A stretch of DNA of 46,762 bases from Eubacteriales bacterium (lineage in GTDB: Bacteria > Bacillota > Clostridia > Oscillospirales > CAG-272): positions 1 through 46,762 of the forward strand of contig JAZSJG010000077.1 in assembly GCA_045534215.1 (NCBI GenBank), given 5' to 3'. The number at the start of each line of letters is the position of its first letter. The stretch's first letter is position 1. Shown here piece by piece: positions 1 to 46,762 of the stretch. The notes beneath the pieces are model-generated. The model had not been told where the DNA came from, searched no databases, and saw only the letters and a list, made by a program, of their open reading frames with translations. The position numbers and the translations under genes were made by a program.

Positions 1-686
1 ACAAGCACATATTCACCCTTTGGCTCTTTTTCTGTATATGTATTCAGTGCTCCCAAAAGAGTAGTTCTGATTATTTCCTCGTTAAGCTTGGTAAGCTCGC
101 GGCACAAGGATATGCGTCTTTGCTCTCCGAAGATTTCGCACATATCCGAAAGAGTAGCGATAAGCTTGTGAGGCGCTTCGTAAAATATCATTGTGCGTTC
201 TTCGTAAACAAGTGCCTCAAGGCGCTTATGGCGCTCATTTTTTTGTGCAGGTAAAAATCCCTCGAAGGTAAATCTTGCACTTGAAATTGCAGAAAGTGCA
301 AGTGCTGACACTGCAGCACACGGTCCCGGCACAACCGAAACCGTGATACCGTTTTCGTGACAAAGTGAAACAAGATCTTCGCCGGGGTCACTTATTGCAG
401 GCATTCCGGCATCTGTTATAAGCGCGCAGCTTTCTCCTGCAATCAGGCGCTCAAGTATTTTTTGTCCGCTGACCTTCTTGTTATGTTCGTAATAGCTTAC
501 GGTATTGTTTTTGATTTTAAGACTTGATAAAAGCTTCATTGCACAGCGTGTGTCTTCTGCTGCAATGAAATCTACCTCCGAAAGAGTCTTTATCGCTCTT
601 TCAGAAATGTCGGCGAGATTTCCAATAGGAGTTCCGACAAGATAAAGAGTAGAGGGGTTTATTTTATTCTTTTCATTTTCGCTCAT
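1..686 (-). CDS. rsmI: 16S rRNA (cytidine1402-2'-O)-methyltransferase RsmI, N-terminal ~228 aa (3' end runs off the window)
   Basis: Absent from the ORF track because it is open to the window edge. My translation from ATG at 684-686 (minus) reads MSENEKNKINPSTLYLVGTPIGNLADISERAIKTLSEVDFIAAEDTR...ALITDAGMPAISDPG, which is typical RsmI. An SD (AAAGGTGAG) lies just upstream. The position downstream of the yabB-like gene matches Bacillus. Confidence 0.85.
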   Translation of the reverse strand, partial: MSENEKNKINPSTLYLVGTPIGNLADISERAIKTLSEVDFIAAEDTRCAMKLLSSLKIKNNTVSYYEHNKKVSGQKILERLIAGESCALITDAGMPAISDPGEDLVSLCHENGITVSVVPGPCAAVSALALSAISSARFTFEGFLPAQKNERHKRLEALVYEERTMIFYEAPHKLIATLSDMCEIFGEQRRISLCRELTKLNEEIIRTTLLGALNTYTEKEPKGEYVL

Positions 687-692
687 TTTTTC

Positions 693-1448
693 TCACCTTT
701 TGAATCCCTTGGGGAAATTGCCACATGACATAATGTAATCCATTTCTTGAGAATAGCTATTATGCGTCGTGTCCGAATAAATAATCAGTGGGCGTGTGAG
801 TTGAACACCGCTTCTGGCACCTTTTTTACCCTCAATTAGAACCATAGAGGATTCACACGCAGTATCTGCATAAACAAATGTTAAACGCTTAGGTTCAATA
901 GATGCAGATCTCATGGCGGTCATAATATCTGTAAGTCGGTCCGGTCGGTATACGGCATAAAAGAGTGCGCCAAATTTAAGCATGGAAGAGGCAGCTTTGC
1001 AAAAATCTTCAATGCTTCCGAAAATCTCGTGTCTTGCGATATTTTTTTTGGGAATTCTATTTTCTATGCCGGACGTGGATTTCATATAGGGGGGGTTAGT
1101 AAATACAAGGTCATATTTTTCTTTTTCAGTGGTAAAGCGCACGTCAATAGCTACAGATGTCAGTCTTTCGTTGAGGGAGTTGAGCTCAGCGTTGCGCTTT
1201 GTAAGGTCCGCATACTCTTCTTGAACCTCATATGCTGTGACAAAATCCGCTTTTTGACGGCTGAGCAGAAGCATGGAAATTATTCCCGTGCCCGAGCCAA
1301 TCTCTGCGGCGTATTCATATTTGCCGCTAACGTATGCGGCAAGCAGCAGTGCGTCTGTCCCAAAGGTCAATCCGTCGGTTTTTTGTATGAGACGCAGGTC
1401 GTCATTTACATTATCGCACCGCTCATTTTCATATATAAAAGTGTTCAT
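693..1448 (-). CDS. SAM-dependent N6-adenine methyltransferase, YabB/TrmN6-like (tRNA1(Val) m6A37 family)
   Basis: SAM-binding motif AAEIGSGTGIISMLL and catalytic NPPY motif (VFTNPPYM). Sits between ricT/holB and rsmI, as B. subtilis yabB does. Confidence 0.8.
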   Translation of the reverse strand: MNTFIYENERCDNVNDDLRLIQKTDGLTFGTDALLLAAYVSGKYEYAAEIGSGTGIISMLLLSRQKADFVTAYEVQEEYADLTKRNAELNSLNERLTSVAIDVRFTTEKEKYDLVFTNPPYMKSTSGIENRIPKKNIARHEIFGSIEDFCKAASSMLKFGALFYAVYRPDRLTDIMTAMRSASIEPKRLTFVYADTACESSMVLIEGKKGARSGVQLTRPLIIYSDTTHNSYSQEMDYIMSCGNFPKGFKR

Positions 1449-1465
1449 AACAACACAATTCTCCT

Positions 1466-1493
1466 GAAAGAAAAAGCGGAGCTTAACTCTCCG
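1466..1493 (-). terminator. Weak intrinsic terminator after the ferredoxin gene
   Basis: 6-bp stem GCGGAG (1476-1481) / CTCCGC (1488-1493). On the minus strand it is followed by TTTTTCTTTC. Confidence 0.35.
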
Positions 1494-1517
1494 CCTTTTC
1501 GATATGTTTATTTGGAA

Positions 1518-1688
1518 TTACTCCTCGGCAGGAGCGTTGACAGGGCAAACATCTGCGCAAGCACCGCAGCTGATGCACTCGTCTTCATTGATAACATACT
1601 TGCCGTCGCCTTCGGAAATGCAAGAAACGGGGCAACCGTCTGCACAAGCGCCGCAGCTGATGCAATCATCAGAAATCTTATAAGCCAT
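1518..1688 (-). CDS. 2x[4Fe-4S] clostridial-type ferredoxin (56 aa)
   Basis: MAYKISDDCISCGACADGCPV...CISCGACADVCPV contains two CxxCxxCxxxCP motifs. I chose the ATG at 1688 (SD GGAGGT 7 nt upstream) rather than the track start at 1724. Confidence 0.9.
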   Translation of the reverse strand: MAYKISDDCISCGACADGCPVSCISEGDGKYVINEDECISCGACADVCPVNAPAEE

Positions 1689-1798
1689 TCTAAGTACCTC
1701 CAAAATTATTAGTGACAATAACATTGTAACATATTTGTAGGAAAAATCAATACCATTTTGAAAAAAATTATTAAATGGGGCGATTTTACAAGGAAATT

Positions 1799-2725
1799 TT
1801 ATACTTGGTCAGTGTCATCTTCATTTTCTGATGCGTTTTTCTTGCCTCGCCATTCAAGAACCTTGATGTCAGAAACTTTGTATGTTTTTAAAATATCCTT
1901 ATCGTTATCCGTCAGCTTGACTTTAATTTCTGAGCAAAGGGGCTTTATTTCGGTTACCGTGCCCACACCGTCAGGTGTTTTAACCAATGAGCTTACAGGG
2001 GGAATTGACTTCATTGCTTCTTCATACACGTCATGCTCATATCTTAAACAGCACATAAGTCTGCCGCAAGCGCCTGAAATTTTTGCGGAATTAAGTGAAA
2101 AATTCTGTTCCTTTGCCATTTTAATTGAGACTTGAACAAAATCACTGAGGAATCCTGAGCAGCAGAATTTCCTTCCGCAAATTCCGAGTCCGCCCATCAT
2201 TTTCGCCTCGTCGCGTATCCCAATCTGACGCAGCTCAATTCTCGTTCTGAAAGTTGATGCAAGGTCCTTTACAAGCTCTCTGAAATCTACGCGCGTTTCG
2301 CAGGTGAAGTAAAAAATCAGCTTGGAATTGTCGAAGGTATATTCTACAGCCACCAAGGACATATCAAGTCCGTGAGCAGCTATTTTTTTCTTACATATAA
2401 GTGCCGCTTCAAATTCTGTTTCACGGTTTTTTCTATCTTTAATCAAATCTTGCTTTGTCGCCGGACGCGTAACCTCCTTAAGAGGCGTCGTTATTTTTGA
2501 TGATGGTACTTTTTTATTTTTAATTTTTACCGTTCCTATTTCAACTCCGCGAGCAGTCTCGACAATAACCCTCTCGCCTACGGCAAAGCTGTATTTGCCG
2601 GGAGCAAAATAATATATTTTTCCGGCTTCTCTAAAGTTTATACCGATAATTTCCACAGAACTGTCAGAGGGATTTTGATTATCAGATGTGTTTTGTATTT
2701 GTTCGTTTTTTATATCTTCTTTCAT
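1799..2725 (-). CDS. ricT: PSP1-domain protein RicT/YaaT
   Basis: PSP1-type core (GICGRKFCCSGFL...GACGRLMCCLRYE Cys clusters). Lies immediately downstream of holB, as in Bacillus. Confidence 0.85.
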   Translation of the reverse strand: MKEDIKNEQIQNTSDNQNPSDSSVEIIGINFREAGKIYYFAPGKYSFAVGERVIVETARGVEIGTVKIKNKKVPSSKITTPLKEVTRPATKQDLIKDRKNRETEFEAALICKKKIAAHGLDMSLVAVEYTFDNSKLIFYFTCETRVDFRELVKDLASTFRTRIELRQIGIRDEAKMMGGLGICGRKFCCSGFLSDFVQVSIKMAKEQNFSLNSAKISGACGRLMCCLRYEHDVYEEAMKSIPPVSSLVKTPDGVGTVTEIKPLCSEIKVKLTDNDKDILKTYKVSDIKVLEWRGKKNASENEDDTDQV

Positions 2726-2747
2726 TTTTCAACCTTTCTATTCGAGC

Positions 2748-3779
2748 TTACAAAAGCTTGATTTTAGCCGATATATCCGAAATGATAGTAGAAACCGTCA
2801 CGTTTTTCCCAAGGTCTGTAATGGCTTCTGAAATTATATCGTAAAGCTTAATAAGCCGTTTTGTATCCATTGCAGAAGCAAGCGTTAAAGCATCAGTGTG
2901 TGAGGAAAAAAACACAAGTGGTGATTTCTCTGAAAGACGCACGATTATAATATCTCTTATTGCTGTTACAAGCACCTCAAGCTGCTCTGAAAACTCTGCT
3001 TTTGACTGTGGGAGCTTTGATAGTGCGGAATGAACCTTGGTAAAGGATACACCCGGCTTCATCGCGTATATTATCTGCTCTGTGGTTCGTCTTTCTTCCG
3101 CTGTGCTTTCGGCTTTTTTCGAGGAAAGAAGGTTTAACGCTGTACCGATTTTTCCGCCTGAGCTCATAATGACGTCGTTAAGCAGGCTGGGCGATACCTT
3201 TTCTAAGAGTATTGCTCTTTCGTCACGAAGAAGGTATTCCTTTAATTCATTTTTTTCAAAAAGCTGCATCGAAATGCACTGAGTACGGCTTTTAATAGTC
3301 GTAAGTATTTTATCCGATGTTTTGGCAAGCAAGAAAATTACAACGTTTGACGGTGGCTCTTCAAGAACGGTTAGTAAGGCGTTTTGCGCATTAGTGGTAA
3401 GCTTATCTGCGTCCTCAATGATGTATATTTTGTAGCTTGACTCAGTTGAAGAAAGGTACATATCAGAACGAAAAATTCTAACCTCTTCAACTCCTACAGT
3501 TGCCTTGTTGTCTGATTTTTTCAGTCGCTTTATATCGATGTAATTACCGTCGAAAATTCTTTTGCAAGTATTGCATTTACAGCAGGGGAGAGCAAATTTC
3601 GGATTATTTTTGTTTTCACAGTTAAGTGCAGCCGAAATCTCAAGCGTTAAAGTCTTTTTACCCGAGCATTCATCACCGGTTATAAGAAAGGCATGTGGCA
3701 GTGTTGAGGATTCAACAGCTTTGCCAAGACGCTCCTTCAAGGAGTCGTTTCCGTAAAGATTTTGAAAGTAAACTCTCAT
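2748..3779 (-). CDS. holB: DNA polymerase III delta-prime subunit
   Basis: AAA+ clamp-loader features: HAFLITGDECSGKKT (degenerate P-loop), Zn module CxxCxxCxxC-like CCKCNTCKR, LLTVLEEPP and the SRTQ sensor. Synteny with ricT. Confidence 0.85.
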   Translation of the reverse strand: MRVYFQNLYGNDSLKERLGKAVESSTLPHAFLITGDECSGKKTLTLEISAALNCENKNNPKFALPCCKCNTCKRIFDGNYIDIKRLKKSDNKATVGVEEVRIFRSDMYLSSTESSYKIYIIEDADKLTTNAQNALLTVLEEPPSNVVIFLLAKTSDKILTTIKSRTQCISMQLFEKNELKEYLLRDERAILLEKVSPSLLNDVIMSSGGKIGTALNLLSSKKAESTAEERRTTEQIIYAMKPGVSFTKVHSALSKLPQSKAEFSEQLEVLVTAIRDIIIVRLSEKSPLVFFSSHTDALTLASAMDTKRLIKLYDIISEAITDLGKNVTVSTIISDISAKIKLL

Positions 3780-3966
3780 ACAGCTCCTTTCCCGAATAAG
3801 CGCAGTTTAATTTTGTGCGTCTACCTTTATATTGTAACACCTATTTGCTAAAAAGTCAATTTTTTTAGTGAAAATATTGTATTCTGTAAAAAGTTGTGAT
3901 AAAATAAATAAATAGCAGGCATTCGTGCTCTCATTTGGCAGCGAATGCGTAACAAGGAGAATCTTT

Positions 3967-5901
3967 ATGAACAAGTTTTACATCACAACAGCCATCGCTT
4001 ATGCTTCAAGAAAGCCCCATTTCGGCAACACATATGAAATTATAATGGCAGATGCATTCGCTCGTTTTCAGCGCCGTATGGGTAAGGATGTTTTTCTTTG
4101 CACAGGTACAGATGAGCATGGACAGAAAATAGAAAATCTTGCAAATGAGGCAGGAATAACTCCTAAAGCATACGTTGACAACGTTGCAGGTGAGATAAAG
4201 GGAATTTGGGATTTGATGAATGTCAATTATGACCATTTTATCAGAACAACAGACGAGTATCATGAAAAAACTGTTGCCAAAATTTTCAAAAAGTTTTATG
4301 AAAAGGGCGATATTTACAAGGGGTATTACGAAGGATGGTATTGCACTCCATGTGAGTCGTTCTTCACAGAAACTCAAGTAAATGACGGTAAATGTCCCGA
4401 TTGCGGACGCCCTGTGTCACAGGCAAAGGAAGAGGCATATTTCTTCAAAATGTCTAAATATGCCGACCGACTGATGAAGCATATCGAGCAAAACCCCGAA
4501 TTCATTGAGCCGGAGAGCAGAAAGAAGGAGATGGTTAATAATTTCCTAAAAGCAGGTCTTCAGGACCTCTGCGTTTCAAGAACTTCGTTTAAGTGGGGAA
4601 TTCCCGTAGATTTCGACCCCAAGCATGTAGTTTACGTTTGGCTTGATGCACTTACTAATTACATCACAGCCCTCGGTTACGACCCCGATAAATCATATGA
4701 AGAGCAAAACGAAAAATTCTTGAAGTACTGGCCGTGTGATGTTCACATAATAGGTAAGGATATTCTTCGCTTCCATACAATATATTGGCCAATATTCCTT
4801 ATGGCTCTTGATATTCCTCTTCCGAAAAAAGTATTTGGACATCCTTGGTTCAATTTCGGAAATGACAAAATGAGCAAATCCAAAGGAAATGTTGTCTTTG
4901 CAGATGAGCTTGCAGAAGTTTTCGGAGTTGACGGTGTAAGATATTATGCACTCGCAGAGATGCCTTATAATTCTGACGGGTCTATCACGTACGAAAGTGT
5001 TATTTCACGTTACAATAATGATTTGGCAAATAATCTTGGTAACCTTGTAAGCCGTACCCATGCAATGACTAAAAAATATTTTGACGGTATAGTTCCTACA
5101 CCTGCCGAAGAAACAGAGCTTGATAAGGATTTGAAGCAAACCGTAAAAAATGCTATCGCAAAGTCAACCTCTCTTATGGACAGCTATAGGGTTGCGGATT
5201 CACTTGACGAAATATTTGCAATGCTTAGAAGAGCAAATAAATATATAGATGAAACAACTCCTTGGCTCCTTGCTAAAAATGAGTCAGACCGTCCTCGTCT
5301 TGCAACGGTAATATATAATCTTCTTGAAGTTATCAGAGTTTCTGCCGTTCTTCTCTACCCCTATATAACCAAGACAGCAGAGGCAATATTTACACAGCTT
5401 GCGACAGATAAAACCGATTTTTCGACAGTAGAATCATTCGGCTCTCTAGAATCCGGCAAGCTGTTGGGTGAAGCGTTCACTCTGTTTGCAAGAATTGATG
5501 AGAAGAAGTTTTTTGAGCAAATGGAGCAAAAGCAAAAAGAGATGCAAAATTCACAGCCGATTACTGAACCGGAGCACGAAGCTGAGATTGCTATTGACCA
5601 TTTTGCAGGTGTAGAGTTGAGAGTTGGCGAAATACTTGAATGTGAGCCAATTCCGAAGGCCAAGAAGCTCCTTAAGCTTCAGGTTGATCTCGGATACGAA
5701 AAACGCCAAGTTGTTTCCGGTATCGCGAAATTTTACACGCCTGCCGAGCTTATCGGGAAAAAGGTTATAATAGTAGCGAATCTTAAGCCGGCGAAGCTTT
5801 GCGGAGTGGATAGTTTTGGAATGCTGCTTGCATCCGGCGAAGATGATGTTAAGGTCGTTTTCCTTGATAAATCTGCTAAAAACGGAGACAGAGTACACTG
5901 A
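3967..5901 (+). CDS. metG: Methionyl-tRNA synthetase with C-terminal tRNA-binding (Trbp111/EMAP-like) domain
   Basis: Class I motifs PHFGNTYE (HIGH-like) and KMSKSKGN (KMSKS). Zn knuckles CTPCE...CPDCG. C-terminal VELRVGEI...KLLKLQVDLG OB fold. Start moved to ATG 3967 (SD AAGGAGA at 3954-3960) from the track start at 3925. Confidence 0.95.
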   Translation: MNKFYITTAIAYASRKPHFGNTYEIIMADAFARFQRRMGKDVFLCTGTDEHGQKIENLANEAGITPKAYVDNVAGEIKGIWDLMNVNYDHFIRTTDEYHEKTVAKIFKKFYEKGDIYKGYYEGWYCTPCESFFTETQVNDGKCPDCGRPVSQAKEEAYFFKMSKYADRLMKHIEQNPEFIEPESRKKEMVNNFLKAGLQDLCVSRTSFKWGIPVDFDPKHVVYVWLDALTNYITALGYDPDKSYEEQNEKFLKYWPCDVHIIGKDILRFHTIYWPIFLMALDIPLPKKVFGHPWFNFGNDKMSKSKGNVVFADELAEVFGVDGVRYYALAEMPYNSDGSITYESVISRYNNDLANNLGNLVSRTHAMTKKYFDGIVPTPAEETELDKDLKQTVKNAIAKSTSLMDSYRVADSLDEIFAMLRRANKYIDETTPWLLAKNESDRPRLATVIYNLLEVIRVSAVLLYPYITKTAEAIFTQLATDKTDFSTVESFGSLESGKLLGEAFTLFARIDEKKFFEQMEQKQKEMQNSQPITEPEHEAEIAIDHFAGVELRVGEILECEPIPKAKKLLKLQVDLGYEKRQVVSGIAKFYTPAELIGKKVIIVANLKPAKLCGVDSFGMLLASGEDDVKVVFLDKSAKNGDRVH

Positions 5902-6695
5902 TGAAATATTTTGATTCTCATTCGCATTACTATGACGAGCGATTTGAATCTGAATGTGATATGGGCGTCGATGAATTAATCGACGCCCTGCTTTCAACAT
6001 CTTGCTCGGGAATAATCAATGTAGGTACTTCTCCTACGACATCCAGACTTGCTGTGGAACAGGCAAGAAAAAACGATAAGATGTATACCGCAATAGGTAT
6101 ACACCCAAGTGATTCTCAATATCTGAATACAAGTTTAGAAGAAGCGCTTTTGGACATAGAGAACATTATTAAATCACCCGGCAGCAAATGTGTTGCACTT
6201 GGAGAAATAGGTTTGGATTATCATTATCCAGATACAAACCGCGAGCTTCAAATGCTTTATTTTAATGAGCAAATGCGCCTTGCGGAGCATCTTAACCTTC
6301 CGGTTTCAATACATGACAGAGATGCGCACGGTGACGTTATGGACGTATTACGTAAATATAAGAATGTAAGAGGCGTTCTCCATAGCTTCTCCGGCTCTTG
6401 TGAAATGGCAGAAGAGCTTGTCAATATGGGATATATGATATCTTTTTCAGGAACTCTTACCTTTACAAATGCGCGCAGACCTAAACAGGTGGCGGCAATT
6501 CTTCCAAAAGAGTCAGTTATGATAGAAACGGATGCACCTTACCTTGCCCCCCATCCAAACAGGGGTAAAATCAATCATTCGGGATATCTTGAATACACAA
6601 ACCGTACACTTTCCGAAATCCTTGGAATCACCGAAGAAGAAGGTGCATCGCTAACAGAAAAAAATGCAAAAAGATTTTTTGGAATTAACGATTAG
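5901..6695 (+). CDS. tatD: TatD-family metal-dependent hydrolase (YabD-like)
   Basis: FDSHSHY N-terminal HxH motif, GEIGLDYHY, SIHDRDAH, ETDAPYL. The start overlaps the metG stop (cTGATGa). The metG-tatD pairing is conserved in Firmicutes. Confidence 0.9.
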   Translation: MKYFDSHSHYYDERFESECDMGVDELIDALLSTSCSGIINVGTSPTTSRLAVEQARKNDKMYTAIGIHPSDSQYLNTSLEEALLDIENIIKSPGSKCVALGEIGLDYHYPDTNRELQMLYFNEQMRLAEHLNLPVSIHDRDAHGDVMDVLRKYKNVRGVLHSFSGSCEMAEELVNMGYMISFSGTLTFTNARRPKQVAAILPKESVMIETDAPYLAPHPNRGKINHSGYLEYTNRTLSEILGITEEEGASLTEKNAKRFFGIND

Positions 6696-6702
6696 TATAA
6701 TA

Positions 6703-6750
6703 GCGTGTAGAAATTTACGGCAATAACATGCCTTTTCTACACGCTTTTTT
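6703..6750 (+). terminator. Intrinsic terminator after tatD
   Basis: 11-bp stem GCGTGTAGAAA (6703-6713) / TTTCTACACGC (6734-6744), followed by TTTTTT (6745-6750). Confidence 0.7.
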
Positions 6751-6784
6751 AATAAAAATATATGTCGGTGTATTTAATTTAGAT

Positions 6785-7957
6785 TTATTTTATTAAAGAC
6801 GTTGGACGGTTAAACATAGCTTCAAACATCATTAGATATTCAACGGGAACGTGCATTATATCAAAGCTTATACCCATAAATCCGTATTCTCCTATTGCCT
6901 CGAGCTTCGATTTTACGTTTTCAAGAGATTCGAATGCAACATTCATTATTTCTTTTTTTCCCGCCTTGTATCTATTGTAGGTGAAATGGCAAATCCCTTT
7001 TTCTTGGTCCTCAAGTATTTCAAGCCCGGAGCTGTATGCTTGGCTTGTCGCTTCTCTTCTGGATGCCGCTTCACCTCCTATATAAGCAAATGGGGAGAGA
7101 TCTATATATGCTTTGTTCGGCTCATGTTCCTTTGCAAAGCTAAGCATCATTTGTCTTTCTCCGTTATCAAATGAAGGGATTTCTTCAAGTGAGGATTTTT
7201 CATACATTATTACATACCCGTCGGCAATGTCGGGTATTTTAATTTCTTCATTTCCGTCAAGCTCAATATAGAGTAAGAGCTCGGAATCAAGAAGACGCTT
7301 TCTCAACTTTACAACTGAATTTGCAAATTCCTCCATGTTTTCAGCCATTGCTTTGTATGAGGCAAGAGTTATACCGTCAAAGTTTTTTTCTTTTGCAAGG
7401 TTAACTAACGCTTCGCTATATTCGTCGTCAATGTCACCATTACCACTGTCGTCGTAAATACGCACGAGTGCAATTTTTCCCTGTCTTTTTGCATAGGTAA
7501 CCGCTTCGTCCGCTGTTGTGTTTACCTCTACTGTGTTTCCTTTCCTCTTTCCTGCAGATACGGTAAGATGTGTTAAGTAAGGCAATGTAAGCATAAAGCG
7601 TTCGTTAGAGGTGTTTTTATAGTAATATCCGTTGGCACAAGCCATTCCGTAATACGGAGTATCATGCTTTATCGTAAGTAATTGTCCCGGGTAGATTTTA
7701 TCCGTCCCGGCAAGATATGGATTTGCCGAAAGTAAAGAATTATACTTCACTCCAAACCGGTCGGATATTCGGTATAAGGTATCTGAGCCCCGTACTGTAT
7801 AGGTTCTTGTAGGCAGAAGTATTAATAGCTGCTGTCCGACCGCCAATTTGTCGGGTGTTAACAGCTCGTTATTTTCTATTATTTTCATGGGCGAGGTGGA
7901 ATATTGTCTTGCAATTTTGAAAATTGTGTCACCCGGGCGTACAGTGTGTATTATCAT
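6785..7957 (-). CDS. Two-LysM plus GH18-like domain protein (spore YaaH/SleL-like), catalytic motif degenerate
   Basis: Two N-terminal LysM repeats (HTVRPGDTIFKIARQY...; YTVRGSDTLYRISDRFGV...). No signal peptide. The C-terminal domain has a GH18-like layout. Confidence 0.7.
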   Translation of the reverse strand: MIIHTVRPGDTIFKIARQYSTSPMKIIENNELLTPDKLAVGQQLLILLPTRTYTVRGSDTLYRISDRFGVKYNSLLSANPYLAGTDKIYPGQLLTIKHDTPYYGMACANGYYYKNTSNERFMLTLPYLTHLTVSAGKRKGNTVEVNTTADEAVTYAKRQGKIALVRIYDDSGNGDIDDEYSEALVNLAKEKNFDGITLASYKAMAENMEEFANSVVKLRKRLLDSELLLYIELDGNEEIKIPDIADGYVIMYEKSSLEEIPSFDNGERQMMLSFAKEHEPNKAYIDLSPFAYIGGEAASRREATSQAYSSGLEILEDQEKGICHFTYNRYKAGKKEIMNVAFESLENVKSKLEAIGEYGFMGISFDIMHVPVEYLMMFEAMFNRPTSLIK

Positions 7958-8050
7958 AGCAATTTCATCCTTTCTTTATAGTATTTTATTCGCTCGTGTA
8001 TTATTTGTGCTCCAAAAGTAAATAATTTAGACATCTTAAAAAGGGAGAAA

Positions 8051-9319
8051 ATGAAAATGAGTGAAATAGTAAAAATATCCGCAAGAGAAGTTCTGGACTC
8101 GCGTGCAAATCCAACGGTTGAAGCTGAGGTACGACTTGCTTCCGGGGCACTCGGACGCGCTATGGTTCCATCAGGCGCATCTGTCGGAAAGCATGAAGCT
8201 GTAGAGCTTCGTGATGCATTTGCGGAAAGGTATAATAAAAAAGGCGTATTGACGGCAGTGAAGAACGTCAATACCGTAATATGCGATGCCCTTACGGGAG
8301 TAGATTCTTCTGACATAAGACGCGCAGACTCTATTATGATAACACTTGACGGAATGTATAATAAGTCGAATCTCGGAGCAAACGCAATTCTTGCTGTTTC
8401 TCTTGCTATAGCCAGAGCCGGCGCAAAGGAGCTTGGTATTCCGCTTTACAGATATCTTGGAGGCGCTATTCTTAATTGTATGCCAATACCCATGATGAAT
8501 ATTCTCAATGGCGGAATTCATTCCGGAAACAACGTTGACATTCAGGAATTCATGATAGTACCGACCGGAGCGACATCCTTTTGTGAGGGTGTAAGAATGT
8601 GCGCCGAGGTTTATCATAAGCTTCGCAATATACTTTCGTCTAGTTCACTCTCCACAGATGTCGGTGATGAGGGAGGATTTGCACCAATGCTTATGTCTGA
8701 CAGAGAAGCACTCGATTTAATTTTACATGCCATATCCGAATCCGGATACAAGGCAGGAAGTGATTTTTTTCTCGCTATTGACGCTGCTGCTTCAGAATGG
8801 AAGGTTGATGCCGGTTATGTAATGCCTAAAAGAAAAACGCGATATACCTCCGATGAACTTGTAGAATACTTTTCAAGCTTGATATACAAATACCCAATTA
8901 TCAGTGTTGAGGACCCGCTTGGCGAAGATGATATCTACGGTTGGAAGAGGATGAGTGAAAGGTTTTCATCTGAAAAAATAATGCTTGTCGGTGACGACCT
9001 TTTTGTCACGGATTCGGAGAGAATAAAGCATGGTATTAGCGAAAAATACGCTAATGCCGTACTCATAAAGCCAAACCAGATAGGCACACTTAGCGAAGCG
9101 GCAGATGCGGTTTTTACAGCAAAACGCGGCGGATATAAAACGATATTATCACACAGAAGCGGAGAAACAGAGGATACTTTTATTGCAGATCTTTCTGTCG
9201 CACTCGGATGCGATTTTATAAAAATGGGAGCTCCAGCAAGGGCTGAGCGCACGTCAAAATACAATCGACTTATGAAAATAGAGTCGGAAATGTTCGCTGC
9301 CGATTATGGTAATATTTGA
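8051..9319 (+). CDS. eno: Enolase (phosphopyruvate hydratase)
   Basis: REVLDSRANPTVEAEV, PSGAS, DIQEFMI, GDEGGFAP, SVEDP, VGDDLFVT, IKPNQIG, SHRSGETED. Catalytic and metal residues appear to be present. Confidence 0.9.
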   Translation: MKMSEIVKISAREVLDSRANPTVEAEVRLASGALGRAMVPSGASVGKHEAVELRDAFAERYNKKGVLTAVKNVNTVICDALTGVDSSDIRRADSIMITLDGMYNKSNLGANAILAVSLAIARAGAKELGIPLYRYLGGAILNCMPIPMMNILNGGIHSGNNVDIQEFMIVPTGATSFCEGVRMCAEVYHKLRNILSSSSLSTDVGDEGGFAPMLMSDREALDLILHAISESGYKAGSDFFLAIDAAASEWKVDAGYVMPKRKTRYTSDELVEYFSSLIYKYPIISVEDPLGEDDIYGWKRMSERFSSEKIMLVGDDLFVTDSERIKHGISEKYANAVLIKPNQIGTLSEAADAVFTAKRGGYKTILSHRSGETEDTFIADLSVALGCDFIKMGAPARAERTSKYNRLMKIESEMFAADYGNI

Positions 9320-9354
9320 TATTAAAAAATAAAGAATACTATTGAAAAAAATAG

Positions 9355-9396
9355 CCCCCTGTGGTATACTTAATACAACTTTGTATACACAGGGGG
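9355..9396 (+). promoter_or_regulatory. Strong stem-loop between eno and the PqqD-like gene; its 3' arm contains the SD
   Basis: Left arm CCCCCTGTGGTATAC (9355-9369) pairs with right arm GTATACACAGGGGG (9383-9396): 14 bp with one bulged G and a 13-nt loop. The right arm overlaps the only SD (AGGGGGA, 9391-9397) of the ATG at 9405. No clean U-tract follows. Confidence 0.5.
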
Positions 9397-9404
9397 AACT
9401 CTTT

Positions 9405-9671
9405 ATGAAAATTAAGGATGGCTTTGTACTCGAAGAGGTTGGAGAAAACTATATCGCTGTTGCAGTAAGCGGAGAAGCAAGGGGATTTAATGGAGTAGTT
9501 CGACTTAACTCGACCGGCGCGTTTTTATGGAATCTTATGAAAGATGAGGATGTAAGCCGCGAGGAATTGCTTGAAAAGCTTCTCGAAGCGTACGATGTAC
9601 CGAGGGAAAGAGCCCTTGACGATATAATAAAATTCGAAAATACACTTCGATGTGGTGGAATTATTGCATAA
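9405..9671 (+). CDS. PqqD-family (RRE-type) small protein, 88 aa
   Basis: Typical PqqD/RRE pattern ...VRLNSTGAFLWNLMKDEDVSREELLEKLLEAYDVPRERALDDIIKFENTLRCGGII. Start taken at ATG 9405 with SD AGGGGGA, not the track start at 9342. Confidence 0.7.
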   Translation: MKIKDGFVLEEVGENYIAVAVSGEARGFNGVVRLNSTGAFLWNLMKDEDVSREELLEKLLEAYDVPRERALDDIIKFENTLRCGGIIA

Positions 9672-10117
9672 TGTGTACAACTGTTGAAAATGAAAGCAAA
9701 ATAGAACGCGAGCTTCTTCAATATGGTACTGTCGGATTTCGTATAACGGGTAATAGTATGAACCCATTGTTTTCAAATCAGAGAGATGCTGTATTCTTAA
9801 AAAAAGCCGTGCCCGAACAAATCAAAAAATATGATATAATCCTGTATAAGTCACAAGGAATATATATATTGCACAGAGTTGTTAGCAAAAAAGGTGCTTT
9901 GCTTATCGTAAGAGGGGACAATACATACACTAATGAATATCTTGACATAAAAGATGTTCTCGCAGTTGTTGATGTTTATGTAAGACGGGATAAAAGTCAT
10001 TCTGTAAACGAGGTTGGATATCGCTTTTATTCTCGATTTTGGACATTCGTGTATCCCTTAAGAAAGTTTGTGCGAAGGGTTAAAATTAAACTTACGCGAA
10101 AAAGGAAAAAGAGTTAA
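9671..10117 (+). CDS. S24/S26-family serine peptidase, SipW-like Ser/His type, no N-terminal TM segment
   Basis: Nucleophile motif ITGNSMNPLF, then YILHRVV (His where LexA/SPase I have the general-base Lys), then RGDNTYTNEYLD. The ATG at 9671 overlaps the PqqD stop (TAATG). The C-terminus is basic. Confidence 0.65.
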   Translation: MCTTVENESKIERELLQYGTVGFRITGNSMNPLFSNQRDAVFLKKAVPEQIKKYDIILYKSQGIYILHRVVSKKGALLIVRGDNTYTNEYLDIKDVLAVVDVYVRRDKSHSVNEVGYRFYSRFWTFVYPLRKFVRRVKIKLTRKRKKS

Positions 10118-10176
10118 ATTGCATTGTTCTGCAAAATAAAACAGTGCTAAGTGAATTTTTTACGGAAGAAAATTAT

Positions 10177-11736
10177 ATGTACTACGATTTGATTACTAAA
10201 AATGGCAGAATTATTGACGGAACAGGCGGACCGGCATATTACTCCGATATTGCGATAAAGGACGGCAAGATTGTCCGCATTTCAAAATGTCTTACGCAGG
10301 CAAAAGAGATAATAGATGCAAAAGGACTTACGGTTACACCGGGATTTATCGATTCGCATAGCCATAACGATGCGAATATTTTGACATTTCCTGACCAGAT
10401 AGAAAAAATAGAGCAGGGTATTACAACCTCCGTTGCAGGCACTTGCGGTTCAACCCAAGCTCCTCTTGATCGCGATTTTTCATTAGATAAGGATGTAACT
10501 TACGGTGAGCTTGGCAAGCATTCCGAAATTTATAAAACAATGGGCACATTTCTTAACCTAGCTAAAAATATACCGCAGGGTTCAAATGTCGCAACATTCG
10601 TAGGACATAACGGATTACGTAAAGCAGCTATGGGAAGCGAGAACAGAGCGCCCACAAAGGAAGAACTCGAAAAAATGAAAGAGTTAACGAGGGAGGCAAT
10701 GGAAAACGGTGCCATAGGCGCGTCCTTCGGACTCATATATACACCCGGCTGCTATGCGCAAACCGATGAGCTTATCGAAATAGCTAAGATTGTCGCTGAG
10801 TATAACGGCGTAGTTTCTGCACATATAAGAGGAGAGGGAGACACTCTTATTGAGGCAACACAGGAATTTATAGATATAGTAAAGGCAACTAATGTAAGAG
10901 GTGTTCTTTCCCACCATAAGAGCTGCGGAAAGAAGAATTGGGGGAAAATCAATACAACCCTTAAAATGATTGAGGATGCAAATGCTGAAGGGTATTTCAT
11001 TTACTGCGACGTATATCCCTACTTGGCAACCAGTACCTCGCTTTCAGCAAATATCGTGCCAAAAGAAATGCATGCAGGAGGCACGAGTGCACTCATAGAA
11101 AATCTTAAGAATCAAAAAAATGTAGAAAAGATACGTGAGTATTTTCAAAGCAGATGGGACAACTATGATTTTATATTGATTACCAACTGTAAAGCCCATA
11201 TTGAATACGAAGGGAAAAGAATTCCCGAAATCGCAAAGCTTCACGGTAAAGACGAAATTAGTACCATGATTGACCTAATTATAGATAATCGCAACAAATG
11301 TAATGCCTGTTACTTTACTGTAGACGAAACCGATGCAAAAAAGGTTATAGCATATCCAAGAGCCATGATTTGCACGGACTCGGGAGTTGCAGGTAAAAAT
11401 GCGTTTTATCACCCTCGTCTTCGCGGTTCTTTCCCACGCGCCATCGGAAGATACGCAAGAGAAAAGGGAGTAGTCACTCTTGAAGAAATGATAAGAAAAA
11501 TCACTTCAATGCCCGCAGCCGTGTACGGTTTTTCAACGAAAGGCATAATAAAAGAGGGACTCGATGCCGATATTTGTATATTTGACAGTGAGCATATAAT
11601 TGATAATGCCACCTATACCGATTGCCAAAAACGTGCCGACGGTCTTAACTACGTTATTCTTGGCGGTGAGGTCGTTGTTGAGAATGCGATTTACAACGGA
11701 AAGAAAAAGGGCGCAGTTCTGCTACGCCGCGTATAA
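10177..11736 (+). CDS. N-acyl-D-amino-acid deacylase (D-aminoacylase) family amidohydrolase
   Basis: YDLITKNGRIIDGTG...IAIKDGKIVRI...GFIDSHSH metal motif, with length and layout typical of D-aminoacylases. Start set at ATG 10177; a GTG at 10144 is an alternative. Confidence 0.75.
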   Translation: MYYDLITKNGRIIDGTGGPAYYSDIAIKDGKIVRISKCLTQAKEIIDAKGLTVTPGFIDSHSHNDANILTFPDQIEKIEQGITTSVAGTCGSTQAPLDRDFSLDKDVTYGELGKHSEIYKTMGTFLNLAKNIPQGSNVATFVGHNGLRKAAMGSENRAPTKEELEKMKELTREAMENGAIGASFGLIYTPGCYAQTDELIEIAKIVAEYNGVVSAHIRGEGDTLIEATQEFIDIVKATNVRGVLSHHKSCGKKNWGKINTTLKMIEDANAEGYFIYCDVYPYLATSTSLSANIVPKEMHAGGTSALIENLKNQKNVEKIREYFQSRWDNYDFILITNCKAHIEYEGKRIPEIAKLHGKDEISTMIDLIIDNRNKCNACYFTVDETDAKKVIAYPRAMICTDSGVAGKNAFYHPRLRGSFPRAIGRYAREKGVVTLEEMIRKITSMPAAVYGFSTKGIIKEGLDADICIFDSEHIIDNATYTDCQKRADGLNYVILGGEVVVENAIYNGKKKGAVLLRRV

Positions 11737-11743
11737 GGAAAAA

Positions 11744-11800
11744 GAACACCGATTGATAACCTTCGCCCAAAATGAAGGTAACCTAATCGGTGTTTTCTTG
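11744..11800. terminator. Bidirectional terminator between the convergent D-aminoacylase and malQ genes
   Basis: AACACCGATT (11745-11754) / AATCGGTGTT (11785-11794), with an inner ACCTTC/GAAGGT pairing. T-run after the stem on the plus strand and an A-run before it. Confidence 0.7.
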
Positions 11801-11812
11801 TGTAAATTAGCT

Positions 11813-13258
11813 TTATATTCTTCCATACAGTTCGTTTAGATATCTGTAGTGACCTCTGTTAATAGAAAACAGTTGTTCCTTGGTTATTCTGTATTCCCAG
11901 TTTCCATTTGCTTTTCCGGGTGTGTTAATTCTCGTATCAGAGCCAAAAACAAGAATATCCTGGATAGGAAAAATTACAGTATCTGCAGGACTAGAAAGTA
12001 ATGATTGAACTATTAGTCGGCATGCGTGTGAAAAATTTGAACCCTGATAGCCAAAATAATTAAATACACGCTCACGTACAGAGCTGTCGCATTCAAAAAT
12101 GTATCCGAGCAGAGTGTTGTTATCATGAGTTCCTGTATACACAATACAATTCTTAGTATAATTGTGAGGTAGATGAGGTGTGTCTTTGTCACCGAGAAAA
12201 GCAAATTGAAGAACTCTCATTCCGGGAAATTTGCTATAGTTGAGAAGTCTTTGTACCTCGGGGGTAATATGACCGAGGTCCTCGGCAATTATAAATTTTT
12301 CACCTGCCTCCTCTTTTATAGCATTAATAATCGCTCTTCCAGGACCCTTAACCCATTTGCCTTCCTTGGCGGTTTTTGCATTTGCGGGAACACTCCAATA
12401 GGATTCAAGCGCTCGAAAATGGTCGATTCTTAAACCATCTAAAAGAGTGAGTGCATGAGCAACTCGCTCTCTGAAAAAGGCATATCCGTCGCTTTTCATT
12501 ATTTTGAAATCATAAAGTGGGTTTCCCCAAAGCTGTCCATCCTCTGAAAAATAATCGGGTGGAACTCCTGCAACCGATACAGAAAGATTGTCGGAATTAA
12601 GTTGGAAGTTTTTGGGATTGCTCCATACATCAGCACTGTCAAGGGATACGTATATCGGCAAATCTCCGATAAGCTCAATTCCGCGCATGTTCGCATACTT
12701 TTTTAATTCTGAAAATTGTCTATAAAATTCATATTGAATAAATTGCCACTTAAAAAGCGTCACGGGGTCGGGGGTGTCATGTTTCCACTTCTGCCAAATG
12801 CAGTCATTTTGCTTTTCCTTCAATGCAAGAAATTTAGCGGCATTTGAGATGCTTCCGTTTTTTTCTATGAAGCTTGCAACTCTTTTTCTTGTTTCTTTAT
12901 CTAAATAAGCACGGGATGCCGCTTTTTCGAGAAGCGGCATTCTTTCTTTTTCAAGCCGTTCATATTCGCAAAGATAAGGCATGTTTTGCCTTGCACTTAA
13001 AAGCTCCTCTTCGGTTATATAACCAAGTTGCTTTAATATGCTAAGGTCTATAAAATAAGGATTTGCACCGAAAGAGGCAGAGGAGCGGTATGGAGAATGA
13101 TATTCATCAGTAATGCATAACGGTAGCAGCTGCCAGTAGGAAAATCCGCTCTCGCTCAAAAAATCCACGAACTCAAATGCCTCTTTGCCCAATGAACCGA
13201 TTGAGTAGTCGCCGTGAAGAGAAAAAATAGGCAGTAGTATTCCACTTTTTCTGGTCAT
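11813..13258 (-). CDS. malQ: 4-alpha-glucanotransferase (amylomaltase, GH77)
   Basis: GILLPIFSLHGDYSIGSLG N-terminus, LRIDHFRAL, IIAEDLG, YTGTHDN. These are GH77 signature blocks. Confidence 0.9.
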   Translation of the reverse strand: MTRKSGILLPIFSLHGDYSIGSLGKEAFEFVDFLSESGFSYWQLLPLCITDEYHSPYRSSASFGANPYFIDLSILKQLGYITEEELLSARQNMPYLCEYERLEKERMPLLEKAASRAYLDKETRKRVASFIEKNGSISNAAKFLALKEKQNDCIWQKWKHDTPDPVTLFKWQFIQYEFYRQFSELKKYANMRGIELIGDLPIYVSLDSADVWSNPKNFQLNSDNLSVSVAGVPPDYFSEDGQLWGNPLYDFKIMKSDGYAFFRERVAHALTLLDGLRIDHFRALESYWSVPANAKTAKEGKWVKGPGRAIINAIKEEAGEKFIIAEDLGHITPEVQRLLNYSKFPGMRVLQFAFLGDKDTPHLPHNYTKNCIVYTGTHDNNTLLGYIFECDSSVRERVFNYFGYQGSNFSHACRLIVQSLLSSPADTVIFPIQDILVFGSDTRINTPGKANGNWEYRITKEQLFSINRGHYRYLNELYGRI

Positions 13259-13289
13259 AGTAAATATACCTTGTTTGTTATTGTTATCA

Positions 13290-14318
13290 TTAAAGCACGT
13301 TTGCTATATCGTATATAAGCTTTTCGGTTTTTTGCCATCCTATACACGGGTCGGTTATTGATTTTCCGTATATATGCTCTGAACCGTTTTGTGCTCCATC
13401 CTCTATATAACTCTCTATCATGAGTCCTTTTACAAGACTCTTGACCTCTTTGGAGTAACGGCAGCTGTGAAGTACCTCTTTTGCAATTCTTATTTGCTCA
13501 AGATACTTTTTGCCTGAGTTGGAGTGGTTTGTGTCAATTATGACCGCAGGATTTGAAAGCCCGCTACTATTATATGTTTCGTAAAGGTCGTATAAGTCTT
13601 CAAAGTGGTAGTTTGGGTGAGATTTTCCTTTATTATCCACGTATCCGCGCAAAATTGCATGCGCAAATGGATTTCCCTGCGACTCTACCTCCCAGCCCCT
13701 ATAGTAAAACACATGCTTACCATGAGCCGCCTTGATAGAATTCATCATAACCGTAATATCGCCACCGGTAGGGTTTTTCATACCGACAGGAATGTCAAGA
13801 CCGCTTGCTGTAATTCTGTGTTGCTGGTCTTCAACGGAGCGTGCGCCGACGGCAACGTATGCAAGAACGTCTGAAAGATATCTGTGGTTTTCGGGGTAAA
13901 GCATTTCATCTGCGCATCCGAATTCTGTCTCGGAAATTGCCCTCATGTGCATTTTTCGTATTGCAATAAGCCCTTTGAGAAGGTCGGGTGCTGAATTGGG
14001 ATCCGGCTGATGAAGCATGCCCTTATATCCCTCTCCGGTAGTTCTGGGTTTGTTCGTGTAAATTCTTGGGACAATCATTATTTTGTCCTTGACTTTTTCC
14101 TGAACGCCTCTTAACCTGTATATATAATCAAGAACGGCATCCTCGTTATCCGCAGAGCACGGGCCGATAACAAGTATAAATCTATCCGATTTTCCTGAAA
14201 AAATATCTTTTAGCTCACGAATTCTCGCTTCGCGGGTCTTTACAATCTCTTCGGTTGCAGGGAATTGCTCCTTTATTTCTTTAGGTATGGGGAGCTTTCT
14301 GTAAAATATCATATTCAT
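13290..14318 (-). CDS. aroF: 3-deoxy-7-phosphoheptulonate (DAHP) synthase, class I
   Basis: ILVIGPCSADNEDA, VPRIYTNKPRTT..GYKGML, GARSVEDQQHR, IDTNHSNSGK. The gene is in the aro operon. Confidence 0.9.
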   Translation of the reverse strand: MNMIFYRKLPIPKEIKEQFPATEEIVKTREARIRELKDIFSGKSDRFILVIGPCSADNEDAVLDYIYRLRGVQEKVKDKIMIVPRIYTNKPRTTGEGYKGMLHQPDPNSAPDLLKGLIAIRKMHMRAISETEFGCADEMLYPENHRYLSDVLAYVAVGARSVEDQQHRITASGLDIPVGMKNPTGGDITVMMNSIKAAHGKHVFYYRGWEVESQGNPFAHAILRGYVDNKGKSHPNYHFEDLYDLYETYNSSGLSNPAVIIDTNHSNSGKKYLEQIRIAKEVLHSCRYSKEVKSLVKGLMIESYIEDGAQNGSEHIYGKSITDPCIGWQKTEKLIYDIANVL

Positions 14319-14336
14319 AAAGTAAAAATCCTTTCG

Positions 14337-15203
14337 TCACTTGGAAATCGGCTTGTCAAAAAGCATTCTTTTGTTTGTTGAATCTCTCATTTTTTTGCGG
14401 ATGCCCTCTGCATTGTCTTTGCTAATCATGTCGCGCAACAGACAAAATTCGTCTATAAAGCTGTCCATTTCATTAAGGAGTGCATCCTTATTCATAAGGA
14501 AAAGCTCACTCCACATTCGGTCGTTTATTTTTGCAATACGGGTAAGGTCTCTGAAAGAGTCACCTGTGTATTTTTCAAGCCCGGACGTTTCGTTGCATGT
14601 CATAAGTGAAACCGCAATGCAGTGTGTCAGCTGCGACAAAAACGCAATCATTTTGTCGTGCTCATCGATAGACAGCTCACTTATTCTCGAGAAGCCCAAT
14701 TCCTCGCCAAGCTTTAAGCAGACGTCTATAGCTTCTTTAGTATTCTTTTCGGTTGGAGTAATGATGTAGTTTGCGCCTCTGAAAACCTCAGGGTCGCTGA
14801 ATTCAACACCGCTTCTCTCTCTTCCTGCCATAGGATGCGCGGATATAAATTCGACTCCGTCTTTCAAAAGTGCCTGCACTCTTTCAACAACAAAGGATTT
14901 GACACCCGTAACGTCGGTTATAAGTGTTCCTTTTTTAAATAGGTAAGAGTATTTTTCTATCCACTCTATAAAAACCGTTGGATAAAGAGCAAAAATAATG
15001 AGCTCCGATTCCTCAATAAGCTTTTTTTCAACCTTTGTAGTACCGTATTTTATCATTTGCTTGGATTTTGCATACTCAATGTCGCATTCGTTTTGCGTGA
15101 TACAGCTTACGTCATATCCAAGCTCGCTTAATTTGGCAGCGTAACTTCCGCCGATAACACCAAGACCAATTATTAAAATTTTCGTATCTTTATTAAGTGT
15201 CAT
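14337..15203 (-). CDS. tyrA: Prephenate dehydrogenase
   Basis: Rossmann motif ILIIGLGVIGGS, SAHPMAGRE, and a C-terminal PDH dimerisation domain. Overlaps the aroA stop by 11 nt. Confidence 0.85.
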   Translation of the reverse strand: MTLNKDTKILIIGLGVIGGSYAAKLSELGYDVSCITQNECDIEYAKSKQMIKYGTTKVEKKLIEESELIIFALYPTVFIEWIEKYSYLFKKGTLITDVTGVKSFVVERVQALLKDGVEFISAHPMAGRERSGVEFSDPEVFRGANYIITPTEKNTKEAIDVCLKLGEELGFSRISELSIDEHDKMIAFLSQLTHCIAVSLMTCNETSGLEKYTGDSFRDLTRIAKINDRMWSELFLMNKDALLNEMDSFIDEFCLLRDMISKDNAEGIRKKMRDSTNKRMLFDKPISK

Positions 15204-16407
15204 TCTTTATCACCTCTATTCCAAGCGCGGAAAGGTCATCAAAAAATTTCGGGTAGCTTTTGGAAATTGCCTCAGCACCCTCAATTTCTCCACCTGTAAG
15301 GGTCAAAAGAATAGAAAGCGAAAGTACTATTCTGTGGTCGTTGTGACCTTTTAATACTTCATTTGGCTTGTGAAAATCTGCAGGGTATATAACTACCGTA
15401 TCTTCATATACGCTTACCGAAGTTCCAAACTTCTTTAACTCCTCCGCCATAGCTAACGCTCTGTCGCTTTCCTTGATTTTAAGTCGCTTAGTTCCGCTGA
15501 AAACACCTCCGCATTTTGCTGCAGCAACAGCAAAAAGAATTGGTCCAAGGTCCGGACAGTCACCTATGTGTATTGATGGAGTGCCGTTTTTCAGCATCTC
15601 AAAATATTTTTTGTATATAATGTCGCCCTGTAAGCTTTCCGGGTTAAGACCGTCAATTTCAACCTCGTTTGCAAAAACATTGAGCGCATCAAGGAATGCA
15701 GCTCCGGAATAGTCACCCTCAACAGCTACGTTTTGGGGCTTGTATCTTTGATTTGAAGGAATATAAATTGTGTGCTCGTCAATCCAATCAGCAGTTATTC
15801 CAAATTTGCGTACAGCATCTAATGTCAGATTAATATAAGAACGACTCTCTATAGGAGGGGCGATTTTTATATAGCTGTCCTCATCTGTAAGCGGAAGAGC
15901 AAAAATCAAGCCGCTTATAAACTGACTGCTCACGTTTCCGACGACGTTATATTCTCCTCCTCGAAGCTTTCCCAAGACACTTATTGAATCTGCTGTTTTT
16001 GAGTATTTGAGCTTTTTCTGTGCAAAAAGCGTTTCATATACGCTCATGGGTCTTGACATCAGTGATTTTTCAGCATGAAAAACTGTAGGATTATGAGAAA
16101 GCATGGCAACGGGTATAAGGAACCGAAGAGTGCTTCCGCTCTCTCTGCATTCTAGAGGTGAGATTGCGTGTGTATATCTTAAATCTTTGCCGTAAACCGT
16201 TATATCAGAACCATCTCGTTCGGTCTTTATTCCTAGGGCATTAAGACAGTCAAGGGTTGCCAAGACGTCTTCGCAGTCAGAAACACCGTAAATTTTACTT
16301 ACCCCTGAGCACATAGCAGCACATATCAAAAGACGGTGCGCAATGCTCTTCGAGGGAGGGGCTGCTACTTTTCCGCGAGCTGTGCCTTTTTTTATTGTGA
16401 CTTTCAT
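15193..16407 (-). CDS. aroA: 3-phosphoshikimate 1-carboxyvinyltransferase (EPSP synthase)
   Basis: PPSKSIAHRLL, ESGSTLRFL, DHRIVLSLSIL. Start moved to ATG 16407 (MKVTIKKG...), which forms an ATGA overlap with the aroQ stop. The track start is 16449. Confidence 0.92.
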   Translation of the reverse strand: MKVTIKKGTARGKVAAPPSKSIAHRLLICAAMCSGVSKIYGVSDCEDVLATLDCLNALGIKTERDGSDITVYGKDLRYTHAISPLECRESGSTLRFLIPVAMLSHNPTVFHAEKSLMSRPMSVYETLFAQKKLKYSKTADSISVLGKLRGGEYNVVGNVSSQFISGLIFALPLTDEDSYIKIAPPIESRSYINLTLDAVRKFGITADWIDEHTIYIPSNQRYKPQNVAVEGDYSGAAFLDALNVFANEVEIDGLNPESLQGDIIYKKYFEMLKNGTPSIHIGDCPDLGPILFAVAAAKCGGVFSGTKRLKIKESDRALAMAEELKKFGTSVSVYEDTVVIYPADFHKPNEVLKGHNDHRIVLSLSILLTLTGGEIEGAEAISKSYPKFFDDLSALGIEVIKNDT

Positions 16408-16844
16408 TTCGCAGCCAATACCTCCATAAGATAATCGAGAGCTTCGCAATATCCGGCTATACCGTGACCCTTTATAGTCTTTACAGCTGCCTCTCTTATG
16501 TAGCTCGTTTGTCTAAATGACTCCCGCTTGTCTACATCTGATATATGTACCTCTACAGTAGGGATGCTAACCGCCTTAACAGCATCCAAAATTGCAATGC
16601 TTGTGTGCGTATATGCTCCCGGATTTATTATTATGCCATCTGCTTTTTCAAAATATGCCTCTTGTATTTTGTCAACTAAATCACCCTCGTGATTGGATTG
16701 GAAGAATACAATTTCTGCATTATATCTTTTTGAGTGCTCGCTAACAGAGGAAAGAAGCAAGTTGTAGCTCTCAGTACCATATATTGCCTTTTCTCTTATG
16801 CCGAGCATGTTTATATTAGGTCCGTTTATTACATAAATCTTCAT
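16404..16844 (-). CDS. aroQ: Type II 3-dehydroquinate dehydratase
   Basis: VINGPNINMLGIRE, FQSNHEGDL, IINPGAYTHTSIA, EVHISD. Confidence 0.92.
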   Translation of the reverse strand: MKIYVINGPNINMLGIREKAIYGTESYNLLLSSVSEHSKRYNAEIVFFQSNHEGDLVDKIQEAYFEKADGIIINPGAYTHTSIAILDAVKAVSIPTVEVHISDVDKRESFRQTSYIREAAVKTIKGHGIAGYCEALDYLMEVLAAK

Positions 16845-18079
16845 TGTTTTATATTCCTCACTATATCTTTTGCAACCGATTCAGCATCAGCGCTCCCATC
16901 AATATGAATATCTGAAGTTTTCAAATACGTAGGGTATCTTTCGTTATATTTTCTTTCAAGCAAATCGCGGCTTGGTGTCAGTGGTCTGTCACTTGTAGGA
17001 ATGATATTTTCGAGCGGTCGGTCTATAAAGAATATCCTTCCGTTTTGTTTAAGAGAAGTTATGTTGTCATCTATTGTTACAGCACCGCCGCCTGTTGAAA
17101 TTACAACTCCTGTTTTAGAACTTGCATCACGTATTATGTCATTTTCAAGATGTCTGAAAGCTCTTTCACCATCCTCTTCGAAAATTTTGGAAATTGTCTT
17201 GCCTGCAGATTTTTCAATAAGAGTGTCGGTATCTATAAATTCAAGTCCGAGAATTTTTGATACCAGCTTTCCAACGGTGCTTTTTCCTGCGCCGGGCATG
17301 CCCGTCAGTACTATGTTTTCTTTTCGCTTGAGAATATCAAGATATATTTTATCAACAATAGCAGAGTCGTATTCTTTGTCAAGAAAGTATTCTGATGCCT
17401 TTACTGCTTGCGCAACCAGCATATAAAGTCCTCCCTCAGCAGCAATACCTTTTTCTTTTGCATCGAGAACAAGACGCGTCCTTAAGGGATTGTAGACAAC
17501 GTCTATTACACCGCACAAATTAGGAAATCTATTTAGCGAAAGTGGAGAAGAGTATATGTTTGGATACATGCCGACCGGGGTCGTGTTAATTATTACGTCG
17601 ATTTGATGTGCCTTTTGATAAAGCTCGGAATAGGTTATAGCTCCCGTTTTTTCAGTTCTTGAAACCTTGTAAACGCATTTAGCACCGAGCGACAGCGCCG
17701 CGGCCTTCGCGGTTTTTGATGTGCCGCCCGTTCCGAGTATTGCAACGGTTTTTTCACTCAGATTTATACCGCAGTGAAGAATTAGTTTGGTAATTCCGTA
17801 AAAATCCGTATTATAACCGAAAAGCTTTCCGTTGCGGTTTACAACAGTATTTACAGCACCTATATCTTGCGCTGAACCGTCAACTTTAAAAAGATAAGGA
17901 ATTATCAGTTCTTTATAAGGAATAGTAACATTTACCGCAAAAAAATCACTTTCTTTAACGAAGCTGTCAAAATTCTTGCGGCTAACTTCCTTAAGCTCAT
18001 ATTCATAATCAGAGATAGCATTATGTATCTCTTTGGAAAAGCTGTGTGTCAGATGTTCACCGATACAGCCGTATTTCAT
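16841..18079 (-). CDS. aroE: Bifunctional shikimate dehydrogenase / shikimate kinase (AroE-AroK fusion)
   Basis: aa 1-250 are AroE-like (HSFSKEIHN, GAVNTVV, GYNTDFYG, ILGTGGTSK). aa ~253-412 are AroK-like (IVLTGMPGAGKSTVG P-loop, FIDTDTLIE, ISTGGGAV). It is one uninterrupted ORF. Confidence 0.85.
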   Translation of the reverse strand: MKYGCIGEHLTHSFSKEIHNAISDYEYELKEVSRKNFDSFVKESDFFAVNVTIPYKELIIPYLFKVDGSAQDIGAVNTVVNRNGKLFGYNTDFYGITKLILHCGINLSEKTVAILGTGGTSKTAKAAALSLGAKCVYKVSRTEKTGAITYSELYQKAHQIDVIINTTPVGMYPNIYSSPLSLNRFPNLCGVIDVVYNPLRTRLVLDAKEKGIAAEGGLYMLVAQAVKASEYFLDKEYDSAIVDKIYLDILKRKENIVLTGMPGAGKSTVGKLVSKILGLEFIDTDTLIEKSAGKTISKIFEEDGERAFRHLENDIIRDASSKTGVVISTGGGAVTIDDNITSLKQNGRIFFIDRPLENIIPTSDRPLTPSRDLLERKYNERYPTYLKTSDIHIDGSADAESVAKDIVRNIKQ

Positions 18080-18084
18080 AGGGA

Positions 18085-19185
18085 TTACCTCTCTTTTTTA
18101 GCTATATAGTCCGTTCCAAATCTTGTAATTAAAAGGTCTGATACCGATATCGCAAGAATTGCGTCAACTACCGAGCGCGCTCTGTGAAGTATGGCGGGGT
18201 CGTGTCTACCCTTTATTTGTAATTTTTCATTAGTCATTGTTTTTAGATTTACTGTATTTTGCTCCTTGAAAATCGAAGGAGTGGGTTTCATAGCAACACG
18301 CACGGTAAGCGGCATGCCGTTTGTAATTCCACCGTTAATTCCACCGTTATGGTTGGTTGTTGTTACGACTGTTCCATTCTTTATTTTAAACTGGTCGTTT
18401 GCTTCGCTGCCAAATAAATCTGCAAACCCGAATCCCTCTCCGAATTCTACACCCTTTACACCGGGAATGGAAAAAAGAGCATGAGAGAGTAGACTTTCAA
18501 CACTGTCAAAAAAGGGTTCTCCAACGCCGCACGGTATTCCTGTTATAACGCTTTCAAGAATTCCGCCAACACTGTCGCCAAGGCGTCTTGCACCCTCAAT
18601 TTCCTCTTTCATCTTTTCTTCTGCCTGAGGGTCAAGGGCGGGAAAATCCTTTTCACTTAATAGTGAAATATCATCCTTATATACATCAAAGGGTCTATCT
18701 GATATTCCGTGAAGCATTGATATATGCGTACCTATCTCAATGCCAATGCTTTTAAGAGCGGATTCAAGAATTGCACCCGCTGCAACCAAAGCCGCAGTTA
18801 TTCTGCCTGAAAAATGCCCACCGCCGCGATAGTCCTGGAAGCCGTGATATTTGCACTCTGCTGAATAATCCGCATGGGAGGGACGAGGCATAATTTTCAA
18901 ATCTGAGTAATCCTTGCTGTTTGTATTAACGTTTGGAATAATTATTGTAAGGGGAGTTCCGGTCGTAAAGCCGTTAAATACACCGCTTACAATCTTGTAT
19001 TCGTCCGGCTCAACTCTTGCGGTTGAAAGATTATTTTTTGGGCGTCGTTGCAAAAGACGCTTTTCTATATTATCATAGTCAATTCTTATACCCGGAGCTA
19101 TTCCGTCAATAACGGCACCAATCATGTCCGAATGGCTTTCTCCAAAAAGTGTGAGAGTTAGATTGTTTCCGTATACGTTTTTCAT
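18085..19185 (-). CDS. aroC: Chorismate synthase
   Basis: LTLFGESHS, RPSHADY, GGGHFSGR, GRHDPAI. Confidence 0.93.
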   Translation of the reverse strand: MKNVYGNNLTLTLFGESHSDMIGAVIDGIAPGIRIDYDNIEKRLLQRRPKNNLSTARVEPDEYKIVSGVFNGFTTGTPLTIIIPNVNTNSKDYSDLKIMPRPSHADYSAECKYHGFQDYRGGGHFSGRITAALVAAGAILESALKSIGIEIGTHISMLHGISDRPFDVYKDDISLLSEKDFPALDPQAEEKMKEEIEGARRLGDSVGGILESVITGIPCGVGEPFFDSVESLLSHALFSIPGVKGVEFGEGFGFADLFGSEANDQFKIKNGTVVTTTNHNGGINGGITNGMPLTVRVAMKPTPSIFKEQNTVNLKTMTNEKLQIKGRHDPAILHRARSVVDAILAISVSDLLITRFGTDYIAKKER

Positions 19186-19202
19186 TTTTCGACTCCTTTT
19201 TA

Positions 19203-20234
19203 TCAGATAAGAGTAGTTACATTTTTACGTACAAGATAAGAAAAATCTTCAAAATTATATTTTTTTATTTCATAAGTGCCAACCTTGTCAACGTAAATTA
19301 CGTCGATAAGGCCGCCTTCTCTTTTCTTGTCATAAGCGGCAAATGAAAGTGCCTTTTCAATATCAGTGTCGATTTTTGTCGGAAGAGCGATTTTCTTATA
19401 GATTGGTATAAGACGCTCTCTTATATCCGGCGAGCACATGGACAGCATACCAAGAGCAACGCATTCTCCGTGATAAAGTGCCTCTTCGGCCTCGTTTTGC
19501 ATTGCCTCTATCCCGTGTCCGAGAGTATGTCCGAAATTAAGAACCTTTCTTAAGCCGAGCTCTTTCTCGTCCTTTTCAACAACCGTTTTCTTTATCTTAA
19601 GTGAAGAGAGAATGATCTTTTCAATATTTTTTTCTCCGATTTCCTCGTCCTCAAACACCTTGAAAAGAGAAGCGTCAAAGGTCAGCGCCATTTTCAGTGC
19701 TTCAGCAAGCCCTGCACTAATTAATCTTTTGGGTAAGGTCTTTAAGGTATCGGTATCTATCAATACGTGCTTTGGCTGATAGAATGTTCCTACTATATTT
19801 TTTATACCCTTAAAATTTATTGCTGTTTTTCCGCCGATGGAAGAGTCCACTTGGGACAAAAGTGTAGTGGGAATATTGTAAAAATCAACACCTCGCATGT
19901 AAAGAGATGCTGCAAGTCCTGTAAGGTCACCAACAACCCCTCCACCGACGGCAACTGCACAGTCACGTCTTGTCAATCCGAAATCAAGCATTGCACAGAG
20001 CAAATCTTCAAGCACGGCAATGCTCTTTGATGCTTCGCCTTGATTTACGGTGAAAATTACGGCATCTTTAGATGAGTTTTTGATTTTTTCGGCATATTCG
20101 CTTGGTACACCTGTGTCGGTAACTATAAAAACCCTTCTATTCAGGTTCAAAATCTCATTTGCTCTGGTCAAAATTGAATTTCCAACGGTAATCTGATAGC
20201 TGCGCTTATCAAGATTGACGGTTAAAGTGCTCAT
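19203..20234 (-). CDS. aroB: 3-dehydroquinate synthase
   Basis: AVGGGVVGDLTG, DSSIGGKTAIN, NFGHTLGHGIE. Confidence 0.9.
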   Translation of the reverse strand: MSTLTVNLDKRSYQITVGNSILTRANEILNLNRRVFIVTDTGVPSEYAEKIKNSSKDAVIFTVNQGEASKSIAVLEDLLCAMLDFGLTRRDCAVAVGGGVVGDLTGLAASLYMRGVDFYNIPTTLLSQVDSSIGGKTAINFKGIKNIVGTFYQPKHVLIDTDTLKTLPKRLISAGLAEALKMALTFDASLFKVFEDEEIGEKNIEKIILSSLKIKKTVVEKDEKELGLRKVLNFGHTLGHGIEAMQNEAEEALYHGECVALGMLSMCSPDIRERLIPIYKKIALPTKIDTDIEKALSFAAYDKKREGGLIDVIYVDKVGTYEIKKYNFEDFSYLVRKNVTTLI

Positions 20235-20249
20235 AATTACCTCCGAATA

Positions 20250-21335
20250 TTATTCCTTAATGAAGCTTCCAAGGGATTTTAAGCGGTCACAGTATTCCTT
20301 TAGCTCACTCATCATTGCCATTCCCTCGGGTGTGCGGACGTTGCCTTCTGCTTCAACGTAAAAATAGTATTGCCACAACAGCTCTTTCATGGGTCTGCTG
20401 CGTAGAGAACGCATGTTAAATCCGTGCTTACCGATAATTTCAATAGCTTTGGCAAGCGCCCCCGCTTCGTTTCTTACGGTAAACAGAAGAATTGTATGTA
20501 CTCCCATCTCCTTTGATGAAAGATTGTTTTCAGCTCTTGTAAATACCGCAAAGCGAGTTGTGTTGCTGCGGCTTTCATTTATATTCTTCTCAAGCACCGT
20601 AAGACCAAAAATTTCCGCTGCCTCGGCACTTGCAATAGCTGCGAGAGATTTGTCCGAGCGCTCTGCTACATATTTGGCTGCCAGGGCAGTGTTGGTATAT
20701 TCTCTTTGTATAAAACCGTTGCGTTTAAGGTATTCAGCACATTGACCGAGTGCTTGCGGGTGGCTTACAACCTCTTTTATATCGGCAAGAGTAGCACCGG
20801 GTACCACGAGTAAATCCTGTGTAACTGCAAGCTCAAGCATTCCGTTTATATAAAGCTGACCGCTGAACATCAGGTCGGTAACCTGCCCAACCTCTCCGTT
20901 ATAACTGTTTTCAAGAGGTAACACTGCAGCATCACATTCTCCGTTTTCTACTGCATGGTAAGCGTCTGAAAAATAATTGTATGCTACGGTCTTCGAGCTA
21001 GGAAAAAGCTTCTTCGTAGCAATATGAGCAAAAGCTCCCTCTGTACCGCAAAAAGCAACCCGCATTCCTTCATGAAGCTTGGTTTGATAGCTTCGCGAAA
21101 TTTCCATCGTCGACTTCAAAAAGTTTACGTAGTATTCTCTTAATTCCTTCTGCTCGACAAGGGATGAATTGCGTCTTATAACCTCTTCTTCTCTTGCTGT
21201 ATCGAGAATTTTAAGTCCATGCTCTTTTTTATATTCTGCAACCTCTTTGCATGCACTCATTCTTTCAACAAAAAGCTTTGCCATTTTTCTATCTACTTCG
21301 TTAATTTTCTTTCTTGCGTTTTCAAGTGAATTCAT
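20250..21335 (-). CDS. pheA: Bifunctional chorismate mutase / prephenate dehydratase (P-protein) with ACT domain
   Basis: N-terminal AroQ-type CM helix (INEVDRKMAKLFVERM). PDT core (VAFCGTEGAFAH...ENSYNGEV...SHPQAL, TRF). C-terminal ACT domain (LLFTVRNEAGALA). Confidence 0.9.
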   Translation of the reverse strand: MNSLENARKKINEVDRKMAKLFVERMSACKEVAEYKKEHGLKILDTAREEEVIRRNSSLVEQKELREYYVNFLKSTMEISRSYQTKLHEGMRVAFCGTEGAFAHIATKKLFPSSKTVAYNYFSDAYHAVENGECDAAVLPLENSYNGEVGQVTDLMFSGQLYINGMLELAVTQDLLVVPGATLADIKEVVSHPQALGQCAEYLKRNGFIQREYTNTALAAKYVAERSDKSLAAIASAEAAEIFGLTVLEKNINESRSNTTRFAVFTRAENNLSSKEMGVHTILLFTVRNEAGALAKAIEIIGKHGFNMRSLRSRPMKELLWQYYFYVEAEGNVRTPEGMAMMSELKEYCDRLKSLGSFIKE

Positions 21336-21340
21336 ATAGC

Positions 21341-22534
21341 TTATTCCTCGTATAACTTTTTAAGCGCCTTAAATGCAGGCAATGCTCGTATTATTCGTTC
21401 AGTATCAACACAGTATGCGATTCTTACGTATCCCTTACAGCCAAAGTCATCGCTCGGGACTAAGAGTAAGTTAAAACGTTTTGCATTTTCGGAGAATTTT
21501 ATGCTATCCTCTTCAAGTGCCTTGACAAAAAGATAAAAAGCTCCGTCCGGTCGGACAACCTCATAGCCGTATTCGGTAAGCGCTGTAAGAAGTAGCTTCC
21601 TGTTTTTGTCATATATGGAAATGTCTGCCATCTTTCCGAGAAGAGTCGGGATAAGTTTTTGTAAAAGACTTGGAGCGCATACGTATCCAAGCGCCCTTGC
21701 AGCACCGGATATCGCTTGATAAACAGAATCGAAATTATCCATCCTCGGAGAGACGAGTACGTATCCTATTCTCTCACCGGGAATTGATAAAACCTTGCTG
21801 TACGAATAGCAAATTATACTGTTGTCGTAAAGCTTTGGAATATATGGGGGCTTTTTATCACAGTATACAAGCTCACGGTATGGCTCGTCTGAAATCAAAT
21901 AAATAGGATGCGAAAACTCCTTTTCTTTTTCTCTTAATACTTCGCACAATGCGACAAGATTTTCCTCCGGATAAACTGCGCCTGTCGGATTGTTAGGAGA
22001 ATTTATTATTATGGCAGCGGTACTCTCGTTAATTGCCTTTTCAATAGCGGCTACATCGAGCATAAAGTTATTGGGAGTGCACATAACCTCCCTCACTTTC
22101 GCACCGGCATGCTCGGCAAAAACCTTGTACTCAGGAAAATAAGGTGCAGGAATAATAATTTCTTCACCCGGATTGAGAATAGCACCAAAGGTTGAAGTAA
22201 GAGATGCAGCAGCCCCGACTGTGAGATATAAACAATCGGCACTAACCACAATGCCCTCATTATTGCTGATATGCTCGGCAATAGCGCGTCTGACCTCAAA
22301 ATCACCGGCCGCGGAGGTATATCCATGTAAGGTTACGGGGTTTTCGTTCCTTACAAGCTGAGTTATATTTTCACTAAGCTCACTCGGTGCAGGAACACTT
22401 GGATTTCCAAGCGAAAAGTCGAAAATATTTTCTTCACCGATTTCCGCTTTTTTTATTCTTCCATATTCAAAAAGCTCTCTTATAACCGAACGCTTTGCTC
22501 CTAAAAGGCGCATCTTTTCATTAATCATGTTCAA
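21341..22534 (-). CDS. Class I/II PLP-dependent aminotransferase (aspartate/aromatic type)
   Basis: SLGNPSV, INSPNNPTG, and SYSKVLSIPGERIGY (PLP lysine). It is the first gene of the aro operon. Confidence 0.85.
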   Translation of the reverse strand: MNMINEKMRLLGAKRSVIRELFEYGRIKKAEIGEENIFDFSLGNPSVPAPSELSENITQLVRNENPVTLHGYTSAAGDFEVRRAIAEHISNNEGIVVSADCLYLTVGAAASLTSTFGAILNPGEEIIIPAPYFPEYKVFAEHAGAKVREVMCTPNNFMLDVAAIEKAINESTAAIIINSPNNPTGAVYPEENLVALCEVLREKEKEFSHPIYLISDEPYRELVYCDKKPPYIPKLYDNSIICYSYSKVLSIPGERIGYVLVSPRMDNFDSVYQAISGAARALGYVCAPSLLQKLIPTLLGKMADISIYDKNRKLLLTALTEYGYEVVRPDGAFYLFVKALEEDSIKFSENAKRFNLLLVPSDDFGCKGYVRIAYCVDTERIIRALPAFKALKKLYEE

Positions 22535-22548
22535 ACCTCAACACGTTA

Positions 22549-22565
22549 TGTTAACACTGTTAACA
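22549..22565. promoter_or_regulatory. Candidate operator: tandem palindromic octamers TGTTAACA-c-TGTTAACA
   Basis: Read directly: TGTTAACA at 22549-22556 and again at 22558-22565. Each octamer is self-complementary. The site lies between the predicted aro promoter and the aminotransferase start codon, in the region shared with the divergent TetR gene. Confidence 0.3.
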
Positions 22566-22581
22566 CAGATTGTATGTATAT

Positions 22582-22610
22582 ATTATATATATAAAATGTG
22601 CACAAGTCAA
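22582..22610 (-). promoter_or_regulatory. Sigma-A-type promoter of the aromatic supraoperon
   Basis: On the minus strand: TTGACT (22605-22610), a 17-nt spacer, then TATAAT (22582-22587). Confidence 0.55.
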
Positions 22611-22651
22611 TACTTCTTGGAAATAAATTTGCGTCAATTTATAAAAAGCAC

Positions 22652-22680
22652 TTGTGCGATACGGCAATATGTGGTAGAAT
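22652..22680 (+). promoter_or_regulatory. Candidate promoter of the TetR gene
   Basis: TTGTGC (22652-22657), a 17-nt spacer ending in TGG, then TAGAAT (22675-22680). An SD (GGAGGGG) precedes the ATG at 22708. Confidence 0.4.
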
Positions 22681-22707
22681 ACTCATATCAAAAGCTTCGG
22701 AGGGGTT

Positions 22708-23256
22708 ATGGAGGATACATATGTAGAAAATAGCGTCAGAACGCGCCTCATACTTGCAGGTATAAATGAAATTCGCGATCATGGAATAAAGGATTTTTCC
22801 TTGCGTCGCGCTGCACTTAGTGCAGAGGTGTCCTGCGCTGCACCCTACCGCCATTTCAAAAACAAAGAGGAATTTATAAGCGAAATTGTAAAATATATTG
22901 CTGCAAAATGGAATTTGCTCTGCAAGGAAATATATAGGGTTTATGAAAACAACACTCGCCAGCTTTTGATTGAGCTTGCCGTTGCAGAGTTAAGGTTTTG
23001 GGTCGCAAACCCGAACTTCCGTTCGGTTCTTGTGCTTCTTGATGCGAAGCTTGTGTCAGAATCCTTTGAGCACCTTCTTTTTGAGGTGTTGGATAAATAT
23101 TGTAAGCAAACCGGTCAGCAAGATATAATACGGTTAAAAATATATTTTGTGAGAGCTATTATTTACGGAACACTCACTTTAATCGAGGATGGAGAGGAAG
23201 CACCGGATTTTTATATCGCTGCTTTTCGAGAAAAGCTTGAAAAGGAATTTGAATAA
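22708..23256 (+). CDS. TetR/AcrR-family transcriptional regulator
   Basis: N-terminal HTH region RTRLILAGINEIRDHGIKDFSLRRAALSAEVSCAAPYRHFKNKEE. About 180 aa, helical C-terminus. Confidence 0.85.
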   Translation: MEDTYVENSVRTRLILAGINEIRDHGIKDFSLRRAALSAEVSCAAPYRHFKNKEEFISEIVKYIAAKWNLLCKEIYRVYENNTRQLLIELAVAELRFWVANPNFRSVLVLLDAKLVSESFEHLLFEVLDKYCKQTGQQDIIRLKIYFVRAIIYGTLTLIEDGEEAPDFYIAAFREKLEKEFE

Positions 23257-23270
23257 TTAAAATTCTCATA

Positions 23271-23318
23271 AAAACGGAACGGTTACCGCAAAACAAGTCG
23301 GTGTACCGTTCCGTTTTT
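23271..23318. terminator. Bidirectional terminator between the convergent TetR and permease genes
   Basis: AAAACGGAACGGTA (23271-23284) / TACCGTTCCGTTTT (23304-23317). The A/T runs are part of the arms. Confidence 0.75.
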
Positions 23319-23320
23319 AT

Positions 23321-24427
23321 TTATTGAAAGAAAGAGGAAAACAGAATAAGTATAATGAGAAATGCAAAATTGAAAAGTGTAAACTTAACAATATAAGCAA
23401 ATACGTGCGCGGGGTCTTGCTTGGAGTATTCCTTAAAGGTAATTAAGCTTGCAAGAGAAGCAATCATAGTTCCTGCACCACCGATATTCACACCAAGCAG
23501 AAGCTCTTTGTAATTGTCAGTGAATTGCGAGAGAAGTATAGCCGACGGGACATTGCTGATAATCTGACAGGACAAGGCGCTGAAAATTAAAGTGTTTTTT
23601 TCAAGTAAAAAGGAGAAAAAATCACGTACGGCATCTATTCTTGCCATGTTGCCCGAAAAAATAAAGAAGAAAAAGAATGTCAGAAGCAAGGAGTAATCTA
23701 CAGCTAAAAGCGCTCGCCTGTCAAGTATCAATATTGATAAAAGAATAATACCAAGCCCAATAAGATAGTGTACCGTGTTAAAAACTATAAGTATGGAGAG
23801 CGCAAACAGCAGAAGATACGCACCCGTTCTCATGACGGGCAGGGTGGCTGCCTTTTCGTTTACAACAAGCGGCTCGGATTTGACAAATATAAGACAGCAA
23901 ATTGTTATAAGCAGAACGGAAAGGAGGAACGGAGGGAACATAATTGTTAAAAATTCCGCATCTGGTATATTGAATTTTGAATAAAGATATAGGTTTTGAG
24001 GATTGCCAAACGGTGTCAGCATGCCGCCAAGATTTGCGGCAATATTTTGCATAATAAAGGTGAAAGCCATGTATTTTTCTTTGCCTGTTGTATGCAAAAT
24101 AAAATATCCAAGAGGCAGAAACGTTAAAAGTGCCATGTCATTGGCTATAAGCATTGAACCTATAAAAGTGATATAAACCAATACGAGAATTGAAATTTTC
24201 GCATTTCTGAAGCAACGTATTATAGCTTTTGCCACCGTGTAGAAAAATCTTATATTTCTAAGTGCGCAAACTACCGCGAGTACGCAAAATAAGCACGTAA
24301 GAGTTTTGAAATCAAAATAAGTAATATACTCTCTGTCAGGCGGGACAATTAAAGAGGTTACAAGAGCCGCGAACGCGGCAATAATCATAACAATATTTGC
24401 TTTTGTGAAATTAATTATCCTTCTCAT
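23321..24427 (-). CDS. Polytopic anion permease, ArsB/NhaD (CitMHS/SLC13-like) superfamily
   Basis: About 10-11 hydrophobic helices, with NIAANLGGMLTPFGNPQNL and GVNIGGAGTMIASLA hairpin-like motifs typical of this superfamily. The substrate cannot be inferred. Confidence 0.55.
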   Translation of the reverse strand: MRRIINFTKANIVMIIAAFAALVTSLIVPPDREYITYFDFKTLTCLFCVLAVVCALRNIRFFYTVAKAIIRCFRNAKISILVLVYITFIGSMLIANDMALLTFLPLGYFILHTTGKEKYMAFTFIMQNIAANLGGMLTPFGNPQNLYLYSKFNIPDAEFLTIMFPPFLLSVLLITICCLIFVKSEPLVVNEKAATLPVMRTGAYLLLFALSILIVFNTVHYLIGLGIILLSILILDRRALLAVDYSLLLTFFFFFIFSGNMARIDAVRDFFSFLLEKNTLIFSALSCQIISNVPSAILLSQFTDNYKELLLGVNIGGAGTMIASLASLITFKEYSKQDPAHVFAYIVKFTLFNFAFLIILILFSSFFQ

Positions 24428-24531
24428 ATAATCATCCTTGGAAAAATGTCGAGTACAATTTTATCACTTTTTATACAAAAAAACAAGAGAAATTCAAAAT
24501 AAATTAATGTGAAAGAGAAAAGCTGTTATGT

Positions 24532-24568
24532 AAAAGGGCAATTCGCAAAAAGCGAATTGCCCTTTTTT
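24532..24568 (-). terminator. Intrinsic terminator after trkH
   Basis: GGGCAATTCGC (24536-24546), loop AAAAA, GCGAATTGCCC (24552-24562), flanked by A/T runs on both sides. Confidence 0.7.
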
Positions 24569-24575
24569 AGTAGGA

Positions 24576-26009
24576 TTATTTTTTCCATGTAGACGGAGTG
24601 AATAATACAAGCATGGGGAACAGCTCAAGTCGTCCTGCAAGCATATCAAATATGAGAACAAGCTTGGAGGGAACAGAAAAGAATCCGAAATTGCCGTATG
24701 GACCGACAAGCTCAAGTCCGGGTCCGATGTTGTTCATTGCAGAGGCAACGGCTGTAAAATTGGTTATTAAGTCGTATTCTTCGAATGACAGTGCAACAAC
24801 CGAGAAGAAAAATATTGCTACAAAGCATATTATAAATGAGTTAACCGAGCGAACGACCTCGTGAGGTATAGTTCTGGAATCAACTGAAATCTTTTTTACC
24901 TGACGCGGATTTATAGCCATTTTAAGTTCTCTTGCCATGCCCTTAAGGAGAATAACAAACCTTGAAATCTTAATACCGCCGCCGGTGCTTCCGGCGCAAG
25001 CGCCTATAAACATTAAGGCAACAATAAATGTTCTCGACAGCTCAGGCCAAAGGTTGAAGTCAACCGTCGAAAATCCCGTTGTGGAAATTATGGTAACGAC
25101 CGTAAACGATGCATGCTTAATAGCTTCTGCGATAGAATTAAATCCTGAATGGATGTCAATTGTGATTACGGTAATTGCAATAATTACAACAGCAAAAAAG
25201 ACCTTAACCTCTGTATTGAACGCGTCCTTCAATTTTCCTTTAATAAGCAGGAAGTAGGAGTTGAAGTTGATTGAAAAGAGAAACATGAATACTGTAGCCG
25301 CTATTTGTATAAAGGATGAGTAAGAATTAAAGCTGTCGTTTTTAATAGAAAATCCGCCCGTTCCCGCTACGGAAAAAGAAATGTTAATTGCCTCAAAGAA
25401 CGTTGCTCCGCCAATCAAATAAATGATAAACTGTATTACCGTCAAGGAAATATAGATGACGTAAAGCAATAGGGCTGTTGTCTTTACCTTAGGAACAAGC
25501 TTCGAAACCGAGGGACCCGGGCTCTCCGCTTTCATAATGTTCATATTGTGAGCGCCGCCAAGCGGAAGGAAAGCCATAATAAAGACCAGAACTCCCATAC
25601 CGCCTATCCAGTTGGTAAATGAACGCCAAATCAGGATGCATTTTGGCAAAGATTCAACTGCGTTGAAAATCGATGCTCCGGTAGTCGTAAATCCCGAAAC
25701 GGTTTCGAATAGCGCATCTGCAAAATTGGTTGTGACACCCGAAAACATAAAGGGAAGTGCGCCGAAAAGACTAAGAGCAATCCAGCTTAAAGCAACAATG
25801 ACAAATCCGTCCTTGGCGTACAGATTTTTCGAGGCAGGCGGCTTTAGAACCAAAAGCGTTCCGATAAGCGCTGCGGCGGCCATCGCACCGAGAAAAGCAA
25901 GAGTTGCAAGCTCAAGAAAGCATAAACCGGTAATCAGGGGAACAAGGAAAAATCCGGCTTCGAAAATTAACAGCCAGCCGATAGTATACTTTATCATACC
26001 GTAATTCAT
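24576..26009 (-). CDS. trkH: TrkH/KtrB-family K+ transporter membrane subunit
   Basis: Repeated selectivity-filter-like MPM motifs: SGFTTTGAS, AGTGGFS, STTGFST, ACAGSTGGGIK. Confidence 0.9.
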   Translation of the reverse strand: MNYGMIKYTIGWLLIFEAGFFLVPLITGLCFLELATLAFLGAMAAAALIGTLLVLKPPASKNLYAKDGFVIVALSWIALSLFGALPFMFSGVTTNFADALFETVSGFTTTGASIFNAVESLPKCILIWRSFTNWIGGMGVLVFIMAFLPLGGAHNMNIMKAESPGPSVSKLVPKVKTTALLLYVIYISLTVIQFIIYLIGGATFFEAINISFSVAGTGGFSIKNDSFNSYSSFIQIAATVFMFLFSINFNSYFLLIKGKLKDAFNTEVKVFFAVVIIAITVITIDIHSGFNSIAEAIKHASFTVVTIISTTGFSTVDFNLWPELSRTFIVALMFIGACAGSTGGGIKISRFVILLKGMARELKMAINPRQVKKISVDSRTIPHEVVRSVNSFIICFVAIFFFSVVALSFEEYDLITNFTAVASAMNNIGPGLELVGPYGNFGFFSVPSKLVLIFDMLAGRLELFPMLVLFTPSTWKK

Positions 26010-26093
26010 ATAACCTGAATTTCTCCTTTCATATCAGTTTAAGCGCACACGGGGTGGGTTTTTTTGTGAAAATGTAAAGTTTTATTTTCAAAA

Positions 26094-27449
26094 TCAAAGC
26101 AATATATCAGCTATGTCGCGCAATCCGAGAATTTTTGTAACAATAACGACAGAATCCCCGGCTTGAATTTTATCACTTCCCCTTGGAATTATTACGGATT
26201 TGCCTCGAAGTATAGATGCGACAATAACATCTTCCTTGAATAAAATTTCAGAAATGGGAACACCAATTACAGGTGCACCCTCTCCTACCTTAAATTCGGT
26301 TGCTTCTACTTTATCTTTTATAAGGTTATACATTGTTTCTACGTTACTGCTCATAGCAGAGGTCATTGCTCTTACGTAGCGGACTATCATATCAGAGGTA
26401 ATACGCTTCGGGAAAATCACCGTGTCAAGATTTAGACGAGAGGTGATGTCGTCATACTCGGGATTATTAATGCGCGTTATAACCTTAGGGTTGTTTACGT
26501 TGTTTGCAAAGATAGAAAGGAGTATGTTTTCCTCGTCGCTCTGGCATAGAGAAACAAATGCGTCTGCCTTTGCTATTCCTTCTTCAATTAAGAGCTCCTG
26601 TTCCGTTTGAGAACCGTTTATTACGGTAACGTCGGGGTTAGAGGCGTTAAGCTCCTCGCAAAGCGAAAGGTCCTTTTCAATAACCTTAACCTGTATTCCG
26701 GAGCGTTCAAGAATCTTGCACAGGTAATGTGTGGTTTCTCCTGCACCAACTATTAAAACGTCATTTACCGAGCGACTTGAATTATTAATCTTTTTGAAAA
26801 AATTCGCTGCTTTTTTCGGTGAAGAAACAAATGACACAAGGTCGCGTTTTTCAAATCTGAAGTTTCCGTTGGCGATATATGCTTCTCCGTCGCGCTCAAC
26901 GGTACATACGAGTATGTCGCATTTGAGCTTTTTTACTATATCCGAAACTGTCATTCCTACAAGCTCACAGTCGTCGGAAATTCTGAATTTTATAAGCTCG
27001 ACGCGTCCCTTTGCAAAGGTTTCAATTCTCGTAGCCGCAGGGAATCTCAATACGCGTGATATCTCCTCTGCAGCAGCGTGCTCGGGATTTATAACCATTG
27101 CAAGACCAAGCTCATCCTTTAAGTAAGCAGACTCGGTGCTGTATTCGGGATTCTGTACCTTTGCAATAACGTGGCATTTGCCGTTCTTTTTTGCCATCAT
27201 ACAGCAAAGAAGGTTAAGTTCATCGGAATCCGTCACTGCAATCAAAAGGTCTGCTGAAGAAATCCCGGCTTCTTTAAGAACTGTATAGGTAGCTCCGTTA
27301 CCGACGACACCCATTACGTCAAATCGTGAGGTAATTGCATCTACTCTTTCCTGAGATAAATCTATAACAGTAATATCATTTCCGTCGCTGCAAAGCACTG
27401 ACGCAAGAGTTTCGCCAACCTTTCCGCAGCCAACAATAATTATGTTCAT
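26094..27449 (-). CDS. trkA: TrkA K+ uptake regulatory subunit (two RCK/NAD-binding modules)
   Basis: MNIIIVGCGKVG and a second VLIVGAGETT Rossmann motif, each followed by a TrkA-C-type domain. Confidence 0.9.
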   Translation of the reverse strand: MNIIIVGCGKVGETLASVLCSDGNDITVIDLSQERVDAITSRFDVMGVVGNGATYTVLKEAGISSADLLIAVTDSDELNLLCCMMAKKNGKCHVIAKVQNPEYSTESAYLKDELGLAMVINPEHAAAEEISRVLRFPAATRIETFAKGRVELIKFRISDDCELVGMTVSDIVKKLKCDILVCTVERDGEAYIANGNFRFEKRDLVSFVSSPKKAANFFKKINNSSRSVNDVLIVGAGETTHYLCKILERSGIQVKVIEKDLSLCEELNASNPDVTVINGSQTEQELLIEEGIAKADAFVSLCQSDEENILLSIFANNVNNPKVITRINNPEYDDITSRLNLDTVIFPKRITSDMIVRYVRAMTSAMSSNVETMYNLIKDKVEATEFKVGEGAPVIGVPISEILFKEDVIVASILRGKSVIIPRGSDKIQAGDSVVIVTKILGLRDIADILL

Positions 27450-27480
27450 AAAGCCACCGCCTTAATATATGCTAAAGGAC

Positions 27481-27509
27481 ATTATAAAACTTTTTCCTTA
27501 TTTTGTCAA
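27481..27509 (-). promoter_or_regulatory. Consensus sigma-A promoter of trkA-trkH
   Basis: On the minus strand: TTGACA (27504-27509), a 17-nt spacer, then TATAAT (27481-27486). The leader is only about 25 nt. Confidence 0.6.
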
Positions 27510-27540
27510 GGTACCATTTTGTCGCATACTGTCAGAATCT

Positions 27541-27603
27541 GAAAAAAGAAGAACAAGCGGAGTATGACGAACACCTAATGGTATCCGCCGCATCCGCTTG
27601 TTT
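27541..27603 (-). terminator. Terminator after the M3 peptidase gene
   Basis: AACAAGCGGA (27552-27561) / TCCGCTTGTT (27593-27602). On the minus strand it is followed by CTTCTTTTTTC. The loop is long (31 nt). Confidence 0.5.
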
Positions 27604-27637
27604 TTGTAGCTTGTGTGTGTAGTTCTAAAGTACTGAA

Positions 27638-29479
27638 TTAAGCTGCTTCGTTTTCGCTTTCCGAAGTAAAGAAATTAGACCCAAGGATATAAAAATGTAT
27701 TTTATTTGCAAGCTCTTTTATGGTGTAATTGATAAACGGAGAATTGAACGAATGCATTTCGATGCAGTCGTTAAAGGTGATAAAAGCACCGTCTTTCTCT
27801 ATTAAGTTCTGATAAACCTCAAAACCGCTTCCCGCATCTTCTGCTTCTTTAAAGAAAATTTGCAAAGCGACCGTAACAGAGGTGCAATATGATTGCACGT
27901 AGCATGGATACATAAATATATGAGGAATCATAACATATCTTACATCGTTTAGCTGGTTGTAGCTGAGTCCTATGCTTTTTGCAGCTGATTTAACAGCTTC
28001 ATTAAGAGTCTCTAGTGATATTTCGTCATATTCAATATCATAAGCATAATGTTCAAAAAGAGCGTAAAATCCTTGATATATCAAGGTAGTCAATGCATTT
28101 TCCAAAAGATAATAGGTTAAGTGCTCTATCTCCTCTTCGGACAAAACCTCTTCAAGAATTGAAACAGAAAGAAGCTCAAGTGCCTGACTGGAAATTTCAG
28201 ATACGTCAAGAGCCGACTGCGCACCGAAATTCTTGTAGAAATCCGCGAAATGACCAAACTCATGGAAAAGAGTTGTGTAGTCGTAAGCATCACCGCTTGT
28301 GGTTGCAAAGAGAAAGGGAGCTTCATATTTCGGAAGATAAGTTGTAAATGCACCTTCAAATCTGTTAGCTTCGTTAAGCTCTACATCATATAAGGTGTGT
28401 TGAAGCATGTAAGCATAAATTTCGGCAAGACCCGTATCCTTTTTCAAAAGTGCTTCATATGCAGAGTTGATAAGGTCGATACGAGATATTTGTGTTGGAG
28501 TATAAGAGGCATCGGAACAAGAGAAAACGTAAGATAACTTCGAGTAAACAGGTAAAATGTATTCACTTATGCTGTTCGCAAAAATTTTAAGTTGGTGACT
28601 CGAATAATCGTATCCTTGCTCTCCGTAAGCAAATTCTGTATAGGTAGAATAGCCAAGCTCGTCTGCAATTAGACGTCTTACTTTGAATAACTCTACGAGA
28701 ATTTCGGATGAAAGCTCCTCAACCCTTTCGTTATAAAGCATTTCGCACTGAACAAGAGCCGCAAGATATTTTTTCGATGACTCACCGTACTCGTCAAGGT
28801 AATTTTTAAGAATATTATCCATAGTGTCGGTTGTGTCTTCGTATGTGATTTCTACAGTGGCTGTGGATAGATTTGAATATTCTGCTTCAAGCTCGGCTTC
28901 CTTCGAAAAAAGGATAACCGCATTTTCTGTATAAATTCCACCGTCAGAGTAGGTTTCAATCAGTCCGTTGCCAAAATAGTCGGATTCGAAGCTTGTGTTA
29001 TGAGGTGAATTCGCGGCTGCAACAAAGAGGTTTTCCACCGCTTGCGCAAAGAGGGGGTAATTCGTGCAGAGATATTGATACTCAGTACTGAAGAATGAAT
29101 CTGCTGAATTTTTATAAGCATATATATTCACAAATGAATACATCGTTTCAATATTCAAATAGGAGGGCTCGAGAGAATAAATTTCCTGAAGCTGTGAATG
29201 ATATGATGTTTTATTTGCTTTTATAATCTCGGCAACCTTGTTGAAGGAATAAATTGCAGAGGAAATATCAGGACGCTCATATACAATCTGCGAAAAATTA
29301 ATCGTACCTCTGCCGTAATCCTTATAGTCGGGTACGATGATTTTCGGCTCGTCACTTGGTGGGTCGGTAATTTCTGTATTTCCGGGGTCATCTGTACCGT
29401 CGGGTGAACAAGCTGTCAAGACAAACATGCAGTGTGCTGCAATTACCAAAGCAAGTAACAGTGCAAGTAGTTTTTTCAT
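27638..29479 (-). CDS. Lipoprotein-anchored M3-family (PepF-like) zinc oligoendopeptidase
   Basis: Signal peptide MKKLLALLLALVIAAHCMFVLTAC with lipobox L-T-A-C. Zinc motif HEFGH (28250-28264, minus) followed by DVSEISSQALE, the M3 ExxSQxxE third-ligand block. Start set at ATG 29479. Confidence 0.7.
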   Translation of the reverse strand: MKKLLALLLALVIAAHCMFVLTACSPDGTDDPGNTEITDPPSDEPKIIVPDYKDYGRGTINFSQIVYERPDISSAIYSFNKVAEIIKANKTSYHSQLQEIYSLEPSYLNIETMYSFVNIYAYKNSADSFFSTEYQYLCTNYPLFAQAVENLFVAAANSPHNTSFESDYFGNGLIETYSDGGIYTENAVILFSKEAELEAEYSNLSTATVEITYEDTTDTMDNILKNYLDEYGESSKKYLAALVQCEMLYNERVEELSSEILVELFKVRRLIADELGYSTYTEFAYGEQGYDYSSHQLKIFANSISEYILPVYSKLSYVFSCSDASYTPTQISRIDLINSAYEALLKKDTGLAEIYAYMLQHTLYDVELNEANRFEGAFTTYLPKYEAPFLFATTSGDAYDYTTLFHEFGHFADFYKNFGAQSALDVSEISSQALELLSVSILEEVLSEEEIEHLTYYLLENALTTLIYQGFYALFEHYAYDIEYDEISLETLNEAVKSAAKSIGLSYNQLNDVRYVMIPHIFMYPCYVQSYCTSVTVALQIFFKEAEDAGSGFEVYQNLIEKDGAFITFNDCIEMHSFNSPFINYTIKELANKIHFYILGSNFFTSESENEAA

Positions 29480-29755
29480 AAAAACTCCAATCAAAAGCTT
29501 TTGTATACAAATATTTTACACACTCTATCGCATTCGTTCAACAACAAATAATAACGAAAATGCAAAAAAATTGTGAATAAGCTTTTGAAAATAAATTTTG
29601 CGGAAAATGATGAAAAATAGAAAAAATCAAATAAATAGGTATTATTTACCGTCGCGGAATTGTATTTTTTTGCAAAAATCAACAGTTTTTACTTTGGATT
29701 AAATCGGTTTTTGGATTTGTTAATAAAAAATTAACAATTTCATTTTTCTATTCTA

Positions 29756-29784
29756 TTGAAAAATACACGAAAATGGTATACAAT
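29756..29784 (+). promoter_or_regulatory. Candidate promoter of nifS-nifU-mnmA
   Basis: TTGAAA (29756-29761), a 17-nt spacer, then TACAAT (29779-29784). The inverted repeat GGTATA-caa-TATACC (29775-29789) overlaps the -10. Confidence 0.45.
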
Positions 29785-29860
29785 ATACCGAGAATAACAA
29801 ATAATTAATCTTGTGCGCGCAATATGAACTTGATGCACGAAGGATTTCGAAAGGAAAACG

Positions 29861-31051
29861 ATGTCTAAATTTGTATATGCTGACAATGCAGCGACAACTC
29901 CCGTAAGTCGCGAAGTAATAGATGCAATGACTCCTTGCCTTGAAGAGTTTTGGGGAAATCCCTCAAGCTTACACTCAAAGGGTAGGGAAGCAAAAGATAT
30001 TCTGGATAATGCAAGAGAGAAGATTGCAAAAGAATTCAACTGCGATTCTTCAGAAATATATTTCACTTCTTGCGGCACGGAATCGGATAACTGGGCTATA
30101 CGCAGCGCAGCTGCTAAAATGAAAGCAAAGGGAAGAAATCATATTGTAACAAGTAAAATTGAGCACCATGCAGTTTTGCATACCTGCGAGCAACTTGAAA
30201 AAGAGGGTTTTTTGCTCACGTACGTCAATGTTGATGCGGACGGTGTCATAGACCTCGAAGAACTCCGCTCTGTCGTTACTGAAAAAACAGCACTTGTTAC
30301 AGTGATGTATGCTAATAACGAGGTTGGTACTATACAGCCGGTTGATGAAATTTGTGAAATTGCACACTCAAAGGGCGCGCTTTTCTTCACAGATGCAGTA
30401 CAAGCCGTTGGAAATATTGAAATCGACCTTTCAAAGCTTAAGGTCGATATGCTATCTCTCTCGGGTCATAAAATTCACGCACCCAAAGGTATAGGAATGC
30501 TCTTTATCCGCAAGGGTGTTGTAATACCCAGTTTTATAAACGGCGGAGGTCAAGAGCGCAGGAAACGCGCCGGCACAGAAAATCTTCCTTATATTGTTGG
30601 CTTGGCTAAGGCGATAGAAATTGCAAATAAAAAGCTCAAGGACCTTCCAAGAGTTGAAATGATGAGAGATCGTTTAATAAACGAGCTTACAAAAATTCCG
30701 TATTCAAAGCTCAACGGACACAGGACCAAGCGTTTGCCGGGAAATGTCAATATCGGTTTTGAATTTATCGAGGGCGAAAGCTTGTTGCTTTGGCTTGATA
30801 TATCGGGTATATGCGCTTCCACCGGCTCGGCGTGCTCTTCTGCTTCTCTTGAGGCATCGCACGTGCTTTTGGCAATGGGAGTACCGCATGAAAAGGCGCA
30901 CGGTTCTCTTCGTCTCTCTATTTCTCACGAAACAACTGACGATGATATAGATTATATTATTGAAACAGTTCCAAGGATTGTAGAACGCTTGAGAAACATG
31001 AGTCCGCTTTGGGAAGATATAGTTAAAAACGAGAAATTGAAAGGTGAATAA
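29861..31051 (+). CDS. nifS: Cysteine desulfurase, NifS/IscS type
   Basis: [21 protein letters not shown] (PLP Lys), and SSGSACSS-type active-site loop [10 protein letters not shown]. Confidence 0.9.
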
Positions 31052-31052
31052 A

Positions 31053-31463
31053 ATGAAATACAGTGAAAAGGTAATGGACCACTTTACAAACCCAAGAAAT
31101 GTTGGAGAAATTGAAAATGCAGACGGAGTAGGTGTTGTCGGTAATGCAAAATGCGGCGATATAATGAAAATGTACCTCAAAATCGAAGAGGACGTTATAA
31201 CCGACTGCAAATTCAAGACGTTTGGTTGCGGTGCGGCTATTGCAACATCCTCTATGGCAACAGAGCTTATAAAGGGAAAATCCGTTGAAGAGGCCCTGAA
31301 GCTTACCAATAGTGCCGTTGTAGAGGCGCTTGAGGGATTGCCGCCTGTAAAAATTCATTGCTCGGTATTAGCAGAGGAAGCAATAAAGACAGCGGTAGCG
31401 GATTATTATAACAAAATCGGCAAGCCGGTTGATTTTGAAATCGAAAAGGCGCACGAGGAATAA
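31053..31463 (+). CDS. nifU: Fe-S cluster scaffold NifU/IscU
   Basis: HFTNPRNVG, GNAKCGD, KTFGCGAAIA, KIHCS: the three conserved Cys. ATG 31053 (SD GAAAGGTG) is preferred over the track's GTG at 31044. Confidence 0.9.
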   Translation: MKYSEKVMDHFTNPRNVGEIENADGVGVVGNAKCGDIMKMYLKIEEDVITDCKFKTFGCGAAIATSSMATELIKGKSVEEALKLTNSAVVEALEGLPPVKIHCSVLAEEAIKTAVADYYNKIGKPVDFEIEKAHEE

Positions 31464-31492
31464 AAAACATTTCTTTTGGTAGGAGGAACAAT

Positions 31493-32536
31493 ATGAAAGT
31501 TCTTCTTGGAATGAGCGGCGGGCTTGATAGCACATATGCCGCAATAAAGCTAAAATCTCTCGGCTATGAGGTTGAGGGGGCAGTTTTAATGATGCACGGG
31601 CATACAGATATAGCTGCTGCCAAAGAAGCCGCAAGGTCGGTTGACATACCTCTGCATGTAGTAGATTGCGCAGAACTATTTGAAGAAAAGGTTGTAACAA
31701 ATTTTATCTGTGAATACTCACGCGCAAAAACACCAAATCCCTGCATAGTGTGCAACAGAGAGGTAAAATTCGCCGTCCTATTGGATATAGCTGAAAAAAT
31801 GGGATTCGATGCTATCGCCACAGGTCATTACGCAAAAATCGTTGAGATTTATTTTAACGGAGATAAAAGATTCGCTCTTGCAAGATCTAAGGATTTCAAA
31901 AAGGACCAGACATATATGCTTTGGTGTCTTCCACAGAAGGTGCTTGAAAAGCTTGTATTCCCGCTCGGCGATGATATAAAGTCGGATATTAAGGATTCCG
32001 CCAAAGAGATAGGACTCAATGCTGCTGATAAAGATGAGAGCCAAGAGATATGCTTTGTACCTGATGGCGACTATGCAGATTTTATAGAAAATCGTATGGG
32101 CTCCTCTGCTATAGGTAATTTTGTGGATAAAGAGGGAAACATACTTGGAAAGCACAAGGGGATTATACGTTATACCGTGGGGCAGCGTAAGGGACTCGGT
32201 GTCGCGGCAGGCAAACGTATGTTTGTAACCAAAATTAATCCGGATACACAAGAAATATTACTTCAGGATTCACCTGCTCTTTCAAATGTAATTGAAATAA
32301 GTGACATGGTTTTTTCTGTACCTTCGTTGTGCCCGGGAGAGAAGATGAATTTGCAGGTAAAGGTGAGATACTTAGCTCCCTTGGTTCCCTGCGAGCTCGA
32401 ATATCTTGGGCAGGGAAGAGGTAGAGTTTATCTTTCAGAACCCGCAAAATCAGTAACACCGGGTCAGTCATGCGTTTTCTATCATGGCGATGTTTTGATA
32501 TGCGGTGGCTTCACAGATGCTGCATACATGATATAA
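31493..32536 (+). CDS. mnmA: tRNA-specific 2-thiouridylase
   Basis: PP-loop LGMSGGLDS, NPCIVCN, ATGHYA, KDQTYML. Confidence 0.93.
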   Translation: MKVLLGMSGGLDSTYAAIKLKSLGYEVEGAVLMMHGHTDIAAAKEAARSVDIPLHVVDCAELFEEKVVTNFICEYSRAKTPNPCIVCNREVKFAVLLDIAEKMGFDAIATGHYAKIVEIYFNGDKRFALARSKDFKKDQTYMLWCLPQKVLEKLVFPLGDDIKSDIKDSAKEIGLNAADKDESQEICFVPDGDYADFIENRMGSSAIGNFVDKEGNILGKHKGIIRYTVGQRKGLGVAAGKRMFVTKINPDTQEILLQDSPALSNVIEISDMVFSVPSLCPGEKMNLQVKVRYLAPLVPCELEYLGQGRGRVYLSEPAKSVTPGQSCVFYHGDVLICGGFTDAAYMI

Positions 32537-32569
32537 GCTTCTATAAGGTTGAATAATCCCATATGAATT

Positions 32570-32598
32570 GGAACAGGCATTTTGTCTGTTCCTTTTTT
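32570..32598 (+). terminator. Intrinsic terminator after mnmA
   Basis: GGAACAG (32570-32576) / CTGTTCC (32586-32592), followed by TTTTTT. Confidence 0.75.
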
Positions 32599-32985
32599 AT
32601 TGAAAAATGGTAGGAAAATATCTAATTTCAGGTGAAATAAGTATAATTTAAGAAGTGAAACGGGGTGCACCAAAAGAAAACAGCTAAGAAAAATTGGAAG
32701 AATGACTATGTAGAAAAAAAGCCCATATTTATTGTGAAAATTGCACAAAAAAATTAATACGAATTCATATATGTAAACAGGTGTAATTTGAATAAAAAAA
32801 TGTTGAATTAAATTCACCATATAAAATAAAATAAATATATTAAAGTGGAATAGAAATTACGTTAATTGAAATTAAATTTTGACAAAAAAAGGTTGTGACA
32901 ACTTTTGTTTACAACTCGCAAAAACGAATGGCAAAAATAACCAGCGAAAACGCGGATTTCTTGAATTTTGCAATGTTTCTAAGTA

Positions 32986-33014
32986 TTGACTTTCAAGGAA
33001 CAGTATGTTATAAT
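32986..33014 (+). promoter_or_regulatory. Near-consensus extended -10 promoter of the seven-gene operon
   Basis: TTGACT (32986-32991), a 17-nt spacer ending in TGT, then TATAAT (33009-33014). About 100 nt of leader precede the SD (GGAGGA) and the ATG at 33120. Confidence 0.6.
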
Positions 33015-33119
33015 TTATTATACTTTAATGCCCGTACTGTGCCTTTTTTCACTTTTTGGTGTTATTTAAGTAGGTGCATTACGGCGTTTTAGCAAAGAAA
33101 AAACGGAGGATTTCAAACA

Positions 33120-36100
33120 ATGAAAAAGACCTTGTTTCAGAAAGTCATTTGCCTAATTCTTTCTGTGACAACTCTGTTCGGTATTGTCGCAGTAAGCACT
33201 GCGGCGGCAACAGACCAACCGGGCACCTCTTACGGCTCTAACAAGGATACAGCTGCAAATCTTGAACAGATGCAGGCGCTTGTCGGCGTTTCAACATACG
33301 CTGAGTATCTTGCTGAGCACGGTGATCCCAATACGGTCAATGCTGATACCGAGCTTGAGAGTATCTCCATTGATGTTGTTGCCAACATGCTTGATGACAG
33401 CGATGGAGTAGTTGCAAAGAACAGTACACTGTGTACTAATTCTTTTGCCGAGGACCAGACTAAGTGGATTACGTTCGGGGAGGAAAACTGGGATAAATCA
33501 GTTTACCTTTCTGCAGACGGTGATACTACTTGGAGCTTTAACATCCCTAATGGCAAAGAGGGTTATTACTACATCAAATTTACGTATTTCACAGCATTCA
33601 CCGATGAGAGCAGTATTACCTCTATCGAGCGTAAGCTCTTTATTGACGGCGAAGCCCCCTTTGATGAAGCAAGCTGCGTTACGTTTAACAAGTCGTGGGA
33701 ATATGTTAACTACACCGTTTCTGATCCGGTTCCTACCGATAAAGAAGACGGAGTATTTGTTACCTATGACCACAAGCCGAAGGACGGATATTATAAATAT
33801 GTAACGAAAGTTGTTGACGGCATGGAAACCGTTACTACCTATAAAATTGCCAAGGATATCAACGGTAACTCTATGGCTCCCTCGGTAGAGCAGGTTCCGG
33901 CTTGGAATACGTATTATTGCCAGGATACAACCGGATACTATACCGGTAACTTCTGCTTCTATCTGCTTAACGGTGATCATCAGATAACGCTTGCAGCACA
34001 GCGTGACCCGCTCATCATATCCGAAATCGAGCTTATCCCATATGAGCCGGGCACAAACAGTCTTCCTAAATATGAAGACGTGCTTAAGGATTATCAGGAT
34101 AAAGGGTATGTTTCCGCAGAGGGCGATGCAATAAGAATTGAAGCAGAATTCCCGGATTTCGTTTCCGACTCTTCTGTTTACGCTACCAACGACAACACTT
34201 CTGCACAGAACTATCCTTCAGCATCCAAATCCCAGCTTTACAATGTAATAGGTGAAAACAGCTATGATACTGTCGGACAGTGGGCTGCATATAAATTCTC
34301 AGTTAATTCCACCGGTCTTTACAAGCTGTCGATGCGTTATCTGCAAAATGCCTTGCAGGGTATGTATATCTGCCGTACAATCAGACTTTCAGGTGGTATA
34401 TATGGACTAAAGGATGAATACGGAACGCCATCCGTTCCTTTCGAAGAAGCATATGACGCACAGTTCCCGTATAATAAAGACTGGCAGTCATCTTACATTG
34501 GTGACAGTAACGGAAATGTTTTCGAATTTTACTTTGAAGAGGGTGTTGAGTATACGCTTTACATCGAGTGTTCACTCGGTTCACTCGGTACTCTTATTGC
34601 AGAGGTTGAGGAATCCCTCGAGATTATAAACGACTGTTACCTTAAAATACTCAAGGTTACAGGTTCTGCTCCTGACGAGTATACATATTACAAATTCGAA
34701 AAGATAATGCCTGATGTTCTTCGTAATCTCCTTATTGAGTCTATGGAGCTCGAGAGAATAAAGAAAGAGCTTCAGGAGCTTTGCGGAACTAACGGTTCAC
34801 ACATTGCAACACTTCAGACAATCTCTGACCTTCTTGACACTATGGGGTCAAACGAGGGTTGGGACATAGCGGCAAATATGTCTAACCTTAAGTCTTATCT
34901 CGGTACGCTCGGTACTTGGATTAACGATTCCAAAAAGGGCTCAATGATGATAGACTGCATTAACGTATGCCCCACAAGTATGACAAATAAGGATCTTCCT
35001 AAAAAAGATGCTAACTTTTTCAAGGCATTATGGTTTGAAATCAAATCCTTTATATATTCTTTCTCTACGAACTATGAAGCAATGGGTATGACCGAAAAGC
35101 CCAGCAAGGACACAGTAACTATCGATGTTTGGCTTGCTTCCGGTCGTGACCAGACAAACATATGGCGTTCAATGCTTGACGCTCAGGGCGGATTCACCGA
35201 TACGACGGGGTACGGCGTAGCGCTTAAGCTTGTAACGGGCGGAACACTTTTACCTTCCATTCTTTCGGGCAAAGGTCCTGACGTTTACATGGGTATCGGT
35301 GCATCCGACGTTATTAACTACGCAATTCGTGATGCGATAATTTGTCTTACCGAGGATGAACTCTTCAATACAACTTATTACACCTATAAAAATGAAAATG
35401 GCGAATATACCATAACCGAAGATGATCCGGAAAAGGTTGGTATGGAACCGATTTTCGTTTCAAATACCTATGACGACCACGTTAAGAACAACTTCGTTCA
35501 AGCAGCTCTTGATACGTTGACTCTTCTTGGAAAATCTTATGGTGTACCTCAAACAATGGCATTCCCGATGATGTTCTACAGAATGGACGTTCTTGCAGAG
35601 CTCAAGGAGGATGTTCCTGAGACATGGGAAGAGCTTCTTAAGATGCTTCCGACTCTTCAGAGCAACAACATGTCAATGGGTGTCAGCTACGCCCTTGCTT
35701 ACAACGCACTTCTTTATCAGAGCGGCGGGAGCATGTGGAAATATATCGGCGACGATGAATATGCAGGTGCAAAGGTTGACCTCGATTCGAATACCGCACT
35801 TACCGCGTTCGAATTTGTATGCCGTCTTTACACAGACTACTCATTCCCTGTATCTTACGACGCAGCAAACCGTTTCAGAACGGGTGAAATGCCTCTGCTT
35901 ATAGGAAGCTATGAGGATCTTTACAACAAGCTTGTCGTTTATGCTACCGAAATTGAAGGCCTTTGGAGCATATGTCCTCTTCCAGGAACAAAGCTTGCGG
36001 ATGGCACAATCAATTATGATACAATCTGTACTGTAAGCGCAACAGTAATGCTCCATGGATGCGACGATATGTTACCTGCTTGGGAGTATATCCAGTGGCA

Positions 36101-36467
36101 AACCTCTGCTAAGGTACAGGCAGATTACGGTAACAAGATGGTTGCCCTTATCGGTCCTTCGGCAAAATACGAAACGGCTAATATAAACGCAATCAAAGAC
36201 CTTTCTTGGACGGCAAGTGAAAGAGCTGCTATTGAAGACCAAATTAAGCACATGTCTTCTATCGTTAACTATCCCGGCTCTTACTACATTACAAGATATA
36301 TACAGTTCGCTTTTCTTGATGCGGTAAACGATGACGCTGATGCAGTTGATGCACTCAACGGTTATATCGATGCAATTAACGCGGAAATTACCCGTAAACG
36401 TAGCGAATTTAAGCTTAAAACACTAGCGGCAGACGAAGAGCCGCCGGAAAAAGAAACCAATCAGTAA
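33120..36467 (+). CDS. Giant secreted family-1 solute-binding protein fused to two N-terminal CBM-like beta-sandwich modules (1115 aa)
   Basis: Signal peptide with an AxA-type site (STAAA/TD) and no lipobox Cys. CBM-like segments at about aa 80-312 (...IISEIELIPYEP) and aa 335-500 (AIRIEAEFPDF...YTLYIEC). Helical linker. SBP_bac_1-like C-terminal half from about aa 660 (TIDVWLASG..., GKGPDVYMG). Confidence 0.7.
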   Translation: MKKTLFQKVICLILSVTTLFGIVAVSTAAATDQPGTSYGSNKDTAANLEQMQALVGVSTYAEYLAEHGDPNTVNADTELESISIDVVANMLDDSDGVVAKNSTLCTNSFAEDQTKWITFGEENWDKSVYLSADGDTTWSFNIPNGKEGYYYIKFTYFTAFTDESSITSIERKLFIDGEAPFDEASCVTFNKSWEYVNYTVSDPVPTDKEDGVFVTYDHKPKDGYYKYVTKVVDGMETVTTYKIAKDINGNSMAPSVEQVPAWNTYYCQDTTGYYTGNFCFYLLNGDHQITLAAQRDPLIISEIELIPYEPGTNSLPKYEDVLKDYQDKGYVSAEGDAIRIEAEFPDFVSDSSVYATNDNTSAQNYPSASKSQLYNVIGENSYDTVGQWAAYKFSVNSTGLYKLSMRYLQNALQGMYICRTIRLSGGIYGLKDEYGTPSVPFEEAYDAQFPYNKDWQSSYIGDSNGNVFEFYFEEGVEYTLYIECSLGSLGTLIAEVEESLEIINDCYLKILKVTGSAPDEYTYYKFEKIMPDVLRNLLIESMELERIKKELQELCGTNGSHIATLQTISDLLDTMGSNEGWDIAANMSNLKSYLGTLGTWINDSKKGSMMIDCINVCPTSMTNKDLPKKDANFFKALWFEIKSFIYSFSTNYEAMGMTEKPSKDTVTIDVWLASGRDQTNIWRSMLDAQGGFTDTTGYGVALKLVTGGTLLPSILSGKGPDVYMGIGASDVINYAIRDAIICLTEDELFNTTYYTYKNENGEYTITEDDPEKVGMEPIFVSNTYDDHVKNNFVQAALDTLTLLGKSYGVPQTMAFPMMFYRMDVLAELKEDVPETWEELLKMLPTLQSNNMSMGVSYALAYNALLYQSGGSMWKYIGDDEYAGAKVDLDSNTALTAFEFVCRLYTDYSFPVSYDAANRFRTGEMPLLIGSYEDLYNKLVVYATEIEGLWSICPLPGTKLADGTINYDTICTVSATVMLHGCDDMLPAWEYIQWQTSAKVQADYGNKMVALIGPSAKYETANINAIKDLSWTASERAAIEDQIKHMSSIVNYPGSYYITRYIQFAFLDAVNDDADAVDALNGYIDAINAEITRKRSEFKLKTLAADEEPPEKETNQ

Positions 36468-36485
36468 CATTAAGGAGATTATGAA

Positions 36486-37436
36486 ATGTCAAAGACAAAA
36501 GTGAATACTAAACGTCCGACGCAACGCTCCGAGATGTCAAAGATGCAGTGGACGTGGAAGGAAATGAAGAAGAATAAAACCGCTTACTTTATGGTAGCAC
36601 CATTCCTTCTTCTCTTCATTATCTTCACCGTTCTGCCGGTATTTCTTTCTATCATTCTGAGCCTTACGAACTTTAACATGTTACAGATGCCCGGATGGGA
36701 GGGCCTCAACAACTACACGCGTCTTTTCCTCGATGATGAAATTTTCATTCTCGCGTGCCAGAACACCTTAATATTCGCATCGGTAACCGGACCCGTTTCA
36801 TACCTGCTTTCGCTGTTGATTGCATGGTTCATTAATGAACTTCCGCCTAAAATCCGTGCGGTTGTTACTCTTATCTTCTACGCTCCCTCAATTTCAGGTC
36901 AGGTTTATCTTATATGGAAGACTTTGTTCTCCTCCGACGCTTACGGTTGGGCGAACGCAACGTTGATGGACCTTGGAATTATAAGTACCCCGATTCTATG
37001 GTTCGACGATGCGAATTACGTAATGCCGCTTTGTATTATAGTTGCATTGTGGACATCTCTTGGTACAGCGTTCCTGTCTTTCATCGCCGGCTTCCAGACA
37101 ATTGACCGTTCAATGTATGAGGCGGCAGCTGTTGACGGAATTAAAAACCGTTGGCAGGAGCTTTGGTATATAACTCTTCCCACAATGCGCCCTCAGATGA
37201 TGTTCGGTGCCGTTCTTGCTATAACCAACTCATTCGGCTTCGGTTCTGTTGTTGATGCTTTGTGCGGATTCCCCTCGGTTGACTATGCGGCGCACACAAT
37301 TATGCACCACTTGAACGACTATGGCGGCCAAAGATATGAAATCGGTTATTCTTCCGCAATAGCGGTTGTGCTCTTCGTAATTATGTTCTCATGTAACATA
37401 ATTATCAAGAAGTTGCTATCGAAGGTAGGTGAGTAG
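36486..37436 (+). CDS. ABC importer permease, MalF/UgpA-like (CUT1)
   Basis: Six predicted TM helices. EAA loop YEAAAVDGIKNRWQELWYITLPTMRP. SD AAGGAG 8 nt upstream. Confidence 0.88.
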   Translation: MSKTKVNTKRPTQRSEMSKMQWTWKEMKKNKTAYFMVAPFLLLFIIFTVLPVFLSIILSLTNFNMLQMPGWEGLNNYTRLFLDDEIFILACQNTLIFASVTGPVSYLLSLLIAWFINELPPKIRAVVTLIFYAPSISGQVYLIWKTLFSSDAYGWANATLMDLGIISTPILWFDDANYVMPLCIIVALWTSLGTAFLSFIAGFQTIDRSMYEAAAVDGIKNRWQELWYITLPTMRPQMMFGAVLAITNSFGFGSVVDALCGFPSVDYAAHTIMHHLNDYGGQRYEIGYSSAIAVVLFVIMFSCNIIIKKLLSKVGE

Positions 37437-37438
37437 TT

Positions 37439-38314
37439 ATGGCTAAAAAGTTAAGAACAAGAAATCACCGCGTCGTACTTAACCGTTCGGCAGGTGGAGA
37501 TACGGGCATAACTATCGTACTTACAATCTTCGGCTTGTTTATGTTCTTGCCTATGTATTACGTTGTAATTCAGGCATTAAAGCCACTTGACGAATTATTT
37601 ATGTTCCCGCCTCGTTTCTACGTTATCAATCCTACCTTTGATAACTTCACAGACCTTGTAAGTCTTATGAGCGACTCATGGGTTCCTTTCTCAAGGTACA
37701 TATTCAATACCGTATTCCTTACGATATGCGGTACAGTAGGTAACCTTATTTTCGCATCAATGGCGGCATATTCCTTGGCAAAACTCCGTTTCCCCGGAAG
37801 AAATGCCATATTCCAGATTATAGTTATGTCGCTTATGTTCCACTCAACAGTTAACCAGGTAACTCACTTCATTATCCTTTCTTCTTTCGGTTGGATAGAT
37901 ACTTATCTTTCGATTATAGTTCCGTCTATGGCAACTACGATGGGTCTTTACCTTATGAAGCAGTTTATGGAAACATCAGTTCCCAATACGGTACTTGAAT
38001 CCGCCCGTCTTGACGGTGCAAGTGAATTCAGAACATATTTAACAATCGCAATGCCGATGGTTAAGCCCGCATGGCTTACACTTATTATCGAGTGCTTTAA
38101 GTCACTGTGGAACTCCGGTTCGTCCATATACATTCATTCCGAACAGTTGAAAACCTTTAACTATGCTATCAACCAGATAGTCACCGGTGGTATTGCACGT
38201 TCCGGTGCCGGTGCGGCAGCAACGGTTGTAATGATGATAGTTCCTATTCTCGTATTCGTGTTCAACCAGAGCCAGATTATTGAAACGATGGGCTCTTCGG
38301 GTATGAAGGATTAA
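37439..38314 (+). CDS. ABC importer permease, MalG/UgpE-like (CUT1)
   Basis: EAA loop LESARLDGASEFRTYLTIAMPMVKP. The start is 2 nt after the upstream stop. Confidence 0.88.
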   Translation: MAKKLRTRNHRVVLNRSAGGDTGITIVLTIFGLFMFLPMYYVVIQALKPLDELFMFPPRFYVINPTFDNFTDLVSLMSDSWVPFSRYIFNTVFLTICGTVGNLIFASMAAYSLAKLRFPGRNAIFQIIVMSLMFHSTVNQVTHFIILSSFGWIDTYLSIIVPSMATTMGLYLMKQFMETSVPNTVLESARLDGASEFRTYLTIAMPMVKPAWLTLIIECFKSLWNSGSSIYIHSEQLKTFNYAINQIVTGGIARSGAGAAATVVMMIVPILVFVFNQSQIIETMGSSGMKD

Positions 38315-38324
38315 GGAGGCAAGT

Positions 38325-40502
38325 ATGAAGAAATTTACAAAAGTATTGATATTTGCGCTCGTTGCAGTTATGTTGTTTGCTTCGGTTCAGGTTTTCGCAT
38401 TTGACCCGTATCAAACATATACCTATTCAATTGACGGCGAGCCCCTTAAATCTCCCTCAGCATACACGGCATCGGAAGTCTTGAACACAATGGACATAGG
38501 TCTTAACACTTTTTCTCCCGATTTGCCAAAATTCAGCTATGCATCAGATATAGTTACGGACAGTGATGCAAATGTTTATATAGCTGATAAAGGAAATAAC
38601 CGTATAGTAGTACTTGATAAGTATTACTCGGTTAAGGACGTAATTGACAACTATGTTGATGAATACAATGTACGTCAGACATTTAATGCACCTCAGGGTG
38701 TATTTGTAACCGACCCGACTAAAACAGCTGACGGTTCAAGCTTTGTTTATATCTGTGATACAGGTAACCAGCGTATAGTAGTTTTTGATAGAGATTACGA
38801 ATATGTAAGAACTATTGAAAAGCCGGAAACAAACCTTATCACAAGCGAAATGTTTAAGCCAATGGCAATAGCTGTTGATATTTACGGAAGAATTTTCGTA
38901 ACCTCACAAGCTTGTTACTCGGGTGTTATCGTTCTTTCAGAAACAGGTGACTTCACCGGATTTATCGGAGCACAGGAAACTTCGCTTTCCTTGATAGACC
39001 TTATCTGGAGAAACTTCCAATCTAAAGAGGACAGAATTTCATCTGTAAAAACTCTTGCATATCCCTACAATAACATTACAGTTGACGATGACGGATTCGT
39101 TTACGTAACCGTTACTCCCAACGATTTGCCGGGACGTAAATCCCAGCTTGCTTCAATAACAAGCAAAGCAGCAACAAACTCTCCGGTAAAGAAGCTTAAC
39201 TCCGCAGGTAAGGAGATTATGAAGCGTAACGGATTCTTTGATCCCGGTGGAGAAGTAGGCGTAAGACTTCCTGAAGAGGTATCAACTATCATTGACGTCG
39301 CGGTAGGACCGGAGGGATCTTGGAGTATTCTCGACTCCTCTCGTTCCCGTATATTCACCTACGACCAGAACGGCAACCTTCTCTTCGCGTTTGGCGGAAA
39401 GGGTGACCAGCTCGGTAACGGTGAAAGCTTTGTAGGTATGACTTACCACACAGTAAACGGCGTCAGCTACCTTTTGTTGCTTGACAGCGCCGCAGAGGGT
39501 TACAAGCTCACAGTTTATTCACCCACTGCTTACTGTGATACTATTATCGACGCACTTCGTAACCAGAATGAGCACAATTATGATGTGTCCATTCAGTTCT
39601 GGCAGAAGCTTCTCACACAGAATAACAACTTCGACCTTGCTTATATAGGTATAGGTAAAGCTCTTTATCAGCAGGGCAAGTATGAGGACGCTCAGGAGTA
39701 TCTCTCCTATGCTTATGAAACAGACTACCATGACAAAGCGTTTATGGAAATTCGTAAACAGGCAATTCAGAAGTATCTGCTTCTTATGGTAATAGCGGTA
39801 GTTGCAGTAGTTATTCTTATCGTTAAATTCTTGGGTTATGCTAAGAAAAAGAATAAAGCAGGTGCTCTTAAGGTCGGCAAAAAGACCTATTGGGAGGAGC
39901 TGCTGTATGCATTCCACTTAGTATTCCACCCGTTTGACGGCTTCTGGGATCTTAAGCATGAGAAGCGTGGCTCTGTAAGAGCAGCATTTACTATTATCGG
40001 AATAACGATTTTGGCGTTCTTCTATCAGGCAATCGGTCAAGGTTATTCCTTTAACCCAAGAGGAGATTACTCTACAGTATTCATTCAGGTTCTTGCTATT
40101 GCAGTTCCTGTTATACTCTGGTGTCTTGGTAACTGGTGCCTTACAACATTGTTTGACGGAGAAGGAAGCTTTAAGGATATATTCATTGCAACAGGATATG
40201 CTCTTGCACCCCTTCCCGTATTCGTAATTCTTTCAACAATTCTTACAAACGTTATGACGGCTTCTGAGGGCTCAATGGTAAATCTTCTCGTAACATTCGG
40301 TTACGTTTGGGTTGCATTGCTTCTGTTCTTCGGAACTCTCGTAACACATGACTACACGCTCGGCAAAAACTTCATAACAATTCTCGGAACAATTGTAGCA
40401 ATGGTCGTTATTATGTTCGTTGTAATTCTGTTCTCGAGTCTTGTGGCAAAAATTGTTACTTTCGTCTTGACTATTATAAGCGAAATTGCAAACAGAGCAT
40501 AG
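38325..40502 (+). CDS. Membrane protein: signal peptide, six-bladed NHL-repeat beta-propeller, TPR-like motif, TM helix, C-terminal Yip1-type 5-TM domain (725 aa)
   Basis: NHL blades such as NVYIADKGNNRIVVLD, FVYICDTGNQRIVVFD, GRIFVTSQ and SILDSSRSRIFTYDQNGNLLFAFGG. TPR-like GIGKALYQQGKYEDAQEYLSYAY. TM helix at about aa 484-505. Yip1-like block LFDGEGSFKDIFIATGYALAPLP with 5 hydrophobic helices. Confidence 0.7.
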   Translation: MKKFTKVLIFALVAVMLFASVQVFAFDPYQTYTYSIDGEPLKSPSAYTASEVLNTMDIGLNTFSPDLPKFSYASDIVTDSDANVYIADKGNNRIVVLDKYYSVKDVIDNYVDEYNVRQTFNAPQGVFVTDPTKTADGSSFVYICDTGNQRIVVFDRDYEYVRTIEKPETNLITSEMFKPMAIAVDIYGRIFVTSQACYSGVIVLSETGDFTGFIGAQETSLSLIDLIWRNFQSKEDRISSVKTLAYPYNNITVDDDGFVYVTVTPNDLPGRKSQLASITSKAATNSPVKKLNSAGKEIMKRNGFFDPGGEVGVRLPEEVSTIIDVAVGPEGSWSILDSSRSRIFTYDQNGNLLFAFGGKGDQLGNGESFVGMTYHTVNGVSYLLLLDSAAEGYKLTVYSPTAYCDTIIDALRNQNEHNYDVSIQFWQKLLTQNNNFDLAYIGIGKALYQQGKYEDAQEYLSYAYETDYHDKAFMEIRKQAIQKYLLLMVIAVVAVVILIVKFLGYAKKKNKAGALKVGKKTYWEELLYAFHLVFHPFDGFWDLKHEKRGSVRAAFTIIGITILAFFYQAIGQGYSFNPRGDYSTVFIQVLAIAVPVILWCLGNWCLTTLFDGEGSFKDIFIATGYALAPLPVFVILSTILTNVMTASEGSMVNLLVTFGYVWVALLLFFGTLVTHDYTLGKNFITILGTIVAMVVIMFVVILFSSLVAKIVTFVLTIISEIANRA

Positions 40503-40519
40503 AGCAGGGAGGTAGAAAT

Positions 40520-43500
40520 ATGAAATTTAAAAAGTTAATATCGGCTGCTCTCTCTGTTGTAATGATTTTTACAGCGTTTGTTGCAGTGTTTCCTGTTAAT
40601 GCATTCGCCGCTCACTCATCTTCAAGTACGGCGTCTGGAGCTACAGTGCCGGAAGGCATCACCGAATCCGATTTGACCTATCAGGAGCTTCTTGAGTACC
40701 TTGGCGTTGCAAAGGAAACGGAAAATGACCCGAACAGTTATATCAACTATAACTTTAATTCGGCAGCAGAAATGCTTGCTTATGAGCTTAAGCTTGGACA
40801 TCTTTACTGTGTTAGCTCATCTGCAAAGCAGTATACACTTTACGTTAACAAGTACACGGGATTCGTTTACTACGTTAACAACCTTACAGGTCAGATACTT
40901 ACAAGTAACCCGACAAATCCCGGTTACAGATCACAAAACGGCTCTCTTATAGTTCACTCAGAAACACGCGCAGACCTGATGAGTCAGATAACTGTTTCCT
41001 TCTTCGAAACCGCAAACCCAACAAGCTCGGATATTTACGATAGCTTTACTGAAGCGGCTCAGAGAGGACAGATTAGTGTTTCTCCGATTTCCAACGGTAT
41101 TCGTGTAAGTTATGTCCTTGGTGATACTACCGCAAGATATCTTCTTCCCGGTATTATTACTGCAGAAAGCTTTGAGTCAAACATTCTTCGTCCTTTCATT
41201 GAATACTATGAATCCTTGATCGTTCAGTATTGTTCTTCATATTACCCCGATCAGAATCTTACATTCTTTGATAACGAGGATTATAAACCGTATGATGATT
41301 ACGGTTACATTAATCAGCTTTCCGGAACAAAAAACAGAGGTGTTCGCTATTACCTAGCTAACACAATGAACCTTTATTCCGATGTTTTGAGTTACAAATC
41401 TGCGGAATATAAGCACCTTGAAGAAGTATATGGAGACCTTATTTATTTCCTCGGTGCATATAACCTTTATAATCCGCAGGCGTATATCGACAAGGGTGAA
41501 AATTATAAGACTCAGCTTGAGGATATGTACAAAAAGTACCCCATCACCAAAACAGGTGTATCAGTTTACGTATATGCCCAGTCTGATAATGATGCAACAA
41601 AGGAAACTTATGCAGATATAATCAAAAAGTACTGCACAGACTATACGTTTTCAATGATGTATGCTGATGAAAAGGAGTGTGGATACGTTGATACATCTAC
41701 TCAAAAGCCTCTCTTCAGATGCGCTCTTGAATATACTCTTAGCAGTGACGGAACTCTTTGTGTAAGTCTTCCTGCATCTTCAATTACCTTTGATGAAACC
41801 GTTTATACGCTTGATTCAATTACTCCGCTTATGTATTTCGGATGCGGCGATATGACTAACAGCGGTTATATCTTCTATCCTGATGGTAGCGGAACAGTTG
41901 TAAACTTCAAAGACTTCTATGATGAATCGATAAATCTTAAGACAGCAATTAACCTTTCCTCTAAAATATTTGGAAGCGATTTTGCATATTCAAATATTAC
42001 AGGTGCTCACCGTCAGCAAATAACAATGCCTGTTTACGGTATAGTTAACAAGGTTAACGCATCTAATCTTTCTGCAGAAATTACAGGAAAAGATACTGTC
42101 ACTAACGGTTATTTTGCAATTGTAGAGGAGGGCTCTTCTGTAGCTACAATCGGATTTAAGTCCGGTGGTGCTACGCACAGATTTGCAACAGCATTTACCT
42201 CTTACAACCCATATCCATCCGATGTTTACGACCTTTCCGAAACAATTTCGGTTGGTTCTCTTGGAACATATACCATGGTATCCAAGGCAAAATATACAGC
42301 TTCCTATACTACAAGATTCGTTATGCTTACAGATAATAGCATCGGCGATAAGGTTTACGGTGAGGGTAAATATTATGAATCCTCTTACAACGGAATGGCT
42401 GCATGCTACCGTAACAAGCTCAAGAATGATGGCGTTCTCAGTGCTCTTGAGATTGTAAACGAGGACCTCCCGCTTTACATTGAAGTTCTTGGTTCTATGG
42501 ATATCTTGGATAAGTTTTTGACTTTCCCCATAACCAAAAATATTCCTCTTACAAAGTTCGAGGACGTAATCGAAATTTACAATCAGCTTTCCAATTGCAG
42601 CAGCTACGTTGAAAGTGAAATAGCAAGATACGAAGAGTTGCTGAAGAATGAAAAGAATGACGTTCAGCGAGCTCAGTACCAGAATCAAATCAATACGTTT
42701 GAGCAGCTCAACGGAAAGATTGAAGATAGCATTACAAATATTAATATAAGACTTACCGGTTTTGCGAATGGCGGTATGTATGCTACTTATCCTGTAAAGG
42801 TGAAATGGCAGAAGGCAGTTGGAGGCAAATCCGGACTTAAGAAGCTTATTGCGGCAACTGATACTGATGCCGGTGAAAGCTTTAAGATTTTCCCTGAGTT
42901 CGATTTTATGTATATCAATCATACAGCAATGTTTGACGGTATCAGAACAAAGGGCAATGTTTCCAGAATGGTTGACAACCGTTATGCTTCAAGACAGGAA
43001 TACAATGAGATAGTTCAGATGTTTGAATCCGCTTTCTCTCTTGTAATTAATCCCGAGGCATTACCTAAGCTTTACAAGAAATTTAATAAGCAGTACAGTA
43101 AGTACGGTTTAACAACAATTTCAGCTTCAACTCTTGGTTCGGCGCTTAACTCTAACTTTGATGAGGAAGCTCCCGTTAACCGCGAGGAAGCAATGGGCTA
43201 TGTATGTGATGTTCTTGATGCTATGGTAAATAAGAATAATTACGAGGTTATGATAGATACAGGTAATATCTATGCTGTTGAGTATGCGACACACATTCTT
43301 AATGCAGCAACAGATTCAAGCCATTTCAGATTCTCTTCGTATACAATTCCGTTCACAGGTCTTGTTCTCCATAGTTACGTAAATTATACCGGTACTCCGA
43401 TAAACTATGCCGGATCTATTCAATATGAGATTCTTCGTTCCATCGAAAACGGAGCAGCACCTTATTTCATTGTCTGCTTCCGCAACACATCTTATATGAA

Positions 43501-44236
43501 GGACGATATGGTTCTTAACCAGTACTACGGTGTTGACTATCAGAACTGGTATGCACAAATCCTTACAACTTACACCACTATTAACTCTATTATAGGCGAG
43601 CTTCAAAGCTATGAGCTCGTAAAGCATTCTGTTGTAATTGCAGAACGTTCTATAGATTCTAAAGAGAGTGCAGAAATACTTAAAAAGCTCACAGAAGAGC
43701 TCCTCGTTTCTGTTGATAATCAAATTGCTGCAGCTATAGATGTAGCACTTGATGAACTCAGAGCGGCAGCAGCATATGACACAATGCTCAAGTTCAATCT
43801 TACAGATGCAGATAAAGCAGCTCTTCTTAATCAGTTTGCTTTGGAACTCAATGTTGATGCACAGTATCTTACAGATTCCGGATTCGTTAAGGAGTTTGAT
43901 AAGATAGTTGCAAAATATGAGAGTGAGTATTCTGCAGAAAACGCAGAAAACATTCACAGTATCAGCTTCAATTCCTTCGTATATGAAACAAATTATTCCT
44001 ATCTGACGGATTCGTTCGCATTCGATGAAAATTACGTATATACGGATTTCACTTGCGACAACGGAAACGTAGTTATGGTAACATATAAGAAGGGTGATGA
44101 CGTAAAACAATTTATTCTCAACTACAATAATTACTCGGTTGAGGTAAGACTTGACAAAGATAATATTTGTACTGTCGATGCTTACGGATTTTATCCCGTT
44201 ATCAATAAAAACGCAAATGAGGAGGTGGGACAATGA
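40520..44236 (+). CDS. Giant secreted protein of unknown function (1238 aa); probably the DUF5696 family (assignment from memory, unverified)
   Basis: Signal peptide ...FPVNAFA/AHSSSS. No TM helix, no LPXTG, no motif of a characterised enzyme family that I can name. SD GGGAGG upstream. The stop overlaps the next start (ATGA at 44233-44236). Coding status is secure; function is unknown. Confidence 0.6.
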   Translation: MKFKKLISAALSVVMIFTAFVAVFPVNAFAAHSSSSTASGATVPEGITESDLTYQELLEYLGVAKETENDPNSYINYNFNSAAEMLAYELKLGHLYCVSSSAKQYTLYVNKYTGFVYYVNNLTGQILTSNPTNPGYRSQNGSLIVHSETRADLMSQITVSFFETANPTSSDIYDSFTEAAQRGQISVSPISNGIRVSYVLGDTTARYLLPGIITAESFESNILRPFIEYYESLIVQYCSSYYPDQNLTFFDNEDYKPYDDYGYINQLSGTKNRGVRYYLANTMNLYSDVLSYKSAEYKHLEEVYGDLIYFLGAYNLYNPQAYIDKGENYKTQLEDMYKKYPITKTGVSVYVYAQSDNDATKETYADIIKKYCTDYTFSMMYADEKECGYVDTSTQKPLFRCALEYTLSSDGTLCVSLPASSITFDETVYTLDSITPLMYFGCGDMTNSGYIFYPDGSGTVVNFKDFYDESINLKTAINLSSKIFGSDFAYSNITGAHRQQITMPVYGIVNKVNASNLSAEITGKDTVTNGYFAIVEEGSSVATIGFKSGGATHRFATAFTSYNPYPSDVYDLSETISVGSLGTYTMVSKAKYTASYTTRFVMLTDNSIGDKVYGEGKYYESSYNGMAACYRNKLKNDGVLSALEIVNEDLPLYIEVLGSMDILDKFLTFPITKNIPLTKFEDVIEIYNQLSNCSSYVESEIARYEELLKNEKNDVQRAQYQNQINTFEQLNGKIEDSITNINIRLTGFANGGMYATYPVKVKWQKAVGGKSGLKKLIAATDTDAGESFKIFPEFDFMYINHTAMFDGIRTKGNVSRMVDNRYASRQEYNEIVQMFESAFSLVINPEALPKLYKKFNKQYSKYGLTTISASTLGSALNSNFDEEAPVNREEAMGYVCDVLDAMVNKNNYEVMIDTGNIYAVEYATHILNAATDSSHFRFSSYTIPFTGLVLHSYVNYTGTPINYAGSIQYEILRSIENGAAPYFIVCFRNTSYMKDDMVLNQYYGVDYQNWYAQILTTYTTINSIIGELQSYELVKHSVVIAERSIDSKESAEILKKLTEELLVSVDNQIAAAIDVALDELRAAAAYDTMLKFNLTDADKAALLNQFALELNVDAQYLTDSGFVKEFDKIVAKYESEYSAENAENIHSISFNSFVYETNYSYLTDSFAFDENYVYTDFTCDNGNVVMVTYKKGDDVKQFILNYNNYSVEVRLDKDNICTVDAYGFYPVINKNANEEVGQ

Positions 44237-45192
44237 GTAGTAAATCCTTGAAAATCAAGAAAAAAACAGCTTCCTTGGATGCAAGAAAAGCAAGATCCGG
44301 TTATGTATTCGTTGCGCCCTTCATCCTTGGTATAATATTCATTTATATACCAATTCTTCTCGACTCAATCTGGTTCAGCTTTAACAAGCTGAACACAGAC
44401 CACTGGGATGTGGTAAACGGTGTTCCTGACCCGATATTTGAATCAGTCGGTTTTGAATATTATAAGGCAATATTTGATGACCCCGACTTTTTAACAAAAC
44501 TTCTTGCCGGACTTCAACAGCTTATATTCGAGGTCCCTGCTGTTATCATTTTCTCGCTGTTTATTGCGGTTGTTCTTAACCAAAAAATGCTTGGTAGAGC
44601 AGTTTTCCGTGCAATATTCTTCGTTCCGGTTATTATTTCAACCGGTATTATGGAATCTATCAACTACAGCGATATTATGTCCGATGAAGCACAGGGTGGT
44701 ATCCAGGACGGTTCCGGAGAATCAGCATCTAACGATATTATCTCGGTTCTTGACGTCGAAATTCTATTCAGCTCAATGAAGGTTGGTGCAGAGCTCGTTA
44801 CCTACGTTGTACAGCTCGTTAATGACGTATACGATATCGTAAACTACTCCGGTGTACAGATGCTTATATTCCTTGCCGGACTTCAGTCAATTTCACCCGC
44901 AATCTATGAGGCGTGTCAAATTGAAGGCGCAACGGCATGGGAAACCTTCTGGAAAATTACCTTCCCGATGATTTCTCCTATGATACTTGTAAATGCGGTG
45001 TATTCGGTAATAAATGCGTTTACCCGTACCACCAACCCGATGATGCTCTTTATCGATTCAAAGTATATTGCAGCCGGAGGACAGCACTTGGCAACAGCGA
45101 TGTCTTGGCTATACTTCTTAATTGTTATGCTTATCATTGGCGCGGTAGTAGGTATCGTTTCTACATTTATCTTCTATCAGAGAAGAGATTAA
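44233..45192 (+). CDS. ABC importer permease, MalF-like (second pair)
   Basis: EAA loop YEACQIEGATAWETFWKITFPMISP. Long extracytoplasmic loops after TM1 and TM3. Confidence 0.85.
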   Translation: MSSKSLKIKKKTASLDARKARSGYVFVAPFILGIIFIYIPILLDSIWFSFNKLNTDHWDVVNGVPDPIFESVGFEYYKAIFDDPDFLTKLLAGLQQLIFEVPAVIIFSLFIAVVLNQKMLGRAVFRAIFFVPVIISTGIMESINYSDIMSDEAQGGIQDGSGESASNDIISVLDVEILFSSMKVGAELVTYVVQLVNDVYDIVNYSGVQMLIFLAGLQSISPAIYEACQIEGATAWETFWKITFPMISPMILVNAVYSVINAFTRTTNPMMLFIDSKYIAAGGQHLATAMSWLYFLIVMLIIGAVVGIVSTFIFYQRRD

Positions 45193-45204
45193 GGAGGTAG
45201 CAAC

Positions 45205-46254
45205 TTGGAAACTAAAACTGTAATCAGAAAAGAAACAAAAAATAAGCTCCGTGTTGACTACGAAGGTAAACTCTCTTTCAAAGAAAGATTTATGCAGAAG
45301 CTTAAGTCTTCAAATACTTGGATAAAGGTCGTAATTAACATATTCCGATTCATTCTCATGCTCGGTGTTTCTTATGTTATTATTTATCCATTCTTCACGA
45401 AGATTGCCGGTTCATTTATGTCTAAAGAGGACTTGATTGACCCGACAGTAGCGCTTATTCCCAAACACTTTACCGGTGAAATTTATAAGTATATAGTAAT
45501 TGATAACCACTATTTGGAAGCAGTTCTTAACACCTTGCTCCTTTCATTGATTTGTGCTTTGATACAGACTTTTATTGCCTGCCTTATCGGTTACGGACTT
45601 GCAAAGTTCAAATTCAAGGGTAATAGCTTGGTAATGCTCGTTGTTGTCTTTACTATGATTATTCCTCACTCGACTTTGAAGCTCGCGCTTCACGAGCACT
45701 TCGACAATTTCGACATTCTTACTGTCGTAGCTTGGAACTATAAGGGACCGCTTGAACTTATCTTCGGTTCAATCCGTCTTACAGATACCTTCTGGCCTCT
45801 TATTCTTCTTTCTATCTTCGGTCTTGCTTTTAAGAACGGCTTGTATATTTACCTTATGCGCCAGTTCTTTAAGGGCGTTCCCGATGAGCTTGAAGAGTCA
45901 GCATACGTTGACGGTTCAGGTGTGTTCCGTACGTTCTTGCAGATTATTCTTCCGCTTTCCGTACCTATGATGATAACAATATTCCTGTTCTCATTCTCAT
46001 GGCAGTGGACTGATGACTTCTACACCAACGTATTCTTCACACTCTCACCCGGTGATGAGGGAATGATATATCTTATGCCTGATATACTTTCTATCCCAGC
46101 TTCGCTGAGAACTAACTATGCCGGCCAGACTCTGTATTACAACGTAATTCAGAATACTGCGGGTATGATGGTAATAGCTCCCTTGATTATCCTTTATCTC
46201 TTCTGTCAGAGATATCTTGTTCAAGGTATTGAGCGTTCCGGTTTTGTTGGTTAA
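45205..46254 (+). CDS. ABC importer permease, MalG-like (second pair), TTG start
   Basis: EAA loop EESAYVDGSGVFRTFLQIILPLSVP. TTG at 45205, 7 nt after the SD AAGGAGG (45191-45197). Confidence 0.85.
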   Translation: METKTVIRKETKNKLRVDYEGKLSFKERFMQKLKSSNTWIKVVINIFRFILMLGVSYVIIYPFFTKIAGSFMSKEDLIDPTVALIPKHFTGEIYKYIVIDNHYLEAVLNTLLLSLICALIQTFIACLIGYGLAKFKFKGNSLVMLVVVFTMIIPHSTLKLALHEHFDNFDILTVVAWNYKGPLELIFGSIRLTDTFWPLILLSIFGLAFKNGLYIYLMRQFFKGVPDELEESAYVDGSGVFRTFLQIILPLSVPMMITIFLFSFSWQWTDDFYTNVFFTLSPGDEGMIYLMPDILSIPASLRTNYAGQTLYYNVIQNTAGMMVIAPLIILYLFCQRYLVQGIERSGFVG

Positions 46255-46265
46255 TTTATACTTAA

Positions 46266-46291
46266 AAGGGTGCAAATTTATTTGCACCCTT
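46266..46291 (+). terminator. Intrinsic terminator closing the seven-gene operon
   Basis: AAGGGTGCAAA (46266-46276) / TTTGCACCCTT (46281-46291), followed by AAATTTTTA. Confidence 0.7.
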
Positions 46292-46302
46292 AAATTTTTA
46301 GG

Positions 46303-46331
46303 TTGACAGCAATCATCTTTAGCTGTATAAT
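46303..46331 (+). promoter_or_regulatory. Consensus extended -10 promoter of mscS
   Basis: TTGACA (46303-46308), a 17-nt spacer ending in TG, then TATAAT (46326-46331). Confidence 0.65.
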
Positions 46332-46358
46332 ATAATAAAAAAGAAAGGATAAATAAAA

Positions 46359-46762
46359 ATGGACTGGAAAGAAAAATTAAGCAATTTAATTGACACCGTT
46401 ATATCTTGGACAACCACTTCGGGACTTAGATTGATTATCGCGGTTATTATACTTTTCGTATCTTTTAAGATAATAAATGGACTGTCAAAGAAAATTGAAA
46501 AAAGAGCTCTTAAAAGGAACGTTGATAAAACTATTGTAAAAACACTTTCGTACATAGGCAAGATTACTCTTAAATGCGTAATAGCAATATCCCTTGTCGG
46601 ATATGTGGGTATAGATACAAGCGGAATTGCAGCGCTTGTGACATCTCTCGGTGTGTGCGCAGGTCTTGCTGTAAACGGCGCACTCTCAAATCTTGCAGGT
46701 GGTGTGCTCATTATTATAACACGTCCGTTTAGAGTTGACGATTACATTGAAGCACAAGGATA
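46359..46762 (+). CDS. mscS: Small-conductance mechanosensitive channel (MscS family), N-terminal part (open to the window end)
   Basis: Absent from the ORF track. My translation from ATG 46359 reads MDWKEKLSNLIDTVISWTTTSGLRLIIAVIILFVSFKIING...GIAALVTSLGVCAGLAVNGALSNLAGGVLIIITRPFRVDDYIEAQG, which matches the MscS TM3 / beta-domain signature. Confidence 0.8.
   Translation, partial: MDWKEKLSNLIDTVISWTTTSGLRLIIAVIILFVSFKIINGLSKKIEKRALKRNVDKTIVKTLSYIGKITLKCVIAISLVGYVGIDTSGIAALVTSLGVCAGLAVNGALSNLAGGVLIIITRPFRVDDYIEAQG

Follow-up and report, generated by a model that had tools for sequence, protein, structure and literature searches.

Gram-positive polysaccharide utilisation loci (gpPULs) have a published minimum definition (Sheridan et al. 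2016, PMC5320581), and in Bacillus a Yip1-family protein, YknW, modulates the assembly of the ABC transporter YknXYZ (PMC4887032). The window analysed here (the whole stretch of 46,762 nucleotides) carries an operon of seven genes, p1 to p7, which contains neither a regulator nor a recognised polysaccharide-degrading enzyme and therefore falls outside the gpPUL definition (PMC5320581). Our best reading, which we hold to be fairly probable, is that we see here one copy of a seven-gene Bacillota cassette that is ancient and strictly conserved. It would encode a composite carbohydrate ABC import machine with p4 as organiser, a probably non-hydrolytic GH129-like p5 and two translocators. An earlier sequence-only reading named no functional study of such genes, and the literature that we searched contains no mention of the seven-gene cassette or of DUF5696 (PF18952), the family of p5. 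The cassette is undescribed, yet very widespread in Gram-positive bacteria.

All seven ORFs lie on the forward strand (33120-46254) and are tightly packed, with intergenic gaps of 18, 2, 10, 17 and 12 nt, a 4-nt ATGA overlap between p5 and p6, and a GGAGG-type ribosome-binding site before each ORF. They are preceded by a sigma-70-type promoter (32986-33014, forward strand; TTGACT, 17 nt, TG-extended TATAAT; score 11/12) and followed by a strong intrinsic terminator (46266-46291, forward strand), located 12 nt past the p7 stop codon and made up of an 11-bp stem with 5 GC pairs and a T-rich tail. The ORFs, their junctions and both bracketing signals lie where the sequence-only reading had placed them, and profile searches returned the domain content it had given. 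The upstream mnmA gene has a terminator of its own (32570-32592). Since shuffled sequence would yield as many promoter-like and terminator-like sites as the region contains, the scan by itself proves nothing; at 57 of 60 related loci TTGACW-N16-18-TAWAAT (-35 plus extended -10) is found in register. About 70 nt 5' of the -35 hexamer, the element TTGTTTACAAC (32905-32915, forward strand) shows a column conservation of 0.8-0.9 in 60 aligned upstream regions and is a possible candidate for a regulator site. As had been claimed, the operon is devoid of an ATPase and a regulator, and no ABC ATPase occurs among the window ORFs scanned. A shared ATPase of the MsmX/UgpC type would act in trans to hydrolyse ATP; in one case, that of Paenibacillus, a ugpC (UgpC/MsmX-type) ATPase gene lies immediately upstream of the cassette.

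The giant substrate-binding protein p1 (33120-36467, forward strand, 1115 aa) consists of an N-terminal hydrophobic helix, CBM35-like beta-sandwiches (approximately 80-310 and 335-485), a four-helix stalk (489-604) and a MalE-like binding domain (approximately 660-1100), the CUT1-type binding domain forming its C-terminal third. Its AF2 model (pLDDT 81.6) matches oligosaccharide-binding proteins at TM 0.75-0.82 (Foldseek) and its sequence matches PDB MalE3 at E 1e-5, while sub-threshold CBM_35/Golvesin_C matches recur in 6/6 p1 orthologues. We conclude that p1 is the genuine binding protein of permease pair 1. The CBM35-like sandwiches would capture glycan and the MalE-like lobe would deliver the oligosaccharide to translocator 1 (p2/p3), the substrate presumably being sugar chains or oligosaccharide. 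The giant proteins had been described as unanchored; for p1 this is uncertain because the N-terminal hydrophobic helix is as conserved as the folded domains (0.71, against 0.54 for the linker after it).

Translocator 1 is formed by p2 (36486-37436, 316 aa; MalF/UgpA-like, BPD_transp_1 E 8e-10, UgpA E 5e-16) and p3 (37439-38314, 291 aa; MalG/UgpE-like, BPD_transp_1 E 2e-8, UgpE E 1e-22), and translocator 2 by p6 (44233-45192, 319 aa; MalF-like, BPD_transp_1 E 6e-11) and p7 (45205-46254, 349 aa, TTG start; MalG-like, BPD_transp_1 E 7e-12), all on the forward strand. Identity is just 28% between p6 and p2, which points to an ancient paralogue, and likewise 28% between p7 and p3; p6/p7 would thus represent an ancient paralogous permease pair. 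Across the clade, median identities are 88% for p3, 86% for p2, 88% for NifU, 53% for MnmA and 44% for p5, and the conservation of the first permease pair matches that of NifU in the window's lineage. For translocator 2 the window offers no cognate binding protein; in other lineages, extra ordinary binding proteins normally serve the second pair. The proposal of two symmetric modules, each with one exoprotein and one permease pair, is not supported: p1 and p5 are unrelated (pairwise comparison), p1 binds for pair 1, and pair 2 normally uses ordinary binding proteins elsewhere.

The secreted protein p5 (40520-44236, forward strand, 1238 aa) belongs to the long form of DUF5696 (PF18952, E 9e-114). 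Its AF2 model (pLDDT 87.7) shows a GH129-like beta-sandwich and (beta/alpha)8 barrel, extended by clade-specific helical and coiled-coil insertions and a C-terminal extension, and matches the GH129 structures 5opq, 8rzk and 5wzn at E 1e-19 to 1e-15 (Foldseek). Searched by itself, the sequence of window p5 does not match GH129 significantly. At the family level, the DUF5696 profile matches NagBb with a probability of 95.5% (hhalign, E 1.4e-8), the wider DUF5696-family profile hits GH129 sequences in PDB at E 9e-5, and reciprocal tblastn gives E 8e-4. DUF5696 is a distant homologue of GH129. The statement that the operon holds no GH-family enzyme thus needs qualification as regards this ancestry, but stands in so far as the window copy lacks the Asp aligning near the nucleophile; p5 falls in no well-characterised enzyme family of an already described locus.

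Two replacements, Asn879 and Ser940 in p5, mark the window's clade. Asn occupies position 879 in 117/119 clade members, whereas 118/121 other family members have Asp there, within an otherwise unchanged motif LNS[D/N]FDE; at position 940 the clade has Ser (119/119) and the other members mostly Asp (116/121). Among 150 DUF5696 representatives these positions form a graded series from short D/D through intermediate D/S to long N/S proteins. We take D435 and E478 to be the catalytic residues of NagBb; the PDB title 'ZgGH129 D486N Michaelis complex' and the numbering offsets agree only indirectly with these assignments. Asn879 lies at a 3-residue offset from the GH129 nucleophile in one alignment, in a low-confidence stretch of a remote alignment, and in a second alignment the nucleophile falls on another p5 column that is likewise non-acidic. 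Judged from these alignments, the Asp replaced by Asn879 would probably be the key catalytic residue of the family. Because of this replacement, p5 in the window's lineage would most likely hold glycan without hydrolysing it. Of the capture, processing and uptake apparatus proposed earlier, glycan capture and uptake on two CUT1-type translocators are supported; processing is doubtful for p5, as the conserved Asp is missing.

It might be argued that p5 is still an active enzyme, the founder of a new GH129-related GH family with an active site re-tooled in the long-form clade. Asp881 or Asp996 would then take over, or N879-F-D881 would support a substrate-assisted mechanism, and the operon would be an ordinary locus to capture, cleave and import. 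Both Asp residues are clade-specific (110/119 each) and arise exactly where the other two vanish, many polar residues of the barrel loops are invariant within the clade, and E976, D455 and D487 are universal in the family. Moreover, intermediate forms have Ser940 yet keep Asp879, and position 940 is therefore dispensable. Nonetheless, Asp to Asn at a putative nucleophile is a classic inactivating change, and the same type of substitution trapped the ZgGH129 Michaelis complex according to its PDB title. Asp881 and Asp996 are also not invariant (non-acidic in 7/119 and 9/119), and the clade loci are without other glycan-degrading genes or regulators. Activity of p5 is a tentative option that we find somewhat unlikely.

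The membrane protein p4 (38325-40502, forward strand, 725 aa; Pfam Yip1 E 5e-14, NHL E 7e-8) is the putative organiser. Its signal peptide is followed by an extracellular NHL beta-propeller (approximately 30-400), TPR repeats (404-480), a TM helix (485-503) and, from the hydropathy profile, a five-TM Yip1 domain (549-702). Between the latter two lies a cytoplasmic segment (506-548, FHPFDGFWDLKxEKRGS), the most conserved part of p4 (0.89), which is shared with Butyrivibrio YIP1. Matches in PDB are NHL propellers, including that of the PknD sensor, and TPR proteins. With propeller and TPR outside the cell and Yip1 in the membrane, p4 probably assembles or organises the complex by analogy with YknW, and p1 to p7 would form a physical complex. 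The tethering of the giant proteins by p4, proposed earlier, is likewise a putative role; the Yip1-ABC precedent invoked earlier is real (PMC4887032). Compatible with our main explanation, though in our view unlikely, p4 could be mainly a sensor or gate and not a scaffold, its ectodomain detecting glycan and its cytoplasmic segment modulating the translocators or the shared ATPase. This would suit the peak of conservation just before the Yip1 TM helices, the use of NHL propellers as extracellular sensor domains elsewhere (e.g. PknD) and the lack of a dedicated regulator in the window operon. However, p4 has no recognisable signalling output domain, and the only characterised Yip1 precedent is about assembly. 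In Butyrivibrio, Roseburia and Gorillibacterium, furthermore, the p4 orthologue is split, with NHL and YIP1 encoded by different genes, an arrangement hard to square with transmembrane signalling.

We collected 85 related loci, 60 of which span the whole of p1-p7, and in 60/60 the order is invariant. Most of the related loci lie directly 3' of (iscS)-nifU-mnmA. One-to-one orthologues of all seven proteins in the same order are present in Butyrivibrio fibrisolvens and Paenibacillus cellulosilyticus, at identities of 29% and 25%, respectively, for full-length p1, 56% and 40% for p2, 39% and 31% for p6, and 38% and 27% for p7. The same cassette occurs in Roseburia, Gorillibacterium, Acetatifactor, P. 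aceti and two further metagenomic contigs, so that its carriers include cultured Butyrivibrio, Roseburia, Paenibacillus and Gorillibacterium. The neighbourhoods of Yip1, DUF5696 and permeases named earlier for Clostridia and Paenibacillus are thus correct, and the conservation extends to the whole seven-gene order in Bacilli and Clostridia. Neighbours vary by locus (LacI and GH53; GH26, GDSL and GH2; a histidine kinase and GH43; GH43, GH35 and GH42). As the cassette is plugged into glycan loci of differing specificity, it appears to be a generic capture and uptake module and not a substrate-specific enzyme set.

In the window's gut lineage the cassette occupies a fixed chromosomal site beside housekeeping genes and stands by itself there; all sampled members of the clade, which comprises at least 515 species-level genomes, have it. 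Given this setting, the conserved near-consensus promoter without a regulator and the NifU-like constraint on translocator 1, the operon might here serve turnover or recycling of envelope glycopolymers, or housekeeping uptake, instead of foraging on dietary or host polysaccharides. We consider this quite improbable, since the orthologous cassette has hydrolases of plant glycans and sugar-responsive regulators as neighbours in all other lineages examined, nutrient import is the task of BPD_transp_1 systems that use MalE-like binding proteins, and no feature of the window ties the operon to wall synthesis genes. Finally, the view that the seven genes are a chance juxtaposition of two ABC importers unrelated to each other and two likewise unrelated surface proteins could appeal to the low identity between the permease pairs, to the unrelatedness of p1 and p5, and to published loci in which such arrangements may have been scored as '2 x ABC', but synteny brings it close to refutation, with an order that is invariant in all spanning loci and kept in Bacilli as well as Clostridia at protein identities of 24-56% amid completely different flanks, and with gaps of 2-18 nt and one overlap.

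Compared to known systems, the cassette shares with CUT1 type I sugar importers (MalEFGK2; MsmX-dependent in Bacillus subtilis) the heterodimeric MalF/MalG-like BPD_transp_1 permeases, a MalE-fold binding protein and, presumably, a shared MsmX/UgpC-type ATPase encoded elsewhere. It differs by combining two permease pairs in one conserved unit, by a binding protein whose roughly 1,100 aa include two CBM35-like domains and a helical stalk, and by obligatory NHL-TPR-Yip1 and GH129-like DUF5696 proteins, which are in no characterised CUT1 system. YknWXYZ likewise shows genetic coupling between an ABC transporter and a membrane protein of the Yip1 family. There, however, YknYZ belongs to the MacB-type exporters and has a membrane-fusion protein, whereas here the partner is an importer of type I, and a large NHL/TPR ectodomain is fused to the Yip1 domain or adjacent to it. 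With GH129 (NagBb alpha-N-acetylgalactosaminidase; ZgGH129 3,6-anhydro-D-galactosidase) p5 has in common the beta-sandwich and GH13-like barrel, together with homology detectable at the family level. Its identity is just about 10-18%, it carries large insertions as well as extensions, unlike the cytosolic NagBb it is secreted, and in the window's clade the nucleophile-aligned residue is Asn or Ser (remote alignment). The gpPUL literature does not single out the cassette, although it is the transport core of GH/regulator loci in Roseburia, Butyrivibrio, Acetatifactor and Gorillibacterium. The likeness to the SusCD 'utilisome' of Bacteroidota is a functional analogy only, without homology: in both, surface glycan-binding proteins and an enzyme-like subunit would be organised around a dedicated import channel, the complex being predicted from genes for the cassette. 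Here the channels would be ATP-driven ABC translocators of the cytoplasmic membrane, whereas SusCD is a TonB-dependent outer-membrane barrel.

The seven plus-strand open reading frames (ORFs) that a sequence-only reading had described as one operon (33120-46254) were recovered with exactly the same coordinates. These encode p1, a giant substrate-binding protein of 1115 aa (33120-36467), p2 and p3, the permeases of translocator 1 (36486-37436 and 37439-38314), p4, a 725-aa membrane protein (38325-40502), p5, of 1238 aa (40520-44236), and p6 and p7, the permeases of translocator 2 (44233-45192 and 45205-46254). The intergenic gaps are 18, 2, 10, 17 and 12 nt, the p5 and p6 frames share 4 nt (ATGA), and a GGAGG-type ribosome-binding site lies 5' of every ORF. 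Both proposed signals were found by consensus scan. The promoter (32986-33014) scores 11/12 and has a TG-extended -10; the terminator (46266-46291) has an 11-bp stem, and another one, at 32570-32592, ends the upstream mnmA gene. Sites resembling promoters or terminators are as numerous in the region as expected from shuffling, so that such a scan alone provides no evidence. For the promoter we rely on 60 related loci, aligned over the 260 nt 5' of p1. Conservation in this alignment peaks at the -35 and extended -10 hexamers, and the motif TTGACW-N16-18-TAWAAT is present in 57/60 regions.

The same 60 loci share a conserved element, TTGTTTACAAC, at ~32905-32915, ~70 nt 5' of the -35 hexamer. 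It could be the binding site of a regulator, in an operon that contains no regulator gene. A scan of the entire window with Rfam yielded no riboswitch, leader RNA or other RNA element. The region between mnmA and p1 (32537-33119) is unusually long (~580 nt) and AT-rich; a 112-aa minus-strand ORF lying partly within it (32482-32820) matches no family and is probably not a gene. Right after the operon terminator, a perfect 12/12 sigma-70 consensus promoter (TTGACA-17-TATAAT, plus strand, 46303-46331) faces the window end, across a 130-aa minus-strand ORF without Pfam match (46319-46711).

The assignment of MalF-like and MalG-like permease pairs holds: all four proteins match BPD_transp_1 above the Pfam gathering cut-off, with UgpA/GlcT/MalF as best NCBIfam match for p2 and p6 and UgpE/GlcU/MalG for p3 and p7. 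The operon thus encodes the two transmembrane subunits (MalF-like and MalG-like) of a CUT1 type I importer. Its extracellular MalE-fold binding protein is p1, one such protein for two permease pairs. A MalK/MsmX-type ATPase is absent from the operon, and neither an ABC ATPase nor a sugar regulator occurs among the window ORFs scanned; the ATPase would be supplied in trans. Identity is 28% both between p2 and p6 and between p3 and p7, and judging from these sequences the two pairs are ancient paralogues. The proposed symmetry of two like modules, each an exoprotein plus a permease pair, does not stand, since p1 and p5 are unrelated. Given this, and given the low identity (28%) between the permease pairs, we reject the operon as a duplicated module.

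In the AF2 model of p1 (pLDDT 81.6), an N-terminal helix is followed by two beta-sandwich domains (residues ~80-310 and 335-485), a four-helix bundle (489-604) and a complete MalE-type binding domain (~660-1100). Foldseek aligns the latter to solved oligosaccharide-binding proteins with TM 0.75-0.82, and its sequence matches MalE3 (E 1e-5). For the N-terminal 630 residues of p1 itself, Pfam has no match even at E 10. Sub-threshold matches to CBM_35/Golvesin_C recur in both sandwich regions of 6/6 giant-binding-protein orthologues from other lineages, a weak but consistent sign that these domains may be carbohydrate-binding modules. There is no lipobox. The first 21 residues are as conserved as the folded domains (0.71, against 0.54 for the next linker), and for this reason the N-terminus is suggested to be a kept membrane anchor rather than a disposable signal peptide.

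A DUF5696 domain is confirmed in p5 (PF18952, 381.6 bits against a gathering cut-off of 25.6, E 9e-114); the match consists of two stretches interrupted by a coiled-coil insertion specific to the clade, that is, the relatives carrying this long form. The AF2 model of residues 41-1238 (pLDDT 87.7, pTM 0.81) shows the N-terminal beta-sandwich and GH13-like (beta/alpha)8 barrel of the GH129 fold. Foldseek places the 3,6-anhydro-D-galactosidase ZgGH129 on top (5opq/8rzk, E 1.5e-19, TM on target 0.63), followed by the alpha-N-acetylgalactosaminidase NagBb (5wz*, including 5wzn, ~E 1e-17). Top hits range to 1e-15, at a TM on target of ~0.6, and GH31, GH36, GH13 and GH66 barrels rank below GH129. For p5 itself there is no significant sequence similarity: phmmer searches of PDB sequences with p5 and with a 71-sequence clade profile returned no match and no GH129 chain, and hhalign of the clade profile against NagBb gave a probability of 1.9%. 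Similarity is reached with the wider family profile only. A profile of 58 short-form DUF5696 proteins finds ZgGH129 (E 9e-5) and NagBb (E 2e-3) in the PDB, and when a 148-residue fragment of NagBb was compared to 7.3 Gb of plasmid sequence (tblastn), the sole hit was the Paenibacillus DUF5696 gene (E 8e-4). With full-length NagBb orthologues taken from human-gut metagenome contigs, hhalign aligns the short-form profile to GH129 over 513 columns (probability 95.5%, E 1.4e-8). Together the profile, tblastn, hhalign and fold matches lead us to regard DUF5696 as a genuine but very distant GH129 relative. The earlier statement that no glycoside hydrolase family can be assigned is consequently right for p5, which no sequence criterion places in GH129, and too strict for DUF5696 as a family. 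The latter comprises 6,709 clusters at 50% identity (E up to 1e-3), or 4,035 at E up to 1e-30. It is too distant from GH31 for catalytic residues to be transferred by global hhalign against E. coli YicI.

The catalytic pair of NagBb, which Sato et al. are said to have identified in 2017, is D435 and E478, respectively the second Asp of GIVLDCAYLDVF and the Glu of GILTSSEEV. A catalytic role of D486 in ZgGH129 is indicated by the PDB title 'Michaelis complex of ZgGH129 D486N', and the constant numbering offset of 52 between both enzymes puts D486 opposite D435; title and offset indirectly support the pair. When aligned with the short forms, D435 is offset by three residues from the segment's sole conserved Asp (LYS-D); when aligned with the clade, it lands on another column. 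At both columns p5 is non-acidic (Asn879 and Ser868), so that the nucleophile Asp of GH129 (NagBb D435/ZgGH129 D486) has no counterpart in p5 according to an alignment that is of low confidence here. NagBb E478 does not map reliably; the nearest column, p5 D913, is unconserved even in short forms.

Columns were also counted in 119 clade members and 121 other DUF5696 proteins. Position 879 is Asn in 117/119 clade members against Asp in 118/121 of the others, and position 940 is Ser in 119/119 against Asp in 116/121, while D455, D487 and E976 are universal in both sets. Over 150 representatives of the whole family, supplemented with p5 and two plasmid proteins, the short form (n=82, median 864 aa) has Asp at both 879 and 940. 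The intermediate form (n=24, median 1,048 aa) combines Asp879 (LNSDFDE) with Ser940, and the long, window-type form (n=36, median 1,215 aa) Asn879 (LNSNFDE) with Ser940. DUF5696 lengths form a continuum, with representatives of 950-1400 aa, intermediate D879/S940 forms and one outlier of 1871 aa (P0495). Retaining glycosidases that have lost activity classically show such an Asp-to-Asn change in a motif that is otherwise kept. The series Asp/Asp, Asp/Ser, Asn/Ser suggests that an enzyme was turned into a binding subunit, and p5 of the window clade is on balance expected to be non-hydrolytic. We hold this unproven because the remote alignment is of low confidence and because Asp881 and Asp996, the clade's own though not quite invariant residues, could rebuild an active site. 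That p5 is an active enzyme with a re-tooled site is therefore a real possibility, yet the Asp-to-Asn change at 879 in an otherwise unchanged motif makes it the less probable one.

For p4, the NHL, TPR and Yip1 content was confirmed by Pfam and NCBIfam. The order is signal peptide, NHL propeller, TPR repeats, one transmembrane helix, a cytoplasmic segment and a five-TM Yip1 domain. The Yip1 match (PF04893, 52.9 bits against a cut-off of 28.6) covers profile positions 2-172 of 173, and residues 549-702 contain the five hydrophobic segments of a Yip1 core. The most conserved part of p4 (0.89) is the cytoplasmic segment FHPFDGFWDLKxEKRGS (residues 506-548, window 39840-39968), just before the Yip1 helices. 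It is shared with the stand-alone YIP1 of Butyrivibrio, which suggests a putative intracellular partner. The propeller is related to sensor propellers such as PknD; that p4 is a sensor or gate seems unlikely to us. YknW, of the Yip1 family, modulates the assembly of an ABC transporter complex, a role known for YknW only (PMC4887032). Strict gene linkage is the one observation that may point to a similar role for p4.

Scanning species-representative genomes with the clade alignment showed that 515 encode a relative, and the best 80 of these are without exception MAGs of uncultured gut Clostridia, sampled from ruminant hindgut and from humans (Hadza and others). Window proteins were compared by tblastn to these best 80 loci and five loci from an exact look-up. 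In 60/60 loci spanning the region p1-p7 have the same order and strand, and none is rearranged; two further loci end at a contig edge after p6. Most related loci lie directly 3' of (iscS)-nifU-mnmA and differ in their downstream flanks. One locus titled 'Coriobacteriaceae bacterium' (L030, CAVEOF010000005.1) has iscS-nifU-p1..p7 at identities like those of the Clostridia MAGs and is likely mis-binned or mislabelled. The other window genes represent ordinary chromosome: metG, tatD, eno, malQ, a shikimate/aromatic amino-acid cluster, trkAH and iscS-nifU-mnmA. Within the complete shikimate/aromatic amino-acid cluster (13290-22534), where several genes overlap, a 412-aa minus-strand ORF (16841-18079) has a shikimate dehydrogenase N-terminal domain and a shikimate kinase domain, apparently an AroE-AroK fusion.

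Evolutionary rates differ largely within the operon. Median protein identities, paired over 24 loci, are 88% for p3 and for NifU, 86% for p2, 68% for p7, 66% for p6, 62% for p4, 55% for p1, 53% for MnmA and 44% for p5. Across the clade p2/p3 (36486-38314) are 80-93% identical, against 44-58% for MnmA and 37-58% for the DUF5696 protein. Translocator 1 is under unusually strong constraint and evolves as slowly as NifU. A mobile island was rejected on account of the fixed chromosomal site and the very different rates within one operon; the window operon is a vertically inherited core operon. In this uncultured lineage it is core and seems to be constitutive, and since moreover one permease pair is constrained like NifU, it is likely central to the feeding of these abundant hindgut organisms. 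That the cassette (the seven-gene set) serves envelope recycling in the window lineage we consider quite improbable.

The cassette is also found well beyond the clade. Searching annotated plasmids with the p5 core (tblastn) revealed DUF5696 genes in Butyrivibrio fibrisolvens D1 and Paenibacillus cellulosilyticus (24% identity), and the annotated neighbourhoods of both contain the seven components in unchanged order. Conservation in other genomes, on which the operon proposal had been staked, is thereby established: all seven window proteins have one-to-one best matches in both species. Identities in Butyrivibrio and Paenibacillus, respectively, are 29% and 25% for p1 (full length), 56% and 40% for p2, 56% and 34% for p3, 24% and 24% for p5, 39% and 31% for p6, and 38% and 27% for p7; for p4 they are 30% (NHL) plus 41% (Yip1), and 28%. 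In Butyrivibrio, Roseburia, Acetatifactor and Gorillibacterium the NHL and Yip1 parts are encoded by two neighbouring genes; in Paenibacillus, as in the window, they are fused. That the seven genes are side by side by chance is close to excluded by this synteny.

What accompanies the cassette varies. The Roseburia locus has LacI and two GH53, Gorillibacterium LacI, GH26, a GDSL esterase and a GH2 mannosidase, and Butyrivibrio and Acetatifactor a histidine kinase and GH43, in Butyrivibrio also with a response regulator. Metagenomic contigs add GH43, GH35, LacI and GH42 (L174) or GntR and GH4 (L173). On the latter (ENA ERZ25039574 contig_70776, 1-9400) the upstream genes (giant binding protein, permease fragments) are split over many short ORFs, most likely due to frameshift errors in the long-read assembly and not because they are real pseudogenes. 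Immediately 5' of the P. cellulosilyticus cassette is a ugpC (MsmX-type) ATPase gene. Most short-form cassettes have one or two ordinary binding proteins (440-630 aa) 5' or 3' (L086 15925-19355, L088, L089, L091, L174); none is present in the window operon or in three Pfam-annotated relatives. The two of Butyrivibrio have lipoboxes (AAGC, ISGC), and giant binding proteins never do. A constant cassette with varying glycan-specific neighbours argues for a generic capture and import module instead of a substrate-specific enzyme set.

Overall, we class the operon as a predicted ABC sugar importer in which a conserved double translocator is combined with a giant binding protein with putative CBMs and two previously unrecognised obligatory partners. 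The proposal of a glycan capture, processing and uptake apparatus is supported in part: ABC glycan import is the probable function, and processing by p5 is put in doubt by the Asn at its putative nucleophile. In the scheme we infer, p1 would be tethered via its N-terminal helix, catch glycan with the CBM35-like domains and hand the oligosaccharide from its MalE-like lobe to p2/p3. The second channel would be p6/p7, served in other lineages by the extra lipoprotein binding proteins. The assembly might be organised by p4 through its Yip1 membrane domain and TPR/propeller ectodomain, p5 would process bound glycan in short forms or merely hold it in the window clade, and a shared MsmX/UgpC-type ATPase would power both channels. 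More tentatively, and with somewhat less confidence than we would grant an active p5, the cassette may form a stable surface holocomplex for glycan import, a Gram-positive counterpart of the Bacteroidota utilisome. Here the Yip1 organiser would bridge two ABC translocators, with the long-form GH129-like subunit as a non-hydrolytic receptor that feeds the second translocator and replaces separate lipoprotein binding proteins. If true, an ABC importer would here have obtained a substrate-binding subunit from an enzyme, and a clade of >500 uncultured gut species would carry this subunit as a fixed, constitutive core trait.

Glycan uptake in gut Firmicutes is far less understood than the Sus paradigm of Bacteroidetes. 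The literature library searched contained no paper naming DUF5696 or PF18952, and nothing relevant for Yip1 combined with sugar ABC transport. The analysis defines a discrete, strictly conserved module of seven components that occurs in both Bacilli and Clostridia. Cultured Roseburia, Butyrivibrio and Paenibacillus are among its carriers, which makes the cassette experimentally tractable. New are a predicted fold and family (GH129-related) for a large DUF, an architecture for the giant binding protein and the link of a bacterial Yip1 protein to an importer. The predicted overall function, ABC glycan import, is within expectations; surprises are the Asp-to-Asn series and the extreme degree to which one permease pair is constrained.

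Compared to known systems, the transport core of the window has the defining features of CUT1 importers except for a locally encoded ATPase. Gram-positive polysaccharide utilization loci (gpPULs) are defined by an enzyme, a transporter and a regulator (Sheridan 2016; PMC5320581). The window operon has the transport system without a regulator or recognised degrading enzyme and thus falls outside this definition, whereas the orthologous cassettes in Roseburia, Gorillibacterium and Acetatifactor fall within it. Sheridan et al. also list Roseburia gpPULs with '2 x ABC' (PMC5320581), and these may be unrecognised loci of the cassette described here.
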